This document shows positions 1 to 64,000 of a DNA stretch of 64,000 bases, one piece after another. The DNA comes from Nitrospirota bacterium (lineage in GTDB: Bacteria; Nitrospirota; Thermodesulfovibrionia; UBA6902). The notes below the pieces were generated by a model. It did no database searches. It worked only from the letters and a program-made list of their open reading frames with translations, and was not told the origin of the DNA. How positions within the stretch are numbered: the stretch's first letter is position 1; each line of letters opens with the position of its first letter. The translations under genes were made by a program, and so were the position numbers. The stretch covers positions 35,337 through 99,336 of the forward strand of contig JACRLN010000024.1 of NCBI GenBank assembly GCA_016215115.1. The letters run 5' to 3'.

Positions 1-1
1 T

Positions 2-295
2 ATCGGCAGGGCCGAAGTGAGAAACCTGTTCCATATATCCAGGCTCGGAACGGTTGCCGGCTGTTATGTGCTAGACGGGAAAATTACAAGAGCAAATTCA
101 AGCGTAAGGATCATAAGAGACAATGTCGTTGTTTATGAGAGCAAACTATCATCGTTAAAGAGATTCAAAGAAGATGCAAGAGAAGTGCAGGCGGGATTTG
201 AATGCGGCATAATGGTTGAAAACTTCAATGACCTAAAGGTCGGCGATATAATTGAAAATTATGTCAAAGAAGAAGTCGCCGCCAAGTTTGAATAA
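2..295 (+). CDS. infB: translation initiation factor IF-2, C-terminal fragment (5' end outside window)
   Basis: Open frame from the window edge; translated peptide matches the conserved IF-2 C-terminal domain ([27 protein letters not shown] ... GFECGI ... DLKVGDIIE). Followed by DUF503 as in the nusA-infB-rbfA operon. Confidence 0.85.
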
Positions 296-342
296 ACTTA
301 TTCCTGATTAATATCATCCCTTATTTAGCAATGCTGAGTTTC

Positions 343-419
343 AAAATCCCCCTTAATCCCCCTTTTCCAAAGGGGGAGATTCAACCCCTCTTTGAAAAAG
401 AGGGGCAAGGGGAGATTTT
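343..419. repeat. Family A MITE-like repeat, copy 1 (terminal AAAATCCCCC / GGGGAGATTTT, internal CCCCCTTTTCCAAAGGGGG and CCCCTCTTTGAAAAAGAGGGG hairpins)
   Basis: Seen directly. Near-identical architecture recurs at 21563-21638, 53572-53670 and 62295-62445. Confidence 0.8.
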
Positions 420-427
420 ATAATAAT

Positions 428-709
428 ATGATCGTCGGTCTCCTTACTTTGGATTTACATATACAAGAGTCCCATTCCCTGAAGGAGAAACGCTTCGTTA
501 TAAAAAGCTTAATAGACAGGATAAAAAACAAATTCAATGTCTCTGTAGCAGAAGTTGACGCCAATGATCTCTGGCAGCGAAGCGTTATCGGAATAGCTTA
601 TGTCTCAAATGAGACAGTAATGATAAACAAGGTCTTTGAGCAGATTAAAAACCTGGTTGTCAGCATCCATTCGGTAGAATTGATCAATGCCAACATGGAA
701 CTGCTGTGA
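428..709 (+). CDS. DUF503 (YlxP-like) small protein
   Basis: The ORF-track start at 392 lies inside the family A repeat, so the ATG at 428 (MIVGLLTLDL) is more plausible. The position immediately after infB is typical for DUF503. Confidence 0.65.
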   Translation: MIVGLLTLDLHIQESHSLKEKRFVIKSLIDRIKNKFNVSVAEVDANDLWQRSVIGIAYVSNETVMINKVFEQIKNLVVSIHSVELINANMELL

Positions 710-831
710 TGTGGAATAGAGTTAACGCATTGATACATACAAGACATCCTCTTGCGAGGCAAAGAAATATCTTAAGGATAGGTTTATTGGGAAGGCTTGA
801 CATTGGAAGACAAGAGTAGTATATTGGTAGT

Positions 832-1062
832 ATGAAAGTTAAGACATCTATAACTCTTTCAGAAGACCTGATTCACAGCATTGATGAGAAAGTTGGTAAG
901 CAGAAAAACTTATCGGAGTTTATTGAGAAGGCAGTATGGGATTTCATTGAAAGACAGGAACGAAAGAAAAGAGACCTGAAAGACCTTAAGATACTCAATA
1001 AAAAGGCTGAGAAACTTAACAGAGAAGCAGAAGATGTTCTGTCTTATCAGGCTGATTTATGA
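832..1062 (+). CDS. ribbon-helix-helix (CopG/MazE-like) antitoxin
   Basis: 76 aa. N-terminal beta-strand/RHH-like start ([19 protein letters not shown]) and a charged C-terminus. Its stop overlaps the start of the downstream MazF-like gene by 4 bp (ATGA). Confidence 0.55.
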
Positions 1063-1385
1063 GACGAGGCGAGCTTTATCGCGTGCATAAGGGAACGCCT
1101 CATGATCCTAAAAAGTTTCGTGTATTTGTCATAGTAAGCCGCCAGGTGCTTATTGATTCAAGGCTCTCAACAGTAATCTGTGCGCCGATTTATTCAAGTC
1201 ATGACGGCTTATCTACTCAGGTAAAAGTCGGTATTGAAGAAGGTCTGAAACACGACAGCAGTATCCACTGTGATGAACTTGTCAGCATCCCAAAGTCATT
1301 ATTAACCTATTATGTAAGTTCTCTTTCTCCTGAAAAAATGCAGGAACTGAATGACGCATTGGGAGTTGCGTTAGGTTTACATTAG
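1059..1385 (+). CDS. mazF: MazF/PemK-family mRNA interferase toxin
   Basis: 108 aa with PemK/MazF hallmarks (GELYRV ... PHDPKKxRxFVIVS ... [10 protein letters not shown] ... CDELVSIPK). Translationally coupled to the upstream RHH gene. Confidence 0.65.
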
Positions 1386-1895
1386 GCAGCACACCCACGC
1401 CCACTCAAACAGCGTAATTCCAGTGTAACAGGCAATAGTCCAGTAAACATTGCCTATAATCAAGCTGCCCGTGAATATCTTCCAGTCTCTTCCACTCATG
1501 CCGTTGAATTTGCCGTGGCGCATATAGGCAGTGGTAATGAACGGGTCGAATTTTATAGATAAAAACAGGAACACTACCGGAACGCTCTTTTTCATGATCC
1601 ACGTAGTCAACCGCCCTATTCTTTTGCCGCCCTCATATCCTTTGATTCCTTTTATCGCCTCAATGCCGAGCCAATCCTTTTTTGACCAGTCGTAGAATTT
1701 CATAGACAGGATACAGACTATAAATGAAAGAACTGTCATCACAATGCCGCCCTTGAGAATGCCGAATTTATAAATGATATAAGGATAAAGAACGTAACTG
1801 AAAGCGCCTCCCATCAGACCAAGAGCGGTTATGCCGATAGTTAATTCAGACATTCTGCCTTTATAGGTCAGGACTTTTTCGATAAACTTGTTCAT
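1377..1895 (-). CDS. hypothetical multi-pass membrane protein
   Basis: 172 aa with 4-5 predicted hydrophobic helices and no recognisable motif. Confidence 0.4.
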
Positions 1896-1938
1896 GCTAT
1901 TACCCTCTGAAAGAGGGATGAAAGGAGATTTTACAGAA

Positions 1939-3273
1939 TTATTTCAATCTATTAATCCGCTGCAAACATTTGTTCACTTCTTCCTCCAGATGCACTGGAT
2001 AACACCGCCAGTATTTATCAGCAGCTTTATCCGAAGGCAGTAATTGTACTACTAATGGTTTAACGCCAAAATGCTTTATTACCTGTTCATAGGCAGGCAT
2101 AACAACTGTGTTTAAAAATATTTCTTCTTCTTTTGACGTGACAAAGTTCTCAAAAAGGACTCCGTGACATATAAAGAGGGAAAGAAAATATTTATAGTAT
2201 TCTTTTGCCTTTTTACCGTGTGTTTTATACCATGATGAAGCATCATATATATCAATAGTCGGCAACCCCGATTTTAATAACCTGTGATGAAAGTCAACAA
2301 GATTCTCACCAAAGATCGTCTTAATTTCGTTTAACATTTTCTTTTCAGCCGTCATAAGGTCGATGATTTTTCGGTAGTGAAATATCATATGCTCTTTTCC
2401 ATTTCTTCTATCAAGAAAAGGCATCTTTCCCAGAGCGACCTTGTCTGCATTTCTTGTACAAAACTTATCCTCTAAATATTCCCAACCAAGTGGTTTGAGA
2501 TTTGTCTTGTTAGCTAACCCCTGAAAATGCATATTTTCAATATTAGATGTCATTATATGTCTAAACAGGACAGCTCTTGGTTCTTTTTTCAATGCTTCAG
2601 GTATTTCACCTAAATAATCCAAAACCTTCTTACTGAGTGATACATTATTCCAACGTTTCCAAACTTCTACTTTTGCTTCTTCAAGAGATGTATATATGCC
2701 CATTATCTCTTTATGCTGAGAATTCTGTTTATTCGTTGCCGGGTTGTAATATATCGCTTCAATATAATCCGCCGGTTCTTCATGATTGTAATAACGCCAC
2801 CTTTCAACCCTTCTAATCTGAGTAAACAGATATTCTTTATTAAAAACTTTTTGAATCACCTTACTTAATCCATTACTGACTCTTGCATGCATTGAAAACT
2901 TGTTAACTCCAAATCGTTTCTCCGCTTCATCCCTCATTTTATAAAGCATTCTGGAAAAACCACTTCCTTTTTGAAATTCAGGAAGTATTACCAAAGTTTC
3001 AACATAATATCTTCCGGAATCTTCTTTCATCTCAGGATCATCTTCCCCTATTTCGCAAAAAGCTTCATTATGAGGGATTGCGAGGAGATAGCCCGCTGTC
3101 TTTCCATTATCCTGCAGAAGAATATTTATGTTCTTATCTTTTTCAAGCATACTGCCGTAATATTCCTTTTCATCGTCATATGTCCAGCCATTAGGGAATG
3201 CCTTGCCCCTGACAAGTATAATCTCTCTCAGCGCCTTCTCATCAAAGCAATTTAGAACTTCAACTGTAAGCAT
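1939..3273 (-). CDS. GNAT N-acetyltransferase domain fused to a C-terminal domain of about 290 aa of unknown function
   Basis: 444 aa. The N-terminal 150 aa have a GNAT motif A (LPEFQKGSGFSRMLY). The C-terminal part has no motif I can assign. Divergently transcribed from the XRE regulator. Confidence 0.6.
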   Translation of the reverse strand: MLTVEVLNCFDEKALREIILVRGKAFPNGWTYDDEKEYYGSMLEKDKNINILLQDNGKTAGYLLAIPHNEAFCEIGEDDPEMKEDSGRYYVETLVILPEFQKGSGFSRMLYKMRDEAEKRFGVNKFSMHARVSNGLSKVIQKVFNKEYLFTQIRRVERWRYYNHEEPADYIEAIYYNPATNKQNSQHKEIMGIYTSLEEAKVEVWKRWNNVSLSKKVLDYLGEIPEALKKEPRAVLFRHIMTSNIENMHFQGLANKTNLKPLGWEYLEDKFCTRNADKVALGKMPFLDRRNGKEHMIFHYRKIIDLMTAEKKMLNEIKTIFGENLVDFHHRLLKSGLPTIDIYDASSWYKTHGKKAKEYYKYFLSLFICHGVLFENFVTSKEEEIFLNTVVMPAYEQVIKHFGVKPLVVQLLPSDKAADKYWRCYPVHLEEEVNKCLQRINRLK

Positions 3274-3478
3274 AGTTTTAGCGTTTATACCAGTAAAGAG
3301 ACTTTTTATTAATTATTGTGATGGGAGCTATTGTTCTAATAGATATAATTTAAGCTCGATAATAGCCCTAATGAATACAATTCTATCCCCAATAAGAACT
3401 TATTGTCAATAAAATAGTTCTTACTAAGCCGTTCATATTTTGTTTCTTTAAAGGGTATTTTTGAAAGGAGAAATAAAT

Positions 3479-3796
3479 ATGAACGAAAAGAAATTAATAG
3501 GACGACGGATTAAAGAGTTAAGGAGAAGTAAAGAATTATCTCAGGAGAAGCTCGCAGAATTGGCAGAAACAAGCCCTAATTATCTAAGCCGTATGGAGCG
3601 AGGCACGGAAAACCCCACGCTTGACATGCTCATAAAACTCTCCAATGCCCTTGAAGTGGAAATGTGGGAGATATTTGACTTCGGTCATGTCACAGAGCGC
3701 AAGGCTCTGAAAGAGTCCCTCCAAGCATTCCTCAAAACCGCAGACGAACCTACCCTCCGCCTCGCCCTGAAAATCATCAGAGCAGTTGCGAGATAG
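3479..3796 (+). CDS. XRE-family helix-turn-helix transcriptional regulator
   Basis: HTH_XRE signature (LIGRRIKELRRSKELSQEKLAELAETSPNYLSRMERG). AAGGAG ribosome-binding site upstream of the ATG at 3479; the ORF track began at an upstream TTG at 3461. Confidence 0.7.
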   Translation: MNEKKLIGRRIKELRRSKELSQEKLAELAETSPNYLSRMERGTENPTLDMLIKLSNALEVEMWEIFDFGHVTERKALKESLQAFLKTADEPTLRLALKIIRAVAR

Positions 3797-3860
3797 AATA
3801 GTTTTAGTCTTCTGCTCATTCGATTTAATAAATATGCTACAATTAAACAACTGGAGGTGT

Positions 3861-4106
3861 ATGATGCCGACAACAAAAAAGACATTTTATCGAGAACCTA
3901 ATGATACATATTTCAGAGAGCATTTATCTGAATTTGTTAAAGAACACGGCGGCGACTATGTTGTCATTGCAGGCGGACAATTAATAGGATTTGCCCGTAA
4001 GGATAACATCTCCTCACTTATGAAGAAAGCACGGGAAATGTTCCCTGCCGATATACCAATGTTATCTCCCATACCACGAGAGGAAGAATTAGAGTGCATT
4101 CTCTAA
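3861..4106 (+). CDS. small hypothetical protein, partner of the retropepsin-like gene
   Basis: GGAGGTG ribosome-binding site precedes the ATG at 3861 (MMPTTKK). About 81 aa. Its 3' end overlaps the next gene by 13 bp. Confidence 0.5.
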   Translation: MMPTTKKTFYREPNDTYFREHLSEFVKEHGGDYVVIAGGQLIGFARKDNISSLMKKAREMFPADIPMLSPIPREEELECIL

Positions 4107-4501
4107 TATTCCCCTACCAGTTAATAAATAAAAGGCATATTCCAGTAATCCCTTTAATTCTTCATGGTTCTCGAAATACAAAAATAAGAACAGAGGCATT
4201 TGTTGATTCCGGCGCAACATTCAGTATTTTTAATGTAGATATTGCAAAAAGTCTGATGCTCAATCTCAAAAATGCACGTGAACAGTTTTTCGTAGTCGGA
4301 GACGGCAGCTTCATACCTGCAAAGGTTATAAAAATACCGGTTGAGATAGGCAACGAAAAAATTATCTCAGATATTGCCTTTTCTGAAAAACTGAATATCG
4401 GCTTTAATTTGCTCGGCAGAAAAGGAATATTTGAATATTTTGATGAAATAGCTTTTAATGAAAAAGCAAAAGAAGTTATTTTTAGATGGAAAGCGAGATA
4501 G
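4094..4501 (+). CDS. retropepsin-like (clan AA) aspartic protease domain protein
   Basis: Contains the aspartyl-protease active-site signature FVDSGATFSIF (D-S/T-G-A) followed by the hydrophobic-Gly pattern. GTG start overlaps the upstream small gene. Confidence 0.6.
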   Translation: MHSLIFPYQLINKRHIPVIPLILHGSRNTKIRTEAFVDSGATFSIFNVDIAKSLMLNLKNAREQFFVVGDGSFIPAKVIKIPVEIGNEKIISDIAFSEKLNIGFNLLGRKGIFEYFDEIAFNEKAKEVIFRWKAR

Positions 4502-4507
4502 TAAACT

Positions 4508-4885
4508 ATGCACCCATATAAACGTTCAGCAAGGGTCGGTGATTTAATACGGGAAGAAATCGCTGACATTATATTGAATAAGATCAAACACAAAACACTC
4601 GGCTTCATTACAGTTACCGGAGCAAAGGTTAGCGATGACCTGAGAAATGCAACAGTATTCCTAAGCGTTCTTAATAGCGAAGACGCGGACAAGACAGTGC
4701 GGAAACTCACTGAATCATCGGCTTTTATCAGAGGCGAACTCGGCAGAAGGCTGAAGATGAAGTTCGTCCCGTCTCTTACTTTCAGGATTGACGAGTCAAT
4801 TCAATACGGGATGAAAATTGACAAATTACTCAATAACATTAAATCAGAAAGGAACGCACCTGACGAAGATGAAGATCTCTTCTAA
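4508..4885 (+). CDS. rbfA: ribosome-binding factor A
   Basis: 125 aa. RbfA-like sequence (RVGDLIREEIADII ... ITVTGAKVSDDLRNATVFLSV) in the conserved position after infB and before truB. Confidence 0.85.
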   Translation: MHPYKRSARVGDLIREEIADIILNKIKHKTLGFITVTGAKVSDDLRNATVFLSVLNSEDADKTVRKLTESSAFIRGELGRRLKMKFVPSLTFRIDESIQYGMKIDKLLNNIKSERNAPDEDEDLF

Positions 4886-5849
4886 ACTGCTCAATGTTAT
4901 CAGGCAGAATAAATCTTTTCTTATTGTGGGACATATTAATCCGGAAGGCGATGCAATCGGTTCAGTATTGGCGCTTGCGCTCGGATTGAAAAAGATGGGA
5001 AATAATAACACCTATCCCCTGAGCAAAGACGGCGTGCCTGAAATCCTGAAGTTCCTGCCCTCATCAAGAACAATAAAACAAACTCCCCCTAAAAAAGAAG
5101 TTGATGTCTTATGTATAGTAGACTGCAATACACTGGAACGAACCGGCTTTAAGGAATTAAAAGCGAAACACACCGTTATTATCGATCATCATATCCCGCC
5201 TGATGATGCGGATAAATCCGAACTGTACAGGAAATCGGCGGCAAGCGTCATTGATACCGGAGCCGCGGCAACAGGGATGCTCATTTATAAGCTTTTGTCT
5301 GCGCTCAAGATATCCATCGATAAAAACATTGCCACAAATTTATACACAGCATTACTTGTAGACACCGGAGGATTCAGATATTCCAACACCTCGCCTGAAG
5401 CCTTAAAGATTGCATGTCATCTCATTCAGGCCGGCGCAAGACCGTGGGATATAGCAAAAGAATTATACGAAAGCATCCCCTTCAAATCAATGAAGCTTTT
5501 AGGCCTTTCACTCGCTACCCTTGATAAAAAAGACGGCATAGCGTGGATTACCGCTGCTACGGACATGTTCAAAAAGACAGGCACAACCTACGAGGATTCT
5601 GAAGATTTTGTCGATTTTCCCAGAAAGGTCAAGGATATCGAGGTGGCTGTTTTTTTCAGGGAAGATGATAAAAATGTATTCAAGCTCAGCCTCCGTTCAA
5701 AAGGCAGGATTAATGTCGAAAAGATCGCAAAAAGTTTCGGAGGCGGCGGACATTTCGCAGCCGCAGGATGCAAGATAAAAGGGACTTTGCAGGAAGTACA
5801 GAAAAAGGTCTTTGCGGAAGTAAGGAAAGCTATAAAGGATGCGAAATGA
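4869..5849 (+). CDS. nrnA: DHH-family phosphoesterase NrnA (bifunctional oligoribonuclease / pAp phosphatase)
   Basis: DHH motifs (VGHINPEGDAIGS, IIDHH) and the DHHA1 GGGH motif. The ORF-track start at 4818 overlaps rbfA, so the internal ATG (MKISSKLL) is preferred. Confidence 0.75.
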   Translation: MKISSKLLNVIRQNKSFLIVGHINPEGDAIGSVLALALGLKKMGNNNTYPLSKDGVPEILKFLPSSRTIKQTPPKKEVDVLCIVDCNTLERTGFKELKAKHTVIIDHHIPPDDADKSELYRKSAASVIDTGAAATGMLIYKLLSALKISIDKNIATNLYTALLVDTGGFRYSNTSPEALKIACHLIQAGARPWDIAKELYESIPFKSMKLLGLSLATLDKKDGIAWITAATDMFKKTGTTYEDSEDFVDFPRKVKDIEVAVFFREDDKNVFKLSLRSKGRINVEKIAKSFGGGGHFAAAGCKIKGTLQEVQKKVFAEVRKAIKDAK

Positions 5850-6000
5850 ACTACTTAGTTGAAATCGGAGCTACAAGTTTGTCATTCCGTACTTGATGCG
5901 GAATTCAGTAGGGGCAATTCATGAATTGCCACTACATATTCTCTGGATTCCCGTTTACACAGGAATTACAGAAGAACTGGAATTACTTGTTTACAACCTC

Positions 6001-6903
6001 ATGGACCTTATAATCGCCCTTAACAAACCCAAAGATATCACATCTCAAGACGCTGTTACAAAAGTAAAAAAGATTTTAAAAATAAAAAAGGCCGGCCATA
6101 CCGGCACGCTTGACCCGATGGCAACAGGGCTTCTGCTTGTATGTATAAACAGGGCCACGCGGCTTGCTTCATATTTTTGCAACCTCGATAAAGAATACAG
6201 GGCTGTAATGAAACTCGGTGAGACAACTGATACGCAGGATGCTTACGGTAAAATTATTGCTAAGAGCGATAAAATTGAAATCGGCAACACCATAATAGAA
6301 GAGTGTTTAATATCATTTAAAGGCAACATATTACAGCAGCCACCTATGTTCTCTGCATTAAAACACGAAGGGCAGCCGCTCTACAAATTGGCAAGAAAAG
6401 GAATTGAAGTTGACAGGAAACCAAGAGAAGTAAGCATATATGATATTGATCTTATTAATATTAACTTTCCATATGTGACGTTCCGTGTTGTGTGTTCAAA
6501 AGGAACTTATATAAGAACACTATGCGATGATATAGGCAAAAAACTTGGTGTTGGCGCACACCTTTTTGAACTTGAGCGCACAGCAATAGGGTCCTTCAGA
6601 ATTGCAAACAGCTTAACTATTGAAGAATTAATAAGTTTAAATATAAATGAACCAGACGGAAAAGGTGTTTACACAATGGATAAGGCTTTATCATGGATGC
6701 CGGCATTTAAAATAGATGATGCAACAATAAAAGCTGTCAAGCATGGAAATCCGATCAGGATTCTAACTCTTTCTGATGATTACAAAAAAGCAGAAGGCAT
6801 AAGAATAAAATCACCTGATGATGAATTTCTTGCAGTCGGCAGTTTTTCCCCTGAGAGAAATACTATTAAAATGGATGTGGTATTTGCATGTGAAAAAAAC
6901 TAA
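6001..6903 (+). CDS. truB: tRNA pseudouridine(55) synthase
   Basis: TruB catalytic motif (GHTGTLDPMATGLLLVCI) and a PUA-like C-terminus. The start was chosen at an internal Met (MDLIIALNKP), and the upstream extension is uncertain. Confidence 0.8.
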   Translation: MDLIIALNKPKDITSQDAVTKVKKILKIKKAGHTGTLDPMATGLLLVCINRATRLASYFCNLDKEYRAVMKLGETTDTQDAYGKIIAKSDKIEIGNTIIEECLISFKGNILQQPPMFSALKHEGQPLYKLARKGIEVDRKPREVSIYDIDLININFPYVTFRVVCSKGTYIRTLCDDIGKKLGVGAHLFELERTAIGSFRIANSLTIEELISLNINEPDGKGVYTMDKALSWMPAFKIDDATIKAVKHGNPIRILTLSDDYKKAEGIRIKSPDDEFLAVGSFSPERNTIKMDVVFACEKN

Positions 6904-7174
6904 ATTACAAAATAAAAACGAATTAACCCTGAAAATTAAAGTTGAACCCCGCTCATCCAGGGCAGGCATCATCGGTCAATACGGCGATGCCCTGAAAGTC
7001 AAACTCACCTCCCCTCCTGTTGAAGGAAAAGCAAACAAGGAACTAATTGAAATCCTTGCAAAAGAATTTAGCATTGCCAGAAAAGATATTGAAATAATTT
7101 CGGGGCAGAGTTCCAAAAATAAAATTGTAAAACTCTACGGTGTGAAAAGCGTTAAGGACAGATTGGAAAAATGA
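6875..7174 (+). CDS. DUF167 (YggU-like) protein
   Basis: Conserved DUF167 core (LKIKVEPRSSRAGIIGQYGDALKVKLTSPPVEGKANKELIEILAKEF). The start is uncertain and overlaps the truB 3' end. Confidence 0.6.
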   Translation: MWYLHVKKTKLQNKNELTLKIKVEPRSSRAGIIGQYGDALKVKLTSPPVEGKANKELIEILAKEFSIARKDIEIISGQSSKNKIVKLYGVKSVKDRLEK

Positions 7175-7185
7175 GAATCCTGTTT

Positions 7186-8412
7186 TTACAGAAAGGTTCC
7201 TTTTTTATTCTTTTTATTGCTGTACATAAGTTTATCTGCCTCAGCCAGCAGCTCATCGGCAGAAAGAGGCGATGTCGGATCAAAACACGATATACCGACA
7301 CTGATTGAGAGCTTGTAACCGTGTTCTTCCTGTACATTGTAAGCATCGATGTTTTTCTGCAGTCTATCCATAATTATTTCAACATGGCCCTCTGAGGTCC
7401 CTACGGGGAAAACCACAAACTCATCGCCGCCGATGCGGGCGATAATGTCGGATTCACGGTACGTTGCTTTCAGGATATTGGCTGTCACAAGCAACACCTC
7501 ATCACCATTATTGTGTCCCAGGGTATCATTGATTTCTTTCAGATTATCCAGGTCCGCATAAAGCAGCATAAGTTTCATGTTTTGACGTTTGGCTAATTTC
7601 AGATGATGCTCAATCAGTTTGAAGAAACCCCGTCTGTTGTAAAGCCCTGTCAGTTCATCGGTAATTGAAAGGCTGTGCAGTTGCTTTTCTATCTTCTTGC
7701 GTTCAGTGATATCCCTGACTACATGTATCAGACCTGTTATCTTATTATTTCTGTCCCGTCGCGGGATCGCCCGTATTTCCATAAACATATTTAAATGAGG
7801 CTCAAATATTTCAGAATTGCAGGGTTCACCTGTAGTTAGGGAATTGCAGCTCGGACACCCCCGCAAAGGCTTTTCTGTGCCATGATAATGCGTATAACAT
7901 TTTGAATTAAATATCTTATCCAGGACAGGCAATTGAAACTTTTCCAGCGCTGACCTGTTGGCCCGTATGATATTAAAATCCTTGTCATGAATTGTGACAA
8001 TGTCTGTGATGGAATTGAAGACGTCTTCCCAGTCTTGCTTGGCCTGAAGGATGGTTTCTTCCGCTTTCTTAAGCTCGACTATTTGCCGTTGAAATGGCTT
8101 TATCAACAAAATGTAAATTATCGGGAATATTGTTAATGTCAATAAAGACGCATCAAGGAGAGCCCCCCGAAACTTCAATGAAAAAGACAAAATAGGAAAA
8201 ACAAGCATGACAACAACTTCTGTCAGGAATATCGACACCACAGCAATGAGAAAGAGATGAAGAGGTTTGCTGTAATTTAATTCAGTCCTTAGGGATAGTG
8301 AATCCCTTGAGTCCTTGTTTGAAGAATTCATATTTGCCATGTATTCAGATTTCATATAATAATATCCCGTCGGTCTGCTATTTGTGACTCTTATCGGCAT
8401 TTCAATCACCAT
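7186..8412 (-). CDS. membrane-anchored PAS-GGDEF diguanylate cyclase
   Basis: Two N-terminal TM helices, a PAS-like domain with a Cys cluster (CYTHYHGTEKPLRGCPSCNS) and an intact GGDEF active site (RIGGDEFVVF). Confidence 0.8.
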   Translation of the reverse strand: MVIEMPIRVTNSRPTGYYYMKSEYMANMNSSNKDSRDSLSLRTELNYSKPLHLFLIAVVSIFLTEVVVMLVFPILSFSLKFRGALLDASLLTLTIFPIIYILLIKPFQRQIVELKKAEETILQAKQDWEDVFNSITDIVTIHDKDFNIIRANRSALEKFQLPVLDKIFNSKCYTHYHGTEKPLRGCPSCNSLTTGEPCNSEIFEPHLNMFMEIRAIPRRDRNNKITGLIHVVRDITERKKIEKQLHSLSITDELTGLYNRRGFFKLIEHHLKLAKRQNMKLMLLYADLDNLKEINDTLGHNNGDEVLLVTANILKATYRESDIIARIGGDEFVVFPVGTSEGHVEIIMDRLQKNIDAYNVQEEHGYKLSISVGISCFDPTSPLSADELLAEADKLMYSNKKNKKGTFL

Positions 8413-8503
8413 ACATTAGCATGAGAGTTAAAATAAATATGGTTATGCGGGAAAGAGGGTGGATACACTATATTGAGGACAGGATATTAATGACAGGTAT
8501 CAA

Positions 8504-9202
8504 CTAAGGATTCGGCAAGACCCTTACAAATTCATTCCAGTACTCAAACAGTTCCTTTGTAGCGTACAAATCTCCGACACAATATTTTGCAATTGCAAGG
8601 TATTGCTGCTGCTTGAAGAGATCATTTACCTGATACCCTGTTACACCTTCTTCCTTTGGACTCTTGATTCCAAAGGCCCTGCACCACATGTGAAGGCTGA
8701 ATTTCCTTCTGACGGAACCGTAGAATGTCAGCTGATCAAGCAGGTCTACATGTGACAGGTTATAACGGTTGGGCATAAGTTCTTTCGAGGGCTTTATCCT
8801 GTGGACCGCAGAGCGCAGCATTATAAAAGGGGCGTCAAATCCCCTGCCGTTAAAGGTTATTATCTGATCATAATGCTTAACCGTTTCCCAAAATCTCTTG
8901 AGAATCCCTGCCTCTGTGTCAGCTATATACTCTATGCCATCTTCTTTCAGGGGTTCCTGAAGGACCTCGGGTGACTGGAAATATACAGCGCCGTTGCCGG
9001 TGTCAGGATTGAGCATGCCTATTGCAACTATCTCACCTGTCAGCGGGGAAAAGCCAAGCCCCTCTCTGGCTGCCTTTATATCTTCCTCCGACTCAGCAAA
9101 TTTCAGCAGATATTCCTTTGATATTTCATCGAGGGAATCAAAATCTTTACCGACTGTCTCGATATCAACGACGAGCTTCCTGGACATAGAAGGTTTTAAC
9201 AT
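8504..9202 (-). CDS. predicted 3'-5' exonuclease of the RNase H-like fold (PolB-exonuclease-like)
   Basis: DEDD-type Exo I motif VVDIETVG near the N-terminus and an FNGRGFDAPF Exo II-like motif. Confidence 0.55.
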   Translation of the reverse strand: MLKPSMSRKLVVDIETVGKDFDSLDEISKEYLLKFAESEEDIKAAREGLGFSPLTGEIVAIGMLNPDTGNGAVYFQSPEVLQEPLKEDGIEYIADTEAGILKRFWETVKHYDQIITFNGRGFDAPFIMLRSAVHRIKPSKELMPNRYNLSHVDLLDQLTFYGSVRRKFSLHMWCRAFGIKSPKEEGVTGYQVNDLFKQQQYLAIAKYCVGDLYATKELFEYWNEFVRVLPNP

Positions 9203-9342
9203 TTTTCATGGAAAAGATGCAATGGGTTTTGCAATCAAACCGCTTTGGGCAAACCCTTGCAAATAATTCGTATTATAGGCTATATTAAATTTTCAAATTT
9301 TTTATCTTTTTTTTTGCAGAAAAAATATCGGAGGATAATGAA

Positions 9343-9918
9343 ATGGCAAAAACAATTGAGATTCGCTGGCACGGCCGCGGTGGTCAGGGAACGGTTACTG
9401 CTGCAAAGGTTCTGGCTGACGCCTGTCTGAGCGGCGGGAGATATGTTCAGGCGTTCCCTGAATACGGACCTGAGAGGGCGGGCGCTCCGATCAGGGCCTT
9501 TAACAGGGTTAGTGAACATGTAATAAGAATGTATGGTCCTGTTCTCCATCCGAAGGTGGTAAGCATCGCGGATGCCACACTGATGGATGCGATAAATGTT
9601 ACTGAAGGGGCCCCGGACGATGCGATATTTATTGTAAACACATCAAAAGACCCTAAAGAGGTAAGAGAGAAGCTGGGCGCCAGGGATACCCAGAAAGTAT
9701 TCACAGTCAACGCTTCGAAAATTGCTGTAGAGTGTTTTGGAAAACCGCTCCCGAATTCCTCGATGCTGGGAGCGATCATTAAGGTGACCGGGATTGTTGA
9801 AATGGATGCGCTTCTGGAGAACGTCAAGAAGAGCTTTGGCAAGAAGTTTGCCCAGAAGATCATTGACGGAAACCTCGACGCCACAAAACGCGGATATGAG
9901 GAGGTAAAAGAAGGATGA
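9343..9918 (+). CDS. porG: 2-oxoacid (pyruvate):ferredoxin oxidoreductase, gamma subunit
   Basis: 191 aa. The gamma-subunit P-loop-like motif (IRWHGRGGQGTVTAAKVLA). First gene of a gamma-delta-alpha-beta cluster. Confidence 0.85.
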   Translation: MAKTIEIRWHGRGGQGTVTAAKVLADACLSGGRYVQAFPEYGPERAGAPIRAFNRVSEHVIRMYGPVLHPKVVSIADATLMDAINVTEGAPDDAIFIVNTSKDPKEVREKLGARDTQKVFTVNASKIAVECFGKPLPNSSMLGAIIKVTGIVEMDALLENVKKSFGKKFAQKIIDGNLDATKRGYEEVKEG

Positions 9919-10211
9919 GTAAGAAATTTTGGGAAACACTTCCACAGGGCTCTGTTGTACTGGAGGCCGGAAGTTCAGCTAAATTCAAGACAGGCACATG
10001 GAGGTCGGTGAGACCGAAGTGGATAGAAGAAAACTGTATACAATGTTTATTCTGCTGGATGTATTGCCCTGACATGTCGGTCAAGGTAAATGCGGAAGGT
10101 AAACGAGAAGATTTTAATTACGATTACTGCAAGGGCTGCGGGATCTGTGCCCTCGAATGCCCCGGTAAAAAGGGCAAGAAAGCAATAGTAATGGAAGAGG
10201 AGGGGAAATAA
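9915..10211 (+). CDS. porD: 2-oxoacid:ferredoxin oxidoreductase, delta subunit (2x[4Fe-4S] ferredoxin)
   Basis: Two Cys clusters, CIQCLFCWMYCPD and CKGCGICALECP. Confidence 0.85.
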   Translation: MSKKFWETLPQGSVVLEAGSSAKFKTGTWRSVRPKWIEENCIQCLFCWMYCPDMSVKVNAEGKREDFNYDYCKGCGICALECPGKKGKKAIVMEEEGK

Positions 10212-11390
10212 ATGGGTAAGATTGTTGCAGTTACAGGAAATGAAGCATGCGCACAGGCCCTGAAGCAGATCAACCCTGATGTATGCGCCGCATACCCTAT
10301 CACACCGGCAACTGACCTAATGCAGAGGTTTTCCGGCTTTGTCTCGGACGGCAAAGTGGACACAGAGCTGGTGCTTGTAGAGAGTGAGCATAGTGCGATG
10401 AGCGCCTGCATAGGCGCCGCGGCAGCAGGCGGACGGGTTGCCACAGCAACTTCATCACAGGGTCTGGCCCTGATGTGGGAGATGCTTTATATAGCAGCAG
10501 GGACAAGACTTCCTATAATCATGCCTTTGGTGAACAGGGCCCTTTCAGCTCCCCTGAATATTCATGGCGACCATTCCGATGGTATGGGCGCGAGGGACAC
10601 GGGCTGGATCCAACTCTATTCCGAGAATGCCCAGGAGGCATATGACAACACAATCCAGGCCTTCAGGATTGCGGAGCACCTGGACATCAGACTGCCTGCA
10701 ATGGTCTGCATGGATGGTTTCATAGTCAGTCACTCTATCGAGAGGGTCGAATATATTGATGATGCGGATGTAAAAAACTTTGTGGGAAAATTCCAGGCGG
10801 TACATCCGCTGCTTGATCTGGACAACCCCAAAAGCTACGGTCCTCTGATCCTGACCGACCTGTATCATGAGTACAAGAGGGCCCAGCATGAAGTCATGAC
10901 GAAGGTCCCGAAGGTTGTGCTGGAAGTAGCGTCTGATTTTGAAAAAATGACCGGCAGAAAGTACGGTCTCTTTGAAACATACAGACTTGAAGATGCAGAA
11001 ATAGCAGTCGTAGTCATGAGCTCGGCAGCAGGTACCACCAAAGACATAATCGACCAGTACAGAGACAAAGGCGTCAAAGCCGGCCTCCTGAAGCCCAGGA
11101 TGTTCAGGCCTTTCCCGTATCTGGAAATAGCCGACGCCCTTAAGCATCTGAAGGCGATAGCTGTTCTGGACAGGGCTGATTCCTTTGGCGGCTACGGACC
11201 ATTGTTCATGGAAATCTCAAGCGCGGTTATGTCCATGGATACAAAACCTGCCATGATAAACAAAATCTTCGGTCTTGGTGGAAGAGACTACCTCCCTGAC
11301 CAGGCAGAGCAGGTGCTTGATGAACTGGTAAAGGTAGCTAAAACCGGAAAAGTCCAAACCGTAAAAGAGTATATCGGAGTAAGAGAATAA
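10212..11390 (+). CDS. porA: 2-oxoacid:ferredoxin oxidoreductase, alpha subunit
   Basis: 392 aa. Pyruvate-flavodoxin/ferredoxin oxidoreductase domain I-like sequence, immediately downstream of the delta subunit. Confidence 0.85.
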   Translation: MGKIVAVTGNEACAQALKQINPDVCAAYPITPATDLMQRFSGFVSDGKVDTELVLVESEHSAMSACIGAAAAGGRVATATSSQGLALMWEMLYIAAGTRLPIIMPLVNRALSAPLNIHGDHSDGMGARDTGWIQLYSENAQEAYDNTIQAFRIAEHLDIRLPAMVCMDGFIVSHSIERVEYIDDADVKNFVGKFQAVHPLLDLDNPKSYGPLILTDLYHEYKRAQHEVMTKVPKVVLEVASDFEKMTGRKYGLFETYRLEDAEIAVVVMSSAAGTTKDIIDQYRDKGVKAGLLKPRMFRPFPYLEIADALKHLKAIAVLDRADSFGGYGPLFMEISSAVMSMDTKPAMINKIFGLGGRDYLPDQAEQVLDELVKVAKTGKVQTVKEYIGVRE

Positions 11391-11431
11391 AGCTGACAGC
11401 TGTTTGCTGATAGCTTATAGGAGAGATAAAA

Positions 11432-12388
11432 ATGACAACTAAACCGCTTAAACTTAGAGAACTTGCAAAAGGAGAAGACAGGTTCACACACGGTCACAGG
11501 ATGTGCTCAGGCTGTGGAGCTCCGATCATTGTCAAACAGGTGCTCATGGCAACCGACTATCCCATTATCGCATCAAATGCAACCGGATGCCTTGAGGTAT
11601 CCACATGCATTCAGCAATACACCGCGTGGAAGATCCCATGGATCCATAGCGCCTTCGAAAATGCGGCAGCAACAATATCCGGAGTTGAGGCCATGTACAA
11701 GTCTTTAGTGAAACAGGGGAAAATAGAGGACAAACAGGTAAAGTTTATCGCCTTTGGCGGAGACGGCGGAACATATGATATCGGCTTTCAGAGCCTTTCA
11801 GGCGCTATGGAACGCGGACATGACATGATGTATATATGTTATGACAACGGCGCATATATGAACACCGGCATACAGCGTTCAAGCGCCACTCCGTTTGGAG
11901 CCAACACAACAACCTGCCCAGCAGGGGATATTATACCCGGCAAACCGCAGCAAAGGAAGGACCTGACCAGGATCATGGCTGCACATGGCATTCCTTACGT
12001 GGCCCAGGCATCACCGGCACACTGGATGGACCTTATGAAAAAGGTGCAGAAGGCCTTTGAGATAAAAGGCCCCAAGTTCATGAATGTTATTTCACCATGC
12101 AACCGGGGCTGGCGCTCAAGGACGGACGATGCAATTATGCTGAGCAAGCTCGCTGTTGATACATGCTACTGGCCGTTGTATGAGGTTGAAAACGGTGTTT
12201 TGAAAATTACTGTTAAACCGAAAGAGAAAAAACCGATTGTAGACTTCCTGAAGCCTCAGGGCAGATTCAAACACCTCTTCGCCCCGGAAAACGCAGCGAT
12301 GCTTCTGCAGATCCAGGCGGACATTGACAGCGAATGGGAAAAACTCCAGAAGCTTGCAGCCTTCTACGGCACTGAAGAAAAGCAATAG
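11432..12388 (+). CDS. porB: 2-oxoacid:ferredoxin oxidoreductase, beta subunit (TPP-binding)
   Basis: TPP-binding motif GGDGGTYDIGFQSLSGAMERGHDMMYICYDNGAYMNTG and N-terminal Cys ligands (CSGCG). Confidence 0.85.
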   Translation: MTTKPLKLRELAKGEDRFTHGHRMCSGCGAPIIVKQVLMATDYPIIASNATGCLEVSTCIQQYTAWKIPWIHSAFENAAATISGVEAMYKSLVKQGKIEDKQVKFIAFGGDGGTYDIGFQSLSGAMERGHDMMYICYDNGAYMNTGIQRSSATPFGANTTTCPAGDIIPGKPQQRKDLTRIMAAHGIPYVAQASPAHWMDLMKKVQKAFEIKGPKFMNVISPCNRGWRSRTDDAIMLSKLAVDTCYWPLYEVENGVLKITVKPKEKKPIVDFLKPQGRFKHLFAPENAAMLLQIQADIDSEWEKLQKLAAFYGTEEKQ

Positions 12389-12418
12389 GAGCAAAAATAG
12401 AGTAGAATAAGTACATAA

Positions 12419-12493
12419 GCGCGGAAGAGCAGAAGCGCGGAAGTAAAGAAAATAAAAAGACTTTCGGGCTTTCGGGCTTACGAACTTCCGAGC
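12419..12493. repeat. Family D element: imperfect inverted repeat made of degenerate 7-8-mers (GGAAGAG CAGAAGC GCGGAAG ... ACTTTCG GGCTTTCG ... GAACTTCC)
   Basis: Seen directly between porB and tRNA-Asn. Similar elements at 26421-26510, 37461-37540 and 63481-63550. Confidence 0.7.
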
Positions 12494-12502
12494 TAAAAAT
12501 GT

Positions 12503-12578
12503 TCCCGGGTAGCTCAGCCGGCAGAGCAGGTGGCTGTTAACCACCCTGTCGGGGGTTCGAATCCCTCCCCGGGAGCCA
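12503..12578 (+). tRNA. tRNA-Asn (anticodon GTT)
   Basis: Manual cloverleaf: acceptor TCCCGGG/CCCGGGA, D-arm GCTC..GAGC, anticodon stem GGTGG/CCACC with loop CTGTTAA, T-arm GGGGG TTCGAAT CCCTC, encoded CCA. Confidence 0.85.
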
Positions 12579-12834
12579 TTTTTAGGTTATTGTACCCCTT
12601 ATTTAGAACCTACCCTGTTTTAATGCTTTTTGTATTATATTTTATACTCCTTGCAGTTAATTTCTATACAACTTTAGAAAACAAAAAACCAGTATCCATT
12701 CCAACACTTTAAAGATTTCAAAGAAAAATACCGAATATAATTTAGTCAAAGTTATATATAGTGTAATGAGTGGAGAGAATACTAAAAGGCGTACTCTCAA
12801 TGAGGATATTATTCTAATAATATAAAGAGCTGCC

Positions 12835-14652
12835 ATGAAATTATCATTGAAAAAAAGTTTTACTCTTTTAATTTTTCCGATTGTAGCGCTCATTGCTATA
12901 TTGTGCATCGCAGTATTTCCCTCTATCAGAAACATATGGTCTGACTGGGGCGTTATTGTTTTCTTTCTTATAGTCAGTGCAATTTGTATAGGAAGCCTGA
13001 TTTTTTTTTACAGAAAAACAATACGTCCCGTTCTTAAACTCAAAACTGCAACATCAAAGATAGGTGATGGAGATCTTGATGCCGGTTTAAATATTTCTTC
13101 AGAAAATGAGCATGGAGAATTGGCACAATCTTTTAACAGGATGACAAAAACTCTTAAAATTTCCAGAGATGAGCTGGAAAGCGTGGTCCGGAAACGTACT
13201 CTTGAACTTACCATTACCAATGAAAAGTTACTGCAGGAAATTAGCGAGCGTAAGCGTGCGGAAGAGCAATTACAATATGATGCATTTCATGATTCTCTAA
13301 CAGGCTTGCCCAACAGGGCCTTATTCATGGACCGCCTGGCACATCTTCTGATTCTTTCAAAACGACGTTTAAATCATCCTTTCGCAGTTTTGTTTTTGGA
13401 CGTCGACCGTTTCAAGATTATCAATGACAGCCTCGGTCATACAGTTGGGGACCAATTACTGATTGCGATTGGTCAACGGCTGCTGTCAAGCCTCAAGCCC
13501 GGAGATACGGTTGCACGTTTTGGAGGAGATGAATTTGCAATTCTCCTGGAAGACATAAGTGATCTCAACAACATTTTAAATGTTGCTGAACGCATACAAA
13601 TGGAGATTTGCAAGCCCTTTAATATGAATAACTTTGAAATATTCACTACAGCAAGTATCGGTTTGGCAATGAACTCAACAGATTATGAGAATCCTGAACA
13701 GATATTGCGCGATGCTGATATTGCAATGTACCAGGCAAAAGCCAAGGGAAAATCCTGCGCGGTAGTTTTTGAAAAAGGTATGCACACCATGGCTGTCGAA
13801 CTTCTGAAATTGGAGACTGACTTGAGAAAGGCAGTTGAAAGGAATGAATTCGTGGTTTATTATCAGCCTGTCGTATCATCTATCGCCAACTGTGTCATTG
13901 GTTATGAAGCGCTCGTACGCTGGAAACATCCGGAACGCGGACTTCTTTATCCAGGGGATTTCATCCATATAGCAGAAGAAACCGGCCTCATTGTATTTAT
14001 TGACAGATTTGTCCTCAGGGAAGCCTGCTCGCAGATGAGCAAGTGGCAACGGCAATTTCCTCAAAGTGCACTCAAGTTCATCAGCGTAAACATTTCGAAT
14101 AAGCAGTTCCTTCAGCCTGACCTGGTTGAATATGTTACAGGGGTTATTAATGAAACCAACATTGATAAGAAAAGTTTAAAGATCGAGATAACAGAAAATG
14201 TCATCATAGAAAACCCTGAAGCTCTGATAGAAATATTTTCCCAGTTGCGAAATATCGGCATTCAGCTTTATATTGATGATTTTGGCACAGGATATTCATC
14301 GTTAAGTTATCTTCACCGCTTGCCTATTGACGGTATAAAAATTGATCGCTCTTTCATACAACGAATTGGTAATAAGGGAGAAAATCATGAAATAATTAAA
14401 ACGATCATGCTGCTGGCGCAGGATATGAATGTGGATGTTATTGCTGAAGGCATAGAAACAGAAAATCAGCTTGCAAGCATTAAAACGTTGAAATGTGACT
14501 ATTGGCAGGGATTTCTCTTTTTTAAACCTGTGGACAGCGAGCATGCAGAGGCTTTAATCAAAACAGCTCCGAATACAAATAAACCTGCAGATTACAATCT
14601 ACATTCCCAACAGAAAAAAAGTATAATTTCAGACATTGCGAGTGATGTTTGA
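12835..14652 (+). CDS. membrane HAMP-GGDEF-EAL c-di-GMP turnover protein
   Basis: TM helices, HAMP, GGDEF (RFGGDEFAIL) and EAL (YEALVRW ... conserved downstream motifs). Confidence 0.8.
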   Translation: MKLSLKKSFTLLIFPIVALIAILCIAVFPSIRNIWSDWGVIVFFLIVSAICIGSLIFFYRKTIRPVLKLKTATSKIGDGDLDAGLNISSENEHGELAQSFNRMTKTLKISRDELESVVRKRTLELTITNEKLLQEISERKRAEEQLQYDAFHDSLTGLPNRALFMDRLAHLLILSKRRLNHPFAVLFLDVDRFKIINDSLGHTVGDQLLIAIGQRLLSSLKPGDTVARFGGDEFAILLEDISDLNNILNVAERIQMEICKPFNMNNFEIFTTASIGLAMNSTDYENPEQILRDADIAMYQAKAKGKSCAVVFEKGMHTMAVELLKLETDLRKAVERNEFVVYYQPVVSSIANCVIGYEALVRWKHPERGLLYPGDFIHIAEETGLIVFIDRFVLREACSQMSKWQRQFPQSALKFISVNISNKQFLQPDLVEYVTGVINETNIDKKSLKIEITENVIIENPEALIEIFSQLRNIGIQLYIDDFGTGYSSLSYLHRLPIDGIKIDRSFIQRIGNKGENHEIIKTIMLLAQDMNVDVIAEGIETENQLASIKTLKCDYWQGFLFFKPVDSEHAEALIKTAPNTNKPADYNLHSQQKKSIISDIASDV

Positions 14653-14826
14653 GCTTGTTTGAGCTTTGACTTTTTAAAAACTTTCCTTTAAACTTCAATT
14701 GACAAAAATGCGATTTGACGCAGACAAACGCTAAAAACACAAGGATCAAATTTTTATGGATTCTCTGATTTAATCCTTGTGATGACTTATTAAGGTTCTC
14801 ATAATAGTCTGAACATTATTATAAGC

Positions 14827-14905
14827 GTCATTCCCGCATGTCGTTAGCGGGAATCCAGTAATTTCTATCCTCTGGATGCCCGATTAAAGTCCTCGGGCAT
14901 GACAG
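14827..14905. repeat. Family B double-hairpin repeat (GTCATTCCCGC...GCGGGAATCCAG ... GGGCATGACAG)
   Basis: Seen directly. Related copies at 22852-22932, 25689-25806, 29317-29400, 56866-56957, 57420-57512 and 58372-58445. Confidence 0.75.
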
Positions 14906-14977
14906 ACAAAGGCCGACAGTTTGTAAATACTGTTTTGCACAGATTATTGTATATATGCATTCATCAGATATTAAACT

Positions 14978-15628
14978 ATGAACGGAGATACGGTACTAAC
15001 ACTCATATTTAAAGCAGGGCTGATTGTTAAGTTTGTCCTTTTACTATTATTGTTTTTTTCTGTATTCTCATGGGCCATAATATTTTACAAATTAAGATTA
15101 CTGTCAAAAATCGAAAAAGAATCTAAAGAATTTTATCAGGCTTTTCTAAAAGACAAGCAGTGGGATGCATTATATAAATCCACAAAAAAACTCACGATCA
15201 GTCCTCTGGCAAACCTGTTCAGGGCTGCATATTCCATCGAAGATGCGGGCATAGATGAGATAAAGAGCACATTAAAAAAGATTGAGTCCATGGAAGCGGC
15301 CCGGATCGAAAAATATCTTACATTCCTTGCAACAACCGGTTCAACCACCCCGTTCATCGGTCTTTTCGGCACAGTCTGGGGGATCATGAATTCATTTATG
15401 GGTATCGGCAGGATAGGCGCTGCCTCCCTTGCTGTGGTCGCCCCGGGTATTGCGGAGGCCCTTATAGCCACCGCTGCCGGTCTTGCTGCTGCAATCCCTG
15501 CTGTCATTGCATATAACTACTTTCTAAGCAGGACCCGCAGTATTATAATCATGACGGAAGATTTTTCACAGGAATTAATAGATCAACTCTTGAGGAAGCA
15601 TGGTGAAACGCAGACAGGCTCTTTCTGA
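14978..15628 (+). CDS. tolQ: Tol-Pal system protein TolQ (MotA/TolQ/ExbB proton channel)
   Basis: 216 aa, three TM helices, conserved MotA/TolQ/ExbB C-terminal region (TTGSTTPFIGLFGTVWGIMNSF). Confidence 0.85.
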   Translation: MNGDTVLTLIFKAGLIVKFVLLLLLFFSVFSWAIIFYKLRLLSKIEKESKEFYQAFLKDKQWDALYKSTKKLTISPLANLFRAAYSIEDAGIDEIKSTLKKIESMEAARIEKYLTFLATTGSTTPFIGLFGTVWGIMNSFMGIGRIGAASLAVVAPGIAEALIATAAGLAAAIPAVIAYNYFLSRTRSIIIMTEDFSQELIDQLLRKHGETQTGSF

Positions 15629-15989
15629 AATTAATGTTACCCCTTTTGTAGACGTTATGCTCGTCCTTCTTATTATCTTCATGGTAACAGCTCCACTGCT
15701 TCAGCAGGGAATTGACGTAACTCTTCCCCAGGCAAGAGGGAAAGAAATGCCTCCTGCAGAAAGGGTCATCATAACCGTAAAAAAAGACGGCAATATATAC
15801 CTGGATAAAACAACTGTGACTTTAGAGACCCTCAAATCAGCCTTAAGAAAAACTTCTGACAAGGAAGTTTTTCTTAAGGCTGACAAAGATGTTCCTTATG
15901 GTATTGTAGTGACAATCATGGGTGAATTGAGGGAAATCGGCATAGAAAAATTGGGGATGGTGACGGAGCCGAAGGCTCGTATTCAATGA
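15600..15989 (+). CDS. tolR: Tol-Pal system protein TolR (ExbD/TolR family)
   Basis: 129 aa with a single N-terminal TM helix (INVTPFVDVMLVLLIIFM). Overlaps the tolQ 3' end. Confidence 0.8.
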   Translation: MVKRRQALSEINVTPFVDVMLVLLIIFMVTAPLLQQGIDVTLPQARGKEMPPAERVIITVKKDGNIYLDKTTVTLETLKSALRKTSDKEVFLKADKDVPYGIVVTIMGELREIGIEKLGMVTEPKARIQ

Positions 15990-16675
15990 GGAACACCCTG
16001 AATATTGGTAAAGAACCAAATTTCCAGATAATAGTCATAACATCTGCAATCCTGCATCTGCTTCTGATTACCCTTATAGTCGTTCCGCTAAAAACAAGGA
16101 AAGATGAGTATAAAAGCTATTTTGTGAATCTTGTAGGTCCCATTGAATCTGTCAGAGAAACAAAAGGCAATGAAAATAATCACCTATCCCCTTTAGTAAA
16201 AGAGAATGAACTAAGCAAACCTCTGCCAAAAGCGGATATGTCTTTGGAGCCTTCCGACAAAGTATCAAAAGAAATAAGTAGGATGAGCGCCATAAGTGTA
16301 TTATCAAAACTGAAAAAGAAAAAAGAAGCGGGGACGGCTCATGAGATAGAAATTATAAGGCAAAAAATACAGGCAAGCGTTGCAAAGGGTCCCGGTATTC
16401 CAGGTGCTGTACAATCAATGAAATCCGATTCATATTATTCATTGATTACTCGCAAGATTTGGAGTGAATGGATTTATCCTGAAACCGGTTCTGCAGGACT
16501 TGAAGTGATTATAGCTGTAAAGTTAGACCGGGAGGGAAAGGTTATTTCACACGAAATTGAAAAATCTTCCGGCAACAGCCTCTTTGACCGCTCTGCCTTA
16601 AAAGCAATATCGAAAGCCAGCCCACTGCCGCCGCCTCCCGTTGAAATTGAAATAGGCGTGAGGTTTTATCTGTGA
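15986..16675 (+). CDS. tolA: TolA/TonB-family protein (C-terminal TonB-like domain)
   Basis: N-terminal TM anchor, charged linker, and a C-terminal TonB_C-like domain ending in PPPVEIEIGVRF. Position between tolR and tolB. Confidence 0.6.
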   Translation: MRNTLNIGKEPNFQIIVITSAILHLLLITLIVVPLKTRKDEYKSYFVNLVGPIESVRETKGNENNHLSPLVKENELSKPLPKADMSLEPSDKVSKEISRMSAISVLSKLKKKKEAGTAHEIEIIRQKIQASVAKGPGIPGAVQSMKSDSYYSLITRKIWSEWIYPETGSAGLEVIIAVKLDREGKVISHEIEKSSGNSLFDRSALKAISKASPLPPPPVEIEIGVRFYL

Positions 16676-17949
16676 AAAGTCAGCAGTCAGAAACAAGGAG
16701 TAAGGGGTCAGGAATAAGGGGTTTAATTTCAAATTTTAAATTTCAAATTTTTATTTTTTTACTTATTACTTGTCACTTGTCGCTTGTCACTGTTTCTGAC
16801 GCCAAAGTCTACATCGACATCACATCACCTGCTATTCAGAAGCTCCCAATATCAATAACAGCTAAAGGCGCTCCTGAGGCAAAAGAGATTGAGTCGATCA
16901 TAATAAATGACCTTGATTTCACAGGACTATTTTCTTTTGTCGCTCCGGAGGTCCCCGGGGCTGAGATCATTGTGCGATCTGATGTTGATGTTTCATTAAA
17001 TGAAATAACTGTTCTCTGGTCTATCATTGATTTAGTTGAAAACAAAGAAGCGCTCAAGAAACGAAATACCGCATCCAGAAAAAGTATCCGTGCAATAGCC
17101 CATAACATATCAAACGATATTTATAAATTTATAACTGAAAAGGAAGGGGTTTTCAGGACAAAAATTTCCTATCTTGTATCCGTATCACCGGGGAATAAAG
17201 AACTGTATTTAATGGACTGGGATGGATATAGCCCGATAAAGGTAATACCGGTCGGTTTAACCTCAAGTCATGCATGGTCGAATGACAGCCGTTTTCTCAT
17301 ATATTCATCAGAGAGAAACAGGGCCTGGAAGATATATTTCTTCGATATTAATGATTTCAGAGAAATTGTGCTGTTTTCCTCAAACGGACTAAACCTTGTC
17401 GGGAACTCCTCACCGCGGGATGAGATAGCGTTCTCATCATCCAAAGACGGCAATTCAGAAATATATACTATAAATAAAGACGGAAGCAATCTTCGAAAAC
17501 TTACGCATTCATTCGGAATTGATGTTTCCCCGGTGTTTTCTCCTGATGGATCCTCCATAGCCTTAGTATCAGACAGAGGAGGTTCTCCGCAGATATATAT
17601 AATGGATTCAAATGGAAGCGGGATAAGAAGAATAACGTTTGAAGGTTCATATAACACATCTCCCACATGGTCTCCTGACGGAAAATGGATAGCTTATACC
17701 GGAATGAAGGATGGCAAAAATCAGATTTTCATGGTAAAATCTGACGGAACAGGACTAAGACAACTTACTTTCAACGGTAATAACGAAAGTCCATCATTGT
17801 CTCCCGATGGTCTGTTTTTAGCATTTGATTCTGACAGAGATGGCAAGCGCGGTATTTACATTATGCGACTCAATGGAGATGAACAGAGAAGGATTACACC
17901 AAAGGATACAAAAGCCATGGCGCCAAAATGGTCGCCGTATTTTAATTAA
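16672..17949 (+). CDS. tolB: Tol-Pal system beta-propeller protein TolB
   Basis: TolB N-terminal domain plus a WD40-like propeller with repeated SPDG motifs. The N-terminal extension and signal-peptide region are encoded by a 7-mer tandem repeat (ACTTGTC x3). Confidence 0.8.
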   Translation: MKSQQSETRSKGSGIRGLISNFKFQIFIFLLITCHLSLVTVSDAKVYIDITSPAIQKLPISITAKGAPEAKEIESIIINDLDFTGLFSFVAPEVPGAEIIVRSDVDVSLNEITVLWSIIDLVENKEALKKRNTASRKSIRAIAHNISNDIYKFITEKEGVFRTKISYLVSVSPGNKELYLMDWDGYSPIKVIPVGLTSSHAWSNDSRFLIYSSERNRAWKIYFFDINDFREIVLFSSNGLNLVGNSSPRDEIAFSSSKDGNSEIYTINKDGSNLRKLTHSFGIDVSPVFSPDGSSIALVSDRGGSPQIYIMDSNGSGIRRITFEGSYNTSPTWSPDGKWIAYTGMKDGKNQIFMVKSDGTGLRQLTFNGNNESPSLSPDGLFLAFDSDRDGKRGIYIMRLNGDEQRRITPKDTKAMAPKWSPYFN

Positions 17950-17982
17950 AAAAACACATTTTTCTAAAAGGAGGATTTTGCC

Positions 17983-18528
17983 ATGAAAAAAACCTTGATT
18001 GTACTTCTGATGATCTTTGCAGCCGGCTGTGCAAAAAAACATTTACCACCACCTCAAGAACCTGCGGTGCAAAAAGAGACAGTAAAAAAAGAAACAGTCG
18101 AGCCGGTAAAAAAAGAATTCGTGAAAGAGGTTGTTGAACCAAAAGAAGCCAAACTGCAGGAGAGCGCTGTAATTGCCAAGGCGGAGGAACCTTCTGTTCT
18201 CAAGGATGTATTGTTTGATTATGACAAATATAACATAAGAGATGATGCCAGACCTGTTCTGGATACAGTTTCTTCTTTTCTCAAGAAAAATGGAACCATA
18301 AATGTCGTAATTGAAGGACACTGCGATGAAAGAGGAACAAACGAGTACAATCTTGCACTCGGTGAAAAAAGGGCGAAGGCTGCAAAAGATTATCTCACAT
18401 CCCTCGGGGTCATGCCCGCAAGGTTATCAATTATAACGTATGGAGAAGAAAAACCTCTCTGTACCGAGCAGAATGAAACCTGCTGGCAGAAAAACAGAAG
18501 GGCACACTTTGTGGTTACAGGGAAATAA
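17983..18528 (+). CDS. pal: peptidoglycan-associated lipoprotein Pal (OmpA-like)
   Basis: Lipobox LLMIFAAGC and an OmpA_C peptidoglycan-binding motif (NLALGEKRAKAAKDYL). Confidence 0.85.
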   Translation: MKKTLIVLLMIFAAGCAKKHLPPPQEPAVQKETVKKETVEPVKKEFVKEVVEPKEAKLQESAVIAKAEEPSVLKDVLFDYDKYNIRDDARPVLDTVSSFLKKNGTINVVIEGHCDERGTNEYNLALGEKRAKAAKDYLTSLGVMPARLSIITYGEEKPLCTEQNETCWQKNRRAHFVVTGK

Positions 18529-18594
18529 CATTCAATTAACCACAGAGAACACTGAGGATCTGAATAGAAGATATGAAGTTGAGAAGTTAGGAAG

Positions 18595-19632
18595 ATGAAA
18601 AGGAAATTATATATGAGATTAAAGAATCTTAAAAACAGCCTTTTCATTCTATCCGCTGTCTTCTGTCTTCTTTGTTCTGTTCTAATATTCACCGGATGCG
18701 CTACAACAGAAGATGTGAATAGAACGCAGTATGATACCAATTTATTAAAAACCGAGGTCCGGGATATAAAGGAAAAATTATCTTCACCGCTTCAAAAGGA
18801 AAAACTTGTCACGCTTGACAAAAAACTGCAGGAAATTCAGAGCACACAGGAATTAACTTCTAAATCAGTTTCAGACCTGCTGATTCAATTCCAGTCTCTC
18901 ACAACAGAATTCCGTGTTCTTACCGGCCGCTTTGAAGAATCACGCTATTATGCTGAAAAAGTTTCGACAGAAATGAAGTCTGAAAAAGAAAAACTTGCCG
19001 CTCAATTGAAGGAGTTGGAACTCTCAATTGATGATTTAAAGAAAAGGGTTGCATTAGCGGAAAAAATAGCCTCTCCTGACTTGAAGGAGGAAGCAAACCC
19101 GGCAGAAGAGAAGAAAACTGTTGAAGAAGCAAAGACGGTCGAGGAAACGAAAAAGGCTCAGGAGTCAGAAAAGAAAGGGCTCGAGAAACCTGAAGATAAA
19201 AAAGAAGCTCAAAAAACTGAACGCAAGAAAGAAATAACAAAAACGGATGTGAAAGATGTCTATCTAACCGGTTATCAGGCCTTCAAGGAAGGCAAAACTG
19301 CGGAGGCAAGAGAAAACTTCATGTCTGTGCTCAAAGATTATCCTGACAATGAATATTCGGACAATGCGCGTTTCTGGATGGCTGAAAGTTACTATAAGGA
19401 AAAGAACTATGAAGACGCCATCCTTGTATATGAAGAACTTTTAAAAAAGAATCCTAAAAGCGACAAGGCGTCAGGCGCATTGTGGAAGCAGGGATTGTCT
19501 TTTTATGCTTTGAAAGACGAAAAGACAGGCAAGATAGTTCTGGAGAAACTGATAGAGCAATTCCCAAATTCTGAACAGGCACTGCTTGCAAAAAAGAAGC
19601 TTGGCAAAACCCCCCCTTCAAAGAAGAAATAA
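18595..19632 (+). CDS. cpoB: Tol-Pal cell-division coordinator CpoB/YbgF (coiled coil + TPR)
   Basis: Lipoprotein-like signal (LIFTGC), a long coiled-coil region and C-terminal TPR repeats, last gene of the tol-pal cluster. The start may be at the downstream Met (MRLKNL). Confidence 0.7.
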   Translation: MKRKLYMRLKNLKNSLFILSAVFCLLCSVLIFTGCATTEDVNRTQYDTNLLKTEVRDIKEKLSSPLQKEKLVTLDKKLQEIQSTQELTSKSVSDLLIQFQSLTTEFRVLTGRFEESRYYAEKVSTEMKSEKEKLAAQLKELELSIDDLKKRVALAEKIASPDLKEEANPAEEKKTVEEAKTVEETKKAQESEKKGLEKPEDKKEAQKTERKKEITKTDVKDVYLTGYQAFKEGKTAEARENFMSVLKDYPDNEYSDNARFWMAESYYKEKNYEDAILVYEELLKKNPKSDKASGALWKQGLSFYALKDEKTGKIVLEKLIEQFPNSEQALLAKKKLGKTPPSKKK

Positions 19633-19771
19633 TCGCAATAGTGCCTTTTGGGGGTTAATCGAAATAATGCCCAATAGCTACCCGCCTGGATTTTGTGTAT
19701 AATACCAATTAACAAATAAAATTAACTTCGGATGAACAGTTTTGTTGCAATCCTTTGGAGGTATTAAATTA

Positions 19772-20894
19772 ATGTTTACTTATGATGAGTTAAAAGATAA
19801 ATTAAATGAACTTCAAGCAAGAATCGATACCCTCAGGAGGTATCTTTGATGTTTCCACTCAACTGGCGCGTCGTGAAATACTGCAAAAAGAACTCTCGGT
19901 TGAAAATTTATGGGAAGACCCTGCAAAGGCACAGGAACTGCTTAAGGAAAAATCAGTTGTAGAAAATTTCCTCCAGCCTTTTAATTCGATAGAGAAAAAA
20001 TACGAAGACCTCCATATCCTGCTTGAACTTTCAGGCGAAGAAGGCGGAGAGGGTTTTCTACAGGATGCAGAGAAGGATATCGGGAATCTGATATCTGAAA
20101 TGGACGATGTAGAATTAAAAAGCACTCTCTCGCTGGCAGAAGACAAAAATAACGCAATAATGACCATCCACCCCGGCGCAGGCGGTACCGAGAGCCAGGA
20201 CTGGGCGCAGATCCTGATGAGGATGTATCTCAGATGGGCTGAGCGGAAAGGATTTAAAGTGGAAATAGTAGACCTGTTGTCCGGCGAAGAGGCTGGGATA
20301 AAGAGCGCCACTTTGACCATTAGCGGGCCCTATGCATACGGCTATTTAAAATGTGAAGCCGGTGTTCACCGCCTGGTGAGAATTTCACCATTTGATGCCA
20401 ATAAAAGACGTCATACTTCATTTGCCGCCATCCTTGTTTATCCGGAAATCAGCGAAGACATTGAAATAGAAGTAAAAGAAGATGATCTGAAAATAGATAC
20501 CTTCAGGGCCTCCGGCGCAGGCGGTCAGCATGTAAATAAGACCTCTTCTGCGGTCAGGATAACCCATATTCCCTCCGGTATTGTTATAAGCTGTCAGAAT
20601 GAACGCTCCCAGTATAAGAACAAGGCAACAGCACTGAAGATCCTCAAGGCACGTCTCTACACCATGAAGAAAAAAGAACAGGAGGAAAAAATCGAAGGAT
20701 ACATAGGGGAGAAAAAAGACATTGCATGGGGCAGCCAGATCAGATCATACACCCTCCAGCCATATCAGCTTATTAAAGATCACAGGACCGGTTTTGAGGC
20801 AGGAAACGTGAATGCCGTACTGGACGGAGGTATAGACGGTTTTATTAAAGAGTACCTGTTGTTTAAAAAAGAAAAGAAAAATATGCCTGCATAA
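19772..20894 (+). CDS. prfB: peptide chain release factor 2, with programmed +1 ribosomal frameshift
   Basis: Frame 1 runs ATG 19772 ... AGG AGG TAT CTT TGA (stop 19847-19849). The +1 frame continues GAT GTT TCC ... with RF2 motifs including SPF and GGQ (RASGAGGQHVNKT). Classic CUU UGA shifty site with an upstream SD-like AGGAGG. Confidence 0.85.
19835..19850 (+). promoter_or_regulatory. prfB autoregulatory +1 frameshift site (SD-like AGGAGG, then TAT CTT TGA T)
   Basis: Seen directly in the sequence. Confidence 0.8.
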
Positions 20895-20900
20895 AAATCT

Positions 20901-21545
20901 ATGCTCAAACTCCTGATATTTGACCTTGATGGAACACTTACAGACACAGCTCAGGACATAGCGGATGCAATCAACTATGCATTAAAACCCTTCGGGCAAA
21001 AAATCTATTCGGTAGAGGAGACCAAGGCGATGGTGGGCTCCGGTATTTCAAAGCTGCTTGAATCTCTGCTGCCGGTAAAAGATAACAGATCAAAGGAAAC
21101 AGTTACCAATAGATTCCTTGAATATTATTCCGAGCATCTGCTGGATAATACAAAAGTCTATCCGTATGTAAAAGAGACCTTGTCAAAACTGGATAATTAC
21201 AAAAAGGCGGTAGTGTCTAATAAGAGAGAAGCTTTTTCAAAAAGTATACTCGAGGGACATGGAATCTTAGAGTTCTTTGATATAGTCTTCGGCAGCGACA
21301 GTGTGCCGGAAAAGAAGCCTTCTCCGGTCCCGATATTGAAACTTTTGGAAAAATTTCATGTCACTTGTGACGAAGCAGTAATAATAGGAGACAGTAATTA
21401 TGATATTGAAGCAGGTAAGGCTGGGGGGATCAAAACCATTGCTGTTACATATGGCTTTCGCAGCAGGGAAGTCCTGAAAGACGCAGACTTCATAATTGAC
21501 AGTTTTGATGAATTGTTGAATGTTCTTCCTAAAATCAATGAATAG
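20901..21545 (+). CDS. HAD-superfamily hydrolase (phosphoglycolate phosphatase-like)
   Basis: HAD motif I LLIFDLDGTLTDT, motif II-like S/T, and the C-terminal GDSxxD motif (IIGDSNYDIEAG). Confidence 0.7.
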   Translation: MLKLLIFDLDGTLTDTAQDIADAINYALKPFGQKIYSVEETKAMVGSGISKLLESLLPVKDNRSKETVTNRFLEYYSEHLLDNTKVYPYVKETLSKLDNYKKAVVSNKREAFSKSILEGHGILEFFDIVFGSDSVPEKKPSPVPILKLLEKFHVTCDEAVIIGDSNYDIEAGKAGGIKTIAVTYGFRSREVLKDADFIIDSFDELLNVLPKINE

Positions 21546-21562
21546 ATGTAATCATCTTTATA

Positions 21563-21638
21563 AAATCTCCCCTTACCCCTCTTTGCCAAAGAGGGGAATT
21601 AGTTCCCCCTTTGAAAAAGGGGGAGAAAGGGGGATTTT
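21563..21638. repeat. Family A MITE-like repeat, copy 2
   Basis: AAAATCTCCCC TTA CCCCTCTTTGCCAAAGAGGGG ... CCCCCTTTGAAAAAGGGGG AGA AAGGGGGATTTTTT. Flanked by the HAD stop and the methyltransferase start. Confidence 0.8.
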
Positions 21639-22367
21639 TTGAAACAAGAACAAAACGAAACCCTTGACAGCATAAAAGACATAAAGCTGTTTCAGGCAAA
21701 AAACGGTTATCGCTTCAGCGTAGACGCCCTTTTACTTGAAAATTTTATTTCTGCCAAGCGGCTTGAAAAAGGCATTGAACTTGGTACCGGTTCAGGCATC
21801 ATATCAATCTTACTTGCAAAGAGGTTGAAAAGCACAAAAATTATTGCTGTAGAAATTCAAAGCAATCTCGCTGAACGTGCAATAAGAAATGTGAGTCTGA
21901 ATAGTCTTGATGAGAGGATAGAGATACTTCAAAAAGACATCAAGGATTTGAAAAAGATTTATCCGGCCAATAAATTTGACTTTGTATTTTCAAACCCTCC
22001 TTTTAGAAAAACAACGACCGGTCGCTTAAGTATCTACGAAGAACGTGCTGTCGCAAGACACGAGGTTGAAATAACACTCCCTGATTTAATCAGGACAGCA
22101 TCTTATCTGATTAAACATTCAGGGAAGTTTTTCCTGATCTATCATCCCTTCAGACTTGCAGAATTAATAAGCCTCTTGCAAAAAGCAAAACTTGAACCGA
22201 AAAGGATGAGATTTGTACATTCAAAAATGGGCGAGGAGGCTAAAATGGTTTTGATTGAAGCAGTAAAAGGTTCAGGCACATGGCTTAAAATTGCCCATCC
22301 CTTATTTATCTATGAAAAAGGCAGTGAATATACTTCAGAGTTAAAAAAGATTCTTTCGGTACCCTGA
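21639..22367 (+). CDS. N6-adenine-specific SAM-dependent methyltransferase (TrmN6/YfiC-like small methyltransferase domain)
   Basis: SAM-binding GxGxG (ELGTGSGIISILLA) and the catalytic motif FSNPPF. TTG start abuts the repeat, so the start is uncertain. Confidence 0.6.
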   Translation: MKQEQNETLDSIKDIKLFQAKNGYRFSVDALLLENFISAKRLEKGIELGTGSGIISILLAKRLKSTKIIAVEIQSNLAERAIRNVSLNSLDERIEILQKDIKDLKKIYPANKFDFVFSNPPFRKTTTGRLSIYEERAVARHEVEITLPDLIRTASYLIKHSGKFFLIYHPFRLAELISLLQKAKLEPKRMRFVHSKMGEEAKMVLIEAVKGSGTWLKIAHPLFIYEKGSEYTSELKKILSVP

Positions 22368-22379
22368 TATCAGCTCTCT

Positions 22380-22778
22380 CTAAGTCCTGAAGAAACTGGC
22401 TCCGATCCCTCCCAACAGCGCACCGACAAAGTCAGCAAAAGCATCACCGATACTGGAATCCCTGCCGGGGACAAAGGATTGATGAAACTCGTCTGTAACT
22501 CCATAAAAGACTGTTAAAATAACCGCTGCTAAAAAGACATATCTTTTAATACCGCTTCTGTTGAGCGAAAGATAAAACAAAAAAGCGAGCGGGAAATAAA
22601 TACAAACATGAATGAACTTGTCAGAATTATCGGGAAGTTCAGGTAGATGGAAATTCCGGGAAGATAAATAAAAAATAATACCCATATATCCTATTGTAAT
22701 AAACCAGAAAATAATGGCTTTCTTTGTATATGTCTTTTCTGCCCTGTACATTATGTCTAAATCCTTTGGTCTTCTCAT
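22380..22778 (-). CDS. VanZ-like family membrane protein
   Basis: 132 aa with 3-4 TM helices and the VanZ signature (VTDEFHQSFVPGRDSSIGD). Confidence 0.55.
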   Translation of the reverse strand: MRRPKDLDIMYRAEKTYTKKAIIFWFITIGYMGIIFYLSSRNFHLPELPDNSDKFIHVCIYFPLAFLFYLSLNRSGIKRYVFLAAVILTVFYGVTDEFHQSFVPGRDSSIGDAFADFVGALLGGIGASFFRT

Positions 22779-22851
22779 GGCAAGTTGCTACTACTTAGAA
22801 TTACATAGCAAACGAGCCTCTTGCAAAAGTATCGTGAAAATCGCTTTTGCC

Positions 22852-22932
22852 GTCATACCCGCGAAGGCGGGTATCCAGAAGTCTTTGGTTTTATAGAATA
22901 CTGGATTCCCGATAAAGACATCGGGAATGACG
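22852..22932. repeat. Family B double-hairpin repeat copy
   Basis: GTCATACCCGCGAAGGCGGGTATCCAG ... CTGGATTCCCGATAAAGACATCGGGAATGAC. Confidence 0.75.
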
Positions 22933-23030
22933 AATAAAGACTATTGCAAGAGCTTCAAACTACAAGATTAGTTATAATTTATAAGTTGATTTAATAATAT
23001 ATAATTATAACTAAACTTATTTATTTTAGC

Positions 23031-25007
23031 TCAATTGAATATTTTTATCCATAACAAAAATCTGTGAAGCAGTCCGCCTACAAGGAATGAAAAGGGAAAT
23101 ACAAAACCGGCAATTGCCAAAGCTGCTTTTAATCCTCTCTCCTTTATTATCATGAACAGATTGGCAATACAGGGTATAAAAAGTGTAATGGTCGCAAGAC
23201 TCACTACCACCTGTTCTGTATTAAGAAGTCCCTGTTCCTGCAAAGCAAAAAGTCCTGCGGCGCCATAGTCACGTCTTAAAAATCCCATTATAAACGATTC
23301 AGTTGCCTTTGCAGGCAAACCCAGGACATTGACAATTAAAGGAGATGCTGCATCCTGTAAAAAAAGGAGTATTTTTAATTTTTCAGCAATAAATAATATT
23401 ACAGTGCCGAGTATAAAGAGCGGTACAGCCTCTTTGAGATACCATTCGATACGGTTTAAAGTTTTTAAAAGAACGTTTGAAAATTGAGGCATCCTGATTG
23501 GAGGCAATTCAAGGATGAAATCCGTCCTCTGTCCCGGAATGATTCTTGCAGCGATAAATCCGACAAATAACATTACAATTATCAGCATGAAAATCCATAC
23601 GAGCAGCGCTTCAACAGGCTGTTTCCCGAACATGCCGAGAACTACGCCAAGCTGTGCTGAACAAGGGACCCCGAGGGCCAGGAGCAGCGTAACTATTATG
23701 CGTTCCTTCTTCGTATCAAGGATTCTGGTTGTCAAAGTAGCCATAGTATCGCAGCCGAGCCCGAGGACCATTGGAAGGACAGCCTTGCCGTTCAGCCCCA
23801 TTGTCTGAAATATTTTGTTCAGCATGGCTGCGAGTCGCGGCAGATAGCCGGAATCTTCCATGATGGAAAATGCGATAAAAAAGGTGGCTGTTATCGGTAG
23901 TATTATGGCAATTGCATATGTAAGTGCCATTGTAACAATACCGTAAGGACCAATGAGTAGTTCCTGCAAGATTTGCACAGGAATGAGAGAGGTCACAATT
24001 TTTCCTGCCCACGGGTTCAAATATTCACCAAACACAACTTTTTCCAGATAATCGACCAAAACTTTAGCACCAAACCTTCCGACAAATTCATACATAAGAT
24101 AAATGATAAGAACAAGGAAAGGTATGCCCCATACAGGGTGTGTTGTAATTTCACCAAAAAATCTGGAAATGCCTTTCTTTTCTGTTGCCGCTTTTGTTAG
24201 TACTTCTCCTGCAATGCCGTCAACTATTTTGAGTCTCTGTTCACTGATGATATAGCTCAACTGCATAGAATATTTTTCTGCGGCACTGTCTCTAAGAGAT
24301 TCAATCAGGTTTATTTTTTCTGTTGATACATTCTTGAGAAGCCAGTTCTTTAATGTTTTGTCTCCTGAAAGTATCATTATGGCAATGGACCGTTTTGATA
24401 TGTTCGATAGGGGAAGAAGGGGCTCTATTTTTTTGATGTGCTCCTCAATATTGGGATCATACGAAAACTTGTAATGAGAGACCTTTGGTTGAGCGGTGGT
24501 CTTCTTCAGAGAAGATATCCCTTTCTTCTGAACAGCAATAGTTGAAACAACTTCCACCCCAAAGATGTTACTGAGACGGAAGTCATTAATCTCGATTCCC
24601 CTGTTTAATGCTTCATCTTTCATATTAAGGTCCAAAACGAGCGGCACTCCCATCTCAATCAGCTGCAAAGTAAGAAAAAGCGCCCTTTTAGTGTTTTTTG
24701 CATCGATAACCTGAATTACTGCTCTCGGTTGTTCTTCGAGAAGTATATCCCTTGTAACTTTTTCATCCTCACTCATGGGGACAAGGCTGTTGACACCGGG
24801 GGTATCTACAACCAATAACTTTTCCTTGTGAATTTCCATTTCGCCTCTTGTTATCTCAACAGTAGTGCCCGGATAGTTTGAGACAACCACGTACCGGCCG
24901 GTTAAGAGGCCGAAAATCGCGCTTTTCCCGACATTCGGGTTGCCTACAAGAAATATTTTGGGCCTGTCAGTCCTTATCTCTTCCTGCTTATGAGAATGAT
25001 CATGCAT
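23031..25007 (-). CDS. feoB: ferrous iron transporter FeoB (GTPase + permease)
   Basis: 658 aa. N-terminal G-domain (G1 motif GNPNVGKS, G3 motif DTPG), then a polytopic membrane domain with two gate motifs. Confidence 0.85.
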   Translation of the reverse strand: MHDHSHKQEEIRTDRPKIFLVGNPNVGKSAIFGLLTGRYVVVSNYPGTTVEITRGEMEIHKEKLLVVDTPGVNSLVPMSEDEKVTRDILLEEQPRAVIQVIDAKNTKRALFLTLQLIEMGVPLVLDLNMKDEALNRGIEINDFRLSNIFGVEVVSTIAVQKKGISSLKKTTAQPKVSHYKFSYDPNIEEHIKKIEPLLPLSNISKRSIAIMILSGDKTLKNWLLKNVSTEKINLIESLRDSAAEKYSMQLSYIISEQRLKIVDGIAGEVLTKAATEKKGISRFFGEITTHPVWGIPFLVLIIYLMYEFVGRFGAKVLVDYLEKVVFGEYLNPWAGKIVTSLIPVQILQELLIGPYGIVTMALTYAIAIILPITATFFIAFSIMEDSGYLPRLAAMLNKIFQTMGLNGKAVLPMVLGLGCDTMATLTTRILDTKKERIIVTLLLALGVPCSAQLGVVLGMFGKQPVEALLVWIFMLIIVMLFVGFIAARIIPGQRTDFILELPPIRMPQFSNVLLKTLNRIEWYLKEAVPLFILGTVILFIAEKLKILLFLQDAASPLIVNVLGLPAKATESFIMGFLRRDYGAAGLFALQEQGLLNTEQVVVSLATITLFIPCIANLFMIIKERGLKAALAIAGFVFPFSFLVGGLLHRFLLWIKIFN

Positions 25008-25012
25008 TGTTA

Positions 25013-25516
25013 TTATCTCCTGTCAAATCGTTCTCCCCTTAAAACGTCCTTCTTGCACATCCTGCAATATCCGTATAATTCCATTTTGTGTGTAACCGTG
25101 TTAAAACCGAATTCATTCGCAATCCTTTCCTGCAATTTTTCAATCTTGGGGTTTTCAAATTCAGTTATTGACCCGCAGTTCAGGCATATAAGATGATCAT
25201 GATGGTCCTCCGCAGAGAGAGACTCGTATCTCGTAAGATTATCGGCAAAAACCCTTTCTGTTGCTAAGCCTGATGCTGCAATGAGTTTTAATGTTCTGTA
25301 TACGGTTGTAAATCCGATATTTTTGTGCTTATTGCTGATTTTTTTATAAAGTTCTTCTGCTGTAACATGCTCACTGCACTTGAGAAATTCACCGGCAATA
25401 ATATCCCGCTGACGGGTAGACTTGAATCCCTTCTGTCTTAAGAATTTTCTTAACTGTTCTTTCTTTTCAGCGATCGTAGGGACGGCAGCAGGCTTGCTTT
25501 CATCAGAATGTATCAT
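25013..25516 (-). CDS. fur: Fur-family transcriptional regulator
   Basis: Fur-like DNA-binding helix (STRQRDIIAGEFL ... HVTAEELY), a metal site (HHDHLICLNCG) and C-terminal CxxC (CRMCKK). The ORF extends to 25552, so an internal Met start (MIHSDE) is preferred. Immediately upstream of feoB on the same strand. Confidence 0.7.
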   Translation of the reverse strand: MIHSDESKPAAVPTIAEKKEQLRKFLRQKGFKSTRQRDIIAGEFLKCSEHVTAEELYKKISNKHKNIGFTTVYRTLKLIAASGLATERVFADNLTRYESLSAEDHHDHLICLNCGSITEFENPKIEKLQERIANEFGFNTVTHKMELYGYCRMCKKDVLRGERFDRR

Positions 25517-25554
25517 GTTATTAGTATTAGCACAGCAGCTGTCGTTTGTCAAGG

Positions 25555-25577
25555 AAATTGAAATTCATTTTCAATTA
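25555..25577 (-). promoter_or_regulatory. candidate Fur box (AT-rich palindrome AATTGAAATTCATTTTCAATT) upstream of fur-feoB
   Basis: A 9-10 bp inverted repeat resembling the 7-1-7 TGAAAAT-n-ATTTTCA arrangement, located in the fur 5' region. Inference only. Confidence 0.3.
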
Positions 25578-25688
25578 TTTTACTCGGCGTAAGTTATAAT
25601 CTGGGTTATTTTAATTTTGAAATTGCTTCGTAATTCGAACTGAGGAGTTCATAAGTAAATAGAGTCTGTTTATTAATGTCGTAAATGT

Positions 25689-25806
25689 TCAAACGCGTGT
25701 CATGCCCGAAGCCTGCCCTCGAATGTCGTAATCGGGGGTCTTTAATCGGGCATCCAGAACTTATTAAAAAGACTGGATTCCCGCTCAACAGACTGCGGGA
25801 ATGACG
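25689..25806. repeat. Family B repeat, extended copy with three hairpins
   Basis: GTCATGCCCGAAGCCTGCCCTCGAATGTCGTAATCGGGGGTC ... GGGCATCCAG ... CTGGATTCCCGCTCAACAGACTGCGGGAATGAC. Confidence 0.75.
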
Positions 25807-25863
25807 CTTCAGTGTTTGATTTCATGGACAGACTCTAACCTGGATTTGAAAATCAGGCAAAAA

Positions 25864-26055
25864 TTATTGGAAAGTTATGGCCTCTGACGGGCATGTATCA
25901 GCAGCTTCCTGGCAATCACATGTATCACATTTGTCCTCTGCTTTAACAAAAGCTTTCCCATCGTCACCGAGTTCAAATACCTCAGGACATATTTCGACAC
26001 ATGTGCCGCACCCTGTACACGCATCATAATCAACGACTGGTTTTTTCATATACAC
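25864..26055 (-). CDS. small [4Fe-4S] ferredoxin
   Basis: About 62 aa with CTGCGTCVEICP and a second Cys cluster (CDTCDCQEAADTCP). Confidence 0.6.
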   Translation of the reverse strand: MYMKKPVVDYDACTGCGTCVEICPEVFELGDDGKAFVKAEDKCDTCDCQEAADTCPSEAITFQ

Positions 26056-26196
26056 CTCCTTAAATAATTAATTACTGCATCTGTCTTGTAAGACATAGTG
26101 GATTTTTTAAGCCAGAGATAATAATACCATATTTTACAATAATTAAGTTTAGTTAAAATTTGACGGAACAATAAAAAATCTTTTAAAATCAACCAT

Positions 26197-26273
26197 GCGC
26201 CCATAGCTCAATTGGATAGAGTGCCGGACTACGAATCCGTAGGTTGCAGGTTCGACTCCTGCTGGGCGCGCCA
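26197..26273 (+). tRNA. tRNA-Arg (anticodon ACG)
   Basis: Manual cloverleaf: acceptor GCGCCCA/TGGGCGC, anticodon stem CCGGA/TCCGT (one C-U mismatch at the stem base), loop CTACGAA, T-arm GCAGG TTCGACT CCTGC, encoded CCA. Confidence 0.75.
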
Positions 26274-26420
26274 TTTTTTTGTTTTCTCACCTCAAAGTTT
26301 ACAAAAACTGTCTCTAATTGTTATTATTTAAATTCAGATTGCATGCTTTAACCGTTCAGTAGCTTCTGTAACCACCAATATGTTTTAAGGAATGGTATAG
26401 ACGTTTTTTTATCTGGAAAG

Positions 26421-26510
26421 ACGAGTGAGAAGTAGAAAGTGGGAAGTAAAGAAAGAAAAATTTAATATGCCTTTTTTACTTCTTACCTCTTACTTCCTAC
26501 TTCTTACTTA
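26421..26510. repeat. Family D element: (GAGTGAG AAGTAGA AAGTGGG AAGTAAA GAAAGAA) ... inverted (TTTTTACTTCTTACCTCTTACTTCCTACTTCTTACTTA)
   Basis: Seen directly. A long imperfect hairpin built from heptamer units, sitting between tRNA-Arg and the glutamate synthase genes. Confidence 0.7.
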
Positions 26511-26522
26511 AGGAAAGAAAAC

Positions 26523-27632
26523 ATGTGCAGGCTTGCTGCTATAACATCATTTGAATATTTTTCACCGATAGAAAATATCATGGCCCTTGAAACCATGAAG
26601 GAAGGGCATGACGGTTCCGGCATGGGGCTTATCCTGAAAAGGCTCGGCGGTGAATTTGAGGACCTGAAAGACTATCCAATCCTGTCCGGCATTTGCTCTA
26701 AAGACGGGATGAAGACCCTTGATGATTACATGAACAAGCTCGGGTTCAAACTGAAGTACACCTGGACCCCCAAGATCAGAACTGTCAGAGGGATCACAGG
26801 CCGGGACCATTATTTTGCGCGGGTCTATGATTATCCCGACGTCTACAAAGACAGGGCTTGGGGCGACAAGGAAGACCTGCTCCTGAAGACTAGACTGGCC
26901 CTCAGGAAATTCGGGGAAGGCGATGAGTCAATCATTGTATTTTCTTTCTACCCGGATATACTTACGCTGAAAGAGGTCGGCGACCCTCTGCAGCTTGCGG
27001 AGTTTTTCGGCCTTGATAAATCCCCGCTCAAAGCAAAGATTATCTTTGCCCAGGGAAGACAGAATACCAATTATGCCATCAATATGTATGCATGTCATCC
27101 TTTTTTTATTCAGGGTTACGGTTCGATGACAAACGGAGAGAATACTGCGTTTGTGCCTATAAGAGAATTTTTAATGAGCAGGAATTTCCCCGGCTATATC
27201 GGCTATAACAGCGACAGCGAGGTGTTCTGTCATATTCTTCACTACACCTGCAAGCAGTTAGCTTATCCGCTTACGTACTATAAAGACGTAATCACACCGC
27301 TAAAACAGTCGGAAATCGACAAAAGGACTGACAGCGAGGTTGCAAGATTGTTGAAGATATCGCTAAGGCCGCTTTGCATAGACGGCCCCAATTGTGTTAT
27401 TGCATTTACTCCCGACGGGACCTGCCTTATGGTTCAGGATGCCAAGAAACTCAGGCCGGGCATTGTCGGCGGCATGAAGGGCAAATACGGATTCATGTCC
27501 GAGGAGTGCGGGCTTGACAGCGTAATACCTGAGAGAGATAAATCTCAGGACGTATTCCCCATGAAATACGACATGGTTATTGTCAAGCCGGACGCACAGG
27601 AGGTGATGGTATGGAACCAGCTTCACGGTTAG
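26523..27632 (+). CDS. glutamate synthase, glutamine amidotransferase subunit (archaeal-type GltB domain 1, class II Ntn amidotransferase)
   Basis: Begins Met-Cys (MCRLAAI), the nucleophile Cys of class II amidotransferases. 369 aa, followed by the FMN and GXGXG subunits. Confidence 0.75.
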   Translation: MCRLAAITSFEYFSPIENIMALETMKEGHDGSGMGLILKRLGGEFEDLKDYPILSGICSKDGMKTLDDYMNKLGFKLKYTWTPKIRTVRGITGRDHYFARVYDYPDVYKDRAWGDKEDLLLKTRLALRKFGEGDESIIVFSFYPDILTLKEVGDPLQLAEFFGLDKSPLKAKIIFAQGRQNTNYAINMYACHPFFIQGYGSMTNGENTAFVPIREFLMSRNFPGYIGYNSDSEVFCHILHYTCKQLAYPLTYYKDVITPLKQSEIDKRTDSEVARLLKISLRPLCIDGPNCVIAFTPDGTCLMVQDAKKLRPGIVGGMKGKYGFMSEECGLDSVIPERDKSQDVFPMKYDMVIVKPDAQEVMVWNQLHG

Positions 27633-29272
27633 ACCATAATCATGAGCTTTCAGTAAAAGATTTACCATATATAGTCAGATGGCGTGACGACAGGTGCAAA
27701 CGCTGCGGCAGATGCACAGCCGTTTGTCCCATGCTTTCGATAGAACCGACTGTTGTTGTAAAACGGGTTTTACAGTCAGAGGGGGTGACGCCTGAACCCA
27801 AAGCAGCGCGGGCCGTCACTACCATGGTCAAACAAACTACCAACATCGAACGCTATTGCATAGGCTGCGGCACCTGCACTCTTGTTTGTCCAAACGAGGC
27901 GATAGAGCCGGAGTATAACCCTCAGCATAAATTTAACTTCCATAAAAACAAGGGCGGGCATCCTTACAGAAGGGGCGGCAGGAGAAACGACCCGAATCCT
28001 TCCACGCTTGACAGGCTCAGGTTCACAAGAATCTCCATGCTCACTGACCCTGCGCTTGATGCGGGAAGACACGAATTCAGGATAAGAACGTACCTGGGCA
28101 GGATACTTCCTGCAGAAGAACTGCCGTTGAAAATGATTGACGGCAAACTCGCTGCTGATAAAACTTCAGGAAAATTTATACCGCCTGTCCGTGAAATATA
28201 TCCCGTGATGATAGGCAGCATGTCCATAGGCGCGCTTTCTCCCACCATGTGGGAAGGGCTTGCAATGGGCATCACGTATCTTAACGAAGTTGAAGGCATG
28301 CCTGTTGTGATGTGCTCAGGTGAAGGCGGGATGCCGCAGAGACTTCTTAAGTCCCGGTTCATTAAATATTTTATTCCGCAGATTGCCTCAGGTTATTTCG
28401 GCTGGGATGAAATAGTGAGGACGCTTCCCCACATGATTGAAGACCCCTGCGCAATAGAGATTAAATACGGTCAGGGCGCAAAGCCCGGAGACGGCGGACT
28501 CCTTATGGCGCACAAGGTTCTGAAATTAATCTCTGAGATCCGCGGGGTGCCGATGGGCGTAGACCTTCCGTCGCCACCAACTCACCAGACCAAGTACTCG
28601 ATTGAAGAGTCTGTCGCCAAGATGATTCAGTCAATGTCAATGGCGTGGGGCTTCAGGGTGCCTGTTTATCCGAAGATTTCAGGAACAAGGACTGCAAAGG
28701 CAGTTCTGAATAATTTAGTCAGAAATCAGTATGCCGCTGCCCTTTCAATTGACGGTGAGGACGGAGGGACCGGAGCGGCTTACAATGTCTCGATGGATAC
28801 AATGGGACACCCCATTGCATCAAATATAAGAGAATGCTATCTCGACCTTGTAAAATATGGCAAGCAGAATGAACTTCCCCTTATTGCGGCAGGCGGCATC
28901 GGGAAAAAAGGGAACCTCGCGGCGAATGCGGCAGCCCTGTTCATGCTTGGCGCATCCGCTGTTTCAATAGGGAAATACATCATGCAGGCGGCAGCGGCGT
29001 GTTATGGAGACGAAATGAACCGCTGCAATGTGTGCAACCTTGGCAAATGCCCGAGAGGAATTACAACACAGGATCCGAAACTCTACAGAAGGCTGGACCC
29101 TGATGTGGTTGCGGAGAGAGTTGTTGAGGTATATAAGTCATTGGATGTGGAACTGAAAAAGATATTCGCTCCTATGGGAAGAAGTATGGAATTGCCAATA
29201 GGCATGTCCGACGGCATCAGCACAGATGACCATGCAATTGCCGAGAGGCTGCAGATAAATTATGTGTGTTGA
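27611..29272 (+). CDS. glutamate synthase FMN-binding subunit (GltB domain 2) with an N-terminal 2x[4Fe-4S] ferredoxin domain
   Basis: CKRCGRCTAVCPM and CIGCGTCTLVCPN, then a glutamate-synthase FMN-domain-like core (VMIGSMSIGALSP ... GEGG ... PGDGG ... IAAGGIG). Confidence 0.8.
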   Translation: MEPASRLDHNHELSVKDLPYIVRWRDDRCKRCGRCTAVCPMLSIEPTVVVKRVLQSEGVTPEPKAARAVTTMVKQTTNIERYCIGCGTCTLVCPNEAIEPEYNPQHKFNFHKNKGGHPYRRGGRRNDPNPSTLDRLRFTRISMLTDPALDAGRHEFRIRTYLGRILPAEELPLKMIDGKLAADKTSGKFIPPVREIYPVMIGSMSIGALSPTMWEGLAMGITYLNEVEGMPVVMCSGEGGMPQRLLKSRFIKYFIPQIASGYFGWDEIVRTLPHMIEDPCAIEIKYGQGAKPGDGGLLMAHKVLKLISEIRGVPMGVDLPSPPTHQTKYSIEESVAKMIQSMSMAWGFRVPVYPKISGTRTAKAVLNNLVRNQYAAALSIDGEDGGTGAAYNVSMDTMGHPIASNIRECYLDLVKYGKQNELPLIAAGGIGKKGNLAANAAALFMLGASAVSIGKYIMQAAAACYGDEMNRCNVCNLGKCPRGITTQDPKLYRRLDPDVVAERVVEVYKSLDVELKKIFAPMGRSMELPIGMSDGISTDDHAIAERLQINYVC

Positions 29273-29316
29273 AGATAAAACAAAGAACAAAGAACACAGA
29301 GCACAGACTAAAAACA

Positions 29317-29400
29317 TGTCATTCCCGCAGTCTGTTGAGCGGGAATCCAGAGTCTTTTTAGAGGGAACTGGATTCCGGCTTAAGGACTGCCGGAATGACA
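29317..29400. repeat. Family B double-hairpin repeat copy
   Basis: GTCATTCCCGCAGTCTGTTGAGCGGGAATCCAG ... CTGGATTCCGGCTTAAGGACTGCCGGAATGACA. About 90% identical to the reverse complement of the copy at 56866-56957. Confidence 0.8.
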
Positions 29401-29440
29401 ACTTTAATAGTATCTTCGGGACAGCGACATCAATTTAACA

Positions 29441-31774
29441 ATGAAAAAGATCACTTTAAAAGGAAACATTAACGGTAAGCGTACTCCTACCCGGATTTTC
29501 GAAGAAGAAATTCAGGACGCGGTTCGCCAGGGCGCGCGTGAACTCCAGGTTATTGCTGACGGACAACACGGCCTCGGCGGCAGGGTTTGGCCCAGAGGCG
29601 AGGTTGTAAGGATAACGGTAGAAGGCCCTGTGGGGCAGAGGCTCGGCAGCATGGGCTTTTTCGGAACCGAAATAGTGGTGAAAGGAAGCGCCTCAGACGA
29701 TGTTGGCTGGATAAACTGCGGGGCCACGATAACCGTTCTTGGTGACGTCACAAACGGCGCTCACAATGCCGCTGCACAGGGAATCCTTTATGTTCAGGGC
29801 GGAGGCGGCGCACGCTGTGACACGATGACAAAGCACAATCCCAAATTCGAACCGCCGCAGTCATGGTACTTTAGAGACGTGGGTGATACATTTGCAGAAT
29901 TCAAGGCAGGCGGAATAGCAGTTGTTTGCGGAGTAAATCCCAGAAATCCTGAAAATATTTTAGGCTACCGCCCTTGTGTCGGAATGGTGGGCGGAGTTGT
30001 ATATTTCCACGGCCCGATTCAGGGCTACAGCGAAGGCGATGTCAGGCTTCTTGAGTTGACGGACCAGGACTGGCAATGGCTCACTGAAAACATGAAGCCT
30101 TATCTTAAAGCGATAGAGCGCACTGAATACCTCGATCCCCTTATCCGCTCAAAAGATGATTGGAAAAAACTTGTCCCTTACTCAGCGCAGGAACGCGCAA
30201 AGAAGAAAGTCTTCAAGATATCCGTTACCGAGTTCCGAAACAGTATTTGGGAAACAGGAGTCGGCAAGGGCGGAATTTTTGCGGAGTATTTAAACCATCC
30301 TTTCACTGTTCTTCCGTATATCACAACCGGCAAGGACAGGAGATACAAGCCTGTATGGAATAATTTCAAGTACGCTCCACCCTGTGAATACGCGTGCCCG
30401 AGCGGAATACCCACGCAAAAACGCGCTCAGCTTATAAGGGCTGGAAAACTTCATGAGGCGTTGGAGCTCGTTCTCCAATACAGTCCGCTTCCCGCTTCAG
30501 TATGCGGAGAGATTTGTCCCAATCTCTGTATGCAGACATGCACAAGGGCGCAGGTTGACACGCCTTTCAATATCAAGGAGCTTGGCAGGGCGAGTGTTGA
30601 TTTAAAGCTCCCGAAGCGTGAGAAAAAGACAAATAAAAAGGTTGCGATTATCGGCGGCGGCCCCGGCGGATTATCTGCCGCATGGCAGCTTGCGCTGAAA
30701 GGGCATAACATTGACCTTTACGAGGCAGCGGAAAAGCTCGGAGGCAAACTCGAACTCTGCATCCCGCGAGAGAGGCTGCCCCGGAAGGTGCTCAGGAAAG
30801 AACTATCACGGTTTGAAGAAATCGGCGTGAAAGTCCATCTGAAGGCAGCAGTGAATAAAAAGAAGTTTGAGGATATATACAAAAAGCATGATGCAGTTGT
30901 TGTCGCCTGCGGAGCGCACAAACCGAGGATGATGAATATCCCCGGCGCAAATGATACGGTTTCCGCATATGACTTTTTGAAAGGAATAAATACCGGCGCT
31001 GCCCCGAAATTGAAAGACAAGAGAGTGGTCGTCATCGGCGCGGGAAATGTCGGCATGGACGTTGCAGCTCAAGCCTTCCACTGCGGCGCAAAAGAGGTAA
31101 CCGCAGTTGATATTCAGAAACCTGCTGCATTCGGCAAAGAGCTTGAGATCGCCCAGGCGCTTGGAACAAAAATCCTCTGGCCGAAATTCACCGGGAAATA
31201 CGTTAAGAAGGAAAAGAAGATTTTCTTCACCGACGGCTCATCGCTTGACGCAGATGTTGTCGTTGTATCCATAGGCGATACGCCGATGACGGAATTCCTT
31301 CCTCCATCAGTTCATACAAACAAACAGGGCTGGATAGAGGCAGACGAAGTCGGGCACACATCCGACCCGAAGGTCTATGCAATCGGCGACGCTACAAAGC
31401 CTGGACTTGTCACTCATGCAATCGGCCACGGCAGAAAGGCGGCGGACGCCGTTCACGCCCTGCTTACGGGAAGGTCTTATTACATGCCCGCCAAAAGACC
31501 GATGGTCCCGTATGACAAGATAAAAACCTCCTATTACGACATCTGCAAAGGCGAACCCTTCAAGCCGGATACAGAGGCAAACCGCTGCATGTCCTGCGCC
31601 GTATGCAGGGACTGCCACATGTGCGAGGCGACCTGCTATTACGGAGCGATCACCAGGAAGGATAATCCTGACGGCTCATATGAATACGTGGTTGACGAAA
31701 ACCTCTGCATCGGATGCAGCTTCTGCGCGGGAATCTGCCCCTGCGGCGTGTGGGAGATGGTGGAGAATATTTAA
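29441..31774 (+). CDS. glutamate synthase GXGXG domain (GltB domain 3) fused to a GltD-like NAD(P)H oxidoreductase subunit with a C-terminal ferredoxin
   Basis: N-terminal GXGXG repeats (GQHGLGG, GFFGTE, YVQGGGGARCDTM). Central 4Fe-4S (CPSGIP, CGEICPNLCMQTC) and a Rossmann FAD/NAD site (VAIIGGGPGGLSAAWQLA, VVIGAGNVGMD). C-terminal CIGCSFCAGICPCG. Confidence 0.8.
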   Translation: MKKITLKGNINGKRTPTRIFEEEIQDAVRQGARELQVIADGQHGLGGRVWPRGEVVRITVEGPVGQRLGSMGFFGTEIVVKGSASDDVGWINCGATITVLGDVTNGAHNAAAQGILYVQGGGGARCDTMTKHNPKFEPPQSWYFRDVGDTFAEFKAGGIAVVCGVNPRNPENILGYRPCVGMVGGVVYFHGPIQGYSEGDVRLLELTDQDWQWLTENMKPYLKAIERTEYLDPLIRSKDDWKKLVPYSAQERAKKKVFKISVTEFRNSIWETGVGKGGIFAEYLNHPFTVLPYITTGKDRRYKPVWNNFKYAPPCEYACPSGIPTQKRAQLIRAGKLHEALELVLQYSPLPASVCGEICPNLCMQTCTRAQVDTPFNIKELGRASVDLKLPKREKKTNKKVAIIGGGPGGLSAAWQLALKGHNIDLYEAAEKLGGKLELCIPRERLPRKVLRKELSRFEEIGVKVHLKAAVNKKKFEDIYKKHDAVVVACGAHKPRMMNIPGANDTVSAYDFLKGINTGAAPKLKDKRVVVIGAGNVGMDVAAQAFHCGAKEVTAVDIQKPAAFGKELEIAQALGTKILWPKFTGKYVKKEKKIFFTDGSSLDADVVVVSIGDTPMTEFLPPSVHTNKQGWIEADEVGHTSDPKVYAIGDATKPGLVTHAIGHGRKAADAVHALLTGRSYYMPAKRPMVPYDKIKTSYYDICKGEPFKPDTEANRCMSCAVCRDCHMCEATCYYGAITRKDNPDGSYEYVVDENLCIGCSFCAGICPCGVWEMVENI

Positions 31775-32013
31775 GATTCCAGACACCAGTTCTTTTTAAT
31801 TTTCAGGAATCCATAGAAACCAGAATAATCAGTTTTCCGTACATTTCCAGCCTTTCACAGTATGAAACATTGCCCCAATCCCGATAATCTCTCAACATTA
31901 CATACCTTAACCCAGAAAATGCATTTTTTGGTTAAGTAATATCCGGATTTGACCGAATTATATATATTTACTGTTAATAACGGGGCAATTGCGTAATTTG
32001 AGGTAATAAAAAA

Positions 32014-33585
32014 ATGAAGCTGCGCTATAAAATAATAGGCATATGCATGGTCTTCTCCTTAATTGCCGGTATTACTATATTCTTCAGTATTGACACAATC
32101 ATTTCTTTGAAAGATAATTTTTCGAGGGTTACAGATGAAACAATGCCGGTTATCAAAAGCCTCGAGGATTTAAGGTTCGCAGCTCTCAGGATAGTCTCTT
32201 CTACACATGAATTTGGCCTTATCATCGCAGAAACGAAAACAGCTGATAAAGCTGAAAAAAATCAGGAACGGAAAGAAGAGAATCATATAAAATCTGCAAA
32301 AGAACTATATGAAAACGCCCTTAAGAGGTATGAATATTTAACAAATATGAATTCTCCGGGAAAAAGAGATCATGTGAAAAACGTGCATGAAGCGGGACAG
32401 CATTTTCTACAACTGAGCGAACAATTCATAGAAATGAAAGAACATGGTTCTGCCGGTTTAGAAATCCTTGAGATAATGAAACAATTTGAAAATGCAAAAA
32501 TATTTTTCCTGAATACAATAAACATGCACCTCGATCAGGAAGGAAAAGAGCTTCAGGAACGAAGAGCGAAAGTTGCATCCATGTATGGGAATGCGATTAA
32601 AACAATATTTATTGTGAGTGGGACCACATTTTTCATGGCCCTGATAAGCAGCTTAATAATGTCAGTGTTCATCACGCGTCCGATTGAGAAATTAAAGCTT
32701 GCTGCTGCCATGATAGGACAGGGCGCTTTAGACACTAAGGTAGATATAAGATCTAATGACGAGATTGGAGAACTGGCAAGGTCTTTTAACAAAATGACCT
32801 GTGACTTGAAAAAATCACGCGATGAATTATCTTCAACAACCGAAAGGCTAAAACAGAGCAACAAAGAACTTCATGAATTTCTTTTCATCGCTTCGCATGA
32901 TCTTCAGGAGCCCTTACGGAAAGTCATGGTATTCGGAGATCGGTTGAAGGACACCGACTCAGAAATTCTCAGCGAAAAGGGACGGGATTATATTGAGCGA
33001 ATGCAGAATACAACAAGGAGAATGCAGGTACTTATCAATGACCTCCTGTCATTTGCAAGAGTAAGCATTAATACCAAACCCTTTATCCCGGTTGATCTTT
33101 CCATGGTAGCTAAAAATGTGACAACTGATATAAAAGCTCTTATTAAACAAACAGGAGGGAGTGTTGAAGTCAAAGAACTGGCTGCGTTGGATGCTAACCC
33201 TGTCCAGATGCATCAACTGTTTTTTAACATTATTGACAATGCTTTAAAATTCCGTAAAAAGAACGAACCACCTGTCGTTACAGTGCAAGGCGCATATATT
33301 CCAAAAAATGGAGCTGACCAAAGCAGCAGTTCTAACGAATGCGGATTATACCAAATCACAATTGAAGACAACGGCATAGGCTTTGATGAAAAGTATGCAG
33401 AACGCATCTTCAGGGTTTTTCAGAGACTGCATGCCAGAAATGAGTATTCAGGGACCGGTATCGGTCTTTCAGTCTGCAAAAAGATTGTAGAGCGCCATGG
33501 CGGAAGTATTTCGGCGAAAAGTGCGCCTGGCGATGGCACGAAATTAATTGTAACCTTACCAGTCAAACAGAGTAATGGGGGATAA
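32014..33585 (+). CDS. membrane sensor histidine kinase (2 TM, HAMP, HisKA, HATPase_c)
   Basis: H-box ASHDLQEPLRKV, plus N/G boxes (DNGIGFDEKYAERIF, GTGIGLSVCKK). Confidence 0.8.
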   Translation: MKLRYKIIGICMVFSLIAGITIFFSIDTIISLKDNFSRVTDETMPVIKSLEDLRFAALRIVSSTHEFGLIIAETKTADKAEKNQERKEENHIKSAKELYENALKRYEYLTNMNSPGKRDHVKNVHEAGQHFLQLSEQFIEMKEHGSAGLEILEIMKQFENAKIFFLNTINMHLDQEGKELQERRAKVASMYGNAIKTIFIVSGTTFFMALISSLIMSVFITRPIEKLKLAAAMIGQGALDTKVDIRSNDEIGELARSFNKMTCDLKKSRDELSSTTERLKQSNKELHEFLFIASHDLQEPLRKVMVFGDRLKDTDSEILSEKGRDYIERMQNTTRRMQVLINDLLSFARVSINTKPFIPVDLSMVAKNVTTDIKALIKQTGGSVEVKELAALDANPVQMHQLFFNIIDNALKFRKKNEPPVVTVQGAYIPKNGADQSSSSNECGLYQITIEDNGIGFDEKYAERIFRVFQRLHARNEYSGTGIGLSVCKKIVERHGGSISAKSAPGDGTKLIVTLPVKQSNGG

Positions 33586-33617
33586 CATATGACTAATTAT
33601 AAGGATAGAGGCATTGA

Positions 33618-35054
33618 ATGTTTAAATCAATAAAACTAAAGATACTTGCCGCGCAAATTGTTATGAGCCTGCTTACGGCTCTTACGATAACCATCTTCAG
33701 AAATGCTGCAATTATTTTCCTCATAGTACTTGGCATAAGCATTATAATCTCCCGGAAACTGTCTTATAGCATAACGGCACCGATTATCAAACTCTCCAGG
33801 ACGACTCAGGGCGATTTTTTACAAAAAGTGCATATCGACTCAAATGATGAAATCGGCTTCCTTGCTGCCTCTATCAACCGGTTGATGGAAACTCTCCAGA
33901 AAACAATGAGGTCCTGCGAGGCATTTCAGGAACAAAGTGAATTCCTCAAGCATGTTGTCAATTCAATCCCCTATCCTTTTATTGTCTTAAATGCTGCAGA
34001 CTTCTCTGTTAAACTGGCAAACTCAGCCGCTTCACAATCAGGAGACTTCAAAAACATGCCCTGTTATGAAATAGCTAAACTGTCTGACATGCCATGCGTA
34101 GGCCATGAGCACAAGTGTTGTCTCGAATCAATAAAAGAGACTAAAGAACCGGTAATCATAGAGTGTCTGCATCATGATAAAGATGACAATAACAGATATT
34201 ACAGAATCCATGCTCATCCGATTTTTAATGACGGGGGGGACGTTACAGAGATAATCGAGTACTCAATTGATGTTACTGAAAGCAAGCGTGCAGAGATTGA
34301 TATCATAATGTATGCGGAAAAACTTAGGATAAGCAACAGGGAATTTCAGGAATTTTCCTATGTGGCCTCCCATGACCTTCAGGAGCCCTTACGGAAAGTG
34401 ACAGCTTTTGGTGACCGCCTGAAAGCCACATGTGGAGATGCTCTCGGGGAGAAAGGCAGTGATTACCTTGAGAGAATGCTGAACTCCGCAAAACGAATGC
34501 AGAACCTGATAAACGGTTTATTGGCTTTTTGCCATGTTACAACAAAGGCCCAGCCTCTTGTTCACGTGGACCTCTCCGTAATAACAAAAGAGGTTCTATC
34601 TGATCTCGAAGTGCGTATCGAACAGACTGGCGGACGGGTTGAAGTCGGAGATCTCCCCACACTGAATGCAGATCCGCTTCAGATGAGGCAATTATTACAG
34701 AACCTTATTGGTAATTCCCTTAAATTCCACAAAAAGGACGAACCTCCTGTTGTCAAAATTTCAGGATCTTTTATAAACAGTAATGGAAATAATCCAACTA
34801 TTGGACTTGATGACGGGAAACCCTATCAGATCATGGTTACAGACAACGGCATAGGATTTGATGAAAAATATGCAGAGCGTATATTTGGCGTATTTCAGAG
34901 GCTGCATGGCAGACAGGAGTATGAAGGAACCGGCATCGGTCTCTCTGTTTGCAAAAAAATTGTCGAAAGACACGGCGGAACCATAACTGCAAAAAGTACC
35001 CCGGGAGAAGGAACAACATTTATAGTGACGCTCCCTGTAAAGCAGTCAAATTGA
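33618..35054 (+). CDS. sensor histidine kinase (TM, HAMP, Cys-containing PAS, HisKA, HATPase_c); paralog of the upstream kinase
   Basis: H-box ASHDLQEPLRKV. The C-terminal 230 aa are near-collinear with the 32014 kinase. The PAS region carries PCYEIAKLSDMPCVGHEHKCC. Confidence 0.8.
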   Translation: MFKSIKLKILAAQIVMSLLTALTITIFRNAAIIFLIVLGISIIISRKLSYSITAPIIKLSRTTQGDFLQKVHIDSNDEIGFLAASINRLMETLQKTMRSCEAFQEQSEFLKHVVNSIPYPFIVLNAADFSVKLANSAASQSGDFKNMPCYEIAKLSDMPCVGHEHKCCLESIKETKEPVIIECLHHDKDDNNRYYRIHAHPIFNDGGDVTEIIEYSIDVTESKRAEIDIIMYAEKLRISNREFQEFSYVASHDLQEPLRKVTAFGDRLKATCGDALGEKGSDYLERMLNSAKRMQNLINGLLAFCHVTTKAQPLVHVDLSVITKEVLSDLEVRIEQTGGRVEVGDLPTLNADPLQMRQLLQNLIGNSLKFHKKDEPPVVKISGSFINSNGNNPTIGLDDGKPYQIMVTDNGIGFDEKYAERIFGVFQRLHGRQEYEGTGIGLSVCKKIVERHGGTITAKSTPGEGTTFIVTLPVKQSN

Positions 35055-35170
35055 GCATATAACCTGCTTTATCCATTTATTTAAGAAATTAATATTTTTT
35101 GCCGATATATAAAAAGTTGCAAGGGGACATAATATTACCTTACAGCAAAATTAATAACAGTTAAAGTGAA

Positions 35171-36961
35171 ATGACTGACAAAGTAATAAAAATACTGCTG
35201 GTGGACGACGATGAGGATGATTATATCATGACCCGGGACCTGCTTTCCGGGGTCGAAGGCACACACTACGAATTGCAGTGGATTAAAACCTATGACAGCG
35301 CCGTTGAAATTATTGATCAGAAAAATCATGATGTTTATCTTTTTGATTATCACCTTGGCGAACACACTGGACTGGAGCTCCTGCTTCAGGTAATCAAAAA
35401 TGGATGCAGGGCGCCGATTATCATGCTGACCGGCCAGGGGGACAAGGAATTAGACATGCAGGCAATGAAAACAGGCGCAGCAGATTACCTTGTGAAAGGA
35501 CACATCAATTCCCCGCTGCTGGAACGGTCTATCAGGTATGCCATTGAACGAAAGCGCTCAGAAGAAGATATATACCGGATGGCATATTATGACATCCTGA
35601 CCAATCTCCCGAACCGTCTTCTTTTCAGGGACCGACTGAAACAGGCGATCGGCCTTGCCGAACGTTATAACAGGCTGGGTGCGGTAATGTTTCTTGATCT
35701 CGACAACTTCAAGCGTATCAACGATACCTTTGGCCACTATACAGGTGACCAGCTATTAAAAAGTACCGCTGAACGTCTAAAAAACTGTATGCGCAAATGC
35801 GACTCCCTGTCCCGGCAAAACGTTGATGATTCGGTCGACACAATTGCCCGTCTGGGCGGTGATGAATTTACAATAATACTTACAGAGATCAAGCACATCG
35901 AAGATTCTGCAAAAGTAGCACAGCGGATTCTCGGCAGCCTGTCAGAGCAGTTTGTGCTGAACGACCATGAAATATTTATAAGCGCAAGTGTCGGCATAGC
36001 CATATATCCGCATGATGGAAAAGATATTGACAGCATTCTAAAAAACGCAGATGCGGCGATGTATCATGCAAAGGCAGAGGGGAAAAATAATTACCAGTAT
36101 TACAAACAGTCCATGAACGCTTCCGCACTTGAAAAACTTACGATGGAAAATGACCTTCGGAAGGCGCTTGAACGGAAAGAGTTTACTCTCTATTATCAGC
36201 CACAGATTGATATCGCAAAGCGTAAAATAGTCGGGCTGGAAGCGCTGATAAGATGGCACAGGACAGACAAGACAGTAGTTTTACCTGCAGATTTTATTCC
36301 ACTGGCCGAAGAAACCGGCTTAATAATTCCAATAAGCAATTGGGTAATACATACGGCCTGTGAGCAAAATAAGGCGTGGCAGGCTGCCGGTTTTTCAAAT
36401 ATTCCCATATCAGTCAACATTTCCAATCTGCAGTTTCAGCAAAAAAATTTCGTAAATACTATTGTTCAGGTTTTGAGAGATACCGGCCTGCGCCCGGGAA
36501 ATATCATACTGGAAATTACCGAAAGCACAATTATGCATAATGCAGATATGGTATTTGCAACATTATATGAACTGTCTTGCATGGGATTACGGCTCACAAT
36601 TGATGATTTCGGAACCGGTTATTCGTCCCTGAGCTATCTGAAACGCATTCCTCTTTATTCCATAAAGATCGACCGTTCTTTTATAAAGGAACTACCTGAC
36701 AGTCCTGATGATGCAGCAATTTCAAAGGCGATCATTTCGATGGCGCATTCTCTGAAACTAAGAGTTGTTGCAGAAGGCGTTGAAACAGAACAGCAACTGG
36801 CATTTTTATCTAAACAGGGATGCGACGAGTTTCAGGGATTTCTTTTCAGCCGTCCCTTGCCTGCAGACGAGATTTTTAAATTATTGACCGGGGAAAGAAA
36901 TGGTGCGGGCCTCATGTTGTCATCTTTGCACAAAATATCGGAACCCGTGCAGAAGACTTAA
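35171..36961 (+). CDS. response regulator with REC-GGDEF-EAL domains
   Basis: REC (ILLVDDDEDD ... phospho-Asp region), GGDEF (RLGGDEFTII) and EAL (LEALIRW ... conserved downstream motifs). Confidence 0.85.
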   Translation: MTDKVIKILLVDDDEDDYIMTRDLLSGVEGTHYELQWIKTYDSAVEIIDQKNHDVYLFDYHLGEHTGLELLLQVIKNGCRAPIIMLTGQGDKELDMQAMKTGAADYLVKGHINSPLLERSIRYAIERKRSEEDIYRMAYYDILTNLPNRLLFRDRLKQAIGLAERYNRLGAVMFLDLDNFKRINDTFGHYTGDQLLKSTAERLKNCMRKCDSLSRQNVDDSVDTIARLGGDEFTIILTEIKHIEDSAKVAQRILGSLSEQFVLNDHEIFISASVGIAIYPHDGKDIDSILKNADAAMYHAKAEGKNNYQYYKQSMNASALEKLTMENDLRKALERKEFTLYYQPQIDIAKRKIVGLEALIRWHRTDKTVVLPADFIPLAEETGLIIPISNWVIHTACEQNKAWQAAGFSNIPISVNISNLQFQQKNFVNTIVQVLRDTGLRPGNIILEITESTIMHNADMVFATLYELSCMGLRLTIDDFGTGYSSLSYLKRIPLYSIKIDRSFIKELPDSPDDAAISKAIISMAHSLKLRVVAEGVETEQQLAFLSKQGCDEFQGFLFSRPLPADEIFKLLTGERNGAGLMLSSLHKISEPVQKT

Positions 36962-36999
36962 AAAACAGAAATCAAAATTATATAAGGAGGCAGAATCAA

Positions 37000-37446
37000 A
37001 TGGAAAAAGACCCCAAATCTATAACAATTCTCATGGCTGATGACGATGAGGATGACCGTCTTATGGCGGAAGAGGCGCTGAAAGAAGCTAAACTGTTAAA
37101 TCCCGTACGCTTTGTTAAAGATGGTGAGGAACTGCTTGATTATCTATATCAACGCGGCGAGTATTCAAACGGAAATAGCGCTCCCCGTCCCGGATTAATC
37201 CTGCTTGATTTGAATATGCCAAGAAAAGACGGCCGTGAGGCGCTCATGGAAATCAAGCAAGACCCTGAACTGAAGCAAATACCAATTGTAGTGCTGACAA
37301 CATCAGTGTCTGAAGAAGATATTTATCGTACTTACGATCTCGGCGTAAATTCATACATTACAAAGCCGGTCGCCTTCGAGGGATTGGTGGAGGTAATGAA
37401 AAACCTGGCAAACTACTGGTTTAATATTGTAAAACTGCCATCTTAA
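37000..37446 (+). CDS. stand-alone CheY-like response regulator receiver
   Basis: ILMADDDEDD ... LILLDLNMPRKDG ... K. Confidence 0.8.
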   Translation: MEKDPKSITILMADDDEDDRLMAEEALKEAKLLNPVRFVKDGEELLDYLYQRGEYSNGNSAPRPGLILLDLNMPRKDGREALMEIKQDPELKQIPIVVLTTSVSEEDIYRTYDLGVNSYITKPVAFEGLVEVMKNLANYWFNIVKLPS

Positions 37447-37460
37447 GGCAGAGGCATGAA

Positions 37461-37540
37461 ATAGAAGAAGTTGAGAAAATTGGAAGATGAGAAGTTGTGC
37501 CCTTTTGCCTTCATAATTTCCGGACATTCCCTTAAGCTTT
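37461..37540. repeat. Family D element (AGAAGAAGTTGAGAAAATTGGAAGATGAGAAGTTG ... inverted CTTTTGCCTTCATAATTTCCGGACATTCCCTTAAGC)
   Basis: Seen directly, 3' of the REC gene. Confidence 0.6.
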
Positions 37541-37643
37541 AACATATTTAATCCGATATAAATAAACGAGAGGAGAGCGCTCGTTTTTCAGCGTGTATAA
37601 TGCATGTGCAGTCTGAAAAAAGTACATATTAAGTGGTAAAAAA

Positions 37644-38576
37644 ATGGCAAAGAAATATTTATTAACTCTGATATGCCTCCTTGTTATTGGAGCATCAGGT
37701 TGCAGCAGAAACGACGATGTTAAAAAAATAAACCTTTCTGAAAAGATAGACGTAAAAAATACCGGGAAGCAATCAGAAAAAAGTCCTGTCCGCATCGCAG
37801 TCGGGGGTATGACTACTCCCAGGGCAGGATTTGTTTATTATAAACAGCTTCTGAATTATATAGGTGAAAAACTCGGAAGAAAAGTAGAATTTGTTGACAG
37901 GGAAGACTATGCGGCAATCAACAACATGCTGCAAAACAGGGAGATTGACGTGGCCTTTGTATGCGGCGGTCCGTATGTTGACGGACATGAAGAGTTCGGG
38001 CTTGAACTTTTAGCCGCTCCTGTGGCCTACGGCGGGACAGTATATTACTCATATATTATAGTGCCGAAAGACAGTCCTGTTAAGAATTTTAAAGAGCTGC
38101 GCGGTAAGACCTTTGCCTTTTCCGATCCTTTGTCCAACAGCGGGAAATTAATCCCCACATATATGCTGGCCAAAATGAATGAGACGCCGGAGAGTTTTTT
38201 TAAAAGTTTTTATTATACACATGCCCATGACAAATCCATAAAGGCTGTGGCCACCGGGGTCGTGGACGGAGCCGCTGTTGACAGCCTTATATGGGAATAT
38301 GCAAATCATACGAATCCCGAGTTTACATCAAAGACAAAGATAATTGAGAAGTCTTCACCGCATGGAATTCCGCCAGTTGTAATTCGTCACGGAATGGACC
38401 TTGAATTAAAAGAAAGACTGCGGCAGATTTTTTTGAACGCCCATAATGACAAAAAAGGGCAGGAGATTCTCAAGGGGATGATGATAGAAAAATTTGTCCC
38501 GATAGATAATAAAGCGTATGATTCTATAAGGGAAATGAAGCAATGGGTGGATAAACAAACAGCAGGAAAGAAATGA
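37644..38576 (+). CDS. periplasmic substrate-binding lipoprotein, PhnD/SsuA-like (PBP2 fold)
   Basis: Lipobox LLVIGASGC. PhnD-like binding-domain core (RIAVGGMTTPRAGFVYYKQL ... DVAFVCGGPYV). Its stop overlaps the start of the downstream kinase (ATGA). Confidence 0.65.
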   Translation: MAKKYLLTLICLLVIGASGCSRNDDVKKINLSEKIDVKNTGKQSEKSPVRIAVGGMTTPRAGFVYYKQLLNYIGEKLGRKVEFVDREDYAAINNMLQNREIDVAFVCGGPYVDGHEEFGLELLAAPVAYGGTVYYSYIIVPKDSPVKNFKELRGKTFAFSDPLSNSGKLIPTYMLAKMNETPESFFKSFYYTHAHDKSIKAVATGVVDGAAVDSLIWEYANHTNPEFTSKTKIIEKSSPHGIPPVVIRHGMDLELKERLRQIFLNAHNDKKGQEILKGMMIEKFVPIDNKAYDSIREMKQWVDKQTAGKK

Positions 38577-41296
38577 AACTACGCAGTAAAATCCTCTTAC
38601 ACACTGTCGGGTTAATTGTGTTTCTGGGACTGACAGTGATCGTTTTTTTAAAAACCACATTCACCCGGACTCTCATGTGCGAATTTAAGGAAAACAGCAT
38701 TTTTCAAACTCAACAATTGGCAAATTTGATTATCAACGATTTGCTGACAGAGAGCAAACTTAGACTACAGTTACTGCTTGATGACTACAAAAGAGAAGAT
38801 GCACATATTCAATATATTTTCATTATGAATGCAAACAAGAAACTGGTAGTTCATACTTTCAAACAGGGATTCCCTGCAGCTCTTTTAACCCTCAATAACT
38901 CCAACATTAAAGAAGGATATCATATCGAACACGTTGTCACAGAAGACGACGATATCTTTGATGTTGCTGCGCCTGTATTGGGAAGTGAAGCGGGAATACT
39001 ACATATTGGTTTTACAGAAGAACCGCTCCACGAAAAGGTTAACGAAATTGTTGCGTTAATTATCGGGATAATAACTGTTGTGTTAGCTTTAGGCGGCACA
39101 GGAGCGTTTGTTTTCGCCTCCAGGATTACAAGACCTCTCTATGACCTCTCAGAAGTGGCAAAAGATATCGGCAGCGGCAACTTGGACCGCAAAGCAGTGG
39201 TCAGAACAAAAGATGAAATTGGACAGCTTGGAACGACCTTCAATAAAATGATGAGGGATTTGAAAGGCACCACTGTATCGCTGGACACGCTGCAGAAAGA
39301 AAGAGATAGGGCGCAAAACTACCTGGATGTAGCAGGCGTCATGCTTATTGCGCTTAATACAAAGGGAAATGTCACACTGATAAATAAAAAAGGCTGTGAG
39401 CTTTTAGGGTATGAAGAACATGAAATTATAGGTAAAAACTGGTTTGACAATTTTATCCATGATAGCCTGAGAGAAGAGACAAAGACTGTCTTTACCGGTC
39501 TTATGGATGGAAGGATTGAGGCTAATAAACAATATGAAAATTCTGTATTAACCCGGAACGGTGAAATAAAAATTATAGAATGGAGAAATACCGTTCTAAC
39601 CGACACAACAGGAAAGATCATAGGCACTCTCAGTTCAGGAGAGGATATAACAAGAAGAAAAGAAGCGGAGAAGGAAGCGTATGAAAGCCGTCAGATGATT
39701 ATAAAAGAGCACGAAGAGTTAAATACAGTCTTTCATAAAATAGAAATTGCAAAGAAAGAATGGGAAAAAACCATAGACTGTATAGGTGACATGATAATGA
39801 TTACTGACAACAGGGGCAAAATAAAGAGGGTTAACCGCGTAGTTAAAGATTTTGTAGAAAAACCCTATCCTGAGATTCTCGGTAAAAACTGGGAAGAAAT
39901 AATAAAAGAAAAGGGACTGGAAAGCCGCACATTTTATGCCGGGGGAGTGGAATTGTATCAAGAATCTACCGGGAATTGGTTCCAACTTAACTCATATCCT
40001 TTCAACTCCGAGGATGTTGGATATTCAGGGACGGTCATAACACTTCACAACACTACAGAATTAAAGCAGATTACGGCAAAGCTTGAGGAGACTACAAAAG
40101 AGATTAACGAAGAGAGGGAAAAACTCTCGATGGCTCTTGAACGTATTTCCAGTCTTATTCAAAATGTCACCCATCAGAAGCAGTATGAAATGGCTCTTGA
40201 TAACCCATATTTAACGACATGCTATGAATTGAAGAATTGCAAAAAGGAAGATTGTCCCTCCTACGGCAAGGGGGCGACAAGATGCTGGCAGACAGCAGGG
40301 ACTTTCTGCGGCGGAAAGGTGGAGGGGGCATTTGCCCAAAAATACAAAAACTGTACAGAATGTAATGTGTTCAAGGCCGCAACATCAAACCCTATTCACC
40401 AGATAGGGGAACAGTTCAACAACATGATGCATGTGCTTGAAGCGAAAAACAGGGAACTTGAGAACGCCTATGCAGAGCTCAAGGAGACTCAGGCGCAGAT
40501 ACTGCAGCGTGAAAAAATGGCTTCAATCGGGCAGCTTGCCGCCGGGGTCGCGCATGAGATTAATAATCCCATGGGGTTTATCTCAAGCAATCTCGCCACT
40601 CTTGGGAAATACGTAAATAAACTAACCGATTTTATCAATACACAAAGTGTGATTATCGAATCTCTTAAATCAGCAGAGGCGTCAGAAAGCCTGAAAGAAC
40701 TTAAAAAAAAGCTTAAGCTCGATTATATCTTTGAAGACATCGGGCAGTTGATAAAAGAATCTCTTGAGGGGGCGGAGAGGGTGAAGAAGATTGTGCAGAA
40801 CCTCAAGAGTTTCTCAAGGGTGGACGAGGCGGAATACAAATTTACAGATATCAACGAATGCATTGAGAGTACGTTAAATATTGTATGGAACGAATTGAAA
40901 TATAAAGCAACGGTGACAAAAGAATACGGAGAACTGCCGCAGATTAAATGCTACCCCCAGCAGATTAACCAGGTCTTTATGAACCTCTTTATCAATGCGG
41001 TTCAGGCTATTGAAAAACAGGGCGAGATAAAGATAAAGACCTGGAACGGCAACGGGCTGATCAATATATCAGTATCAGATACAGGAAACGGAATTCCCCA
41101 GGACAAGCTCAGCAGGATATTTGAGCCGTTCTTTACAACAAAACCGGTGGGGCATGGGACCGGGCTTGGATTGAGCATAACCTACGACATAGTAAAGAAG
41201 CATAAGGGAGAAATTACAGTCGAGAGCGAAGTGGGCCGGGGAACTACTTTTACAGTAAAACTCCCGATCGCTGAGGAGGAAAATAAAAATGGATGA
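38573..41296 (+). CDS. multidomain sensor histidine kinase (periplasmic sensor, HAMP, 2-3 PAS, 7-Cys module, HisKA, HATPase_c)
   Basis: TM1, a periplasmic domain of about 140 aa, TM2, HAMP, PAS repeats, the Cys-rich segment CYELKNCKKEDCPSYGKGATRCWQTAGTFCGG ... CTEC, an H-box (AAGVAHEINNP) and the ATPase G-boxes (GHGTGLGLSI). Confidence 0.8.
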   Translation: MKLRSKILLHTVGLIVFLGLTVIVFLKTTFTRTLMCEFKENSIFQTQQLANLIINDLLTESKLRLQLLLDDYKREDAHIQYIFIMNANKKLVVHTFKQGFPAALLTLNNSNIKEGYHIEHVVTEDDDIFDVAAPVLGSEAGILHIGFTEEPLHEKVNEIVALIIGIITVVLALGGTGAFVFASRITRPLYDLSEVAKDIGSGNLDRKAVVRTKDEIGQLGTTFNKMMRDLKGTTVSLDTLQKERDRAQNYLDVAGVMLIALNTKGNVTLINKKGCELLGYEEHEIIGKNWFDNFIHDSLREETKTVFTGLMDGRIEANKQYENSVLTRNGEIKIIEWRNTVLTDTTGKIIGTLSSGEDITRRKEAEKEAYESRQMIIKEHEELNTVFHKIEIAKKEWEKTIDCIGDMIMITDNRGKIKRVNRVVKDFVEKPYPEILGKNWEEIIKEKGLESRTFYAGGVELYQESTGNWFQLNSYPFNSEDVGYSGTVITLHNTTELKQITAKLEETTKEINEEREKLSMALERISSLIQNVTHQKQYEMALDNPYLTTCYELKNCKKEDCPSYGKGATRCWQTAGTFCGGKVEGAFAQKYKNCTECNVFKAATSNPIHQIGEQFNNMMHVLEAKNRELENAYAELKETQAQILQREKMASIGQLAAGVAHEINNPMGFISSNLATLGKYVNKLTDFINTQSVIIESLKSAEASESLKELKKKLKLDYIFEDIGQLIKESLEGAERVKKIVQNLKSFSRVDEAEYKFTDINECIESTLNIVWNELKYKATVTKEYGELPQIKCYPQQINQVFMNLFINAVQAIEKQGEIKIKTWNGNGLINISVSDTGNGIPQDKLSRIFEPFFTTKPVGHGTGLGLSITYDIVKKHKGEITVESEVGRGTTFTVKLPIAEEENKNG

Positions 41297-42131
41297 GCAG
41301 GTAAGAATTTTATGCGTAGATGACGAGGAAAATGTCCTAAGGTCCCTGAAAAGACTTTTCCTGGACAGCGAATACGAGATCCATATCGCAGCCTCGGGGG
41401 ACGAAGGACTTGAAATCCTCAGAAAAACAGAACCGGTTCAGATAATCATTTCCGATTACAGAATGCCAAAAATGAACGGAGTGGATTTCCTGAAGGAGGT
41501 GTACAGGCACTGGCCCGATACAATCAGGATAGTCCTCTCAGGTTATGCTGATACAGCGTCTATAGTCGAAGCAATAAATGTAGGACATATTTACAAGTTT
41601 ATCCCCAAGCCGTGGAATGACGCTGAACTAAAGGTTGCAATATCCAATGCCCTGGACCGCTATTTTATAAAGCAGAAGAATATTCAGCTCACAAAGGAAC
41701 TGGAAGCAAAAAACAGGGAGCTTCAGGAAATCAACAATAATCTTGAAGTGCTTGTTACAGAGAGGACCGCTGATCTAATGATGCAGAATAAAATACTGAA
41801 CTGCTCCCAGAATATCCTTGACTCGCTTCCTGTTGCCGTTATAGGCATAGACCCGGAAGGGCAAATAGTACAATGTAACAAATTAGGGCTGGAATTTTTC
41901 AGCAGTGAAAAGGGATATATCATGGGAAGGGACAGATGGGATTCATTGCCTGATGAAATAAATACCTTTATTGAAGACGTCACTGAAAAAGGAGCCCTTT
42001 CTGCAAATATACCCAGGAATGGCGCTGACATCAGGATCAAAGGGGTTCACATGAAATACTCCAATGGACAGGAGGGGATCATCCTGATTTTTGACAGAAA
42101 CCGGGTAAATGTTAATGGAAACTGCAAATGA
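41289..42131 (+). CDS. response regulator, REC + C-terminal PAS-like domain
   Basis: REC (ILCVDDEENV ... IIISDYRMPKMNG). The C-terminal roughly 130 aa are PAS-like. Confidence 0.7.
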   Translation: MDEQVRILCVDDEENVLRSLKRLFLDSEYEIHIAASGDEGLEILRKTEPVQIIISDYRMPKMNGVDFLKEVYRHWPDTIRIVLSGYADTASIVEAINVGHIYKFIPKPWNDAELKVAISNALDRYFIKQKNIQLTKELEAKNRELQEINNNLEVLVTERTADLMMQNKILNCSQNILDSLPVAVIGIDPEGQIVQCNKLGLEFFSSEKGYIMGRDRWDSLPDEINTFIEDVTEKGALSANIPRNGADIRIKGVHMKYSNGQEGIILIFDRNRVNVNGNCK

Positions 42132-43449
42132 AATAAAATCTGAAACTCCGGTAGAAATACTCTTTGTCGATGACGAGAAGAACGTACTGCAGTCGCTCAA
42201 GCGGTTGTGCATAGAAGATGATTATTCCGTTATATTGGCAAATTCAGGAGAAGAGGCGCTGGAGATATTGAAAAACAATTCAAATATAGGACTTATAGTC
42301 TCGGACCAGAGGATGCCGGCTATGACAGGCTCCGAATTTCTTGAAAAAGCAAAAGAGATGCTGCCTGATACCATCAGGATTCTGCTCACCGGTTACGCAG
42401 ATATCAACGCAGTCGCTGATGCCATAAATAAAGGCGGCGCCTACAGATATATAACAAAACCCTGGAATGACGAGGAACTCATTCAGATTATAGGAGACGC
42501 TGTCAGGAGATATTCACTCATAAAGGAAAACAAGAGATTACAGGAAATTATCAGAAAACAGAACGAGGAACTTAAAAGATGGAATTCCCAGCTTGAGTTT
42601 TTTGTACAGGAACAGACAATCGAGATACAAAACAAAAATAAGGAACTCGAAAAATTCAATGAGAACCTGAAGAAAAATTTTAAAAACTCTATTTTTGCCT
42701 TTTCAAGCCTCATTGAACTTCGGGACAAAAAAACTGCAAACCATTCAAAAAACGTTGCAGAGCTTTCAGTAAAAACAGCGAGAGCCATGAACTTATCAGG
42801 CAAAGAGATAGAAACTATTACCGTTGCAGCGCTTCTTCATGACATAGGGAAGATCGGCATCCCTGATGCACTGCTCTTGAGGGAAGAAGATGAGATGGAC
42901 AAGGAAGCCCTGCGCGAATATATGCGGCATCCAGTGAGAGGTCAGGCGGCAATTGATTCTATAGAGGACCTGAGAGAATCCGGAATTTTAATAAGACACC
43001 ACCATGAATGGTATAACGGAACGGGATTCCCCGATCAACTCTCCGGCAAGAAGATCCCTCTTGGTGCAAAGATCATTGCCATCGCTGACTTTACAGATAA
43101 AACTATAAGAAATCTGGACAGGGATAATGCCATAGAAATTAGTTTAAAAAAAGTGAAAGACAAGCTTGGTACACGGTTTGATTACGAGATATACCCGTAT
43201 ATCGAAGCATCGGTGAGAGAGGTATATTCAAAAGTCCTGCAACAGACCGGAACCAATATGGTTGAGATGGAACTCAGCGTAAACGACATAAAAGAAGGTA
43301 CGCTGCTTTCGAGAGACGTAAAAAGCGGAACCGGTCTCATCCTTTTGCCTAAAGGGACAATATTGAACTGGAGAAACATTCAGGCGCTCAGACGTTACTA
43401 TCAGCTTGATCCGTCAAATACCGGGATATTTGTGCTGGTGAAGAGGTGA
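42109..43449 (+). CDS. response regulator with an HD-GYP c-di-GMP phosphodiesterase domain
   Basis: REC (ILFVDDEKNV ... LIVSDQRMPAMTG). HD motif (LLHDIGKIGIPD) and a GYP-like motif (HHEWYNGTGFP, a GYP to GFP variant). Confidence 0.8.
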   Translation: MLMETANEIKSETPVEILFVDDEKNVLQSLKRLCIEDDYSVILANSGEEALEILKNNSNIGLIVSDQRMPAMTGSEFLEKAKEMLPDTIRILLTGYADINAVADAINKGGAYRYITKPWNDEELIQIIGDAVRRYSLIKENKRLQEIIRKQNEELKRWNSQLEFFVQEQTIEIQNKNKELEKFNENLKKNFKNSIFAFSSLIELRDKKTANHSKNVAELSVKTARAMNLSGKEIETITVAALLHDIGKIGIPDALLLREEDEMDKEALREYMRHPVRGQAAIDSIEDLRESGILIRHHHEWYNGTGFPDQLSGKKIPLGAKIIAIADFTDKTIRNLDRDNAIEISLKKVKDKLGTRFDYEIYPYIEASVREVYSKVLQQTGTNMVEMELSVNDIKEGTLLSRDVKSGTGLILLPKGTILNWRNIQALRRYYQLDPSNTGIFVLVKR

Positions 43450-43470
43450 ATTTATGAAGGAGGATAAGAC

Positions 43471-44040
43471 ATGGAAGATTCCATACTAATAGTTGATGAC
43501 GACCCTAATGTAATATCGGCGATCAGTAGGTCATTAATGGAAGAACCATACAGTATCTATGCGGCAAATAGCGGCGTTGAGGGTCTCAACATACTAAAAG
43601 GACATAAAATTAAGCTTGTGATCTCTGATGAAATGATGCCGGGGATGTCAGGGACTGAATTTCTGTCAGCAGTAAAAAATATATTTCCTGAAACCATCAG
43701 GATTATGTTAACAGGACATGCAAGCATTCAGGCGGCTATGAAAGCTGTCAACAGCGGCGAGATTTACAGATTTTTTTCAAAACCCTGGGATGATATTGAA
43801 CTGAAGCTTTCCATTCGCTCTGCCATTGAAAAGTATAATCTTGAGGAGGAGAACAGAAGTCTTCTTAAGACTGTAAAGCGTCAGGCGTCAGAGCTAAAAC
43901 AGCTTGAAAAGATGCATCCCGGAATTACAAGCCTGAAAAAAGACACTGAGGGGCACTTTATTCTTCCTGAAATATCAGACACTGACGAAGACATTTCTGA
44001 AATAATAGCACAGTCCAAAATTAAAAAAGATTCTGCTTAA
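43471..44040 (+). CDS. CheY-like response regulator receiver with a C-terminal extension
   Basis: ILIVDDDPNV ... LVISDEMMPGMSG ... K, then an acidic tail of about 60 aa. Confidence 0.7.
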   Translation: MEDSILIVDDDPNVISAISRSLMEEPYSIYAANSGVEGLNILKGHKIKLVISDEMMPGMSGTEFLSAVKNIFPETIRIMLTGHASIQAAMKAVNSGEIYRFFSKPWDDIELKLSIRSAIEKYNLEEENRSLLKTVKRQASELKQLEKMHPGITSLKKDTEGHFILPEISDTDEDISEIIAQSKIKKDSA

Positions 44041-44126
44041 ACAATCCTTCCTTCCCCTCTTTATATAAGATAAAAATATTCCCCTGTTTTATGATATAAA
44101 TATATAAACTCACACAAGGGGGATAA

Positions 44127-44705
44127 ATGATACATTACAAAGGAATCAATCATGTAGCCCTGGCAACAAAAGATTTGGATACCACCATCCGTTTCTGGAG
44201 GGATCTGCTCGGGATGAAATTAATCGCGGGAATCGGGAAACGAGGAAATAGACAATATTTTATCGAGCTCTCGGATAATGTGCTGATAGCCTTTTTTGAA
44301 TGGCCGGAGGCTGAACCGGTGCCTGATAAAGACCCCGGAAGGCCAGCAAAAGGACCAATTATATTTGACCATTTATGCATTGAACTGACGGATAAAGAGC
44401 AATTCTGGGCGCTCAAAGACAGATTGACAGCAGCCGGAATATGGGTCACGGAAGCCATTGATAATGGTTTTATTCATTCTATATTTTCCACCGACCCAAA
44501 TGGGATACAGCTTGAGTTCTGCTATAAAATTGATAAATTTGATGTTCGTGATAAATTCAGAATGAAGGACCCCTCGCCTTCGGATGTTACAAAAGAAGGT
44601 CCCGGGCCATTCCCTGACAAATGGCCTGCGGTTAAAAATCCAACCCCGGAAAATGATAGAAAGGTTTATCCGGGTGAGTTAAGGAAGCTTTTTGAGGGGG
44701 AATAA
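44127..44705 (+). CDS. VOC-family (glyoxalase/bleomycin-resistance/dioxygenase fold) protein
   Basis: N-terminal VOC signature (GINHVALATKDLDTTIRFWRDLLGMKL), paired beta-alpha-beta-beta-beta modules. Confidence 0.65.
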   Translation: MIHYKGINHVALATKDLDTTIRFWRDLLGMKLIAGIGKRGNRQYFIELSDNVLIAFFEWPEAEPVPDKDPGRPAKGPIIFDHLCIELTDKEQFWALKDRLTAAGIWVTEAIDNGFIHSIFSTDPNGIQLEFCYKIDKFDVRDKFRMKDPSPSDVTKEGPGPFPDKWPAVKNPTPENDRKVYPGELRKLFEGE

Positions 44706-44726
44706 GAAAAAGTTTGTAAGATCGTA

Positions 44727-44818
44727 GTAGGGGCGATCCGGTGGATCGCCCCTACGAGAGGACACAAAAAGGGCACGTCGCGACGTGCCCCTACAGGGCG
44801 TATGCCATACGCCCCTAC
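44727..44818. repeat. Family C palindromic (REP-like) repeats, three consecutive palindromes
   Basis: GTAGGGGCGATCCGGTGGATCGCCCCTAC, then the perfect palindrome GGCACGTCGCGACGTGCC, then GGGCGTATGCCATACGCCC. Followed at 44840-44880 by an 8-mer array (CTTTTGCA CTTCTGCT CTTTTGCA CTTTCGCG). Confidence 0.8.
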
Positions 44819-44938
44819 TTTATTGCTTACGCCCTTCCCCGCTTTTGCACTTCTGCTCTTTTGCACTTTCGCGCTCTTGACATTGTTCGGAAATAGCGTA
44901 TGATTTAATATGTAAAGCAAAAAAACAGGAGGTGTGCG

Positions 44939-45358
44939 ATGAAAACTGTAAAACAACTTTTGTTTGCCGCCCTCATAGGGCTTCTCATGGTTTCCGTGGC
45001 AATGGCACAAGAGAAAGCAAGTCAAACTGCCGAGCCGGGCCCAACCACAACCTATCAGGCCAAGTTTCCAATCACCATTCAGGGCGGAGAATATGATATG
45101 AAAACCGTCATAATAGATTTCCCTCAAGGGGTGGGGATGCCTACACATATGCATGGCGGACACGTACTTGTGATAGTACTGAATGGTGAGATGACACTCA
45201 AAGAGAAAGGCACAGAGAGGATAATAAAAGCCGGAGAAAGCTGGACTGAGAATCCCGGCAATCACCACTCAGTCGTCAATGCAGGCTCTACCACTGCCAG
45301 GGTTGTGGTTAACATGCTGCTGCCAAAAGGCGCTGAGGCTACCACGATAATTAAGTAG
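44939..45358 (+). CDS. secreted cupin-domain protein
   Basis: Signal peptide (LLFAALIGLLMVSVAMAQE). A cupin_2-like core (PTHMHGGHVLVIVLNGEM ... NPGNHHS). Confidence 0.6.
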   Translation: MKTVKQLLFAALIGLLMVSVAMAQEKASQTAEPGPTTTYQAKFPITIQGGEYDMKTVIIDFPQGVGMPTHMHGGHVLVIVLNGEMTLKEKGTERIIKAGESWTENPGNHHSVVNAGSTTARVVVNMLLPKGAEATTIIK

Positions 45359-45426
45359 GGGCGATCCGGTGGATTGCCCAAGTGTGGTATCGGGGAAAAA
45401 AGGGCGACCCGCCGGGTCGACCCTAC
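45356..45426. repeat. Family C palindromic repeats (GTAGGGGCGATCCGGTGGATTGCCC ... GGGCGACCCGCCGGGTCGACCCTAC)
   Basis: Seen directly, downstream of the cupin gene. Confidence 0.75.
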
Positions 45427-45489
45427 GAAAACAAAAACCCCGTTAAAAATCTTCATTCTTAACGGGGATAATATTTTAATCCTGATAAA

Positions 45490-46668
45490 TTAATGAAGCT
45501 CAGGCCAGGAAGCGGTCTGCTCTCTTACAGCAATCGCTATCTTGTAAAGAATTGTAAGCACTAAAAACCCTATGGACCATATACCGAGAGTGATCAACGC
45601 CTCTGGCAGTGATGGCCAGTACTCTGTCACCCGCTCGAACATATTCGGAACAAACCCGCCTACGACCAATCCAAAACCCTTGTCGATCCAGAGGGAGATG
45701 AAAACCGCTACACACGCGAACGCAAGCATATTCTCTTTCCTGCGCATGTTAGGATTCACCAGAATGATAAGCGATACAATTGCAAGGATAGTTGACATCC
45801 ACATTAACGGAACCAGTTTTGAGTATCCATCCAGACCGGCATACAGGTAAACGAACGGATGCATGTGACCCGGTATCTGGCTGTAGAACGCAGTGAAGAA
45901 CTCAAGTCCGAGAAGGAACACATTCGCAAACATTGCATAGGTGACTATCTTGCCCAGCGCCTGAATTGCCTCTTTGCCGGGATCAAATTTACTGACCTTC
46001 CTAACTATTAGACACAAGATAATAAGGAGCGCAGGCCCTGATGCAAAGGCTGATCCAAGAAACCGCGCTGCCATAACGGCTGTCAGCCAGAAATGTCTTC
46101 CGGGAAGTCCGGCATATAAGAATGCTGTTACTGTATGAATGCTGACTGCCCATGGAACAGACAGATATATCAGGGGCTTTACCCAATCCGGCGGCGGAAC
46201 TCCTTTACGGTCCGCGGTCAGAGTGGTCCAGCCGACTATTAAGTTAATAAAAAGATAACCGTTTAAGACCATTGCGTCCCAGAAGAGGATCGAGTTAGGG
46301 GTCGGATGCAGTATGACATTCATGACCCTCATAGGCTGGCCCAAATCAACAAAGATAAACAGGATACACATGGTAACGGCTGCTATGGCCAAAAATTCTC
46401 CAAGGATTACAACTTTCCCGAATGTCTTAAAATCATGCAGATAATACGGGATCACCAGCATTACTGCCGAAGCCGCGACCCCGACAAGGAACGTGAACTG
46501 GGAAATATAGAACCCCCAGGAAACATCCCTGCTCATCCCTGTGATACCAAGGCCGTAATCAAACTGACGGAGGTAATTGATAAAACCAACTCCGATAATA
46601 GCAAGCAAAATGAATATCCATGTCCAGTACCTTTTGCTGCCGGTAAGCGCTTTCTCAAGCATGTTCAT
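45490..46668 (-). CDS. dsrP: DsrP, NrfD/PsrC-family integral membrane subunit of the DsrMKJOP complex
   Basis: 392 aa, about 10 TM helices, NrfD-like. Last gene of the dsrMKJOP run. Confidence 0.75.
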   Translation of the reverse strand: MNMLEKALTGSKRYWTWIFILLAIIGVGFINYLRQFDYGLGITGMSRDVSWGFYISQFTFLVGVAASAVMLVIPYYLHDFKTFGKVVILGEFLAIAAVTMCILFIFVDLGQPMRVMNVILHPTPNSILFWDAMVLNGYLFINLIVGWTTLTADRKGVPPPDWVKPLIYLSVPWAVSIHTVTAFLYAGLPGRHFWLTAVMAARFLGSAFASGPALLIILCLIVRKVSKFDPGKEAIQALGKIVTYAMFANVFLLGLEFFTAFYSQIPGHMHPFVYLYAGLDGYSKLVPLMWMSTILAIVSLIILVNPNMRRKENMLAFACVAVFISLWIDKGFGLVVGGFVPNMFERVTEYWPSLPEALITLGIWSIGFLVLTILYKIAIAVREQTASWPELH

Positions 46669-47455
46669 TCCCTCCTATTACGTAGTAAACACTGGGACCA
46701 GACCCGATTTCAGGTTTACGTCTGATGGTATAATTAGCGCTGAGGACCTTCCTTACTTCTGAATTGGAATCTTCGAGATCGCCAAAGACCAGTGCGCCGT
46801 TGGATTTCTCTACACAGGCCGGTTTAAGTCCCCGTGCAAGTCTTTCTGAACAAAAGGTGCATTTCTCTACAACTCCCTTCATCCGGGTCGGGAATTCTTT
46901 ATTTTCTTCTTTTTCTTTGATGAAGGGTCTCGGGTCCCTCCAGTTAAAGCTCCTTGCACCAAACGGGCACGCCGCCATGCAGAAACGGCATCCGATACAG
47001 CGATGGTAATCCATTGCAACAATGCCGTCCGGCCTCTTGAATGTGGCCTTTGTGGGACATACCCTTACACAGGGTGGTTTTGCACAGTGGTTACAGAGCG
47101 CCAGAAAAGGTTTGTGTTTTATGCTCTCAGGTATAAATTCATCGGATACTCCGGGAAAGGTGTTCTCATATTCCTCTTCCCATATCCATTTTACTTCATC
47201 TTTCTTGTTGCCGATATCCGGTACATTATGAATGCTGTGACAGGCATGAATGATTTTCTCATAATCTTCTTTTGTCTTGATTTTACTGACATCAATAACC
47301 ATGGCCCATCTCTTTGCTGTGAGGGCTTCCGGTCCCGGCGAAACAGAGGCTTCAGCATTCGTCGTTAGTAACTCTTCAATAGCAGATGCGCCTGTTAATC
47401 CGAAAAGTGCGGAAGCGCCCGCAATTTTTAAGAATTTTCTCCTGTTTATACTCAT
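46655..47455 (-). CDS. dsrO: DsrO, periplasmic 4x[4Fe-4S] ferredoxin-like subunit with a Tat signal
   Basis: Tat motif (RRKFLKIAGASALFGLTGASA) and multiple CxxCxxC...CP clusters (CNHCAKPPCVRVCP, CIGCRFCMAACP, CTFCSERL). Confidence 0.8.
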   Translation of the reverse strand: MSINRRKFLKIAGASALFGLTGASAIEELLTTNAEASVSPGPEALTAKRWAMVIDVSKIKTKEDYEKIIHACHSIHNVPDIGNKKDEVKWIWEEEYENTFPGVSDEFIPESIKHKPFLALCNHCAKPPCVRVCPTKATFKRPDGIVAMDYHRCIGCRFCMAACPFGARSFNWRDPRPFIKEKEENKEFPTRMKGVVEKCTFCSERLARGLKPACVEKSNGALVFGDLEDSNSEVRKVLSANYTIRRKPEIGSGPSVYYVIGGNEHA

Positions 47456-47850
47456 ATCTCATTCTCCTTTGGTGGGATATGGCACGACCAGCAGTAAGGT
47501 TTTACATTTGCATAGTTGTGGCACTTGTCACAGAATTCCTTTTTGTTGGAATGACAGTGCATGCATGTATTCTGAAGGCTCATTATATATTTTTTTCCGC
47601 CCGTGCTTTCGTATACCAAATTTCCTTCGCGTATAACCAGATCTCTCCAGTTATCCAAAAGCTGCATGTGGTTGGCCCTCATATATTCTTTTGATTCCAC
47701 ACAGCGTTTTTCGACTAACTGTTTAATCACAGGGGTATCGAGTTTTGGTTCAGGCATGGCAGATGTTTTCCCCATGTTATAAAAAATGGGGAATGTAAAC
47801 AGACCGACAAATATGATAAGCCCTGCTATTATCTTTCCTCCGTTATACAT
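47452..47850 (-). CDS. dsrJ: DsrJ, membrane-anchored triheme cytochrome c
   Basis: N-terminal signal/anchor helix and three CxxCH motifs (CMHCH, CDKCH, CWSCH). 132 aa. Confidence 0.8.
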   Translation of the reverse strand: MYNGGKIIAGLIIFVGLFTFPIFYNMGKTSAMPEPKLDTPVIKQLVEKRCVESKEYMRANHMQLLDNWRDLVIREGNLVYESTGGKKYIMSLQNTCMHCHSNKKEFCDKCHNYANVKPYCWSCHIPPKENEI

Positions 47851-49460
47851 TATTCATTGCCCTCCATTCCGGGAAGAGGATCTCCTCGCAGATCTGTGGT
47901 CCTCTCTTTCTCGCCCTTCATAATCATTGCATTTGCTACGAGTTCGTGAACTCCCGTAACTTTTACGCCGGGGACCCAGTAATCCATCGAGGCCGTCAGC
48001 ACCGCCCTGTCGATCGCGCAGATATTTGCGAGCATATTGACGCCATATTTTTCCGCAACGTCTTTTACGGCATTGGCCCTTGGCAATCCCCCTCTCATTC
48101 TGATCTCCATGTTCTCACCTGCGTTCAGTCCTGAACCGCTTCCGCAGCAGAATGTCTTCTCTCTGGTTGTGAGCTCGTCCATTTCGTAGAAATGATTGCA
48201 TACGTTATTGATAATGTAACGGGGTTCTTCAAAGAGTCCCATGCCTCTTGCGGTATTGCAGGAATCATGGAAAGTCACCTTCAGGTTATCATTGCGTTTC
48301 GGGTCCAGTTTCAGTTTCCCGTTTTTAATAAGGTCCGCTGTAAATTCGGCAACGTGCACCATCTTGGTTGATTTTGTATTCTCAAATACCGTGCCGGTTA
48401 TTGGAGACTTCGGCACTTCAAGGAAATCTGCCGGGCCGTTCCATGTATCCATGTACTGGTTGAGGACCCTCCACATATGGCCGCATTCTCCGCCTAATAT
48501 CCACTTTACGCCGAGCCTCCTGGCTTCGGCATATATTTTAGTGTTCAACCGTTTTGCCAGCTCATTGGAAGTAAAGAACCCGAAGTTCCCGCCTTCCGAT
48601 GCGTATGTGCTCCATGTATAATCAAGCCCTAATTCATGGAAGAGCATAAGATATCCCATGCAGGTATAGGTCCCGGGATCCGCGAAAAGATCGCCGGAAG
48701 GTGTTACAAAAAGTATCTCGGCGCCTTTCCTGTTAAATGTCGGTTCAATCTTAATTCCGGTTACGGTTTCGATATCATCCAGCATATAACTCAGATTGCC
48801 CACAATCGTGTGGGGTTCAAGGCCGAGGTGATTGCCCTTCATATAACAATTTGCCGCAGGTCCGGATATCCAGTCAGTGTTTAAACCGAGCAGATTGAGC
48901 AGTTCCCTCCCCATCATAGTAATCTCGGCGGTATCAATCCCGTAAGGGCAAAATACCGAACAGCGGCGGCACTCGGTACACTGGAAGAAATAGTACCACC
49001 ACTCTTTAAGAACTGACAGTGTAAGCGGTCTTGCTCCGGCAATTTTTCCAAGTATCTTGCCCGCTGTTGTAAAATTGCCCCTGTAGACCGAACGGAGGAG
49101 TTCCGCCCTTAGAACCGGCATATTTTTTGGATCTCCGGAGCCGATAAAGAAGTGGCACTTATCTGCACAAGCTCCGCATCTTACACAGATATCCATGAAG
49201 ACTTTGAAAGAACGGTATTTATCAAGCCTCTCCCTCATACCCTGCAGAACTATTTCCTGCCAGTTTTCAGGCAGCTTCCAGTCCTCGTCCTGCACCCTCC
49301 ACTCTCTGGGATTCGGGAAGTGAAGTGTTTCAAGATTTTTCGGCTTTGCCCCATAGCACCAGTTGCCCTCTTTCAGTTCAGCGGGAGTGTCCATCCAGGC
49401 GCTTTGAGGCGGTGTGTAATTTATTTTGCTCAGTTCATCTGGTTTCGGTGTCTTTGCCAT
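47850..49460 (-). CDS. dsrK: DsrK, HdrD-like catalytic Fe-S subunit (CCG domains)
   Basis: N-terminal ferredoxin-like clusters (CVRCGACADKC, CTECRRCSVFCP) and a C-terminal CCG motif (FCCGSGSGLNAG). Confidence 0.85.
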   Translation of the reverse strand: MAKTPKPDELSKINYTPPQSAWMDTPAELKEGNWCYGAKPKNLETLHFPNPREWRVQDEDWKLPENWQEIVLQGMRERLDKYRSFKVFMDICVRCGACADKCHFFIGSGDPKNMPVLRAELLRSVYRGNFTTAGKILGKIAGARPLTLSVLKEWWYYFFQCTECRRCSVFCPYGIDTAEITMMGRELLNLLGLNTDWISGPAANCYMKGNHLGLEPHTIVGNLSYMLDDIETVTGIKIEPTFNRKGAEILFVTPSGDLFADPGTYTCMGYLMLFHELGLDYTWSTYASEGGNFGFFTSNELAKRLNTKIYAEARRLGVKWILGGECGHMWRVLNQYMDTWNGPADFLEVPKSPITGTVFENTKSTKMVHVAEFTADLIKNGKLKLDPKRNDNLKVTFHDSCNTARGMGLFEEPRYIINNVCNHFYEMDELTTREKTFCCGSGSGLNAGENMEIRMRGGLPRANAVKDVAEKYGVNMLANICAIDRAVLTASMDYWVPGVKVTGVHELVANAMIMKGEKERTTDLRGDPLPGMEGNE

Positions 49461-49462
49461 AT

Positions 49463-50455
49463 TTACTCCTTCTCAACTGGTAGTCCAGCGTTTTTCATTT
49501 TATCTCTGAATTCATCTTCATACTCTTGATACGTATGAACCTCAACCGGATAATTCCATGGATTAACATGCCTGACCATACGACTGTTATTGGGAAGATT
49601 CCGTGTCGGGCTGAGCAATACCCCTCCAAGATGCATTATCTTACTGTACGGAATATAAGCAATCAATGTGCTGACGAGTAACAGGTGGATATAAAATATA
49701 ACGCTTATTCCCTCAGGAATCTTGGTATTAAAAGTAACCAGCCCCATTGTCAAAGTTTTTATGCTGACCAAATCCACTCTCAGAAAATACCTCATCAGGA
49801 TGCCGGTAATGGCAATGCTCATAATAAGGAAAAGCGGGAAATAATCAGCGGCAAGAGAAATATAACGGACTTGCGGGACAAAAACCCTTCTCAGAAAAAG
49901 ATAGGTTACAGCTAATAGAAGAACTACCCCGCTTATCAGTACCCCGGGTATTCCTACTTGTAAAAATCCGTCAAGGGCCTCAACGTTCTTCAGAAAGGCA
50001 GGAACCGGTTCAGTAAATAGCCTTATATGTCTTACCAACACAATAAAAAACGACCAGTGGAACGCAAGGCCTCCCAGCCAAAGCCATTTTGTCGATCCGT
50101 AAGAGAGCTTCGGGCCTTCTCTTAATTCAAATTTTGTATTGCTGAAAAGGGATCGGAACAATAAAACTTCAAGGAGCATCCTTCCGACAACTCCAGAGGT
50201 TGTTGAGGGATTGTCAAGTTTGGACTGCTTAATCCATGGCAGGGACTGTTGCTGACCGCAGGTGGTTGGTATACAAAAAGGCACCGGCACGCGTCCCCAT
50301 TTCATGACGCGGGAAATTACTCCAATCAGAAAAACAATAATTGCAATATACGGAACAACTATCCCGAAGAGGAAATGAAGGTTTGCCCCCTTGACTCCTA
50401 TTAAAGGAATTAAAACAAGCCCTATAACAGCTATCAGGGAAAGAATGGCATTCAT
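49463..50455 (-). CDS. dsrM: DsrM, NarI/HdrE-like membrane dihaem cytochrome b
   Basis: 330 aa, 5-6 TM helices, conserved His residues in the helices. Immediately upstream of dsrK. Confidence 0.75.
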   Translation of the reverse strand: MNAILSLIAVIGLVLIPLIGVKGANLHFLFGIVVPYIAIIVFLIGVISRVMKWGRVPVPFCIPTTCGQQQSLPWIKQSKLDNPSTTSGVVGRMLLEVLLFRSLFSNTKFELREGPKLSYGSTKWLWLGGLAFHWSFFIVLVRHIRLFTEPVPAFLKNVEALDGFLQVGIPGVLISGVVLLLAVTYLFLRRVFVPQVRYISLAADYFPLFLIMSIAITGILMRYFLRVDLVSIKTLTMGLVTFNTKIPEGISVIFYIHLLLVSTLIAYIPYSKIMHLGGVLLSPTRNLPNNSRMVRHVNPWNYPVEVHTYQEYEDEFRDKMKNAGLPVEKE

Positions 50456-51021
50456 TTGGCTACCTCTTTTCTTTCAAATTGTATTATTTCATTATGGATG
50501 TCTTCATAGACACATTCCTTCTTGTATATCTCATCTGCCTTCTGCAATCTCCTGAAGGTCCAGCTTTGCAATTCATTTGCTTTTATCTGGTAAAGTTTTT
50601 CACGGCATTTCATGTAGATATCAAAGGCGAGGAGAGATATATCGTCTATTTTCAGCTCAAGCTCAAGCAGTTCAGTGTAAAGATTCTGTTCAATGAGTTC
50701 TTCTTTAATCTCTTCTCTGACCGCTTTTTTAAATAAAATGACAAAACTTATACATTGGGATGGGGTAAATTCCTGTACTGCCCGGATTCGAATAATATTG
50801 TCAAGGAACTGAGAAACCCCCTCCCTCTCACCACCAATAAGGATTTCATTATAGAGATTCTCAATTCCTTGGAATATCGTGCAACCCACAGGATTCAGAA
50901 ATGGGTTTTTCTGTTGTTTCAGGAAACCTGAAGTGTCAGATGGATAGGTGTTGAGGATGGCATCATACCATCTGTTCAAGACAGCAGACTTTTTCGCTGA
51001 TAGAAGGTTATTTAACTTCAT
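50452..51021 (-). CDS. hypothetical protein at the DsrT position (between dsrC and dsrM)
   Basis: 189 aa, soluble and alpha-helical. Translationally coupled to dsrM (4-bp overlap). The DsrT/RsbRD_N-like assignment is inference from position only. Confidence 0.4.
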   Translation of the reverse strand: MKLNNLLSAKKSAVLNRWYDAILNTYPSDTSGFLKQQKNPFLNPVGCTIFQGIENLYNEILIGGEREGVSQFLDNIIRIRAVQEFTPSQCISFVILFKKAVREEIKEELIEQNLYTELLELELKIDDISLLAFDIYMKCREKLYQIKANELQSWTFRRLQKADEIYKKECVYEDIHNEIIQFERKEVAK

Positions 51022-51114
51022 CTCGTGCCTCTATCTTACACAGGGCATTACAATCCTGTACCCTTCAGGTTTAAAGGTTCTTTAAAAAAGATTTTAATTA
51101 TTTAAAGGGTAATA

Positions 51115-51450
51115 TTATACGCAACCAGTCGGCTTTGGCAGCCCGGCATACCTACATGCCTGTTTTGCAGGACCTGCCGGATACAGTTCATAAAGATATT
51201 TTGTATTCCCCTTTTCCGGACCCATAACTTTTCCAATCTCTTTGGTAAGTATCTTAATCATTGGAGCTATCTGATATTTCGCAAAATAATCTCTGAGGAA
51301 TTTGATAACTTCCCAATGTGAATCAGTCAATTCAAGACCGTCATCCTGTGACATTTTCTTGGCAATGTTTTCATTCCATTCCTGCCAGTCCTGTAAATAT
51401 CCGTCCTCATCTACCTCATAGTTTTTCCCATCAACTTCTATAGTTGCCAT
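51115..51450 (-). CDS. dsrC: DsrC (TusE/DsrC family sulfur relay protein)
   Basis: 111 aa ending ...QACRYAGLPKPTGCV, the diagnostic DsrC C-terminal arm with two Cys 10 residues apart and penultimate Cys-Val. Confidence 0.9.
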   Translation of the reverse strand: MATIEVDGKNYEVDEDGYLQDWQEWNENIAKKMSQDDGLELTDSHWEVIKFLRDYFAKYQIAPMIKILTKEIGKVMGPEKGNTKYLYELYPAGPAKQACRYAGLPKPTGCV

Positions 51451-51591
51451 TTTTGTACTCCTTTCTTCTTAATGTATTTGGTATCTTCTATTTCAAACGG
51501 AAGATATTTGTAATGGTTAAACTGGAAAACAGGGTAAAACTATAATACATAACACTGTTACAGGTCAAATAAAAAAATCTTATAAAAACAT

Positions 51592-51924
51592 TTACAAATT
51601 TTTCAACCTCACAAAAATCAGCTTGCCTGTCCTTCCTCTTTTGTCCTCTCTTCTGCTTATTGTATTTGTATGAGTATCATAATCGAGCGTCTCCTCTTCA
51701 TAATCCTCCGGCATCAACGTTAATGCCTTATCAATATCGCCCTTGCATAAAAAAGTCAAAGCATCCAGACATATCTCTCCAAGGTTATGCCCTCTGCGGT
51801 CTAATACATACACTGCCCTGCATGTACATATGCCGCCGGTAATCTCAAGTGATTTAATACGAATGTCAACAGGGTTTGCCAGATAATTATCACAAAATGG
51901 ACATTGTAAAGGTTGTCTTCTCAT
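51592..51924 (-). CDS. small cysteine-containing hypothetical protein (CPFC ... CTC ... C...C)
   Basis: 110 aa with an N-terminal zinc-ribbon-like CPFCDN ... GGICTCRAV. Wedged between dsrN and dsrC, overlapping the dsrN stop. Confidence 0.4.
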   Translation of the reverse strand: MRRQPLQCPFCDNYLANPVDIRIKSLEITGGICTCRAVYVLDRRGHNLGEICLDALTFLCKGDIDKALTLMPEDYEEETLDYDTHTNTISRREDKRGRTGKLIFVRLKNL

Positions 51925-53546
51925 GGTTTTATCGAGGTATCCTTAAACTTCCTTGCACATCTCACCAACCCATCCGCCCATTCAGGCGCTCCAATTGCAT
52001 GAAGATGTGTATATGCAGCCAATACATTTTTGTAGCACATTCCGTCTTTGCCATCTACGATACCCTTCCCGCGTCTGACGTTGAATGCAAAATATATTTG
52101 CTCTGAAAATCCCCCTACATCCCCCATTGTAGGGGCGACCCGGCGAGTCGCCCCTACGGTTGAGAGGGGATCTATTTCAAGAACTCGCGAATAATGAAAC
52201 TCATGTCCCTTAAGAACGGTCTTATCGGGAAAGTATTGATTAGCTTTTTCAACCTCAACAATTGTATAACCATGCGCCTGCGGTTTTTTCTCAAGCCCAA
52301 AAGTTATCGGAAGGGCGCCAACCATCGGATATGTCTTGTTGCCTAAAACAAGACTTTTACCAAGATACATCAGCCCGCCGCATTCGGCATATACAGGAAG
52401 CCCGTCCTGAATTGCATCAAACAATGAATTCCTGAAACTTATATTATCAGCCAATGCTATCGCATGTGTTTCAGGGAAACCTCCGCCCATGTAAAGCGCG
52501 TCTATTTCGGGAAGTTTTGTTTCTCTCAGAGGGCTCACTTCGATCAGACTGGCTCCCCTTTTCTCAAGCTCTTCAAAATTCTCCTGGTAGTAAAATTGAA
52601 AAGCAGAATCTCGGATGATACCGATTTTGACTACGGAGCTGGAAGTTGGAGGTTGGGGGTTAGCTTGACCCTTGACACTAATCCCTAATCCCTTATCCCT
52701 TATCCCTGTCTCCAGAGGAGACGCTTCATTGGCAATTTTCAATACTTGATCGATATCAATATATTTCTCTCCTATGTCAGCAACTAATGCCAAAGATTCT
52801 TCAACGTCCTGCCGTTCCTGGAAAGGGGTTAAGCCCATATGCCTTTCAGGAAAAGGGTCTTTCTTTAATCTTGGGATGGCGCCCACCACAGGCAATTTAC
52901 ACCTTTTTTCTATTGCTTTTTTTATCAGGGTCTCCTGCCTGTTTGTCGCAATCTGGTTAAGAACGATACCACCTATTGCAACATCTGCATCCATCTGCTG
53001 GCATCCCAGGACCATTGCGGCAATTGTATTGGTTGCCTTTGTGCAGTCAACAATAATTATTACCGGAGTTTTTAATAATTTGGCCAGTTCAGCGGTGCTA
53101 TAAGTGCCCTCATCATCAACTCCGTCAAACAAGCCCCTATTACCTTCGATGATGGCAATCTGAGTGGAGAGTGGAGAGTTTGGAGTTAGGAGTTCGGATT
53201 CTTTGATTTTGGATTTCAGATTTCGAATTTCGGATCTCAATTCTGTCTTACTTTTGCACTTCTGCACTTTTGCACTTCTGTACTTATCATATGTATGCGA
53301 GATAAAAGACCCAAGCGCCTGCTCCGGCTTCATCATGAAGAGGTCCAGATTGTAACATGGAGTCCCGGCCGTCTTTGCAAGCCAGCCCGCGTCAATATAA
53401 TCAGGCCCTTTCTTAAAAGGTGTAACAAGCAAGCCTCTTTTTCTGAATAAAGAAACAAGACATAAAGAAAGGATAGTCTTTCCGCTCCCACCCCTGAGAC
53501 CGGAAACAACTATCCTTGGTATTGAGAAATTCTGTGATTGGGTCAT
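51921..53546 (-). CDS. dsrN: DsrN, cobyrinic acid a,c-diamide synthase (CbiA/CobB) homolog, putative sirohaem amidase
   Basis: P-loop (VVSGLRGGSGKT), a CobB/CbiA ATPase domain and a C-terminal class-I amidotransferase-like domain (GHEFHYS ... YTHLHAIG). Carries three in-frame repeat-derived segments (52107-52172, 52640-52720, 53160-53290). Confidence 0.8.
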   Translation of the reverse strand: MTQSQNFSIPRIVVSGLRGGSGKTILSLCLVSLFRKRGLLVTPFKKGPDYIDAGWLAKTAGTPCYNLDLFMMKPEQALGSFISHTYDKYRSAKVQKCKSKTELRSEIRNLKSKIKESELLTPNSPLSTQIAIIEGNRGLFDGVDDEGTYSTAELAKLLKTPVIIIVDCTKATNTIAAMVLGCQQMDADVAIGGIVLNQIATNRQETLIKKAIEKRCKLPVVGAIPRLKKDPFPERHMGLTPFQERQDVEESLALVADIGEKYIDIDQVLKIANEASPLETGIRDKGLGISVKGQANPQPPTSSSVVKIGIIRDSAFQFYYQENFEELEKRGASLIEVSPLRETKLPEIDALYMGGGFPETHAIALADNISFRNSLFDAIQDGLPVYAECGGLMYLGKSLVLGNKTYPMVGALPITFGLEKKPQAHGYTIVEVEKANQYFPDKTVLKGHEFHYSRVLEIDPLSTVGATRRVAPTMGDVGGFSEQIYFAFNVRRGKGIVDGKDGMCYKNVLAAYTHLHAIGAPEWADGLVRCARKFKDTSIKP

Positions 53547-53571
53547 TAATTAATTTAACAAAGGCGCACAA

Positions 53572-53670
53572 AAAATTTCCCCCCTTTAAAAAAGGGGGGC
53601 AAGGGGGGATTTTCAAGAAACATATTTTTCTCAAAATCTCCCCTAACCCCTCTTTGTCAAAGAGGGGCAT
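53572..53670. repeat. Family A MITE-like repeat, copy 3 (two tandem sub-units)
   Basis: AAAATTTCCCCCCTTTAAAAAAGGGGGGCAAGGGGGGATTTT ... AAAATCTCCCCTAACCCCTCTTTGTCAAAGAGGGG. Between dsrD and dsrN. Confidence 0.8.
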
Positions 53671-53697
53671 CAAGGCTTAATGACAAATTTTATGTAC

Positions 53698-53946
53698 TTA
53701 CTTAATAAGCCCTTTTTCTCTGAGGTATTCTTCGCTCGGAATTTCAACAGAGCTGGCGCCTCCGCCGTAAGAATACATGAGCCTTCCGACATCAATCATT
53801 CCCCTCAGGGCTTTTTTAACTGCATCAGGAGCCTCTGCTGTCTCCTCAGCGAGGGCCTTGATAACATCTTTTTCTTTGAGTTTTTTCTTACCCTTCATCT
53901 TTTCCATATAAGCGAAGATCTTGTCTTGTAATTCTGTTGTTTCCAT
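53698..53946 (-). CDS. dsrD: DsrD (small winged-helix protein of the reductive dsr operon)
   Basis: 82 aa, Lys-rich (MEKMKGKKKLKEKDVIKALAEE ... VKKALRGMIDVGRL), immediately downstream of dsrB. Confidence 0.8.
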   Translation of the reverse strand: METTELQDKIFAYMEKMKGKKKLKEKDVIKALAEETAEAPDAVKKALRGMIDVGRLMYSYGGGASSVEIPSEEYLREKGLIK

Positions 53947-53966
53947 ATCCTCACCTCTTTCTATTT

Positions 53967-54000
53967 TTTGTAGGGGCGACCCGCCGGGTCGCCCCTACAT
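53967..54000. repeat. Family C perfect palindrome TGTAGGGGCGACCCGCCGGGTCGCCCCTACA
   Basis: Seen directly between dsrB and dsrD. Confidence 0.85.
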
Positions 54001-54012
54001 GCCTGTGATTAA

Positions 54013-55089
54013 TTATCTTGAATACTTGAATGCTGCCGATGTCCTGAATGTATCTCTTGCGAAAGTGAAATCGTCAATATGCTGGAATGTGAACTCGATT
54101 CCGGTCAGATTGAAGAAGTCTTCCCATCCTATCCTCTCAATCCATTCGCCAACTCTTTCATGCTTCCTTGCATTTTTTGCATATACCTCAAGGATATTCT
54201 TTATTGCAGCAACAACCTTGGGCCATCTCGGCGGTTCATTGTAAAAGAACGGGATTGCCAGTTTCGAGAACTTCGGATTTGTTCTGAGACTGCCGATCTT
54301 TCCGCCCACCACTATCGCCACGCCATCTTCTTCCGGCTTGTGAATGTCAATCGGCGGACATACGGTGAAGCAGTTTCCGCAGTACATGCATTTATCCTCA
54401 TTGATTGTTACTGATTTGTCTTTCGGATTGGGTCTGATTGCCGATGTCGGACACGATGCGACTGTTGTCGGAATCTCACATACTTTAGGCACAAGTTCAT
54501 GATTGATTGTCGGCACTTTTCTGTGCACGGCAACTACAGCTATATCAGAACAGTGAACAGCGCCGCACATGTTAACGCAGCATGCAACTGCAAGCCTTAC
54601 TTTATTGGGCAGTTCTTTTGTTGTGAAATATTCATAGAGATCATCCATTATCGCCTTTACCAATCCTGAGGCATCGGTACAAGCGCTGTGGCAGTGTACC
54701 CATCCCTGTGTATGGACTACGTTACTGACTCTCGGTCCGATACCGCCAACTGAATATTTTTTTGCCTTCAGTTCTGCTACAAGAGGATCTACCTTGCTCT
54801 GGTCGGACACGAGAAATTCCACGTTGTTTCTTGTTGTGAAACGGAGGTATCCGTCACAGTATTTCTCTGACATATCGCAGATTTCACGGATAGTCTCGGT
54901 GCTTAAAATCCTTGGTGATGCAACCCTTACCGTATAAAGCTTATCGCCGCTTTCTGCAACATGCACCATTGTGCCGCCGCTCAAAACCTCATGATATTTC
55001 CATTTGCCGTAGTTTTTCTTTATTACAGGCGGTATAAACTGATCATATTTAGGTGGTCCAATATCTGTTTGTCTTTTTGGTAATGCCAT
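54013..55089 (-). CDS. dsrB: dissimilatory sulfite reductase beta subunit
   Basis: 358 aa. Sirohaem/[4Fe-4S] Cys motifs ([21 protein letters not shown]) and a ferredoxin-like insert ([10 protein letters not shown] ... [12 protein letters not shown]). Confidence 0.9.
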
Positions 55090-55124
55090 GTATTTATTCC
55101 TCCTATTTTTATTTTATTAATTAT

Positions 55125-56309
55125 TTATTTTTTGAAATCGCTTTCTGACCAGAAGAAGAACGGGTCTTTTCTCGGCTCTTTAACCTGCTGTGGCTGAGGC
55201 GGCACACCAATGTGCTCAAGGAAAGGCCTCAAGCCTTTTATTTCAAGAACCTCGCCGATTCTCTCTCTTGGTTTTGCGGTATCATCCCACCATTCAATCA
55301 TGCTGCGGATAAGGGTCTTCAATTCTGTGTATGGCGCCTCCACTTTTATAAATGGAACGATTACCCAGGAAAGCAATGAACCGACAACAATCGGAGCCTT
55401 ACTGCCAACAAGAAGGGTTGCGCCTTTTTCCTTACCTGGTCTTAGCGCCTTTGTCATCTTTGCTATACAATGCATGCACCTGTTGCATTGAACGTCATTA
55501 ATCTTGAGTGTCTTTCCATCGTAAGACATACATTCGGTAGGACACATGTCAATTATCTCTGCATTGATATTCATGCCTGAGTCTGCATACTTTTTCACTT
55601 CTGCCTGATCAATCTGGATATTGCCTTTCCAGGTACCGATGATGGACAGGTCTGCACGGGCAATAGCTGCAACGCAGTCAACTGCGCAGCCGGCTGTCTT
55701 GATTTTAAATTTATAAGGGAATGCCGGCCTGTGAAGTTCATCCTGGAATTCCTGTGTGAGTGCGTATGTAATATCAAGTGTGTCTATACAGGACCATTCG
55801 CAGCGGCCCGGGCCAACGCAGCAACTTGGGGTCCTCATTGCAGAACCTGAACCTCCGAGATCCCATCCGCGTGAAGAATACTCAGCAAAAATGGCTTCGA
55901 GATTTTCAGTCGTGGTCCCGAGAAGAACCAGGTCACCGGTGGAGCCATGCATATTTGTAAGTCCGCTTCCGTATTTATCCCAGATGTCGCAGATCATCTT
56001 TAATGCTTTTGCAGTATAGAAGAAACCGCTTGTCTGGTTAATTCTTACAGTATGAAACTGTGCAATACCGGGGAATTCTTCAGGTAAAGACGAATATCTG
56101 CCGATTACGCCGCCCCCGTAACCGAGAACGCCGACTATTCCGCCGTGTTTCCAGTATCCGCGTTTTGTCTTATACGATTTTTCAAGCTGGCCTAATTCAT
56201 CATCTGCCATTGAGCTTTTTTTCGCAGCCTTTTTTATTTCTGTAACGAAACTCGGCCACGGTCCTTTTTCAAGCTCGTCCAACATTGGTGTTTTATACTT
56301 CCCGCTCAT
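55125..56309 (-). CDS. dsrA: dissimilatory sulfite reductase alpha subunit
   Basis: 394 aa. Sulfite-reductase Cys motifs (PSCCVGPGRCEWSC, TAGCAVDCVAA) and a ferredoxin-like domain (CPTECM ... CNRCMHCIAKM). Confidence 0.9.
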   Translation of the reverse strand: MSGKYKTPMLDELEKGPWPSFVTEIKKAAKKSSMADDELGQLEKSYKTKRGYWKHGGIVGVLGYGGGVIGRYSSLPEEFPGIAQFHTVRINQTSGFFYTAKALKMICDIWDKYGSGLTNMHGSTGDLVLLGTTTENLEAIFAEYSSRGWDLGGSGSAMRTPSCCVGPGRCEWSCIDTLDITYALTQEFQDELHRPAFPYKFKIKTAGCAVDCVAAIARADLSIIGTWKGNIQIDQAEVKKYADSGMNINAEIIDMCPTECMSYDGKTLKINDVQCNRCMHCIAKMTKALRPGKEKGATLLVGSKAPIVVGSLLSWVIVPFIKVEAPYTELKTLIRSMIEWWDDTAKPRERIGEVLEIKGLRPFLEHIGVPPQPQQVKEPRKDPFFFWSESDFKK

Positions 56310-56506
56310 GTATACCTCCTTTTGATTTTTGCCCTTGTAATCTTACAAGAGAATATTTTGCATAGAACTATAAAAAACTGTCCCTTTTTATAGACTTTTT
56401 TCTTGAACTTAGGGTAGAACAGGAAAAAATGGTTTATTACATTAATACAACTTTTATTTTAACGTCAAATAAAAAAATTTAATTAAAACATCATTGATGC
56501 TTATTT

Positions 56507-56857
56507 CTACTTCGACTTTCCTACCTTCCATCCTTCAATAAGAATTAAGGTAAATACAATGGTAAACCCGATTAAAAGTCCAATTACATTTACAATTCTG
56601 TGATATACAAGCATAAATATAGCAACAGATAGCGCCAGCAATCTCGTAATGTTTAAAACTACTATCCTTGCTGTTGCTTTTTCAGGGCCCAGCAGTCCCT
56701 CAACATTCTTCGTAAGAGCCCTCAAATTAACAACCCCGAACAGCCACCCTAAAAAAATGCCGAGCGGCAGCCTCCGGGTTTCAATAAAGAAAGATACTAT
56801 TATTAAAGGGAGAATAATGAAAATGCTTTTTTTGAGTACCCCTTTCAGAATTTCCAT
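56507..56857 (-). CDS. small membrane protein, possibly AtpI-like
   Basis: 116 aa, 3-4 TM helices. Sits between an AtpZ-like gene and dsrA. Assignment is weak. Confidence 0.35.
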   Translation of the reverse strand: MEILKGVLKKSIFIILPLIIVSFFIETRRLPLGIFLGWLFGVVNLRALTKNVEGLLGPEKATARIVVLNITRLLALSVAIFMLVYHRIVNVIGLLIGFTIVFTLILIEGWKVGKSK

Positions 56858-56865
56858 ATGTTAGC

Positions 56866-56957
56866 AGTTTGTCATTCCGGCAGTCCTTAAGCCGGAATCC
56901 AGTTCCTTATGAAATGACTCTGGATTCCCGCTCAAAAGACTGCGGGAATGACAGACA
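56866..56957. repeat. Family B double-hairpin repeat copy (opposite orientation to the 29317 copy)
   Basis: TGTCATTCCGGCAGTCCTTAAGCCGGAATCCAG ... CTGGATTCCCGCTCAAAAGACTGCGGGAATGACA. ORF-track entries 56861-57091 and 56869-57051 are artefacts of this repeat. Confidence 0.8.
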
Positions 56958-57047
56958 AAGAAGTAGATTAATAACCCCGATGCAAAGCATCGAGGAATTC
57001 TGTCGATTAAATAACTTCTTCTTTTCCATAATTTTGATCTTTGATTA

Positions 57048-57305
57048 TTAATCTTTTGAATTTTCCTTATCGTTGCTAATCCTCGATGCAACCTTAAATA
57101 AGTATTTAAACCCGGCCACGATCCCGAGAAGCGTAAATATTACAGTAAGCCATGGAAATGTGTCAAAATATTTATCAAGCAGATAGTATCCGATTGCAAA
57201 TCCAATAAATGTACTTATAACAAGGTTTATCCCGACAGTGCTCGCTATTCCGAGATAGCGGAATAACTCACTCTTTTCTTTTTTGTTCTTCAGAGAGTTT
57301 TTCAT
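57048..57305 (-). CDS. AtpZ-like small membrane protein (ATP-synthase gene-1 family)
   Basis: 85 aa. GxxIGxxLDxxxxTxPWxxxxxxLLGxxAG pattern (IGFAIGYYLLDKYFDTFPWLTVIFTLLGIVAGF). Confidence 0.5.
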   Translation of the reverse strand: MKNSLKNKKEKSELFRYLGIASTVGINLVISTFIGFAIGYYLLDKYFDTFPWLTVIFTLLGIVAGFKYLFKVASRISNDKENSKD

Positions 57306-57419
57306 CAGATTAGAAGTTTAGCAGATAGAAATTTAAAATTGTAAGGGGGCCTGGCATGCCGTGCCCCTACTGGAAACTGGAAATAAAAACTGTTACAATG
57401 AAACCTCTTGCAAAAATCT

Positions 57420-57512
57420 TTATTTGTCATTCCCGAGGTCTTTATCGGGAATCCAGTATTATTTAGAACAAAAGACCCTCGAATGTCGTAATCGGAGGCG
57501 GGTATGACGGCT
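57420..57512. repeat. Family B double-hairpin repeat copy
   Basis: TGTCATTCCCGAGGTCTTTATCGGGAATCCAG ... CCTCGAATGTCGTAATCGGAGGCGGGTATGAC. Confidence 0.75.
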
Positions 57513-57576
57513 AAAGCGATTTTCATGATACTTTTGCAAAAGGCTCAATGTATAAATTAAAATTTTACAGTAATTC

Positions 57577-58368
57577 ATGGAAATAGAAATTCTTAAGGCA
57601 GCAATACTTGGCGTAGTTGAAGGTATTACAGAATTTTTACCCATATCTTCAACAGGCCATCTAATCCTTGCCGGGGATATACTCGGCTTTACCGGTGATA
57701 TCGCAAAAACCTTTGAGGTATTTATTCAGCTTGGCGCAATCCTTGCAGTAGTATGGTTGTATCGTGAAAAGATATCATCTACCATAAAGGGTATAGGCAC
57801 AGAAAAGACAAACCGCTTTATGTTAAATCTCCTGATAGCGTTCCTGCCCGCCGCATTTTTCGGACTTATCACGCATTCATTTATAAAGCATCACTTATTT
57901 AATCCCGTAACTGTTGCTTTTGCACTTATACTTGGCGGCATTGCCATATTTGTGATTGAAAGGGTGATAAAAAAGTCAGTTGTCCTGGATATGGATGATA
58001 TTTCATTTAAACAGGCTTTGGGTGTTGGGCTGGCACAGACCTTGTCGCTTTTCCCTGGTGTTTCAAGGGCCGGCGCTACAATAATGGGCGCTATGTGCTT
58101 TGGATTAGAACGAAAAGTCGCTACAGAATTCTCCTTCTTCCTCGCAATACCCACCATGTTTGCCGCTACATCGTATGACCTCTTAAAAAACCTTAACTAT
58201 TTGACCATAAACGATTTACCCATCTTCGCGGTCGGTTTTCTTGTCTCTTTTTTTTCGGCGTTGATAGTTATAAAAGCATTCCTTGGGTTCGTAACAAAAC
58301 ACACCTTTGACTCCTTTGCAATATACCGCATCATCTTCGGCGCTGTTGTACTTTTTTATTATATGTAA
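57577..58368 (+). CDS. uppP: undecaprenyl-diphosphate phosphatase
   Basis: BacA/UppP motifs (VEGITEFLPISSTGHLIL, PGVSRAG), 263 aa, 7-8 TM helices. Confidence 0.85.
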   Translation: MEIEILKAAILGVVEGITEFLPISSTGHLILAGDILGFTGDIAKTFEVFIQLGAILAVVWLYREKISSTIKGIGTEKTNRFMLNLLIAFLPAAFFGLITHSFIKHHLFNPVTVAFALILGGIAIFVIERVIKKSVVLDMDDISFKQALGVGLAQTLSLFPGVSRAGATIMGAMCFGLERKVATEFSFFLAIPTMFAATSYDLLKNLNYLTINDLPIFAVGFLVSFFSALIVIKAFLGFVTKHTFDSFAIYRIIFGAVVLFYYM

Positions 58369-58371
58369 GGA

Positions 58372-58445
58372 GGATTCCCGACAAGCGGGAATGACAGAAC
58401 CTTTGCTGCCGTCATTCGGCTTGTCCGGAATCTCTCCGTCACTGG
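58372..58445. repeat. Family B repeat, partial copy
   Basis: TTCCCGACAAGCGGGAATGACAGA ... GTCATTCGGCTTGTCCGGAATC. The ORF 58307-58510 is an artefact. Confidence 0.65.
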
Positions 58446-58488
58446 CTTATTATCGTTTTTTACCGGCTTTTGGTATCATATTAGCGAT

Positions 58489-60675
58489 ATGGAGCGGGAA
58501 AGCAGGATAAAGGACGAAATTATAGGCATCCTTGCCATTCTTATCGGTCTCGTTGTCATCATAAGCATTATAAGCCACAACCGCTGGGATCAATCACTTT
58601 TTACCTATAACACTTATGAATTAAAAAATCTTCTGGGCCGTTTCGGGGCCAACCTATCAGAAATCCTTCTGCAGGCTGTCGGTCTTTCCTCCTATATAAT
58701 TCCAATAATCTTTCTGATTTTTGGAATAAAGAAGGTTTTTGGCAAAGCAACAAACCAGAAACCTGTTTTATTTATTGTTACAGTCGTAATCCTGATTATT
58801 TCAACATCCTCGCTCTTTACTCTTTTCCTCGGAGGTGATTCCGGCGGCGCTGCAGGAGTATTAATAACAGAGCTGACCAATAAAACTGTTTCATCAATCG
58901 GTTCTCTGCTGCTTTTTGCAACCTTAACGCTTGTTTCTCTGATGTACATTATTCAATTCTCTGTAGCAGATCTGGTAAGAAAGACAAAAAGCAAAATAAT
59001 TTTTGGCACCCAGGCAATCTCTGCCGTAGCGGCTAAAAAGAAAGAGAAAGAACAGCCACAAATAAAAGAAAATAGCGCCACTTCTGAAATACCGGTTCAG
59101 CCGGAGATCGCAGAGCCGGTAGAAATGCCGGAAATACCAAGTATTCAGGAGCCCCTGCCTCTTGCACCCGAGGCAAGAATGAAACCAAAAGAAAAACCTT
59201 TTATGAAACCCTCGGAAAAGGTCGAAGGAGATTATAAACTCCCCGGCGTTGATCTTTTAAAAGACCCTTCACCGTCAAAGTCCAAACCTACAAAAGAAGA
59301 GCTGTTACAACAGTCTGAATTGTTAGAGAAAAAACTCCAGGACTATTCAATTGAAGGAAAAGTCACTTATGTGTCCCCCGGTCCGGTTGTAACAATGTTT
59401 GAATTCGAACCTGCGCCGGGCATTAAGATCAATAAAATCATGTCTCTTTCAGATGACCTTGCAATGGCGATGAAGGCAACGAGCATCCGCATTTCACCAA
59501 TACACGGCAGGTCCACGCTCGGCATCGAAGTGCCAAATCAGGAACGAGAAGATGTTTGTTTGAAAGAGCTTATTGTCTCTGATATATTCAGGAAAAGCCC
59601 TTCAAAATTGACCATCGCTCTCGGGAAAGACATATTCGGAACGCCTGTCATGGCGGACCTGAGCAAGATGCCTCATCTTCTTATTGCCGGAGCAACCGGC
59701 TCCGGTAAAAGCGTTGGAATGAACAGCATCGTGTTAAGCCTTTTATACAGGGCGACGCCAAAAGAAGTTAAGATGCTTATGATTGACCCCAAGATGCTTG
59801 AGCTCTCCGCTTATGCTGAAATTCCGCATCTTCTCATGCCTGTCATTACCTTGCCAAAAGAAGCTTCAAATGCGCTGAAGATGCTGGTATTTGAGATGGA
59901 GCGGCGTTACAGGCTTCTCGCAGAATCAGGGGCCAGGAACATCGAGACATACAATAAGAAATTTGAAATTTCAAATTTCAAATTTCAAATTAAAGAATCA
60001 GATTTTGAATCTCATTCTGCAACTGAACGTGAACCTCTCCCCTATATCGTTATCTTCATCGACGAACTTGCCGACCTCATGTTTGCGTCAGGACACGAAG
60101 TGGAAGACTCTATTGCGCGTCTGGCGCAGATGGCGCGGGCCGCCGGAATACACCTGATCCTGGCAACGCAAAGACCGTCTGTTGATGTAATCACGGGAAT
60201 AATAAAAGCTAACTTTCCATCAAGGATATCTTTTCAGGTCTCATCGAAACTGGACTCCCGGATAATCCTCGATACATACGGTGCAGATCAATTGTTAGGC
60301 AAAGGCGACATGCTCTTTGTCAGTCCGGGCAAAAAAATCAAAAGAATTCACGGCGCATATGTGAGTGAAGAAGAAATGAAACATGTTGTGGATTTTATTA
60401 AGACACAGGGCGGGCCTGATTATACATTGTTCGAGGATATTACCATTGAATCACGGGAAGGGGAGTTATCTGAGGACAAAGATGAACTCTATCTGCAGGC
60501 AAAAGATATTGTGCTGTCCACCGGTCAGGCGTCGATTTCATATATACAGCGCAGGATGAAAATAGGATACAACAGGGCAGCAAGGATTATGGAAATGCTC
60601 GAAGAAGAAGGCGTTGTCGGCCCTCCGGGTGAAGCTGGGAAACCAAGGGAGATATTATGGAAGAGAAAACAATGA
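58489..60675 (+). CDS. ftsK: DNA translocase FtsK/SpoIIIE
   Basis: Four N-terminal TM helices, a Pro/Glu linker, the motor domain (Walker A AGATGSGKSVGMNS, Walker B IVIFIDELADLM) and a C-terminal winged-helix gamma domain. Contains a heptamer-repeat-derived segment at about 59950-60010. Confidence 0.85.
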   Translation: MERESRIKDEIIGILAILIGLVVIISIISHNRWDQSLFTYNTYELKNLLGRFGANLSEILLQAVGLSSYIIPIIFLIFGIKKVFGKATNQKPVLFIVTVVILIISTSSLFTLFLGGDSGGAAGVLITELTNKTVSSIGSLLLFATLTLVSLMYIIQFSVADLVRKTKSKIIFGTQAISAVAAKKKEKEQPQIKENSATSEIPVQPEIAEPVEMPEIPSIQEPLPLAPEARMKPKEKPFMKPSEKVEGDYKLPGVDLLKDPSPSKSKPTKEELLQQSELLEKKLQDYSIEGKVTYVSPGPVVTMFEFEPAPGIKINKIMSLSDDLAMAMKATSIRISPIHGRSTLGIEVPNQEREDVCLKELIVSDIFRKSPSKLTIALGKDIFGTPVMADLSKMPHLLIAGATGSGKSVGMNSIVLSLLYRATPKEVKMLMIDPKMLELSAYAEIPHLLMPVITLPKEASNALKMLVFEMERRYRLLAESGARNIETYNKKFEISNFKFQIKESDFESHSATEREPLPYIVIFIDELADLMFASGHEVEDSIARLAQMARAAGIHLILATQRPSVDVITGIIKANFPSRISFQVSSKLDSRIILDTYGADQLLGKGDMLFVSPGKKIKRIHGAYVSEEEMKHVVDFIKTQGGPDYTLFEDITIESREGELSEDKDELYLQAKDIVLSTGQASISYIQRRMKIGYNRAARIMEMLEEEGVVGPPGEAGKPREILWKRKQ

Positions 60676-61409
60676 AAAAACAGTCAGCGGTAGGCAGCCA
60701 AAAAAATAAAGCAGAAGGTAAGAAGATAAGAAGATGGGAGGATAAGAAATCTCCACTTCTCAACTTCTTAACTTCTCAACTTCTCATACTCTGTTTACTT
60801 GTCACTTGTCACTTGTCACTTGTCACTATTGTTCATGCTGCCACCGTCGACGAAATTGTCAACGACATCCAGAAGAAGTTAGCTGAGATTCATGACATGA
60901 AAGGCACATTCTCTCAAACAAGCTATCTCAAAGATCTCGAGAAAACAGAAACGTATGCAGGCACATTTTACATAAAAAAACCTTCCGGTATAATGTGGGA
61001 ATATATACCCCCCCGCGATGAAAAAATTATAATTAACGGGACGGAAACGTGGGCTTACAAAAAGTCACAAAAACAGGCAATAAAAACCAGATTCAGCAAA
61101 GAAGCGTATAGCCAGGTCCCTATAGCATTGTTAAACGGTCTCGAAAATCTCGGTGCTGATTTTGACATAACGATCATGGAACAGGACACGCTGCATTTGA
61201 AGCCAAAACATCAGATGGGATTCATTCAGGAGATAATCCTCAAGACAAGCTCCAGGAATTTCCCTGTAAAAATGCTTAAAGTATTGGACGTGTACGGCAA
61301 TAAAATTACCATAGAACTCACAGATATAAAAACTAACAATGGACTTGATGATTCACTTTTTACTTTTACAGCGCCTCCGGGAGTTGAGGTGTTTGATATG
61401 ACCCAGTGA
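60657..61409 (+). CDS. lolA: outer-membrane lipoprotein carrier protein LolA (LolA-like fold)
   Basis: Signal peptide, then an open beta-barrel-type sequence (GTFSQTSYLKDLEKTETYAGTFYIKKPSGIMWEY). The start is uncertain (60657 or 60672). The N-terminal extension and signal h-region are encoded by an (ACTTGTC)x4 array. Confidence 0.65.
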   Translation: MEEKTMKKQSAVGSQKNKAEGKKIRRWEDKKSPLLNFLTSQLLILCLLVTCHLSLVTIVHAATVDEIVNDIQKKLAEIHDMKGTFSQTSYLKDLEKTETYAGTFYIKKPSGIMWEYIPPRDEKIIINGTETWAYKKSQKQAIKTRFSKEAYSQVPIALLNGLENLGADFDITIMEQDTLHLKPKHQMGFIQEIILKTSSRNFPVKMLKVLDVYGNKITIELTDIKTNNGLDDSLFTFTAPPGVEVFDMTQ

Positions 61410-61459
61410 AGAATAGCCCGGAAGTGCTGAAGAGCGGAAGTTCATAAGCAAAAGAGGAA

Positions 61460-62275
61460 ATGAAAAAAAGTAAAACTAAACATCATTACATTTTTATATT
61501 TCTTCTTATTATCGCCGCTATCTTTTTCCTCTATGAAGAATTCGGAAAAGAAAAAAAGCCGAAGGTCACCCCCCGCATAACAAAACCGGATAAAAAGTCC
61601 GAAATGGTTTTGCCCAAACCTTCCAGGCCAAAGGCCGCAATTATAATAGACGATCTGGGTTCAAATAAGAATGCTGCCAAAGAAGTTCTTGACCTGAAAA
61701 TTCCCGTCACACTTTCCATCCTGCCGCAGCAGACTTATAGTGCATGGGTTGCAGAGGAGGGGCACCGGCTTGAACATGATATTATAGCCCACATACCAAT
61801 GGAAGCGGAAAAATCCTACAAGCTTGGTGAAGGGGGTCTGTATATATGGATGACTGACAAAGAAATTGCTGAAACTCTAAATAAGGATATACTCTCAATA
61901 CCCCATGCTCTTGGAGTCAGCAATCATATGGGTTCTGCATTTACTCAGGATGAACGGGCCATGCAGGTCCTGATTTCAGAACTGAAAAAGAAAAAACTCT
62001 TCTTCCTCGACAGCCTCACTTCTCCAAAATCGGTCGGATTTAATCTTGCAAGAATGCAGGGAATAACGGCATTAAATCGTGATATCTTTCTTGATGACAA
62101 GGACGACCCATCTGAAATCGAGGCACAATGGAGGAAGCTGATTAAAATAGCAGATAAAAATGGCTATGCTATCTTGCTGGCCCATCCAAGAAAAAATACA
62201 ATAGAGTTTTTACAAAAGACATTGCAGAACAATAATCAGGTTGCCGTTGTGCCGATCTCGGAATTGGTACGGTAA
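61460..62275 (+). CDS. yibQ: divergent polysaccharide deacetylase (YibQ family)
   Basis: N-terminal TM anchor, then the YibQ-like core (AIIIDDLG ... IPVTLSILP ... GVSNHMGS). Confidence 0.65.
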   Translation: MKKSKTKHHYIFIFLLIIAAIFFLYEEFGKEKKPKVTPRITKPDKKSEMVLPKPSRPKAAIIIDDLGSNKNAAKEVLDLKIPVTLSILPQQTYSAWVAEEGHRLEHDIIAHIPMEAEKSYKLGEGGLYIWMTDKEIAETLNKDILSIPHALGVSNHMGSAFTQDERAMQVLISELKKKKLFFLDSLTSPKSVGFNLARMQGITALNRDIFLDDKDDPSEIEAQWRKLIKIADKNGYAILLAHPRKNTIEFLQKTLQNNNQVAVVPISELVR

Positions 62276-62294
62276 AAGATAACAGTTTCTTGAA

Positions 62295-62445
62295 AAAAAT
62301 CCCCCTGCATCCCCCTTTTTCAAAGGGGGACATTTTTCCCCTCTATTAAGAGGGGTTAGGGGGGTGTTCCCCTCTTTGGCAAAGAGGCTGGGCTCCCGTT
62401 GCAGCGAAGCATCGCAACGGGAAGTGGGGAGATTTTTAAAACTAT
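62295..62445. repeat. Family A MITE-like repeat, copy 4 (largest; extra GC hairpin CCCGTTGCAGCGAAGCATCGCAACGGG)
   Basis: AAAAATCCCCC ... CCCCCTTTTTCAAAGGGGGA ... CCCCTCTATTAAGAGGGG ... CCCCTCTTTGGCAAAGAGG ... GGGGAGATTTTT. Confidence 0.8.
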
Positions 62446-62566
62446 ACCTTTGAAGCAAATTTACATGCATGATATTTTTGGTTGCAATAATTTTTTTTTA
62501 TGGTATAAGATAATCACGTGGTTAAAATGCAGTATAAATAATATTATTTTAAGAAAGGAGGATTTA

Positions 62567-63064
62567 ATGGGAAAAATCAGACTCGTAACAACAATCACTT
62601 GCGCAGCGCTGCTATTGCTAAGCACAGCCATATATGCAGCGGATGACATCCAGAAACAGGTTGACGATATCAGGGGTGCATTGCCCAAATTCGCCGTTCC
62701 GATGCGGGAAGTGGGCGACAGGTTCCAGAACATGTATTTCGCAGCAAAGGAAGGAAACTGGGCTCTGGCGGCATACATGTCCAAATACATGGACAAAGCG
62801 ATGAACCCTGCTAAGGTAACCAAGCCTACTGAATACGAAGCATGGAAGACATTTTATGCTGAAACTTTTGCCCCTGTGAATAAGGCAATACAGGCTCAGG
62901 ACATGAAAGCCTTCGAAAAGGAGCATAACGCTGTGATTCAGCACTGCAATAACTGTCATGCTGGTATGGGTTACGGTTTTATTAAAGTCATCAAGATGCA
63001 GACACCTGCCGATGCGGGGATTGACTACAAAGTAACATCAAAGGCAACCGACGTTCCAAAGTAA
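62567..63064 (+). CDS. periplasmic cytochrome c'-like (class II, four-helix-bundle) haem protein
   Basis: AAGGAGG ribosome-binding site and signal peptide (LLLLSTAIYAADD). A single CxxCH (CNNCH) near the C-terminus, about 165 aa. The ORF-track start at 62399 is unlikely. Confidence 0.55.
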   Translation: MGKIRLVTTITCAALLLLSTAIYAADDIQKQVDDIRGALPKFAVPMREVGDRFQNMYFAAKEGNWALAAYMSKYMDKAMNPAKVTKPTEYEAWKTFYAETFAPVNKAIQAQDMKAFEKEHNAVIQHCNNCHAGMGYGFIKVIKMQTPADAGIDYKVTSKATDVPK

Positions 63065-63272
63065 AAGGTTTAAGAAACTTTAATAAGCCACGGATACCGA
63101 AAGTATCCGTGGCTTATTTTATCCTATTATAATCAGGGACAAAAATCCGGTCTAAAAACTTGTAATTGAAATGGGTGTGTGATAGATTACCAGGCCGGTT
63201 TTACTATATGAGAATTCTTTGAAGATAAATATTATTTAGAATTGAGCAATCAATATTATTTGAGGAGGTTTT

Positions 63273-63428
63273 ATGGAGATTAATTATATGCTGAAAATTC
63301 AGGATGCAAAGGCTGTAGATATACAGAAAGCCTTGCAGGCTGCCAACATTAAAGTCACAAGCATCACTGAGATTTATAAAGAAAAAGGGGAAGAAGCTAC
63401 GCCTGCAGCACCTCAAGCGAATGCATAA
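63273..63428 (+). CDS. possible small protein (51 aa)
   Basis: GAGGAGG ribosome-binding site 6 bp upstream of the ATG. No homolog recognised, and it could be non-coding. Confidence 0.25.
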   Translation: MEINYMLKIQDAKAVDIQKALQAANIKVTSITEIYKEKGEEATPAAPQANA

Positions 63429-63480
63429 TCTCATCATATTGAATATATAATATAAATACCACAGAGACACGGAGTATAAA

Positions 63481-63550
63481 GTTCGGAAGCACGGAAGTTC
63501 AGAAGTTGGGAAGCCTTTTACTTCCGAGCTTCCAGACTTCCGCACTTTTC
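63481..63550. repeat. Family D element (CGGAAGCA CGGAAGTT CAGAAGTT GGGAAGCC TTTT ACTTCCGA GCTTCCAG ACTTCCGC ACTTTTC)
   Basis: Seen directly. An inverted array of GGAAG/CTTCC-containing 8-mers. The ORF 63204-63545 is an artefact. Confidence 0.7.
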
Positions 63551-63577
63551 TCGTCTCAGTGACTCAGTGGTTTTAAC

Positions 63578-64000
63578 ATGGCGCATTTTAATCAAAATAC
63601 GAATATGGAACAAACTAACGTATTATCTCAAAACTGGTACGCGGTACATACAAAATCGCGCCATGAATTTCAGATCCTTGAAAGATTGAAACAAAAAGGG
63701 ATTAACTCTTTTCTTCCAACAGTAGAAAGGCTAAGGAAATGGAAAGACAGGAAAAAAATAATTGCATTTCCTCTTTTTCCTGGTTATATGTTTGTGCACA
63801 TATCCAAAGATTCTCAGAGCCTTCTGAGTGTGCTGAAAGTAAAAGGCGTTGTCAGGCTGTTATGCACTATCCCAGGGAACCCTGACCCCATCCCTGATGA
63901 ACAGATAATATCATTGCAAAAGCTTATAGAAAATAAAGAAGCTCTCGACCATTATCCATATCTGAATGAAGGCCAGAGAGTGAGAATAATCAGAGGCCCT
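63578..64000 (+). CDS. NusG-paralog transcription antiterminator (UpxY/LoaP/RfaH-like), 3' end outside window
   Basis: NGN-domain signature (WYAVHTKSRHEFQ ... GINSFLP ... PLFPGYMFV), then the beginning of a KOW region (GQRVRIIRGP). Confidence 0.65.
   Translation, partial: MAHFNQNTNMEQTNVLSQNWYAVHTKSRHEFQILERLKQKGINSFLPTVERLRKWKDRKKIIAFPLFPGYMFVHISKDSQSLLSVLKVKGVVRLLCTIPGNPDPIPDEQIISLQKLIENKEALDHYPYLNEGQRVRIIRGP

Follow-up and report, generated by a model that had tools for sequence, protein, structure and literature searches.

A bacterial interspersed repeat assembled from 33-nt units with the potential to form intrastrand triplexes

Introduction

Between infB and a DUF503 gene, a 64,000-nt stretch of Nitrospirota DNA (the window, by which we mean the whole stretch analysed) carries a short C- and G-rich repeat that recurs at three further loci, raising the question of what kind of element has been multiplied here. 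The sequence-only reading of this DNA had proposed a MITE-like element, termed family A, with inverted termini flanking two internal hairpins. Among the small repeats of bacteria, the BoxC/PIT/TM intrastrand triplex repeats have been known since the 1990s, the BoxC/PIT elements reportedly having been treated by Hoyne et al. in 2000. Our survey of the literature on BoxC, triplex and MITE repeats found no paper describing family A, and searches by sequence strings returned irrelevant eukaryotic matches only. We therefore asked which unit the copies share, how they are inserted and distributed, and whether they are best understood as transposable elements, RNA signals, protein-binding sites or structural DNA.

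Results

All four copies of family A were recovered, confirming a multi-copy interspersed repeat with a chance expectation of about 0. Matches in the window numbered 4, 8 and 8 for the hairpin patterns and for the pattern that joins terminus and hairpin, as compared to 0.00 in dinucleotide-preserving shuffles. The basic unit, however, is not a 77-nt MITE as had been proposed but a 33-nt module that shows a 9-3-9-3-9 layout when read on the G-rich strand. A pyrimidine arm (CCCCYCTTT) is followed by a 3-nt loop, a purine arm (AAAGRGGGG), a second 3-nt loop and a third block (GGGGRGATT); written out in full, module sequences are 5'-CCCCTCTTTGAAAAAGAGGGGCAAGGGGAGATT and 5'-TCCCCCTTTGAAAAAGGGGGAGAAAGGGGGATT. 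The third block lies antiparallel to the purine arm and mirrors it in just the way that a class II intrastrand triplex of the purine motif demands, so that only G.G-C, A.A-T and T.A-T triads are possible. Over the stem's AAA, these triads are continued by the conserved ATT of the "ATTTT" end. The seven full modules of the window without exception have 9/9 triads, a 9-nt stem, two 3-nt loops and 0 mismatches; together with one 7-triad module they make up the window's tally, every one in class II block order. As defined for the ITxF program, class II motifs comprise consecutive pyrimidine-rich, complementary purine-rich and reverse-Hoogsteen blocks on one strand, with stems of 6–15 nt, at most one mismatch if the stem exceeds 7 nt, and loops of 1–6 nt (PMC4666352). 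Family A modules conform to this description in block order, stem and loop lengths, triad types and enrichment over scrambled sequence, with an ITxF-like triplex finder returning 8 matches in the window and 0 in 30 Markov-1 simulated windows. We consider it likely that the family A copies are interspersed DNA repeats built on a 33-nt unit that could form an intrastrand triplex of the purine motif (class II).

What had been read as "inverted termini" (AAAATC(T)CCCC / GGGG(A)GATTTT) is a pair of third blocks, contributed by two unlike modules that stand inverted to each other, and all module pairs in the window join one type a with one type b module. The interpretation of these ends as classical terminal inverted repeats found little support, as the ends obey the triplex rule with their own hairpin and single modules exist. 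Folded as single-stranded DNA with ViennaRNA, which covers Watson-Crick pairs alone and not triads, copy 1 adopts a three-way junction (-24.5 kcal/mol, z -5.1), the dimer ends being able to pair with each other in a stable closing stem. Two further structures were considered and rejected: a G-quadruplex or i-motif, because no dimer strand carries more than three runs of 4 or more G or C, and a pyrimidine-motif (RNA-capable) triplex of the C-rich strand, which would offer 7 triads only, need protonated C and be contradicted by T opposite A.

Copy 1 (343–419) lies between the infB stop (295) and the DUF503 ATG (428) and is a 77-nt inverted pair of two unlike modules. The type b module occupies 345–377 on the minus strand (G-rich strand TCCCCCTTT-GGA-AAAGGGGGA-TTA-AGGGGGATT; stem 9, 0 triad mismatches) and the type a module 385–417 on the plus strand (CCCCTCTTT-GAA-AAAGAGGGG-CAA-GGGGAGATT; stem 9, 0 mismatches); the hairpin of the latter folds by itself at -8.1 kcal/mol. 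Two relatives with an identical DUF503 protein (L121, L122) have other repeats in this spacer. Copy 2 is the same 77-nt dimer in the opposite orientation, 85% complementary to copy 1 over 81 nt. It forms part of a 97-nt insert (21543–21639) that consists of TAGATGTAATCATCTTTAT, the dimer (21562–21638) and one T, with the type a module on the minus strand (21564–21596; 9/9 triads, loops 3 and 3) and the type b module on the plus strand (21604–21636).

In copy 3 (53572–53670), formerly seen as termini flanking two hairpins, the third-strand ends of two modules instead face inward across a 19-nt spacer. The first, a C6 variant (53579–53611, plus strand; CCCCCCTTT-AAA-AAAGGGGGG-CAA-GGGGGGATT), is kept in two relatives (L219 and L220) with differences mainly in the loops, and the second, a type a module (53635–53667, minus strand), is identical in three lineages. 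The modules are thus conserved in three lineages while the intervening spacer has diverged; in a further relative (L221), a family B repeat occupies this site instead. Copy 4 (62296–62436) is the larger copy with an additional GC hairpin, as already recognized, and its actual make-up is that of three hairpin units, the third being split by a 38-nt insert. A type b module (62298–62330, minus strand; 9/9 triads) is followed by a shortened 7-triad module (62338–62367, plus strand; CCCCTCT-ATTA-AGAGGGG-TTAGG-GGGGTGT; stem 7, loops 4 and 5, 0 mismatches) and by the third unit (62369–62436, plus strand), in which the hairpin CCCCTCTTTGGCAAAGAGG (62369–62387) is separated from the third block GGGGAGATTTT (62426–62436) by the insert carrying the GC hairpin (62395–62421; CCCGTTGC...GCAACGGG). 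The composite marks the left edge of a ~940-bp region (62276–63212) that is missing from a relative (L211). Copies 1 and 3 retained the coordinates first assigned to them, whereas the limits of copy 2 and of copy 4, earlier placed at 62295–62445, were revised.

The fusion of a partial module at 52106–52125 (plus strand; AAAATCCCCC TACAT CCCCC) with a family C palindrome (GTAGGGGCG...CGCCCCTAC) within dsrN, noticed before, was confirmed; the partial module is in frame and is translated on the minus strand as ...MGDVGGFSEQ.... At this site, one relative (P0124) has the palindrome part only, another (P0123) a degenerate module, and four (P0122, P0125, P0130, P0144) neither palindrome nor module. 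Family A is thus mosaic with other repeats here, through the dsrN fusion and through family B or C repeats found at the same intergenic sites in relatives, which supports the suggestion that these families recombine or co-mobilise. Family C in the same window has a GTAG head. A possible decayed module at 1903–1932 (plus strand; CCCTCT-GAA-AGAGGG-ATGA-AGGAGATTTT; 5/6 triads), between two minus-strand genes, is weak and could be a chance occurrence.

The boundaries of an insertion could be mapped in one case, that of copy 2. In four relatives (L124, L125, L126 and L128) the HAD and methyltransferase genes overlap and have no spacer, and the alignment with these relatives identifies copy 2 as a clean 97-nt insertion into this ancestral gene overlap. 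The insert is bracketed by a duplicated TGAA target (21539–21542 and 21640–21643, plus strand), the empty site of the relatives reading ...AAAATCAA-TGAA-ACAAGAA...; the sole mapped insertion thus shows a 4-bp duplication and not the TA-like 2-bp duplication that had been anticipated. The left edge of the insert lies 19 nt beyond the supposed terminus. This extra flank has no other occurrence in the window, where a search gave no candidate donor copy, and its resemblance to the inner arm of a longer Nitrospirota element was dismissed as too weak (8/14 positions by eye). Copies 1, 2 and 4, three of the four loci, are polymorphic with respect to close relatives, and the 76 kb of relatives L124–L128 contain no module. 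A contig of the same organism retrieved with the HAD protein (L123) terminates inside the element, and exact-protein matching with DsrD and the deacetylase returned nothing.

At the gene level, the insert brings the HAD stop codon TAG (21543–21545) and turns the ATG start of the methyltransferase into a TTG (21639–21641), in exact alignment with the ancestral ATG. The TTG at 21639 is probably the real start, and a GGGGGA block of the type b module, 5 nt upstream of it, resembles a Shine-Dalgarno sequence. Copy 2 provides the stop of one gene and the Shine-Dalgarno-like block and TTG start of the next. The observation that two copies adjoin start codons holds for DUF503 and the methyltransferase. 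As to the claim that both starts called inside the copies are false, TTG 392 of DUF503 is indeed spurious, the true ATG being at 428 as in L121 and L122, whereas the methyltransferase TTG is probably not.

Such an insertion suggests a classical MITE, a 77-nt dimer with terminal inverted repeats moved by a transposase in trans, in which the hairpins would be incidental or serve as protein-binding sites. A clean insertion between 4-bp duplicates would also fit a transposase in trans, the contig broken inside the element behaves as expected for a multi-copy repeat, and presence or absence varies among close relatives. The position of the mapped left boundary, beyond the supposed terminus, argues against a MITE of this kind. 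Outside the window, family A occurs in over 120 genome stretches and on no fewer than 80 IMG/VR viral contigs, and extends over more than 15 phyla, including Nitrospirota, Desulfobacterota, Chloroflexota, CPR and Cyanobacteria. In other Nitrospirota, the same a+iii dimer is embedded as the core in a longer element, which has outer inverted repeats of its own (...GTCTCATAAT...ATTATGAGAC...). Both the longer element and the viral contigs, as possible vehicles, would suit a MITE. On the other hand, ORF clustering within ~4 kb around 120 loci revealed no transposase, RAYT or other recurrent protein family, only common signalling proteins, and a single family keeping a near-identical 33-nt core over so many phyla would be unprecedented for a MITE.

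We compared modules across a census of 209 sources (1.67 Mb) comprising viral contigs and loci of many phyla. When each hairpin side was scored by its best triad count, the distribution was bimodal, with a background peak at 3–5 and 309 sides at 9/9, the latter modules being distributed over 27 arm variants. Loop 1 measured 3 nt in 278 and loop 2 in 271 of the 336 modules. For 25 of the 27 distinct purine arms, the commonest third block gives 9/9 triads, whereas third blocks matched to a non-cognate arm reached 9/9 in 0.7% of cases. Third-block bases that face an interior A in the purine arm comprise 231 A, 24 T and a single C, with no G at all. This equivalence of A and T corresponds to the purine-motif rule and not to plain mirror symmetry, and is incompatible with a pyrimidine motif on the other strand. 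The covariation constitutes comparative, sequence-based evidence of a DNA-level constraint on the third strand, with an effective number of events nearer 25 than 300, as they are not independent and a variant may be one multiplied subfamily. The pattern used to scan genomes and viruses had much of the a and b variants built into it, and the part of this evidence free from that constraint comprises the partner modules and the other variants inside the same loci.

The census also separates modules from dimers. An end satisfies, on average, 8.96 of 9 triads with the hairpin of its own module, whereas the two ends of an inverted pair match each other at 5–8 of 9 positions in 52 of 58 pairs, and 52 of the 58 pairs are of unlike type. 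As many as 175 modules are single, with one end only, and the pairs occur in both relative arrangements, 29 versus 29. Ends that fit their own hairpin better than one another, single modules and pairs in either arrangement are at odds with a dimer bounded by terminal inverted repeats, and we regard the classical MITE as unlikely. The strong conservation of sequence and spacing across phyla might alternatively reflect the binding site of a conserved DNA-binding protein, for example a nucleoid- or replication-associated one, with the blocks as half-sites. However, a symmetric protein could not read mirror-symmetric blocks as half-sites, since in duplex DNA such blocks are inequivalent, conservation of a recognition sequence would forbid 27 variants that vary freely within the triad rule, and the surroundings of the 120 loci yielded no associated gene. 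We give this possibility hardly any credence.

The repeats may also be viewed as RNA-level elements, their hairpins acting in mRNA as intrinsic terminators, attenuators or 3'-end stabilisers within operons in the manner of REPs. All four window loci sit between co-directional genes and the hairpins are stable. After the second hairpin in the dsrD-dsrN spacer, the transcribed strand has a T-run that is retained in three lineages; on the minus strand, the C6 module of copy 3 reads as a hairpin and then AAATTTTTTG, which is terminator-like, and copy 3 may provide a terminator. The copy 4 hairpins also score as terminator-like. Terminator-like signals are confined to the second hairpin of copy 3 and the hairpins of copy 4, and depend on the flank. 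The resemblance to intrinsic terminators pointed out previously is weak: judged by a GC hairpin with a U-run within 0–2 nt, oriented with transcription, family A fails, as the canonical T-run starts ~10 nt past the hairpin, and neither copy 1 nor copy 2 received a terminator call in the consensus scan. By crude ORF calls, the modules are mostly intergenic, and single ones lie in either orientation with respect to the flanking genes without bias (15 in one orientation, 21 in the other). An RNA element would also leave the third-block covariation with its A/T equivalence unexplained; the purine motif does not form in RNA, and the PIT elements of E. coli showed neither promoter nor terminator activity (PMC4666352). 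In line with the expectation that family A is not a described RNA family, Rfam searches at gathering thresholds and at E <= 1 gave no real match, only two tRNAs passing. Matches of copy 2 to eukaryotic miRNA precursors (E 0.57, far below gathering) were set aside as chance hairpin similarity. Taken together, an RNA-level role is very unlikely. The gene effects of family A look incidental, and the elements look like selfish or neutral structural DNA and not like an RNA gene.

Discussion

Since each copy is assembled from 33-base units that fit the triplex rules, family A is a new sequence family within the known BoxC/PIT/TM class of bacterial repeats. In E. coli and other Proteobacteria, this class is represented by the TM_ECO/BoxC/PIT elements, which are repeats of an intrastrand triplex motif (Holder et al., 2015, PMC4666352). 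Like family A, they have the class II block order on one strand with the same three allowed triads, 9-nt stems, a first loop of 3–6 nt and a second loop of 3 nt; they occur singly or as inverted pairs of two different types (always, in TM_ECO; PMC4666352), are intergenic without strand bias, and are hypervariable in copy number and loci between close relatives. TM_ECO-like units (GGGAGAGGG...GGGTGAGGG) are present in the same environmental locus sets as family A. The TM_ECO consensus, 5'-CCCTCNCCC N3-6 GGGNGAGGG N3 GGGNGAGGG (PMC4666352), had 0 matches in the window, which places family A outside the TM_ECO sequence family and in the same structural class only. Family A is distinguished by its arm CCCCYCTTT / AAAGRGGGG, with a foot of A/T runs and an ATT(TT) tail, as opposed to CCCTCNCCC / GGGNGAGGG. 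It occurs in Nitrospirota, many non-proteobacterial phyla and viral contigs, whereas TM_ECO has been reported in Proteobacteria and not on mobile elements (PMC4666352). Also unlike TM_ECO, family A has a documented precise insertion with a 4-bp duplication, and in some Nitrospirota its dimer cores a longer element bounded by terminal inverted repeats.

Other small repeats share individual traits with family A. REP/BIME/REPIN sequences, which are mobilised by RAYTs, are likewise high-copy, extragenic palindromic units of 20–40 nt, arranged singly or as inverted doublets, variable between strains and often placed just after stop codons. Family A differs in having no GTAG-type head, in possessing a third, mirror-related block that REPs lack, in the absence of a RAYT gene near the 120 loci, and in a unit that is nearly identical across phyla, whereas REPs are species-specific. 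With H-DNA it has in common homopurine/homopyrimidine mirror symmetry, the same (reverse) Hoogsteen triads and a link to genome instability. In contrast to H-DNA, all three blocks of family A are on one strand, as an inverted plus mirror repeat, and folding would therefore need a single strand and not the supercoil-driven extrusion of a plain mirror repeat. Correia, Nezha, Chunjie and similar MITEs are also small, multi-copy and intergenic and can create or alter gene ends and expression signals, and the short target duplication at one family A copy is a MITE-like trait. Unlike in MITEs, the ends of family A are poorly matched as terminal inverted repeats and the unit is modular; we know of no cognate transposase.

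Triplex folding in vivo, and with it a mechanism of spreading, can be outlined as follows. Brief exposure of the triplex strand as a single strand, in the course of replication or repair or within a transcription bubble, would allow its first two blocks to form the hairpin, and the third block would then fold back into the major groove of this hairpin. Folded triplex structures could stall polymerases and thereby promote slippage, template switching and illegitimate recombination. Stalling of this kind would account for the quick gain, loss, truncation and fusion with other repeats alongside the preservation of the units as such. For the TM_ECO repeat of E. coli, a stable triplex was found for the isolated strand in vitro only, with no triplex in duplex DNA or by in vivo DMS footprinting (PMC4666352).

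A bolder, and in our estimation rather doubtful, extension sees in the 33-nt triplex unit the signal by which a pan-bacterial class of mobile DNA, partly carried by phages, propagates and moves as folded single-stranded DNA. Movement could proceed via an unrecognised triplex-reading enzyme, or the triplex could induce template switching, by which stalled forks would acquire a copy of the unit. If true, a propagation signal would account for the near identity of 9-3-9-3-9 units across viral contigs and over 15 phyla, for the clean insertion with a 4-bp duplication, for the unlike-type rule of inverted pairs, and for units that stay intact amid rapidly changing flanks.

For genome analysis, the modules create spurious ORF starts that are translated as ...PPF.KGG.GG(I/D)F..., and family A units break short-read assemblies. 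The mapped insertion, with its exact boundaries, remodelled two overlapping genes by a new stop, a Shine-Dalgarno-like block and a TTG start. Comparative support for the triplex potential comes from 27 arm variants that follow the purine-motif triad rule, including the A/T equivalence. The 9-3-9-3-9 architecture, built from a different sequence, now extends far beyond the Proteobacteria.

Family A is built from a 33-nt module

On re-reading, the sequences of the four family A loci agree with the sequence-only reading, which had described MITE-like elements with inverted termini, and its observation of the repeat is confirmed. The hairpin patterns CCCCTCT..AGAGGGG and CCCCCTTT..AAGGGGG matched the window 4 and 8 times, as compared to 0.00 in dinucleotide-preserving shuffles, and a combined terminus and hairpin pattern matched 8 times (0.00 in shuffles). 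A de novo repeat search of the window also recovered the family, with copies 1 (343-419) and 2 (21562-21638) representing one 77-nt unit in opposite orientations, 85% complementary over 81 nt. All four loci are situated between co-directional genes, as checked with Pfam: infB and DUF503 for copy 1, a HAD hydrolase and a methyltransferase for copy 2, dsrD and dsrN on the minus strand for copy 3 (53572-53670), and a polysaccharide deacetylase and the next gene for copy 4 (62296-62436).

The basic unit of family A is not the 77-nt element but a 33-nt module, of which that element is an inverted pair (dimer). Each module has the form AAAATC(T)CCCC, 3 nt, CCCC(T)CTTT, loop, AAAG(A)GGGG, and occurs in two subtypes, type a carrying the interior T/A and type b a C5 or C6 run. 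Copies 1 and 2 are a+b pairs with their AAAAT ends outward, whereas copy 3 is a b+a pair with these ends inward and a 19-nt spacer in between. Copy 4 comprises a type b module, a shortened type a module and a third module, of type a, in which a 38-nt insert with a GC hairpin parts the hairpin from its end block. In every case, the end block is the mirror image, not the complement, of the neighbouring hairpin arm. On the G-rich strand, a module thus reads as a 9-nt pyrimidine arm, a 3-nt loop, a 9-nt purine arm, a 3-nt loop and a 9-nt third block, as in the type a example CCCCTCTTT-GAA-AAAGAGGGG-CAA-GGGGAGATT. When the third block is laid antiparallel to the purine arm, this example yields the triads G.G (four times), A.A, G.G, A.A, T.A and T.A, all nine being permitted by the purine (reverse-Hoogsteen) motif. 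With their extra T/A pair included, type b modules share this geometry (TCCCCCTTT-GGA-AAAGGGGGA-TTA-AGGGGGATT). A purpose-written ITxF-like finder detected perfect 9-3-9-3-9 motifs at all 7 full modules of the window, plus one 7-triad unit, and returned no match in 30 control windows simulated with a Markov-1 model. Because the third block continues the triads over the AAA foot of the stem, the conserved ATTTT tail would be part of the third strand. The pyrimidine-motif triplex on the C-rich strand was rejected, as it reaches 7 triads at most and requires protonated cytosines.

The third block covaries with its own hairpin arm

From 209 pooled sources (1.67 Mb), we extracted all perfect 9-bp pyrimidine/purine hairpins and gave each of their two sides the score of its best third block. 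The distribution of triad scores was bimodal, with a background peak at 3-5 and a second group at 9/9 (309 sides) and 8/9 (27 sides). Loop 1 measured 3 nt in 278 and loop 2 in 271 of these 336 modules. Among 27 purine-arm variants, the commonest third block was fully compatible for 25, although the a and b variants were partly fixed beforehand by the scan pattern and the variants represent multiplied subfamilies, which puts the independent covariation events nearer 25 than 300. Examples of arms and their third blocks are AAAGGGAGG with GGAGGGATT, AAGGAGGGG with GGGGAGGAT or GGGGAGGTA, GGGGGAAGG with GGATGGGGG, and GGGAGAGGG with GGGTGAGGG. Combining a third block with a different arm reached 9/9 in only 0.7% of pairings. 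Facing an interior A, the third block carried A in 231 cases, T in 24, C in 1 and G in none; such an A-or-T equivalence is permitted by the purine motif and is predicted neither by a plain mirror repeat nor by the pyrimidine motif.

The same sample bears on the proposed terminal inverted repeats. Under Watson-Crick folding, dimers form a three-way junction closed by both ends (-24.5 kcal/mol, z about -5), so pairing between the ends is possible. However, 52 of 58 inverted pairs join unlike module types, and in these each end fits its own hairpin at 8.96 of 9 triads, as against only 5-8 of 9 positions shared between the two ends. In addition, 175 modules are single, having one end and no partner, and the pairs are evenly divided between outward-facing (29) and inward-facing (29) orientations. 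We argue on these grounds that end-end pairing is probably not what is conserved. The MITE reading is partly supported: the multi-locus repeat and a mapped insertion (see below) stand, whereas the ends are probably not conserved as inverted repeats.

Copies are gained and lost among relatives

Four relatives, with HAD proteins 79-88% identical, have an overlap of about 17-20 nt between the HAD gene and the methyltransferase gene, and alignment with them resolves copy 2 as a clean 97-nt insertion (21543-21639), in the order TAGATGTAATCATCTTTAT, 77-nt dimer, T. It is flanked on both sides by a duplicated TGAA, not by a TA-like 2-bp target duplication, which the sequence-only reading had proposed to check for. 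Through the insert, the HAD reading frame meets a TAG stop at once, so that its protein loses 3 residues, and the ATG start of the methyltransferase becomes TTG, with the GGGGGA of the module 5 nt upstream of it. L123, a Logan contig from the same organism, terminates within this element. The main rival explanation for the spreading of family A, a transposase acting in trans, fits the TGAA duplication, and it also fits the dimer being the core of a longer, inverted-repeat-bounded element in other Nitrospirota. Alternatively, triplex-induced template switching would account for the extra 19-nt flank of the insertion; the two routes are not mutually exclusive. No transposase or other protein recurred in the neighbourhood of the modules at 120 loci.

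At the copy 1 site, two strains with an identical DUF503 protein carry different repeats in the infB-DUF503 spacer, namely a family B (GTCATTCCCGC-type) element in L121 and 8-nt periodic repeats in L122 (1-40), and family A is absent from both. In the window, DUF503 is followed by an RHH antitoxin and PemK/MazF toxin pair (832-1385, Pfam); in strains with the identical protein, rbfA follows directly. This arrangement suggests a strain-specific toxin-antitoxin insertion or rearrangement beside copy 1. Copy 4 marks the left edge of a ~940-bp segment (62276-63212) that is specific to the window among the relatives compared and is bordered by the deacetylase gene on one side and a conserved small gene (MEINYMLK..., 63273-63428) on the other. 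Within it, an ORF (62567-63061) that has no match in Pfam and whose N-terminus resembles a signal peptide is followed by a hairpin and T-run at about 63087-63120. Relative L211 lacks the segment and has a ~70-nt spacer there, L209 has family B repeats after the deacetylase gene, and L210 and L215 have a GTAG-headed palindrome just past its stop codon. Copy 3 is older than the other copies. Besides the window, it occurs in L219 and L220, whose DsrN aligns at 85-87% identity, with module a invariant, module b showing loop changes plus one arm change in L220, and the inter-module spacer diverged with indels; in L221, a family B repeat takes its place in the dsrD-dsrN spacer. Family A modules are absent from the 76 kb of relatives L124-L128, whereas the 64-kb window has eight.

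Other repeats in the window and in relatives

Family B consists of GTCATTCCCGC...GCGGGAATCCAG hairpins in longer units (14827-14859, 22814-22955, 25766-25805, 29317-29409, 56869-56953 and 57402-57546), with one arm pair of 85 nt (94% complementary) and one of 75 nt (88%); its members in L121, L209 and L221 occupy the exact family A sites. The GTAG-headed palindromes of family C, (T)GTAGGGGCGACCCGNCGGGTCGCCCCTAC, lie at 44725-44755, 45353-45426, 52127-52157 and 53968-53998 and resemble classical REP elements, one being in frame within dsrN. DsrN (51921-53546, minus strand) has 541 aa, compared to 464 to 561 aa in relatives, and its alignment contains two variable in-frame insert sites. At one of them, around 53212-53285, 8-nt periodic repeats provide the coding sequence, translated as ...KVQKCKSKTELRSEIRNLKSKIKESE...; at the other, a family C palindrome occurs together with a family A fragment (...GATRRVAPTMGDVGGFSEQ...), bearing out the earlier claim that the two are joined there. 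Since these in-frame inserts are made of repeats, repeat elements would be translated as loops of a dsr-operon enzyme. Short tandem arrays with a period of 8, sometimes 7 nt, such as AAGCGCGG AAGAGCAG..., CTTCTGCA CTTTTGCA... and TCACTTG TCACTTG..., are scattered in intergenic regions (12409-12451, 16725-16794, 26431-26511, 44818-44876, 59960-60006, 60715-60830, 61422-61448 and 63479-63547) and also occur in relatives.

In nine loci of other Nitrospirota (L018, L026, L029, L050, L059, L061, L081, L100 and L110), an a+iii triplex dimer forms the core of an element of roughly 170 nt with outer inverted repeats, for example ...AGGGTCTCATAATTGAATGGACAT ... ATGTACACCTTATTATGAGACTATTAAT, and TTAATAA-rich ends. 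Modules also lie within tandemly duplicated blocks in L042 (5364, 5913) and L102 (3771, 3948), with identical flanks 549 nt or 177 nt apart, and in head-to-tail arrays of 40-nt period in L069 (885-960).

Family A is widespread and belongs to a known class

A GTDB scan with the module pattern, using one genome per species, matched at least 120 stretches, and at least 80 stretches of viral contigs (IMG/VR) carry the module; family A is thus not unique to the window. Carriers among the matches listed include Nitrospirota, many Desulfobacterota/Thermodesulfobacteriota, Methylococcaceae and other Gammaproteobacteria (including the isolate Muribacter muris), Dehalococcoidia, Ignavibacteria/Kapaibacteria, Omnitrophota, Myxococcota, Methylomirabilota, Acidobacteriota, Binatia, Elusimicrobia, Nitrospinota, Parcubacteria and a Chamaesiphon cyanobacterium. 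Since several matches come from megabase contigs or complete chromosomes, this spread cannot be put down to binning artefacts.

Intrastrand triplex repeats were described in E. coli as BoxC repeats, later named PIT elements (Hoyne et al. 2000) and then TM_ECO (Holder et al. 2015, PMC4666352). TM_ECO, 5'-CCCTCNCCC N3-6 GGGNGAGGG N3 GGGNGAGGG, follows the class II purine motif with 9-nt stems and a second loop of 3 nt, is always intergenic without strand bias, and forms five inverted pairs in E. coli K-12, each of type A and type B (PMC4666352). Family A is like TM_ECO/BoxC in every architectural and genomic feature tested but unlike it in sequence, the TM_ECO consensus having 0 matches in the window. 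TM_ECO-like units are present in the same environmental loci as family A modules. Our literature search found no paper describing the family A sequence. Family A is a new sequence family of a known class of potential intrastrand-triplex repeats.

Discussion

The sequence-only reading had likened the stems to intrinsic terminators. The canonical module is not terminator-like: no terminator was called at copies 1 and 2, matches at copies 3 and 4 depend on the flanks, and single modules have no preferred orientation with respect to the co-directional genes around them (15 one way, 21 the other). A co-opted function is plausible only at copy 3, where a T-run conserved in three lineages follows the second hairpin on the transcribed strand. 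A search of Rfam gave no real match, in line with a repeat that is no described riboswitch or ncRNA. PIT elements likewise have neither promoter nor terminator activity, and purine-motif triplexes do not form in RNA (PMC4666352).

Alongside the geometry, triad covariation, breadth of distribution, insertion and polymorphism documented for family A, we propose that its G-rich strand, when single-stranded, would fold into a triplex, and that this folding may drive the conservation of the unit as well as the instability of the sequence around it. For TM_ECO, the isolated strand folds in vitro into a stable triplex, the triplex was undetected in duplex DNA and by in vivo DMS footprinting, and TM loci are far more variable among strains than control loci (PMC4666352). 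The class of intrastrand-triplex repeats has itself already been described; what family A adds, with its reach across phyla, its covariation and its mapped insertion, is useful for research on non-B DNA and on bacterial repeats.

Follow-up and report, generated by a model that had tools for sequence, protein, structure and literature searches.

A seven-gene islet between DUF503 and rbfA in a Thermodesulfovibrionia genome, probably assembled piecemeal from three mobile cassettes

The DNA analysed here, hereafter the window, is a stretch of 64,000 nucleotides from a Nitrospirota bacterium (contig JACRLN010000024.1). Between the stop codon of DUF503 and the start codon of rbfA it carries an islet of 3.8 kb (710-4507) with seven genes on both strands, all of which had been listed in a sequence-only reading of this DNA. 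Features are reported in Table 1. In alignments with relatives, similarity breaks off at the DUF503 stop codon and returns at the rbfA start codon. DUF503 itself is 86-99% identical to its counterparts; its mechanical open reading frame begins at TTG 392, and the ATG at 428 is the start used in relatives.

Table 1. Features of the DUF503-rbfA locus (window positions)
Feature	Position	Strand	Evidence or remark
DUF503 (ylxP-like), left conserved flank	392/428-709	+	Pfam DUF503, E 2e-31
Left junction, 61 nt	710-770		no counterpart in relatives or in other copies of cassette 1
Cassette 1, type II toxin-antitoxin module	771-1385	+	Pfam; recurrence elsewhere
RHH antitoxin, 76 aa	832-1062	+	RHH_1 20.1 bits, below gathering score 20.5
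MazF/PemK toxin	1059-1385	+	PemK_toxin PF02452, E 2.7e-14, 53.7 bits (cutoff 23.1)
Cassette 2, XRE facing enzyme and membrane-protein operon	1395-3795	both	recurs elsewhere
172-aa hydrophobic protein, second gene of the cassette 2 operon	1377-1895	-	several long hydrophobic stretches
444-aa GNAT/class-I-tRNA-synthetase-like fusion enzyme	1939-3273	-	weak GNAT hit
Divergent control region	3274-3478		promoter-like site, repeats
XRE-family HTH regulator, 105 aa	3479-3796	+	HTH_3 1.9e-15; mechanical ORF from TTG 3461
Promoter-like element	3797-3863	+	extended -10 TGcTACAAT 3835-3843, then GGAGG 3853-3857
Cassette 3	~3829-4487 by homology; genes 3864-4501	+	recurs elsewhere
DUF5678-like protein, 80 aa	3864-4106	+	below Pfam threshold
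Retropepsin-like aspartic protease, 135 aa	4094-4501	+	below threshold
rbfA, right conserved flank	4508-4885	+	Pfam RBFA 8.5e-32
nrnA-like, next after rbfA	4818-5849	+	
truB, after nrnA-like	5893-6903	+	

The source is a metagenome-assembled genome (MAG), and small repeated toxin-antitoxin genes can misassemble, so that the junctions might have been produced by assembly or binning of unrelated contigs. Three separate Logan assemblies nevertheless contain the same junctions, 100% identical. In one of them a contig of 5,547 bp, likewise 100% identical, runs from DUF503 through the complete set of seven genes to rbfA and nrnA, and two more assemblies cover DUF503 through XRE. The protease is also on record, 100% identical, in a Nitrospirae MAG at NCBI (contig up to 114,771 bp). 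Given the identical junctions and the identical protease, a chimera is exceedingly improbable.

The first cassette probably corresponds to a type II toxin-antitoxin module. Its two genes share a 4-nt overlap, the toxin also matched the PHROG family "MazF-like growth inhibitor" (3e-11), and a promoter-like site lies ahead of them (TTGACA 797-802, 17 nt, TATATT 820-825; 11 of 12 in the promoter scan). A MazF/PemK-fold toxin gene placed after a gene for a small, putatively DNA-binding antitoxin, with the 4-nt overlap and a promoter-like site of its own, follows the layout of MazEF and PemIK, but the antitoxin would here be of the RHH (CopG) type rather than an AbrB-type MazE. As in classical type II pairs, the RHH protein is predicted to repress the module and to neutralise the MazF endoribonuclease, whose toxicity is likewise a prediction. 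RHH-MazF pairs 85-86% identical in nucleotides over 586-618 nt were found at two unrelated loci (L099 and L100), and homologues number at least 7,999, many of them 75-97% identical, in Nitrospirae, Nitrospinae and Chloroflexota.

The second cassette consists of an XRE regulator transcribed divergently from an operon of an enzyme and a hydrophobic protein. In the enzyme, residues 1 to about 180 form a GNAT acetyltransferase domain, with the GNAT fold and the acetyl-CoA-binding Q/R-x-x-G-x-G/A motif, and residues from about 190 to 444 an uncharacterised domain of the class-I aminoacyl-tRNA-synthetase/nucleotidyltransferase (HUP) fold, which we call X250. The latter has the Rossmann-like HUP fold and a nearly invariant F-H-H (residues 328-330). 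Most homologues of the 444-aa protein are devoid of the GNAT domain, and an AdoMet_dc-like gene precedes several copies of the enzyme gene. From the folds, the enzyme would depend on acetyl-CoA, and probably on a nucleotide as well, and its substrate would be an amine or an aminoacyl compound. The 172-aa product of the second gene, whose membrane location was judged by eye from the sequence, had no match in Pfam, NCBIfam, PADLOC or PHROG; it is 58-65% identical to the product of the gene following an X250 homologue at three other loci (L090, L091, L093). The end of its gene overlaps the 3' end of mazF on the opposite strand, and its last codons (1377-1394) lie outside homology with other copies, nucleotide similarity beginning at 1395. 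Cassettes 1 and 2 meet here in an illegitimate joint.

In the divergent control region, a minus-strand promoter-like site (TTGACA 3409-3404, 18 nt, TAGAAT 3385-3380) is overlapped by an 8-nt inverted repeat, TAAGAACT/AGTTCTTA (3393-3423), and a 20-nt imperfect palindrome is present at 3377-3418. Both are candidate XRE operators. In L093, where the regulator in this place is 74% identical, the corresponding stretch contains a 23-nt palindrome. The XRE protein would repress the divergent operon of fusion enzyme and small membrane protein. We rejected cassette 2 as a toxin-antitoxin pair and consider it an XRE-controlled enzyme with a membrane protein. Toxins of the TacT/AtaT type are stand-alone GNAT proteins, about 160-180 aa long, whose genes share a transcript with a neighbouring antitoxin gene, and this description does not apply to a 444-aa fusion with a divergent regulator and a membrane-protein gene next to it. 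In common with the TacT, AtaT and KacT systems, cassette 2 is mobile and has a GNAT domain next to a small DNA-binding regulator; the HUP-fold fusion, the lack of GNAT in most homologues and the AdoMet_dc-like gene ahead of several copies set the enzyme apart.

The third cassette is a module of two genes that overlap by 13 nt; their products would be a small protein resembling DUF5678 and a retropepsin-like protease working as a dimer. Protease scores stayed below family thresholds (gag-asp_proteas 21.1 bits versus 28.2, Asp_protease_2 19.6 versus 24.3, TIGR03698 20.3 versus 57.35). Among 36 homologues, D38, G40, A41, G108 and R109 show no variation and S39 hardly any. With clan AA proteases (TIGR03698, clan_AA_DTGF) it shares a length of about 130 aa, the invariant D-S/T-G-A motif and the G-R motif typical of retropepsins; unlike them, it falls below the family thresholds, and in every case a DUF5678-like gene precedes its gene and overlaps it. 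We found no description of this pairing in the literature. Similar pairs lie at three unrelated loci (L094, L095, L096; 77-86% nucleotide identity), and one in a type I restriction-modification locus (L101) is 53% identical. Across genomes, the behaviour of cassette 3 resembles that of a toxin-antitoxin or addiction module. Its nucleotide similarity to other copies stops at about 4487, so that the last codons of the protease gene, like those of the membrane-protein gene, fall beyond homology, which places both joints within the ends of genes.

Upstream of the two genes of cassette 3 lies an element that, from its motifs, may act as a promoter. The 18-mer 3831-3848 is identical in the related locus L007 and has two mismatches in each of L006 and L009, where it stands about 80-95 nt upstream of rbfA. 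On the basis of this identity with L007 and of shared upstream sequence, we regard the element as belonging to the locus rather than to cassette 3. Against this, L095 and L096 have a similar extended -10 ahead of DUF5678. In the window the rbfA start codon comes 6 nt past the protease stop codon (TAG 4499-4501), and rbfA is devoid of the GGAG ribosome-binding site and leader found in relatives. Cassette 3 probably landed between the rbfA promoter and rbfA, displacing leader and ribosome-binding site. A single transcription unit is now likely to run from DUF5678 through the protease gene, rbfA and nrnA to truB, in which this promoter would be used and rbfA translation would be coupled to that of the protease gene.

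We compared the locus with its counterparts in related genomes. As the sequence-only reading had held, DUF503 normally lies directly upstream of rbfA: the gap is 3-274 bp in 71 of the 73 related loci having both genes. None of the seven islet genes had a homologue in any of 86 related loci (tblastn, E<1e-4), so that the view of the stretch as accessory was borne out and the gene order is not one conserved across the lineage. In the tree the window groups with L010 (100% bootstrap), and L004, L005 and L013 join them at 99%. The islet is absent from this sister lineage and from the next clade alike; the spacers of L010, L004, L005 and L013 measure 107, 91, 105 and 18 bp, that of L010 being unrelated to those of L004 and L005. 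Other relatives carry different cargo between the same flanking genes: a HEPN protein in L007 (3.5e-19), a CHAT protein in L011 (1.9e-39), a DUF3368 (PIN-like) protein with UPF0175 in L012, and a protein with SEC-C and Xre_MbcA_ParS_C domains in L015. We conclude from this that the spacer is a turnover hot spot.

Part of the islet nevertheless left traces. The last ~65 nt of XRE (3730-3796) persist as a scar in L007 and L009, together with the 18-mer, and L006 has the 18-mer alone; all three fall outside the group formed by the window, L010 and L004. Since XRE scars and the promoter-like element are kept in these outgroup relatives, the middle cassette is probably older than the rest. The sequence-only reading had proposed one inserted island; instead of one insertion event, the traces point to a history of gain and erosion. 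Alternatively, a larger part of the island, up to the whole seven-gene arrangement, could go back to the ancestor and have been deleted elsewhere, the window then representing the original state of the clade. The scar and the promoter-like element, at the same position before rbfA in relatives outside the closest group, would fit this, as would the likeness of that element to the one ahead of DUF5678 where cassette 3 occurs elsewhere. Yet nothing of cassette 1, cassette 3, the enzyme gene or the membrane-protein gene was found in any of the 86 loci, and at least two clean losses would be required inside the closest group. Moreover, copies of cassettes 1 and 3 at unrelated loci in other genomes reach 85-86% nucleotide identity with those of the window, a similarity no lower than that between its core flanks and those of most relatives, and third-position G+C (GC3) is uneven among the island genes. 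We therefore consider full ancestry unlikely. The nearest flanks compared, none from a conspecific genome, are 87-96% identical in nucleotides, which leaves the sequence and dates of the gains only roughly constrained.

Composition sets the islet apart as well as its absence from the 86 related loci. Its G+C is 37.8% versus 42.7%, the lowest of all 3.8-kb windows in the 64 kb, a deviation for which the sequence-only reading had proposed a check; in tetranucleotide distance the islet is less extreme, within the top 9%. GC3 ranges from 0.28 to 0.54 among the genes, which, with the lowest G+C, is consistent with a mosaic origin. The low G+C and the precise replacement of the spacer could also be expected of a single integrative element, or of a prophage or integrative remnant, that entered site-specifically. 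XRE 3' ends that flank cassettes in L093 and occur three times in L090, as attachment-site duplications would, point the same way. However, no integrase, recombinase or transposase family was matched by the seven proteins in Pfam and NCBIfam searches, in agreement with the sequence-only reading; flanking genes gave no integrase or recombinase either, nor did family searches find a relaxase within 710-4507. The direct repeats sought at the boundaries were not there: the repeat search gave short chance-level matches only, direct or inverted, and a profile search found a single copy of the XRE-end motif across the 64 kb. IMG/VR held no match for the enzyme alignment or the XRE-end DNA motif, and PLSDB plasmids none for enzyme or protease. 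As the three parts are moreover found separately elsewhere, such an element is very improbable.

The XRE ends deserve a further comment. In L090 the XRE 3' end occurs in tandem three times, each time truncated at the 5' side, and two of these copies terminate small cassettes that differ from one another. The resident XRE 3' end of L093 has a 132-nt counterpart, 89% identical and about 5.5 kb away, and the two enclose the enzyme operon as direct repeats; in L099 another XRE-end fragment lies beside the RHH-MazF pair. The XRE 3' end might thus be a recombination site where small toxin-antitoxin-like cassettes are gained and lost, in a so far undescribed exchange system with no recombinase in cis, in which case the scars of L007 and L009 would be empty attachment sites, not deletion leftovers. 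A second XRE-end copy, the expected left-hand repeat, was not found in the window, which counts against such exchange here, and we regard the idea as quite doubtful.

MazF toxins act on RNA, ribosomal RNA included. Together with the physical fusion of the islet to rbfA expression, this could suggest that the seven genes work together as a coherent system for stress or defence, tied functionally to ribosome biogenesis (RbfA, TruB, IF2), but beyond that fusion we found nothing to substantiate the tie. Each cassette recurs away from rbfA and never with the other two, unrelated cargo occupies the same site in relatives, the similarity in GNAT fold is generic, and there is no PADLOC hit to an anti-phage system, the cargo matching only through generic HTH hits for XRE and at chance level for the RHH protein and the protease (E 0.004-0.005). 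We thus judge a coherent system highly unlikely. The description of the content as toxin-antitoxin- and defence-like held for its first half, the islet being largely toxin-antitoxin-like; cassette 2 is no such pair, and no PADLOC system was recognised.

We favour, with a probability of about 0.8, a strain-specific islet built piecemeal from three independently mobile cassettes, the DUF503-rbfA spacer being a hot spot in this Thermodesulfovibrionia clade. Each cassette recurs with the same architecture, and alone, at unrelated sites in other genomes. Recombination of an illegitimate or flank-mediated kind, with no integrase involved, would have joined them. The oldest layer, eroded or lost in relatives, would be cassette 2 or, at the least, its XRE gene with the promoter behind it, and cassettes 1 and 3 look like later arrivals.

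Small, high-turnover toxin-antitoxin spots that subsequently erode were described in Photorhabdus (Belot et al., Mol Biol Evol 2026, PMC13617665). There too, small clusters of type II modules lie between core genes, patchily among relatives, and are lost by deletion or pseudogenisation with remnants left behind, the modules behaving as autonomous selfish units. The Photorhabdus spots often contain transposases or integrases, whereas a recombinase is absent here, where the site lies within the infB-DUF503-rbfA-truB cluster and one cassette occupies the interval between the rbfA promoter and its gene. Fixed flanking genes with strain-variable cargo are also a property of the core defence hotspots of P. 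aeruginosa (PMC10250203) and the defence-island hot spots of the E. coli pan-genome (PMC10121019); relative to those studies our comparison is at about genus level, the cargo matches none of the catalogued anti-phage systems, and the spots are much smaller (0.1-3.8 kb). The chromosomal toxin-antitoxin spot is thus a known kind of genome hot spot, and what makes this one of note is mainly the two uncharacterised cassettes that the islet contains.

The open reading frame (ORF) listing and the family scans bore out the gene list of the sequence-only reading for the interval between the DUF503 stop codon and the rbfA start codon (window 710-4507), hereafter the islet; results are collected in the table. 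As that reading had also stated, integrases and transposases are lacking, with 0 of the 7 intervening proteins matching such families. No paralogues of the islet genes were found elsewhere in the 64 kb. The NrnA-like gene keeps its place between rbfA and truB in the relatives examined; as mechanically called, its ORF begins inside the 3′ end of rbfA. An assembly artefact was considered and rejected: a 5,547-bp Logan contig, 100% identical, covers DUF503, the seven genes, rbfA and nrnA, and two further Logan assemblies carry the same arrangement from DUF503 to XRE. NCBI also lists a 100% identical protease from a Nitrospirae MAG, whose contig is up to 114,771 bp long.

Features of the islet and its flanks (window positions)
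Feature	Position	Strand	Basis
infB 3′ end	17-295	+	assigned in the sequence-only reading; gene before DUF503 in relatives 77-89% identical
DUF503	392/428-709	+	Pfam, 2e-31
Cassette 1	771-1385		blastn block
Promoter-like site of cassette 1	797-825		TTGACA-17-TATATT
RHH protein	832-1062	+	RHH_1, 20.1 bits (cutoff 20.5)
MazF/PemK toxin	1059-1385	+	2.7e-14; 4-nt overlap with RHH
Hydrophobic (membrane) protein, 172 aa	1377-1895	-	without family
Cassette 2	1395-3795		blastn block
444-aa protein (enzyme)	1939-3273	-	weak N-terminal GNAT match
X250 domain of the enzyme (residues ~190-444)	1939-2706	-	model, see text
XRE HTH regulator	3479-3796	+	1.9e-15
Cassette 3	~3829/3864-4487		blastn block
18-mer of the promoter-like element	3831-3848		shared with relatives
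DUF5678-like protein, 80 aa	3864-4106	+	score under threshold
Retropepsin-like protein, 135 aa	4094-4501	+	score under threshold; 13-nt overlap with DUF5678-like gene
rbfA	4508-4885	+	8.5e-32
NrnA-like DHH phosphoesterase	4818-5849	+	DHH and DHHA1 domains
truB	5893-6903	+	73-80% identity to the gene after nrnA in relatives

Related loci were collected by two scans, one NrnA-based on species-representative genomes (six Thermodesulfovibrionia / Nitrospirota MAG loci), the other DUF503-based on metagenomes (80 more), and all window genes were compared with these 86 loci by tblastn. DUF503 and rbfA are 3-274 bp apart in 71 of the 73 loci having both genes, versus 3,798 bp in the window, and homologues of the seven islet genes were found in none of the 86 (tblastn, E<1e-4). 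The islet gene order is not conserved across the lineage; such conservation was what the sequence-only reading had named as refuting the island. In alignments, homology breaks exactly at the DUF503 stop codon and the rbfA start codon. A neighbour-joining tree built on RbfA plus NrnA places the window and locus L010 as sisters (100% bootstrap), joined next by L004, L005 and L013 (99%), with L008, L009, L007 and L006 as outgroups within an 87% clade. The spacer measures 107 bp in L010, and 91, 105 and 18 bp in L004, L005 and L013, respectively; that of L010 is without relation to those of L004 and L005. Repeated AAGGGG-like units are seen in the L010 spacer (4283-4392). Since the closest flanks share just 87-96% nucleotide identity with the window, these relatives are roughly genus-level, not strains.

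The G+C content of the islet (37.8% versus 42.7%) is the minimum among all 3.8-kb windows in the 64 kb, and its tetranucleotide distance ranks only in the top 9%. GC3 is uneven: the protease (0.28) and the enzyme (0.33) lie below the background of 0.44 ± 0.06, XRE (0.51) and the membrane protein (0.54) above it. Further along, at window 9400-11400, G+C rises to 0.48-0.54, versus about 0.42 window-wide.

The DUF503-rbfA interval is a hot spot, where several relatives hold other cargo. In L007, a 1,412-bp interval contains a HEPN gene (3.5e-19) and two unassigned minus-strand ORFs, which were considered as methyltransferase fragments and not confirmed as such by Pfam. The 1,468-bp interval of L015 encodes a protein with SEC-C and Xre_MbcA_ParS_C domains, and L012 carries a DUF3368 (PIN-like) plus UPF0175 pair. 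A CHAT-domain gene (1.9e-39) lies immediately 3′ of DUF503 in L011, whose DUF503 is 99% identical to that of the window. In L008 (1-1481 of a 2,980-bp contig), P-II-like and glutaminyl-cyclase-like genes, identified by ORF inspection only, replace DUF503 before rbfA, and the cluster is broken at the same point as in the window.

Blocks were defined by blastn of the islet against loci fetched for homologues. The islet is made of three cassettes rather than one element: RHH-MazF (cassette 1), XRE with the enzyme and the membrane protein (cassette 2), and the DUF5678-like gene with the retropepsin-like protease (cassette 3). Cassette 1 is a MazF-type type II toxin-antitoxin pair by sequence criteria, and is 85-86% identical over ~600 nt to RHH-MazF pairs at two loci elsewhere, L099 and L100, whose neighbours differ from each other and from those in the window. 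Its family is very large, and 75-97% identity is shared between phyla. The block joints fall within gene ends: the membrane-protein gene closes with codons (1377-1394) that are antisense to the MazF 3′ end, and the protease gene closes with codons beyond the sequence shared with other copies. These look like illegitimate joints.

An integrase-borne island was considered as well, and the islet failed its tests. Repeats at the borders amounted to 13-21-nt matches at chance level, and an nhmmer profile of the XRE 3′ end, run on the window in search of another copy on the left, found only the gene's own end. A tRNA-targeted island is excluded, since Rfam and tRNA scans detected nothing within or beside the islet, the nearest tRNA being at 12.5 kb. 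Viral contigs gave no match to the enzyme alignment or to the XRE-end DNA motif, nor did PLSDB plasmids to the enzyme or the protease. PADLOC found no known defence system among the islet genes, and MazF and XRE were the only matches in PHROGs.

In other genomes, 5′-truncated XRE 3′ ends recur beside small cassettes, some of them with in-frame stops. L090, a locus with cassette 2 homologues, has three tandem copies on the minus strand (2761-2922, 3593-3685 and 4142-4231), one after a 74-aa gene, one after an AF2212-like/PIN pair, and the third directly 3′ of a different XRE gene that belongs to L090 itself. L093 carries, besides its resident XRE end, a 132-nt copy with 89% identity to it (9762-9893 versus 4119-4250); the two form direct repeats bracketing ~5.5 kb that include the enzyme operon. 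In L099 a copy (4526-4621) lies beside the RHH-MazF pair. These repeats resemble an attachment-site duplication; the copies may mark a recombination site, or may have been left behind by serial replacement of genes. Because only one XRE-end copy was found in the window, the attachment-site idea is unsupported at that locus, and as no recombinase was seen either, we give it a low probability.

Traces of the islet in the spacers of relatives, sought by short-word blastn and tblastx, were limited to two: the XRE end, and the promoter-like element found 3′ of XRE in the window. Of the XRE gene, L009 retains the last ~65 nt, with an in-frame stop, and L007 the last ~40 nt; in both the remnant is followed by the promoter-like element. 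An 18-mer of this element, AATATGCTACAATTAAAC, is the same in L007 and has two differences in L009 and L006. Since these loci fall outside the window/L010/L004 group, the simplest account has XRE and the promoter at the site already in the ancestor of the clade. Erosion would have followed in L006, L007 and L009, and a clean loss in both L010 and the L004 group. No trace of cassette 1 or cassette 3 was found anywhere, so that these two look like later additions. The site history is one of gain and erosion rather than a single insertion. The sequence-only interpretation is partly supported: the islet is accessory, its genes being absent from the 86 loci, and consists of three cassettes instead of one island.

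Cassette 3 probably bears on rbfA. In L006, L007 and L009 the promoter-like element lies ~80-95 nt 5′ of rbfA, with a leader and then a GAGG/GGAG site after it. In the window, homology stops ~7 nt past the -10 box, and GGAGG and the DUF5678 start codon come next; at the other end (4499-4510), the protease stop codon TAG (4499-4501) is found 6 nt before the rbfA ATG, and the GGAG site of the relatives is gone. Most simply read, cassette 3 took the place of the rbfA leader. The genes for DUF5678 and the protease would share one transcript with rbfA, nrnA and truB, and rbfA translation would be coupled to the protease gene, and may depend on this accessory gene. Upstream, transcripts from infB and DUF503 would extend into RHH-MazF, beyond which they would run against the convergent enzyme operon. 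The RNA fold of the XRE-end/promoter segment was no more stable than shuffles (z -1.25).

Cassette 3 is 77-86% identical to DUF5678/protease pairs at three other loci. The L094 pair (3771-4414) is beside a PIN gene, with Cas6 and an RT-Cas1 fusion gene (CRISPR locus) ~1 kb downstream; that of L095 comes after class-I tRNA-synthetase and nucleotidyltransferase genes and before a MOSC gene; that of L096 has a PIN gene on one side and an HPPK gene on the other. A more distant pair (L101 2765-3399, 53% identical) sits between hsdS and hsdR in a type I restriction-modification locus. The overlapping two-gene architecture is kept in all five contexts examined. D38-S/T-G-A and G108-R109 are conserved across the protease family, and the protein is therefore probably an active dimeric aspartic protease. 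A toxin-antitoxin-like or defence module is consistent with the constant pairing, the scattered distribution and the neighbours (PIN, HicB-like, restriction-modification and CRISPR genes). A literature search found no description of the pair.

Cassette 2 does not resemble a toxin-antitoxin pair. Its matches are L090, L091 and L093, where an XRE gene faces an operon made of an AdoMet_dc-like gene, an X250 homologue (X250 being the C-terminal domain of the enzyme) and a membrane-protein gene. The window XRE and the C-terminal half of the enzyme are 74% and 65% identical, respectively, to their L093 counterparts, and the membrane protein is 58-65% identical to those of the three loci. The AdoMet_dc gene is absent from the window cassette and from the rest of the 64 kb. 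A likely XRE operator is a palindrome, conserved, within the divergent promoter. AlphaFold models for the cassette are confident (pLDDT 92.8 and 95.8), and predict a class-I-synthetase/HUP fold for X250, which has no Pfam model; a sequence-profile search of the family against the PDB gave no match. Most members of the family (965 cluster representatives) are stand-alone proteins of ~250 aa, and distant ones also stand alone in the genome. Rare fusions have an N-terminal GNAT domain or a C-terminal SET domain (proteins P0393, P0400, P0465 and P0495); longer members had been considered as membrane-protein fusions, but the extra part is the SET domain. The substrate suggested by the partners as a set (an acetyltransferase, a lysine methyltransferase and an S-adenosylmethionine decarboxylase-like gene) is an amine or lysine, and these fusions and linkages point to an amine- or lysine-modifying activity.

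Type II toxin-antitoxin systems have been described as gathering in small chromosomal spots of high turnover, where erosion follows (PMC13617665). Taken as a whole, the islet is like these spots, and like hot spots flanked by core genes with variable cargo (PMC10250203, PMC10121019); it belongs to an ordinary class, that of small variable spots rich in toxin-antitoxin genes. It differs from published spots in having neither a recombinase nor a catalogued defence system, and in its unusual location and probable promoter capture. Its interest lies chiefly in the two uncharacterised cassettes and in the probable fusion to rbfA expression. The X250 family is one of two concrete leads, the other being the DUF5678/retropepsin-like pair, a candidate protease-based toxin-antitoxin or defence module. 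The infB-DUF503-rbfA-truB cluster, strongly conserved, still tolerates toxin-antitoxin-rich cargo, and a selfish cassette would be able to lodge between a ribosome-biogenesis gene and its promoter, where imprecise loss of the cassette would probably be costly.

What the first reader, a model, noticed from the sequence alone, without database searches (positions are those of the whole stretch)
1939..3796. GNAT acetyltransferase fused to a 290-aa domain of unknown function, paired divergently with an XRE regulator
The 444-aa protein has a clear GNAT core at the N-terminus but a long C-terminal domain with no motif I can recognise (...HFQGLANKTNLKPLGWEYLED ... HHRLLKSGLPTIDIYDASSWYKTHG ...). GNAT toxins that acetylate aminoacyl-tRNA, such as TacT and AtaT, pair with small DNA-binding antitoxins. 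Here the partner would be an XRE HTH protein transcribed divergently, and the enzyme is 2.5 times larger than a GNAT toxin. This may be a new acetyltransferase-based toxin or effector, or a metabolite-modifying enzyme.
Basis: inference. Interest (0 to 1): 0.55.

Follow-up and report, generated by a model that had tools for sequence, protein, structure and literature searches.

The report
GNAT fused to uncharacterised amine-pathway enzyme
The gene is real, but it looks like part of a small, horizontally acquired operon that modifies and probably exports a polyamine-like amine, not a toxin-antitoxin pair; its C-terminal half belongs to a large protein family that nobody has described.

Summary
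A 444-aa ORF lies at 1939-3273(-). It has an N-terminal GNAT domain and a roughly 255-aa C-terminal domain ("C-dom") with no Pfam, NCBIfam, PADLOC, PHROG or PDB sequence match. An XRE repressor gene is transcribed divergently from it.

The toxin reading is not supported. C-dom is usually a stand-alone protein. The family has about 970 clusters at 50% identity, mostly in CPR/Patescibacteria, Bdellovibrionales and Nitrospirota.

The conserved partner is the downstream 172-aa membrane protein at 1377-1895(-) ("MEM"). In related loci the same XRE|...MEM operon carries mix-and-match amine enzymes:
- an AdoMet-decarboxylase homologue
- spermidine synthase
- an agmatinase-like arginase
- a GARS-like ATP-grasp ligase
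- GNAT, SET, class I methyltransferase or formyltransferase

C-dom and the ATP-grasp ligase are largely mutually exclusive. MEM, EamA and a third membrane protein are also mutually exclusive.

Best reading: a modular operon that modifies and exports an amine or polyamine, with C-dom possibly a ligase. The substrate and chemistry are unknown. The window copy lacks the decarboxylase.

The parts
1939..3273 (-). 444-aa two-domain protein: GNAT, linker, then the uncharacterised C-dom
   Evidence: ORF. Homologues found. AF2 model has pLDDT 92.3 and pTM 0.73.
2749..3273 (-). GNAT acetyltransferase domain (residues 1-175)
1942..2706 (-). C-dom (residues 190-444): member of a large uncharacterised family with a Rossmann-like fold of the HUP class (class I aaRS / nucleotidyltransferase type)
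1377..1895 (-). MEM: 172-aa membrane protein with about 4 TM segments, 43 bp downstream on the same strand; the most constant partner of the operon
   Evidence: 56-62% identical to the gene directly downstream of C-dom in L004, L005 and L007. Present in 38 of 88 C-dom loci, and mutually exclusive with EamA and mem194. 299 homologues, none annotated and none with a Pfam domain.
3479..3796 (+). XRE-family HTH regulator, divergently transcribed (the ORF could also start at 3461)
   Evidence: HTH_3 E=1.9e-15. 74% identical to the divergent XRE of L007. A divergent XRE is present in 14 of 30 MEM loci that have >=3 kb upstream. Called as 105 aa on identical contigs.
3380..3409 (-). Sigma-70-like promoter for the GNAT-C-dom/MEM operon (TTGACA, 18 nt spacer, TAGAAT; 11 of 12 matches)
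   Evidence: This is a consensus match only.
3390..3423 (.). Overlapping inverted repeats (CAATAAG-aa-CTTATTG at 3390-3405; TAAGAACT/AGTTCTTA at 3393-3400 and 3416-3423) covering the -35 box; candidate XRE operator
   Evidence: The L007 intergenic region has its own perfect palindrome, CTATTGGGTATA-tatt-TATACCCAATAG. The operator role is inferred.

Best explanation
The locus is a three-gene accessory operon: XRE repressor | GNAT-C-dom, then MEM. It is a cut-down member of a modular family of operons that make, N-cap and probably export a polyamine-like amine.

Proposed working, with the basis for each step:
1. The XRE protein binds the palindromes over the -35 box and represses the divergent operon. 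This is inferred.
2. C-dom is a Rossmann-like domain of the class I aaRS / nucleotidyltransferase type. Its conserved acidic, histidine and aromatic residues sit at the strand ends. I propose that it binds an adenosine-containing cofactor (ATP or (dc)SAM) and a cationic amine, and acts as a ligase or transferase on the amine. This is inferred from the fold and from its near mutual exclusivity with a GARS-like ATP-grasp carboxylate-amine ligase.
3. The fused GNAT acetylates a free amino group of the substrate or product using acetyl-CoA. The fold is shown; the substrate is inferred. In sister operons a SET domain, a class I methyltransferase or a formyltransferase takes the same slot.
4. MEM moves the product across the membrane. 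This is inferred because MEM is interchangeable with an EamA transporter.

Most relatives also carry an AdoMet-decarboxylase homologue that supplies the amine or dcSAM. The window copy has none, so it would depend on the cell's own pool.

In CPR bacteria and Bdellovibrionales the XRE is replaced by a 7TM histidine kinase with a response regulator. This suggests that the product is sensed.
For: **C-dom is an independent, widespread protein.**
- 217 homologues, of which only 5 carry a GNAT.
- 969 clusters at 50% identity.

**GNAT and C-dom are functionally linked (fused in some genomes, adjacent genes in others).**
- Fused in the window and in P0001-4, P0007 and P0121.
- Separate adjacent genes in L002/3, L015, L039 and L042.

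**A SET domain occupies the same slot.**
- Fused to C-dom in P0150, P0160, P0220 and P0261.
- Adjacent in 13 of 88 C-dom loci and directly upstream of MEM in 18 of 61 MEM loci.

**XRE-type sister operons:**
- AdoMet_dc, [GNAT-]C-dom, MEM (L004, L005, L007, L008, L102, L148).
- AdoMet_dc, Spermine_synth, C-dom, SET, MEM (L094).
- AdoMet_dc, GNAT, MEM with no C-dom (L095).
- AdoMet_dc, GARS-like ATP-grasp, PrmA/TYW2-like methyltransferase, Arginase family (E=8e-57), MEM (L120).
- ATP-grasp..., formyltransferase, C-dom, MEM (L144).

**Mutual exclusivity.**
- C-dom versus ATP-grasp in 33 MEM loci: 16 C-dom only, 9 ATP-grasp only, 2 both, 6 neither (Fisher p=0.008).
- Membrane partners in 88 C-dom loci: MEM only 37, EamA only 22, mem194 only 9, two of them 1, none 19.

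**Fold and other evidence.**
- The weak non-toxin matches of the GNAT profile include the diamine/polyamine acetyltransferases SSAT2 and DpA.
- The AdoMetDC homologues keep the Ser, His and Cys needed for self-processing (compared with PMC10407285).
- A strong promoter is overlapped by palindromes.
Against: - No biochemical evidence exists for any component.
- C-dom lacks HIGH and KMSKS and has no profile-level similarity to any ATP-using family.
- The window has no AdoMetDC, SpeE or agmatinase gene anywhere in its 64 kb. The polyamine link for this particular copy is by homology of context only.
- SET domains and the nearest GNAT relatives (Naa30/50, 'RimI-like') are classically protein-modifying enzymes.
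- Close stand-alone homologues of the GNAT occur without C-dom or MEM (L088-L090).
- The co-occurrence counts use my own ORF calls and ad hoc HMMs, and they are not corrected for phylogeny.
Confidence: 0.45

Rival explanations
1. It is a protein-modification system. GNAT, SET and the PrmA-like methyltransferase are alternative 'writer' domains that acetylate or methylate a lysine or N-terminus of a protein target. C-dom would be the substrate-recognition or adaptor module, and the target could be MEM, the histidine kinase or a translation factor.
For: - SET domains are known only as protein lysine methyltransferases; this rests on established knowledge.
- The GNAT subfamily is labelled 'RimI-like' by a source.
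- Its nearest solved relatives are the Nα-acetyltransferases Naa30 and Naa50 and Ard1/Naa10.
- C-dom is co-transcribed with a histidine kinase in 62 of 88 loci.
Against: The other recurrent partners are small-molecule amine enzymes and a metabolite transporter:
- AdoMetDC homologue
- spermidine synthase
- arginase family / agmatinase
- GARS-like ATP-grasp ligase
- formyltransferase
- EamA

In addition, C-dom has an enzyme-like cluster of invariant polar residues.
Confidence: 0.15
2. It is a signal synthase and exporter module. C-dom, with accessory GNAT, SET or AdoMetDC enzymes, makes a diffusible amine-derived signal. MEM or EamA exports it, and the adjacent 7TM histidine kinase senses it, like CqsA/CqsS or LuxM/LuxN pairs. 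The window version would be an XRE-controlled derivative. This extends the best explanation rather than excluding it.
For: - A 7TM HisK lies directly downstream of C-dom (median gap 11 bp) in 62 of 88 loci, with response regulators in 13.
- Exporter-like partners are present.
- The family is enriched in epibiotic or predatory lineages: CPR, Bdellovibrionales, Micavibrio.
Against: - No histidine kinase is linked to the window copy; the nearest are about 30 kb away.
- No precedent was found in the literature searches.
- The XRE protein is too small (105 aa) to be an obvious ligand receptor.
Confidence: 0.2
3. It is a GNAT toxin-antitoxin or effector module. The GNAT acetylates aminoacyl-tRNA, the aaRS-like C-dom supplies tRNA or aminoacyl recognition, and XRE is the antitoxin.
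For: - The C-dom's best structural neighbours are class I aaRS catalytic cores.
- The locus sits in an accessory insertion flanked by TA modules.
- XRE proteins serve as antitoxins in other TA families; this rests on established knowledge.
Against: - No PADLOC hit.
- The XRE is divergent, and it is conserved in operons without GNAT (L007, L008, L102).
- More than 90% of C-doms have no GNAT.
- The conserved partners are MEM and biosynthetic enzymes.
- C-dom lacks an anticodon-binding domain and the HIGH and KMSKS motifs.
Confidence: 0.04
4. It is a decaying remnant. The window copy has lost the AdoMetDC gene and is a non-functional or neutral passenger of a mobile islet.
For: - AdoMetDC is present in 6 of the 7 sister XRE-type operons examined individually (L004, L005/L006, L007, L008, L094, L095) and absent from the window.
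- GC content is lower, 0.365 against about 0.40.
- TA modules flank the locus.
Against: - All three ORFs are intact.
- 44 of 46 family-conserved C-dom residues are kept.
- A strong promoter is present.
- MEM has the invariant residues of its family.
- The identical locus was recovered from several sequencing runs.
- There is no AdoMetDC pseudogene fragment in the intergenic region.
Confidence: 0.1

Closest known systems
GNAT toxins of type II TA systems (TacT, AtaT, KacT, ItaT)
   Same: GNAT fold, and a small DNA-binding protein encoded next door.
   Different: The toxins are single-domain proteins of about 170 aa, co-transcribed with an upstream RHH/DUF1778 antitoxin. Here the protein has 444 aa and two domains, the XRE is divergent, a third conserved gene (MEM) is present, and no sequence similarity was found.
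Polyamine N-acetyltransferases (SpeG, SSAT1/2, DpA)
   Same: GNAT fold. The context of relatives includes AdoMetDC, spermidine synthase and agmatinase homologues. Weak profile matches were found to SSAT2 (E=0.014) and DpA (E=0.06-0.08).
   Different: The similarity is not significant and the GNAT forms its own small subfamily (about 15 hits). It is fused to an unrelated 255-aa domain. No activity data exist.
Carboxylate-amine ligases with the class I aaRS / nucleotidyltransferase (HUP) fold: BshC, MshC, PanC, and class I LysRS itself
   Different: C-dom has no HIGH or KMSKS motif and no sequence or profile similarity. Foldseek is non-significant. C-dom has a distinctive N-terminal helical hairpin (YTxLEEAKxEIWxRW) and an FHH motif.
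Polyamine clusters with neofunctionalised SpeD homologues (Li et al. 2023, PMC10407285)
   Same: Class 1b AdoMetDC homologues that keep the processing Ser, His and Cys. They sit in small clusters with SpeE or agmatinase and are common in CPR and Nitrospirota.
   Different: That paper mentions no GNAT ('acetyltransferase' and 'GNAT' each occur 0 times). C-dom and MEM have no published names, so their absence from the paper could not be searched for. The window copy lacks the SpeD homologue.
Autoinducer synthase and membrane histidine kinase pairs (CqsA/CqsS, LuxM/LuxN)
   Same: In most C-dom loci a cytoplasmic enzyme is encoded directly beside a multi-TM sensor kinase, together with exporter-like proteins.
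   Different: The enzyme folds are unrelated and no signal molecule is known. The window copy has an XRE instead of a kinase.
LysX (an MprF-type GNAT-fold lysyl-PG synthase fused to LysRS in mycobacteria)
   Same: A GNAT-fold transferase fused to an aaRS-type domain, working together with a membrane component. This comparison comes from memory and was not tested.
   Different: LysX carries a complete class II LysRS and a tandem-GNAT DUF2156 domain. Neither is present here.

Membership tests
GNAT superfamily (Pfam Acetyltransf_1) | Profile match above the gathering score | tested here: met
   21.9 bits against a cut-off of 20.7, E=2.3e-4, residues 25-134. The match is marginal.
GNAT superfamily (Pfam Acetyltransf_1) | GNAT α/β fold | tested here: met
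GNAT superfamily (Pfam Acetyltransf_1) | Acetyl-CoA pyrophosphate-binding motif A (Q/R-x-x-G-x-G/A) | tested here: inconclusive
   Q101-K-G-S-G105-F is in the expected β4-α3 position, but the spacing is not canonical. Relatives have R-G-G, R-x-x-G-x-S or R-K-S-A-A.
GNAT type II toxins (TacT/AtaT/KacT/ItaT) | Sequence or profile similarity to known toxins | tested here: not met
   No NCBIfam toxin model matched. A PDB profile search up to E=10 listed 29 GNATs, none of them a toxin. No PADLOC hit.
GNAT type II toxins (TacT/AtaT/KacT/ItaT) | Two-gene operon with an upstream, co-directional RHH/DUF1778 antitoxin | tested here: not met
   The neighbour is a divergent XRE. The conserved co-directional partner is a membrane protein.
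GNAT type II toxins (TacT/AtaT/KacT/ItaT) | Regulator co-varies with the GNAT | tested here: not met
   The same XRE is present in operons that lack GNAT (L007, L008, L102).
GNAT type II toxins (TacT/AtaT/KacT/ItaT) | Acetylation of aminoacyl-tRNA and growth arrest | not testable with these tools
   Needs a toxicity assay and tRNA mass spectrometry.
Class I aaRS / HUP nucleotidyltransferase superfamily (C-dom) | Rossmann-like fold of the HUP class | tested here: inconclusive
Class I aaRS / HUP nucleotidyltransferase superfamily (C-dom) | HIGH (HxGH) motif after the first strand | tested here: not met
   The family consensus after β1 is R-x-I-x-T-P-N-x-E. The only His pair (F328-H-H330) lies at a later helix.
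Class I aaRS / HUP nucleotidyltransferase superfamily (C-dom) | KMSKS loop and anticodon-binding domain | tested here: not met
   Absent. The domain ends about 40 residues after the last strand.
Class I aaRS / HUP nucleotidyltransferase superfamily (C-dom) | Sequence or profile similarity | tested here: not met
   A PDB profile search gave only noise. Pfam on 59 members gave only noise. hhalign against CysRS and TrpRS gave probability below 1%.
Polyamine biosynthesis/modification cluster built around a SpeD homologue | AdoMetDC (PF02675) homologue in the operon | tested here: not met
   Absent from the whole window (tblastn; HMM). It is present in the sister XRE-type operons L004, L005/L006, L007, L008, L094 and L095, and in 10 of 30 MEM loci.
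Polyamine biosynthesis/modification cluster built around a SpeD homologue | Orthology of the remaining genes with those of clusters that do contain polyamine enzymes | tested here: met
   MEM is 56-62% identical, XRE up to 74% and C-dom 46-65% identical to the genes of AdoMetDC-containing operons.
XRE-family transcription regulators | Cro/C1-type HTH | tested here: met
   HTH_3 E=1.9e-15, residues 17-67.

The most novel reading that the evidence does not exclude
C-dom defines a new enzyme family with a class I aaRS-like fold but without HIGH or KMSKS. It builds a previously unknown class of N-capped (acetylated, methylated or formylated) amine or polyamine conjugates. A dedicated small membrane protein exports these, and in CPR and predatory bacteria an adjacent 7TM histidine kinase senses them. 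That would be a new small-molecule signalling chemistry in the least-understood bacterial lineages, and the window's GNAT fusion would give the clue to the chemistry.
Probability: 0.15. Interest if true: 0.8.

Novelty: new variant of a known kind. Interest (0 to 1): 0.55.

Why it matters
C-dom and MEM are large protein families with no name, no Pfam model, no solved structure and no paper found in the searches here. They are concentrated in CPR/Patescibacteria, Bdellovibrionales and Nitrospirota, lineages where most conserved operons are unexplained.

The gene fusions and mix-and-match neighbourhoods assembled here give a concrete and cheap experiment: LC-MS of amines after expressing a 3-4 gene operon. 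The relevant partners are:
- GNAT, SET, a class I methyltransferase or a formyltransferase
- an AdoMetDC homologue, spermidine synthase and an agmatinase-like enzyme
- an ATP-grasp ligase that substitutes for C-dom
- EamA, which substitutes for MEM

If the product is a modified polyamine, this would add a new branch to bacterial polyamine metabolism. It might also explain what the 7TM kinases of CPR bacteria sense.

For annotation pipelines the practical lesson is that a GNAT next to a small HTH gene should not be called a TA system by default.

Tried and rejected
- **TA or defence membership.** NCBIfam, PADLOC and PHROGs gave no hit for GNAT-C-dom or MEM. A GNAT profile against the PDB found no toxin.
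- **Sequence route to the C-dom's function.** phmmer and a profile search against the PDB, Pfam on 59 members and hhalign against CysRS, TrpRS and AspRS alignments from the loci gave nothing.
- **Foldseek against the PDB.** No significant match. The AFDB50 library was not available.
- **AdoMetDC in the window.** I looked for a degraded or relocated gene. tblastn with four homologues gave only noise, and the 205-bp intergenic region holds no remnant.
- **Other typical partners in the window.** There is no 7TM kinase, EamA or Cys-rich partner near the locus.
- **Phage origin.** No C-dom was found in viral contigs.
- **Shared operator.** The window's palindrome is not present in any other locus. 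L007 has a different palindrome.
- **Convergent PemK toxin next to MEM.** This arrangement also occurs in L094, but the two toxins share no detectable similarity, so I treat it as coincidence.
- **MEM versus mem194.** hhalign gave only E=0.026, so homology is unproven.
- **Literature.** Searches for AdoMetDC with defence, HisKA_7TM, Patescibacteria with kinase and AdoMetDC, and aaRS-like with GNAT and SET found nothing relevant.
Full report
**1. Observation**

- Pfam sees only a marginal GNAT (Acetyltransf_1, E=2.3e-4, residues 25-134) and nothing in the C-terminal half. The neighbour is a clear XRE (HTH_3, E=1.9e-15).
- NCBIfam, PADLOC, PHROGs and PDB sequence searches add nothing for the large protein.
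- The gene is real: 217 homologues, the best at E=2.5e-164.
- Identical copies of the locus occur on several independently assembled contigs. On these the XRE is called as 105 aa, which puts its start at 3479, just after an AGGAG.
- The downstream membrane protein is 100% identical to 'hypothetical protein HZB30_06325 [Nitrospirae bacterium]'. The window is therefore from a Nitrospirae MAG.

**2. Anatomy of the protein**

With a 66-sequence alignment, AlphaFold2 gives a confident two-domain model (pLDDT 92.3; the linker at residues ~176-192 is the least confident part).

The C-terminal domain, residues 190-444 ("C-dom"), was modelled on its own and gives pLDDT 95.3 and pTM 0.92.

- This is a resemblance of fold only. 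Foldseek against the PDB finds nothing significant. Profile searches of the PDB and Pfam give noise. hhalign against CysRS and TrpRS alignments gives probability below 1%.
- The HIGH and KMSKS motifs are absent. The loop after the first strand reads R-x-I-x-T-P-N-x-E.
- Across 261 diverse members the conserved polar residues (window numbering) are R207, R238, E246, E265, D269, N275, K278, T319, H329, H330, D344, S346, E375 and E383, together with Y194, W348, Y360, W422 and Y425.
- Mapped on the predicted secondary structure, the polar residues from E246 onwards fall at the C-terminal ends of strands and the N-termini of helices. That is the usual active-site position in this fold. R207 lies in the N-terminal helices and R238 within the first strand. 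A site rich in acidic and aromatic residues suggests a cationic ligand; this is my inference.
- The window protein keeps 44 of the 46 positions conserved at >=80%.

**3. C-dom is a large, undescribed, normally stand-alone family**

- Of the 120 best homologues listed, all but five fusion proteins are proteins of mostly 244-290 aa (a few up to 392 aa) that match only the C-terminal 50-59% of the query, all annotated as hypothetical.
- An exhaustive profile search finds 969 clusters at 50% identity (498 with E<=1e-30).
- The 80 loci fetched from species-representative genomes are mostly CPR/Patescibacteria (Moraniibacteriota, Saccharibacteria, Paceibacterota, Peribacteria). The rest are Bdellovibrionales, Micavibrio, Nitrospirae/Thermodesulfovibrionales and a few others.
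- None was found in viral contigs.
- Besides the N-terminal GNAT (window, P0001-4, P0007, P0121), C-dom is found fused to a C-terminal SET domain (P0150, P0160, P0220, P0261).

**4. Neighbourhoods centred on C-dom**

I called ORFs in 88 loci and searched them with ad hoc HMMs.

| Partner within 4 kb on the operon strand | Loci (of 88) |
|---|---|
| 7TM histidine kinase, typically directly downstream (median gap 11 bp) | 62 |
| Small Cys-rich membrane-anchored protein | 53 |
| MEM (homologue of window 1377-1895) | 38 |
| EamA transporter | 23 |
| AdoMet_dc homologue | 16 |
| SET | 13 |
| Response regulator | 13 |
| GNAT of the window's subfamily | 9 |
| A third small membrane protein (mem194) | 9 |
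| Divergent XRE | 7 |
| Spermidine synthase | 4 |

The three membrane proteins are mutually exclusive: MEM only 37, EamA only 22, mem194 only 9, two of them 1, none 19. Because EamA is a metabolite transporter family, MEM is most simply read as a transporter. This is inferred.

The GNAT is fused in some genomes. In others it is a separate gene beside C-dom: 47% identical in L002 and L015, and about 20% identical in L039 and L042. This pattern indicates that the two work together.

**5. Neighbourhoods centred on MEM**

- MEM has 299 homologues, none with a name or Pfam domain.
- In L094 the operon reads integrase | XRE(div) | AdoMet_dc, Spermine_synth, C-dom, SET, MEM.
- In L095 it reads XRE(div) | AdoMet_dc, GNAT, MEM, with no C-dom.
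- Among 30 metagenomic MEM loci with >=3 kb upstream, C-dom occurs in 16, a divergent XRE in 14, AdoMet_dc in 10, SET in 9 and GNAT in 4.
- Other genes in the same slot are a GARS-like ATP-grasp ligase, a PrmA/TYW2-like class I methyltransferase, an arginase-family enzyme (E=8e-57, agmatinase-like) and a formyltransferase.
- In 33 MEM loci with >=2.5 kb upstream, C-dom and the ATP-grasp ligase are nearly mutually exclusive: 16 C-dom only, 9 ATP-grasp only, 2 both, 6 neither. Fisher p=0.008, not corrected for phylogeny.

The AdoMetDC homologues keep the Ser, His and Cys needed for pyruvoyl formation. Li et al. 2023 (PMC10407285) showed that this class includes true AdoMet decarboxylases as well as arginine and ornithine decarboxylases, and that it is common in CPR and Nitrospirota.

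**6. The window copy**

The module reads XRE | GNAT-C-dom, then a 43-bp gap, then MEM.

- MEM is 56-62% identical, and XRE up to 74% identical, to the genes of AdoMetDC-containing sister operons.
- The window has no AdoMetDC, spermidine synthase, EamA or Cys-rich gene anywhere in its 64 kb, and no remnant in the 205-bp intergenic region.
- A near-consensus promoter (TTGACA, 18 nt, TAGAAT; 3409-3380 on the minus strand) faces the operon. Two inverted repeats (3390-3405 and 3393-3423) overlap it and are plausible XRE operators. L007 has a different perfect palindrome in the equivalent place.
- The module lies in a roughly 3.8-kb accessory insertion between DUF503 (392-709) and rbfA (4508-4885) of the infB-rbfA-truB housekeeping operon. 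An RHH-MazF pair and a DUF5678/aspartyl-protease-like pair sit in the same insertion. The 2-kb segment holding most of the module has a lower GC content than its neighbours (0.365 against about 0.40).
- Sister operons also sit beside integrases, relaxases, BREX genes and TA genes.

**7. Interpretation**

The TA or toxin idea fails every criterion that could be tested.
- The XRE is retained in operons that lack the GNAT.
- More than 90% of C-doms have no GNAT.
- The constant partner is a membrane protein.
- The variable partners are enzymes of amine and polyamine metabolism.

The best-supported reading is a modular, horizontally mobile operon with four roles:
1. An amine donor: a SpeD-type decarboxylase, with or without SpeE or agmatinase.
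2. A ligase or transferase acting on the amine: C-dom or an ATP-grasp enzyme.
3. N-capping of a free amine: GNAT, SET, a class I methyltransferase or a formyltransferase.
4. A membrane step: MEM, EamA or mem194.

An XRE repressor (Nitrospirota type) or a 7TM kinase with a response regulator (CPR type) controls or senses the module.

What is shown: the folds, the fusions, the co-occurrence patterns and the presence of the promoter and palindromes. What is inferred: the substrate class, a ligase role for C-dom, transport by MEM and the operator function.

My rough confidences are:
- 0.75 that this is a small-molecule operon rather than a TA or toxin module.
- 0.5 that the substrate is polyamine-like.
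- 0.3 that C-dom is an ATP-dependent ligase.

The main rival is a protein-lysine or protein-N-terminus modification system, because SET domains and the nearest GNAT relatives classically act on proteins.

**8. Novelty**

GNAT, XRE and SpeD-centred polyamine clusters are known kinds. C-dom and MEM are not in Pfam, NCBIfam, PADLOC, PHROGs or the PDB, and none of my literature searches found them. I therefore rate the locus as a new variant of a known kind (an amine or polyamine modification operon) built around two undescribed protein families. There is a modest chance that it represents a genuinely new chemistry or signalling system.

**Caveats**
- The counts rest on my own ORF calling and small HMMs.
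- The loci are not phylogenetically independent.
- The AFDB fold library was unavailable.

Noticed in passing
window 832-1385 (+): An RHH (CopG-like, 76 aa) plus MazF/PemK (108 aa, E=2.7e-14) type II TA pair. Its 3' end overlaps the 3' end of the convergent MEM gene by 9 bp. A convergent PemK pair also follows MEM in L094, but the two toxins share no detectable similarity.
   Followed up: partly
window 3786-4501 (+): A two-gene pair with overlapping ORFs: a DUF5678 protein (called as 80 aa on identical contigs) followed by a 135-aa protein with weak retropepsin/gag-aspartyl-protease matches (E about 5e-4). It lies directly downstream of the XRE gene and upstream of rbfA. It looks like another small accessory or TA-like module.
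   Followed up: no
window 1-7200: The housekeeping operon infB, DUF503, rbfA, nrnA-like DHH, truB, DUF167 is interrupted between DUF503 and rbfA by about 3.8 kb of accessory genes: a TA pair, the GNAT-C-dom module and the DUF5678 pair. GC content in the 2001-4000 segment is 0.365, against about 0.40 in the neighbouring segments.
   Followed up: partly
L017, L020, L024, L030, L041, L076, L082 and others (CPR and Bdellovibrionales loci): A strongly conserved operon: [AdoMetDC], EamA or MEM, a 115-230 aa membrane-anchored Cys-rich protein (no Pfam), C-dom, a 7TM histidine kinase, then response regulator(s). AspRS often follows. No function is known for it, and it could be a signalling unit specific to epibiotic or predatory bacteria.
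   Followed up: partly
P0106 (392 aa), P0125 (418 aa), P0187 (482 aa): Further C-dom fusions with no Pfam match: a C-terminal extension with an HEMLH (HExxH-like) motif, a C-terminal CxxC-rich domain, and an N-terminal multi-TM domain of about 220 aa.
   Followed up: no
L088, L089, L090: Stand-alone GNATs that are 51% identical to the window's GNAT domain occur without C-dom or MEM. One lies inside an integrase/HicAB/AIPR island. This GNAT subfamily therefore also functions on its own.
   Followed up: yes
window 32014-44040 (+): A cluster of at least three histidine kinase ORFs and five response-regulator-like ORFs on one strand. They were detected only through the kinase and receiver-domain parts of my HMMs, and they are not linked to the finding.
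   Followed up: no
window 7186-8412 (-): A 408-aa protein that I read by eye, without a Pfam search, as membrane-anchored with a GGDEF (diguanylate cyclase) type domain, downstream of truB/DUF167.
   Followed up: no
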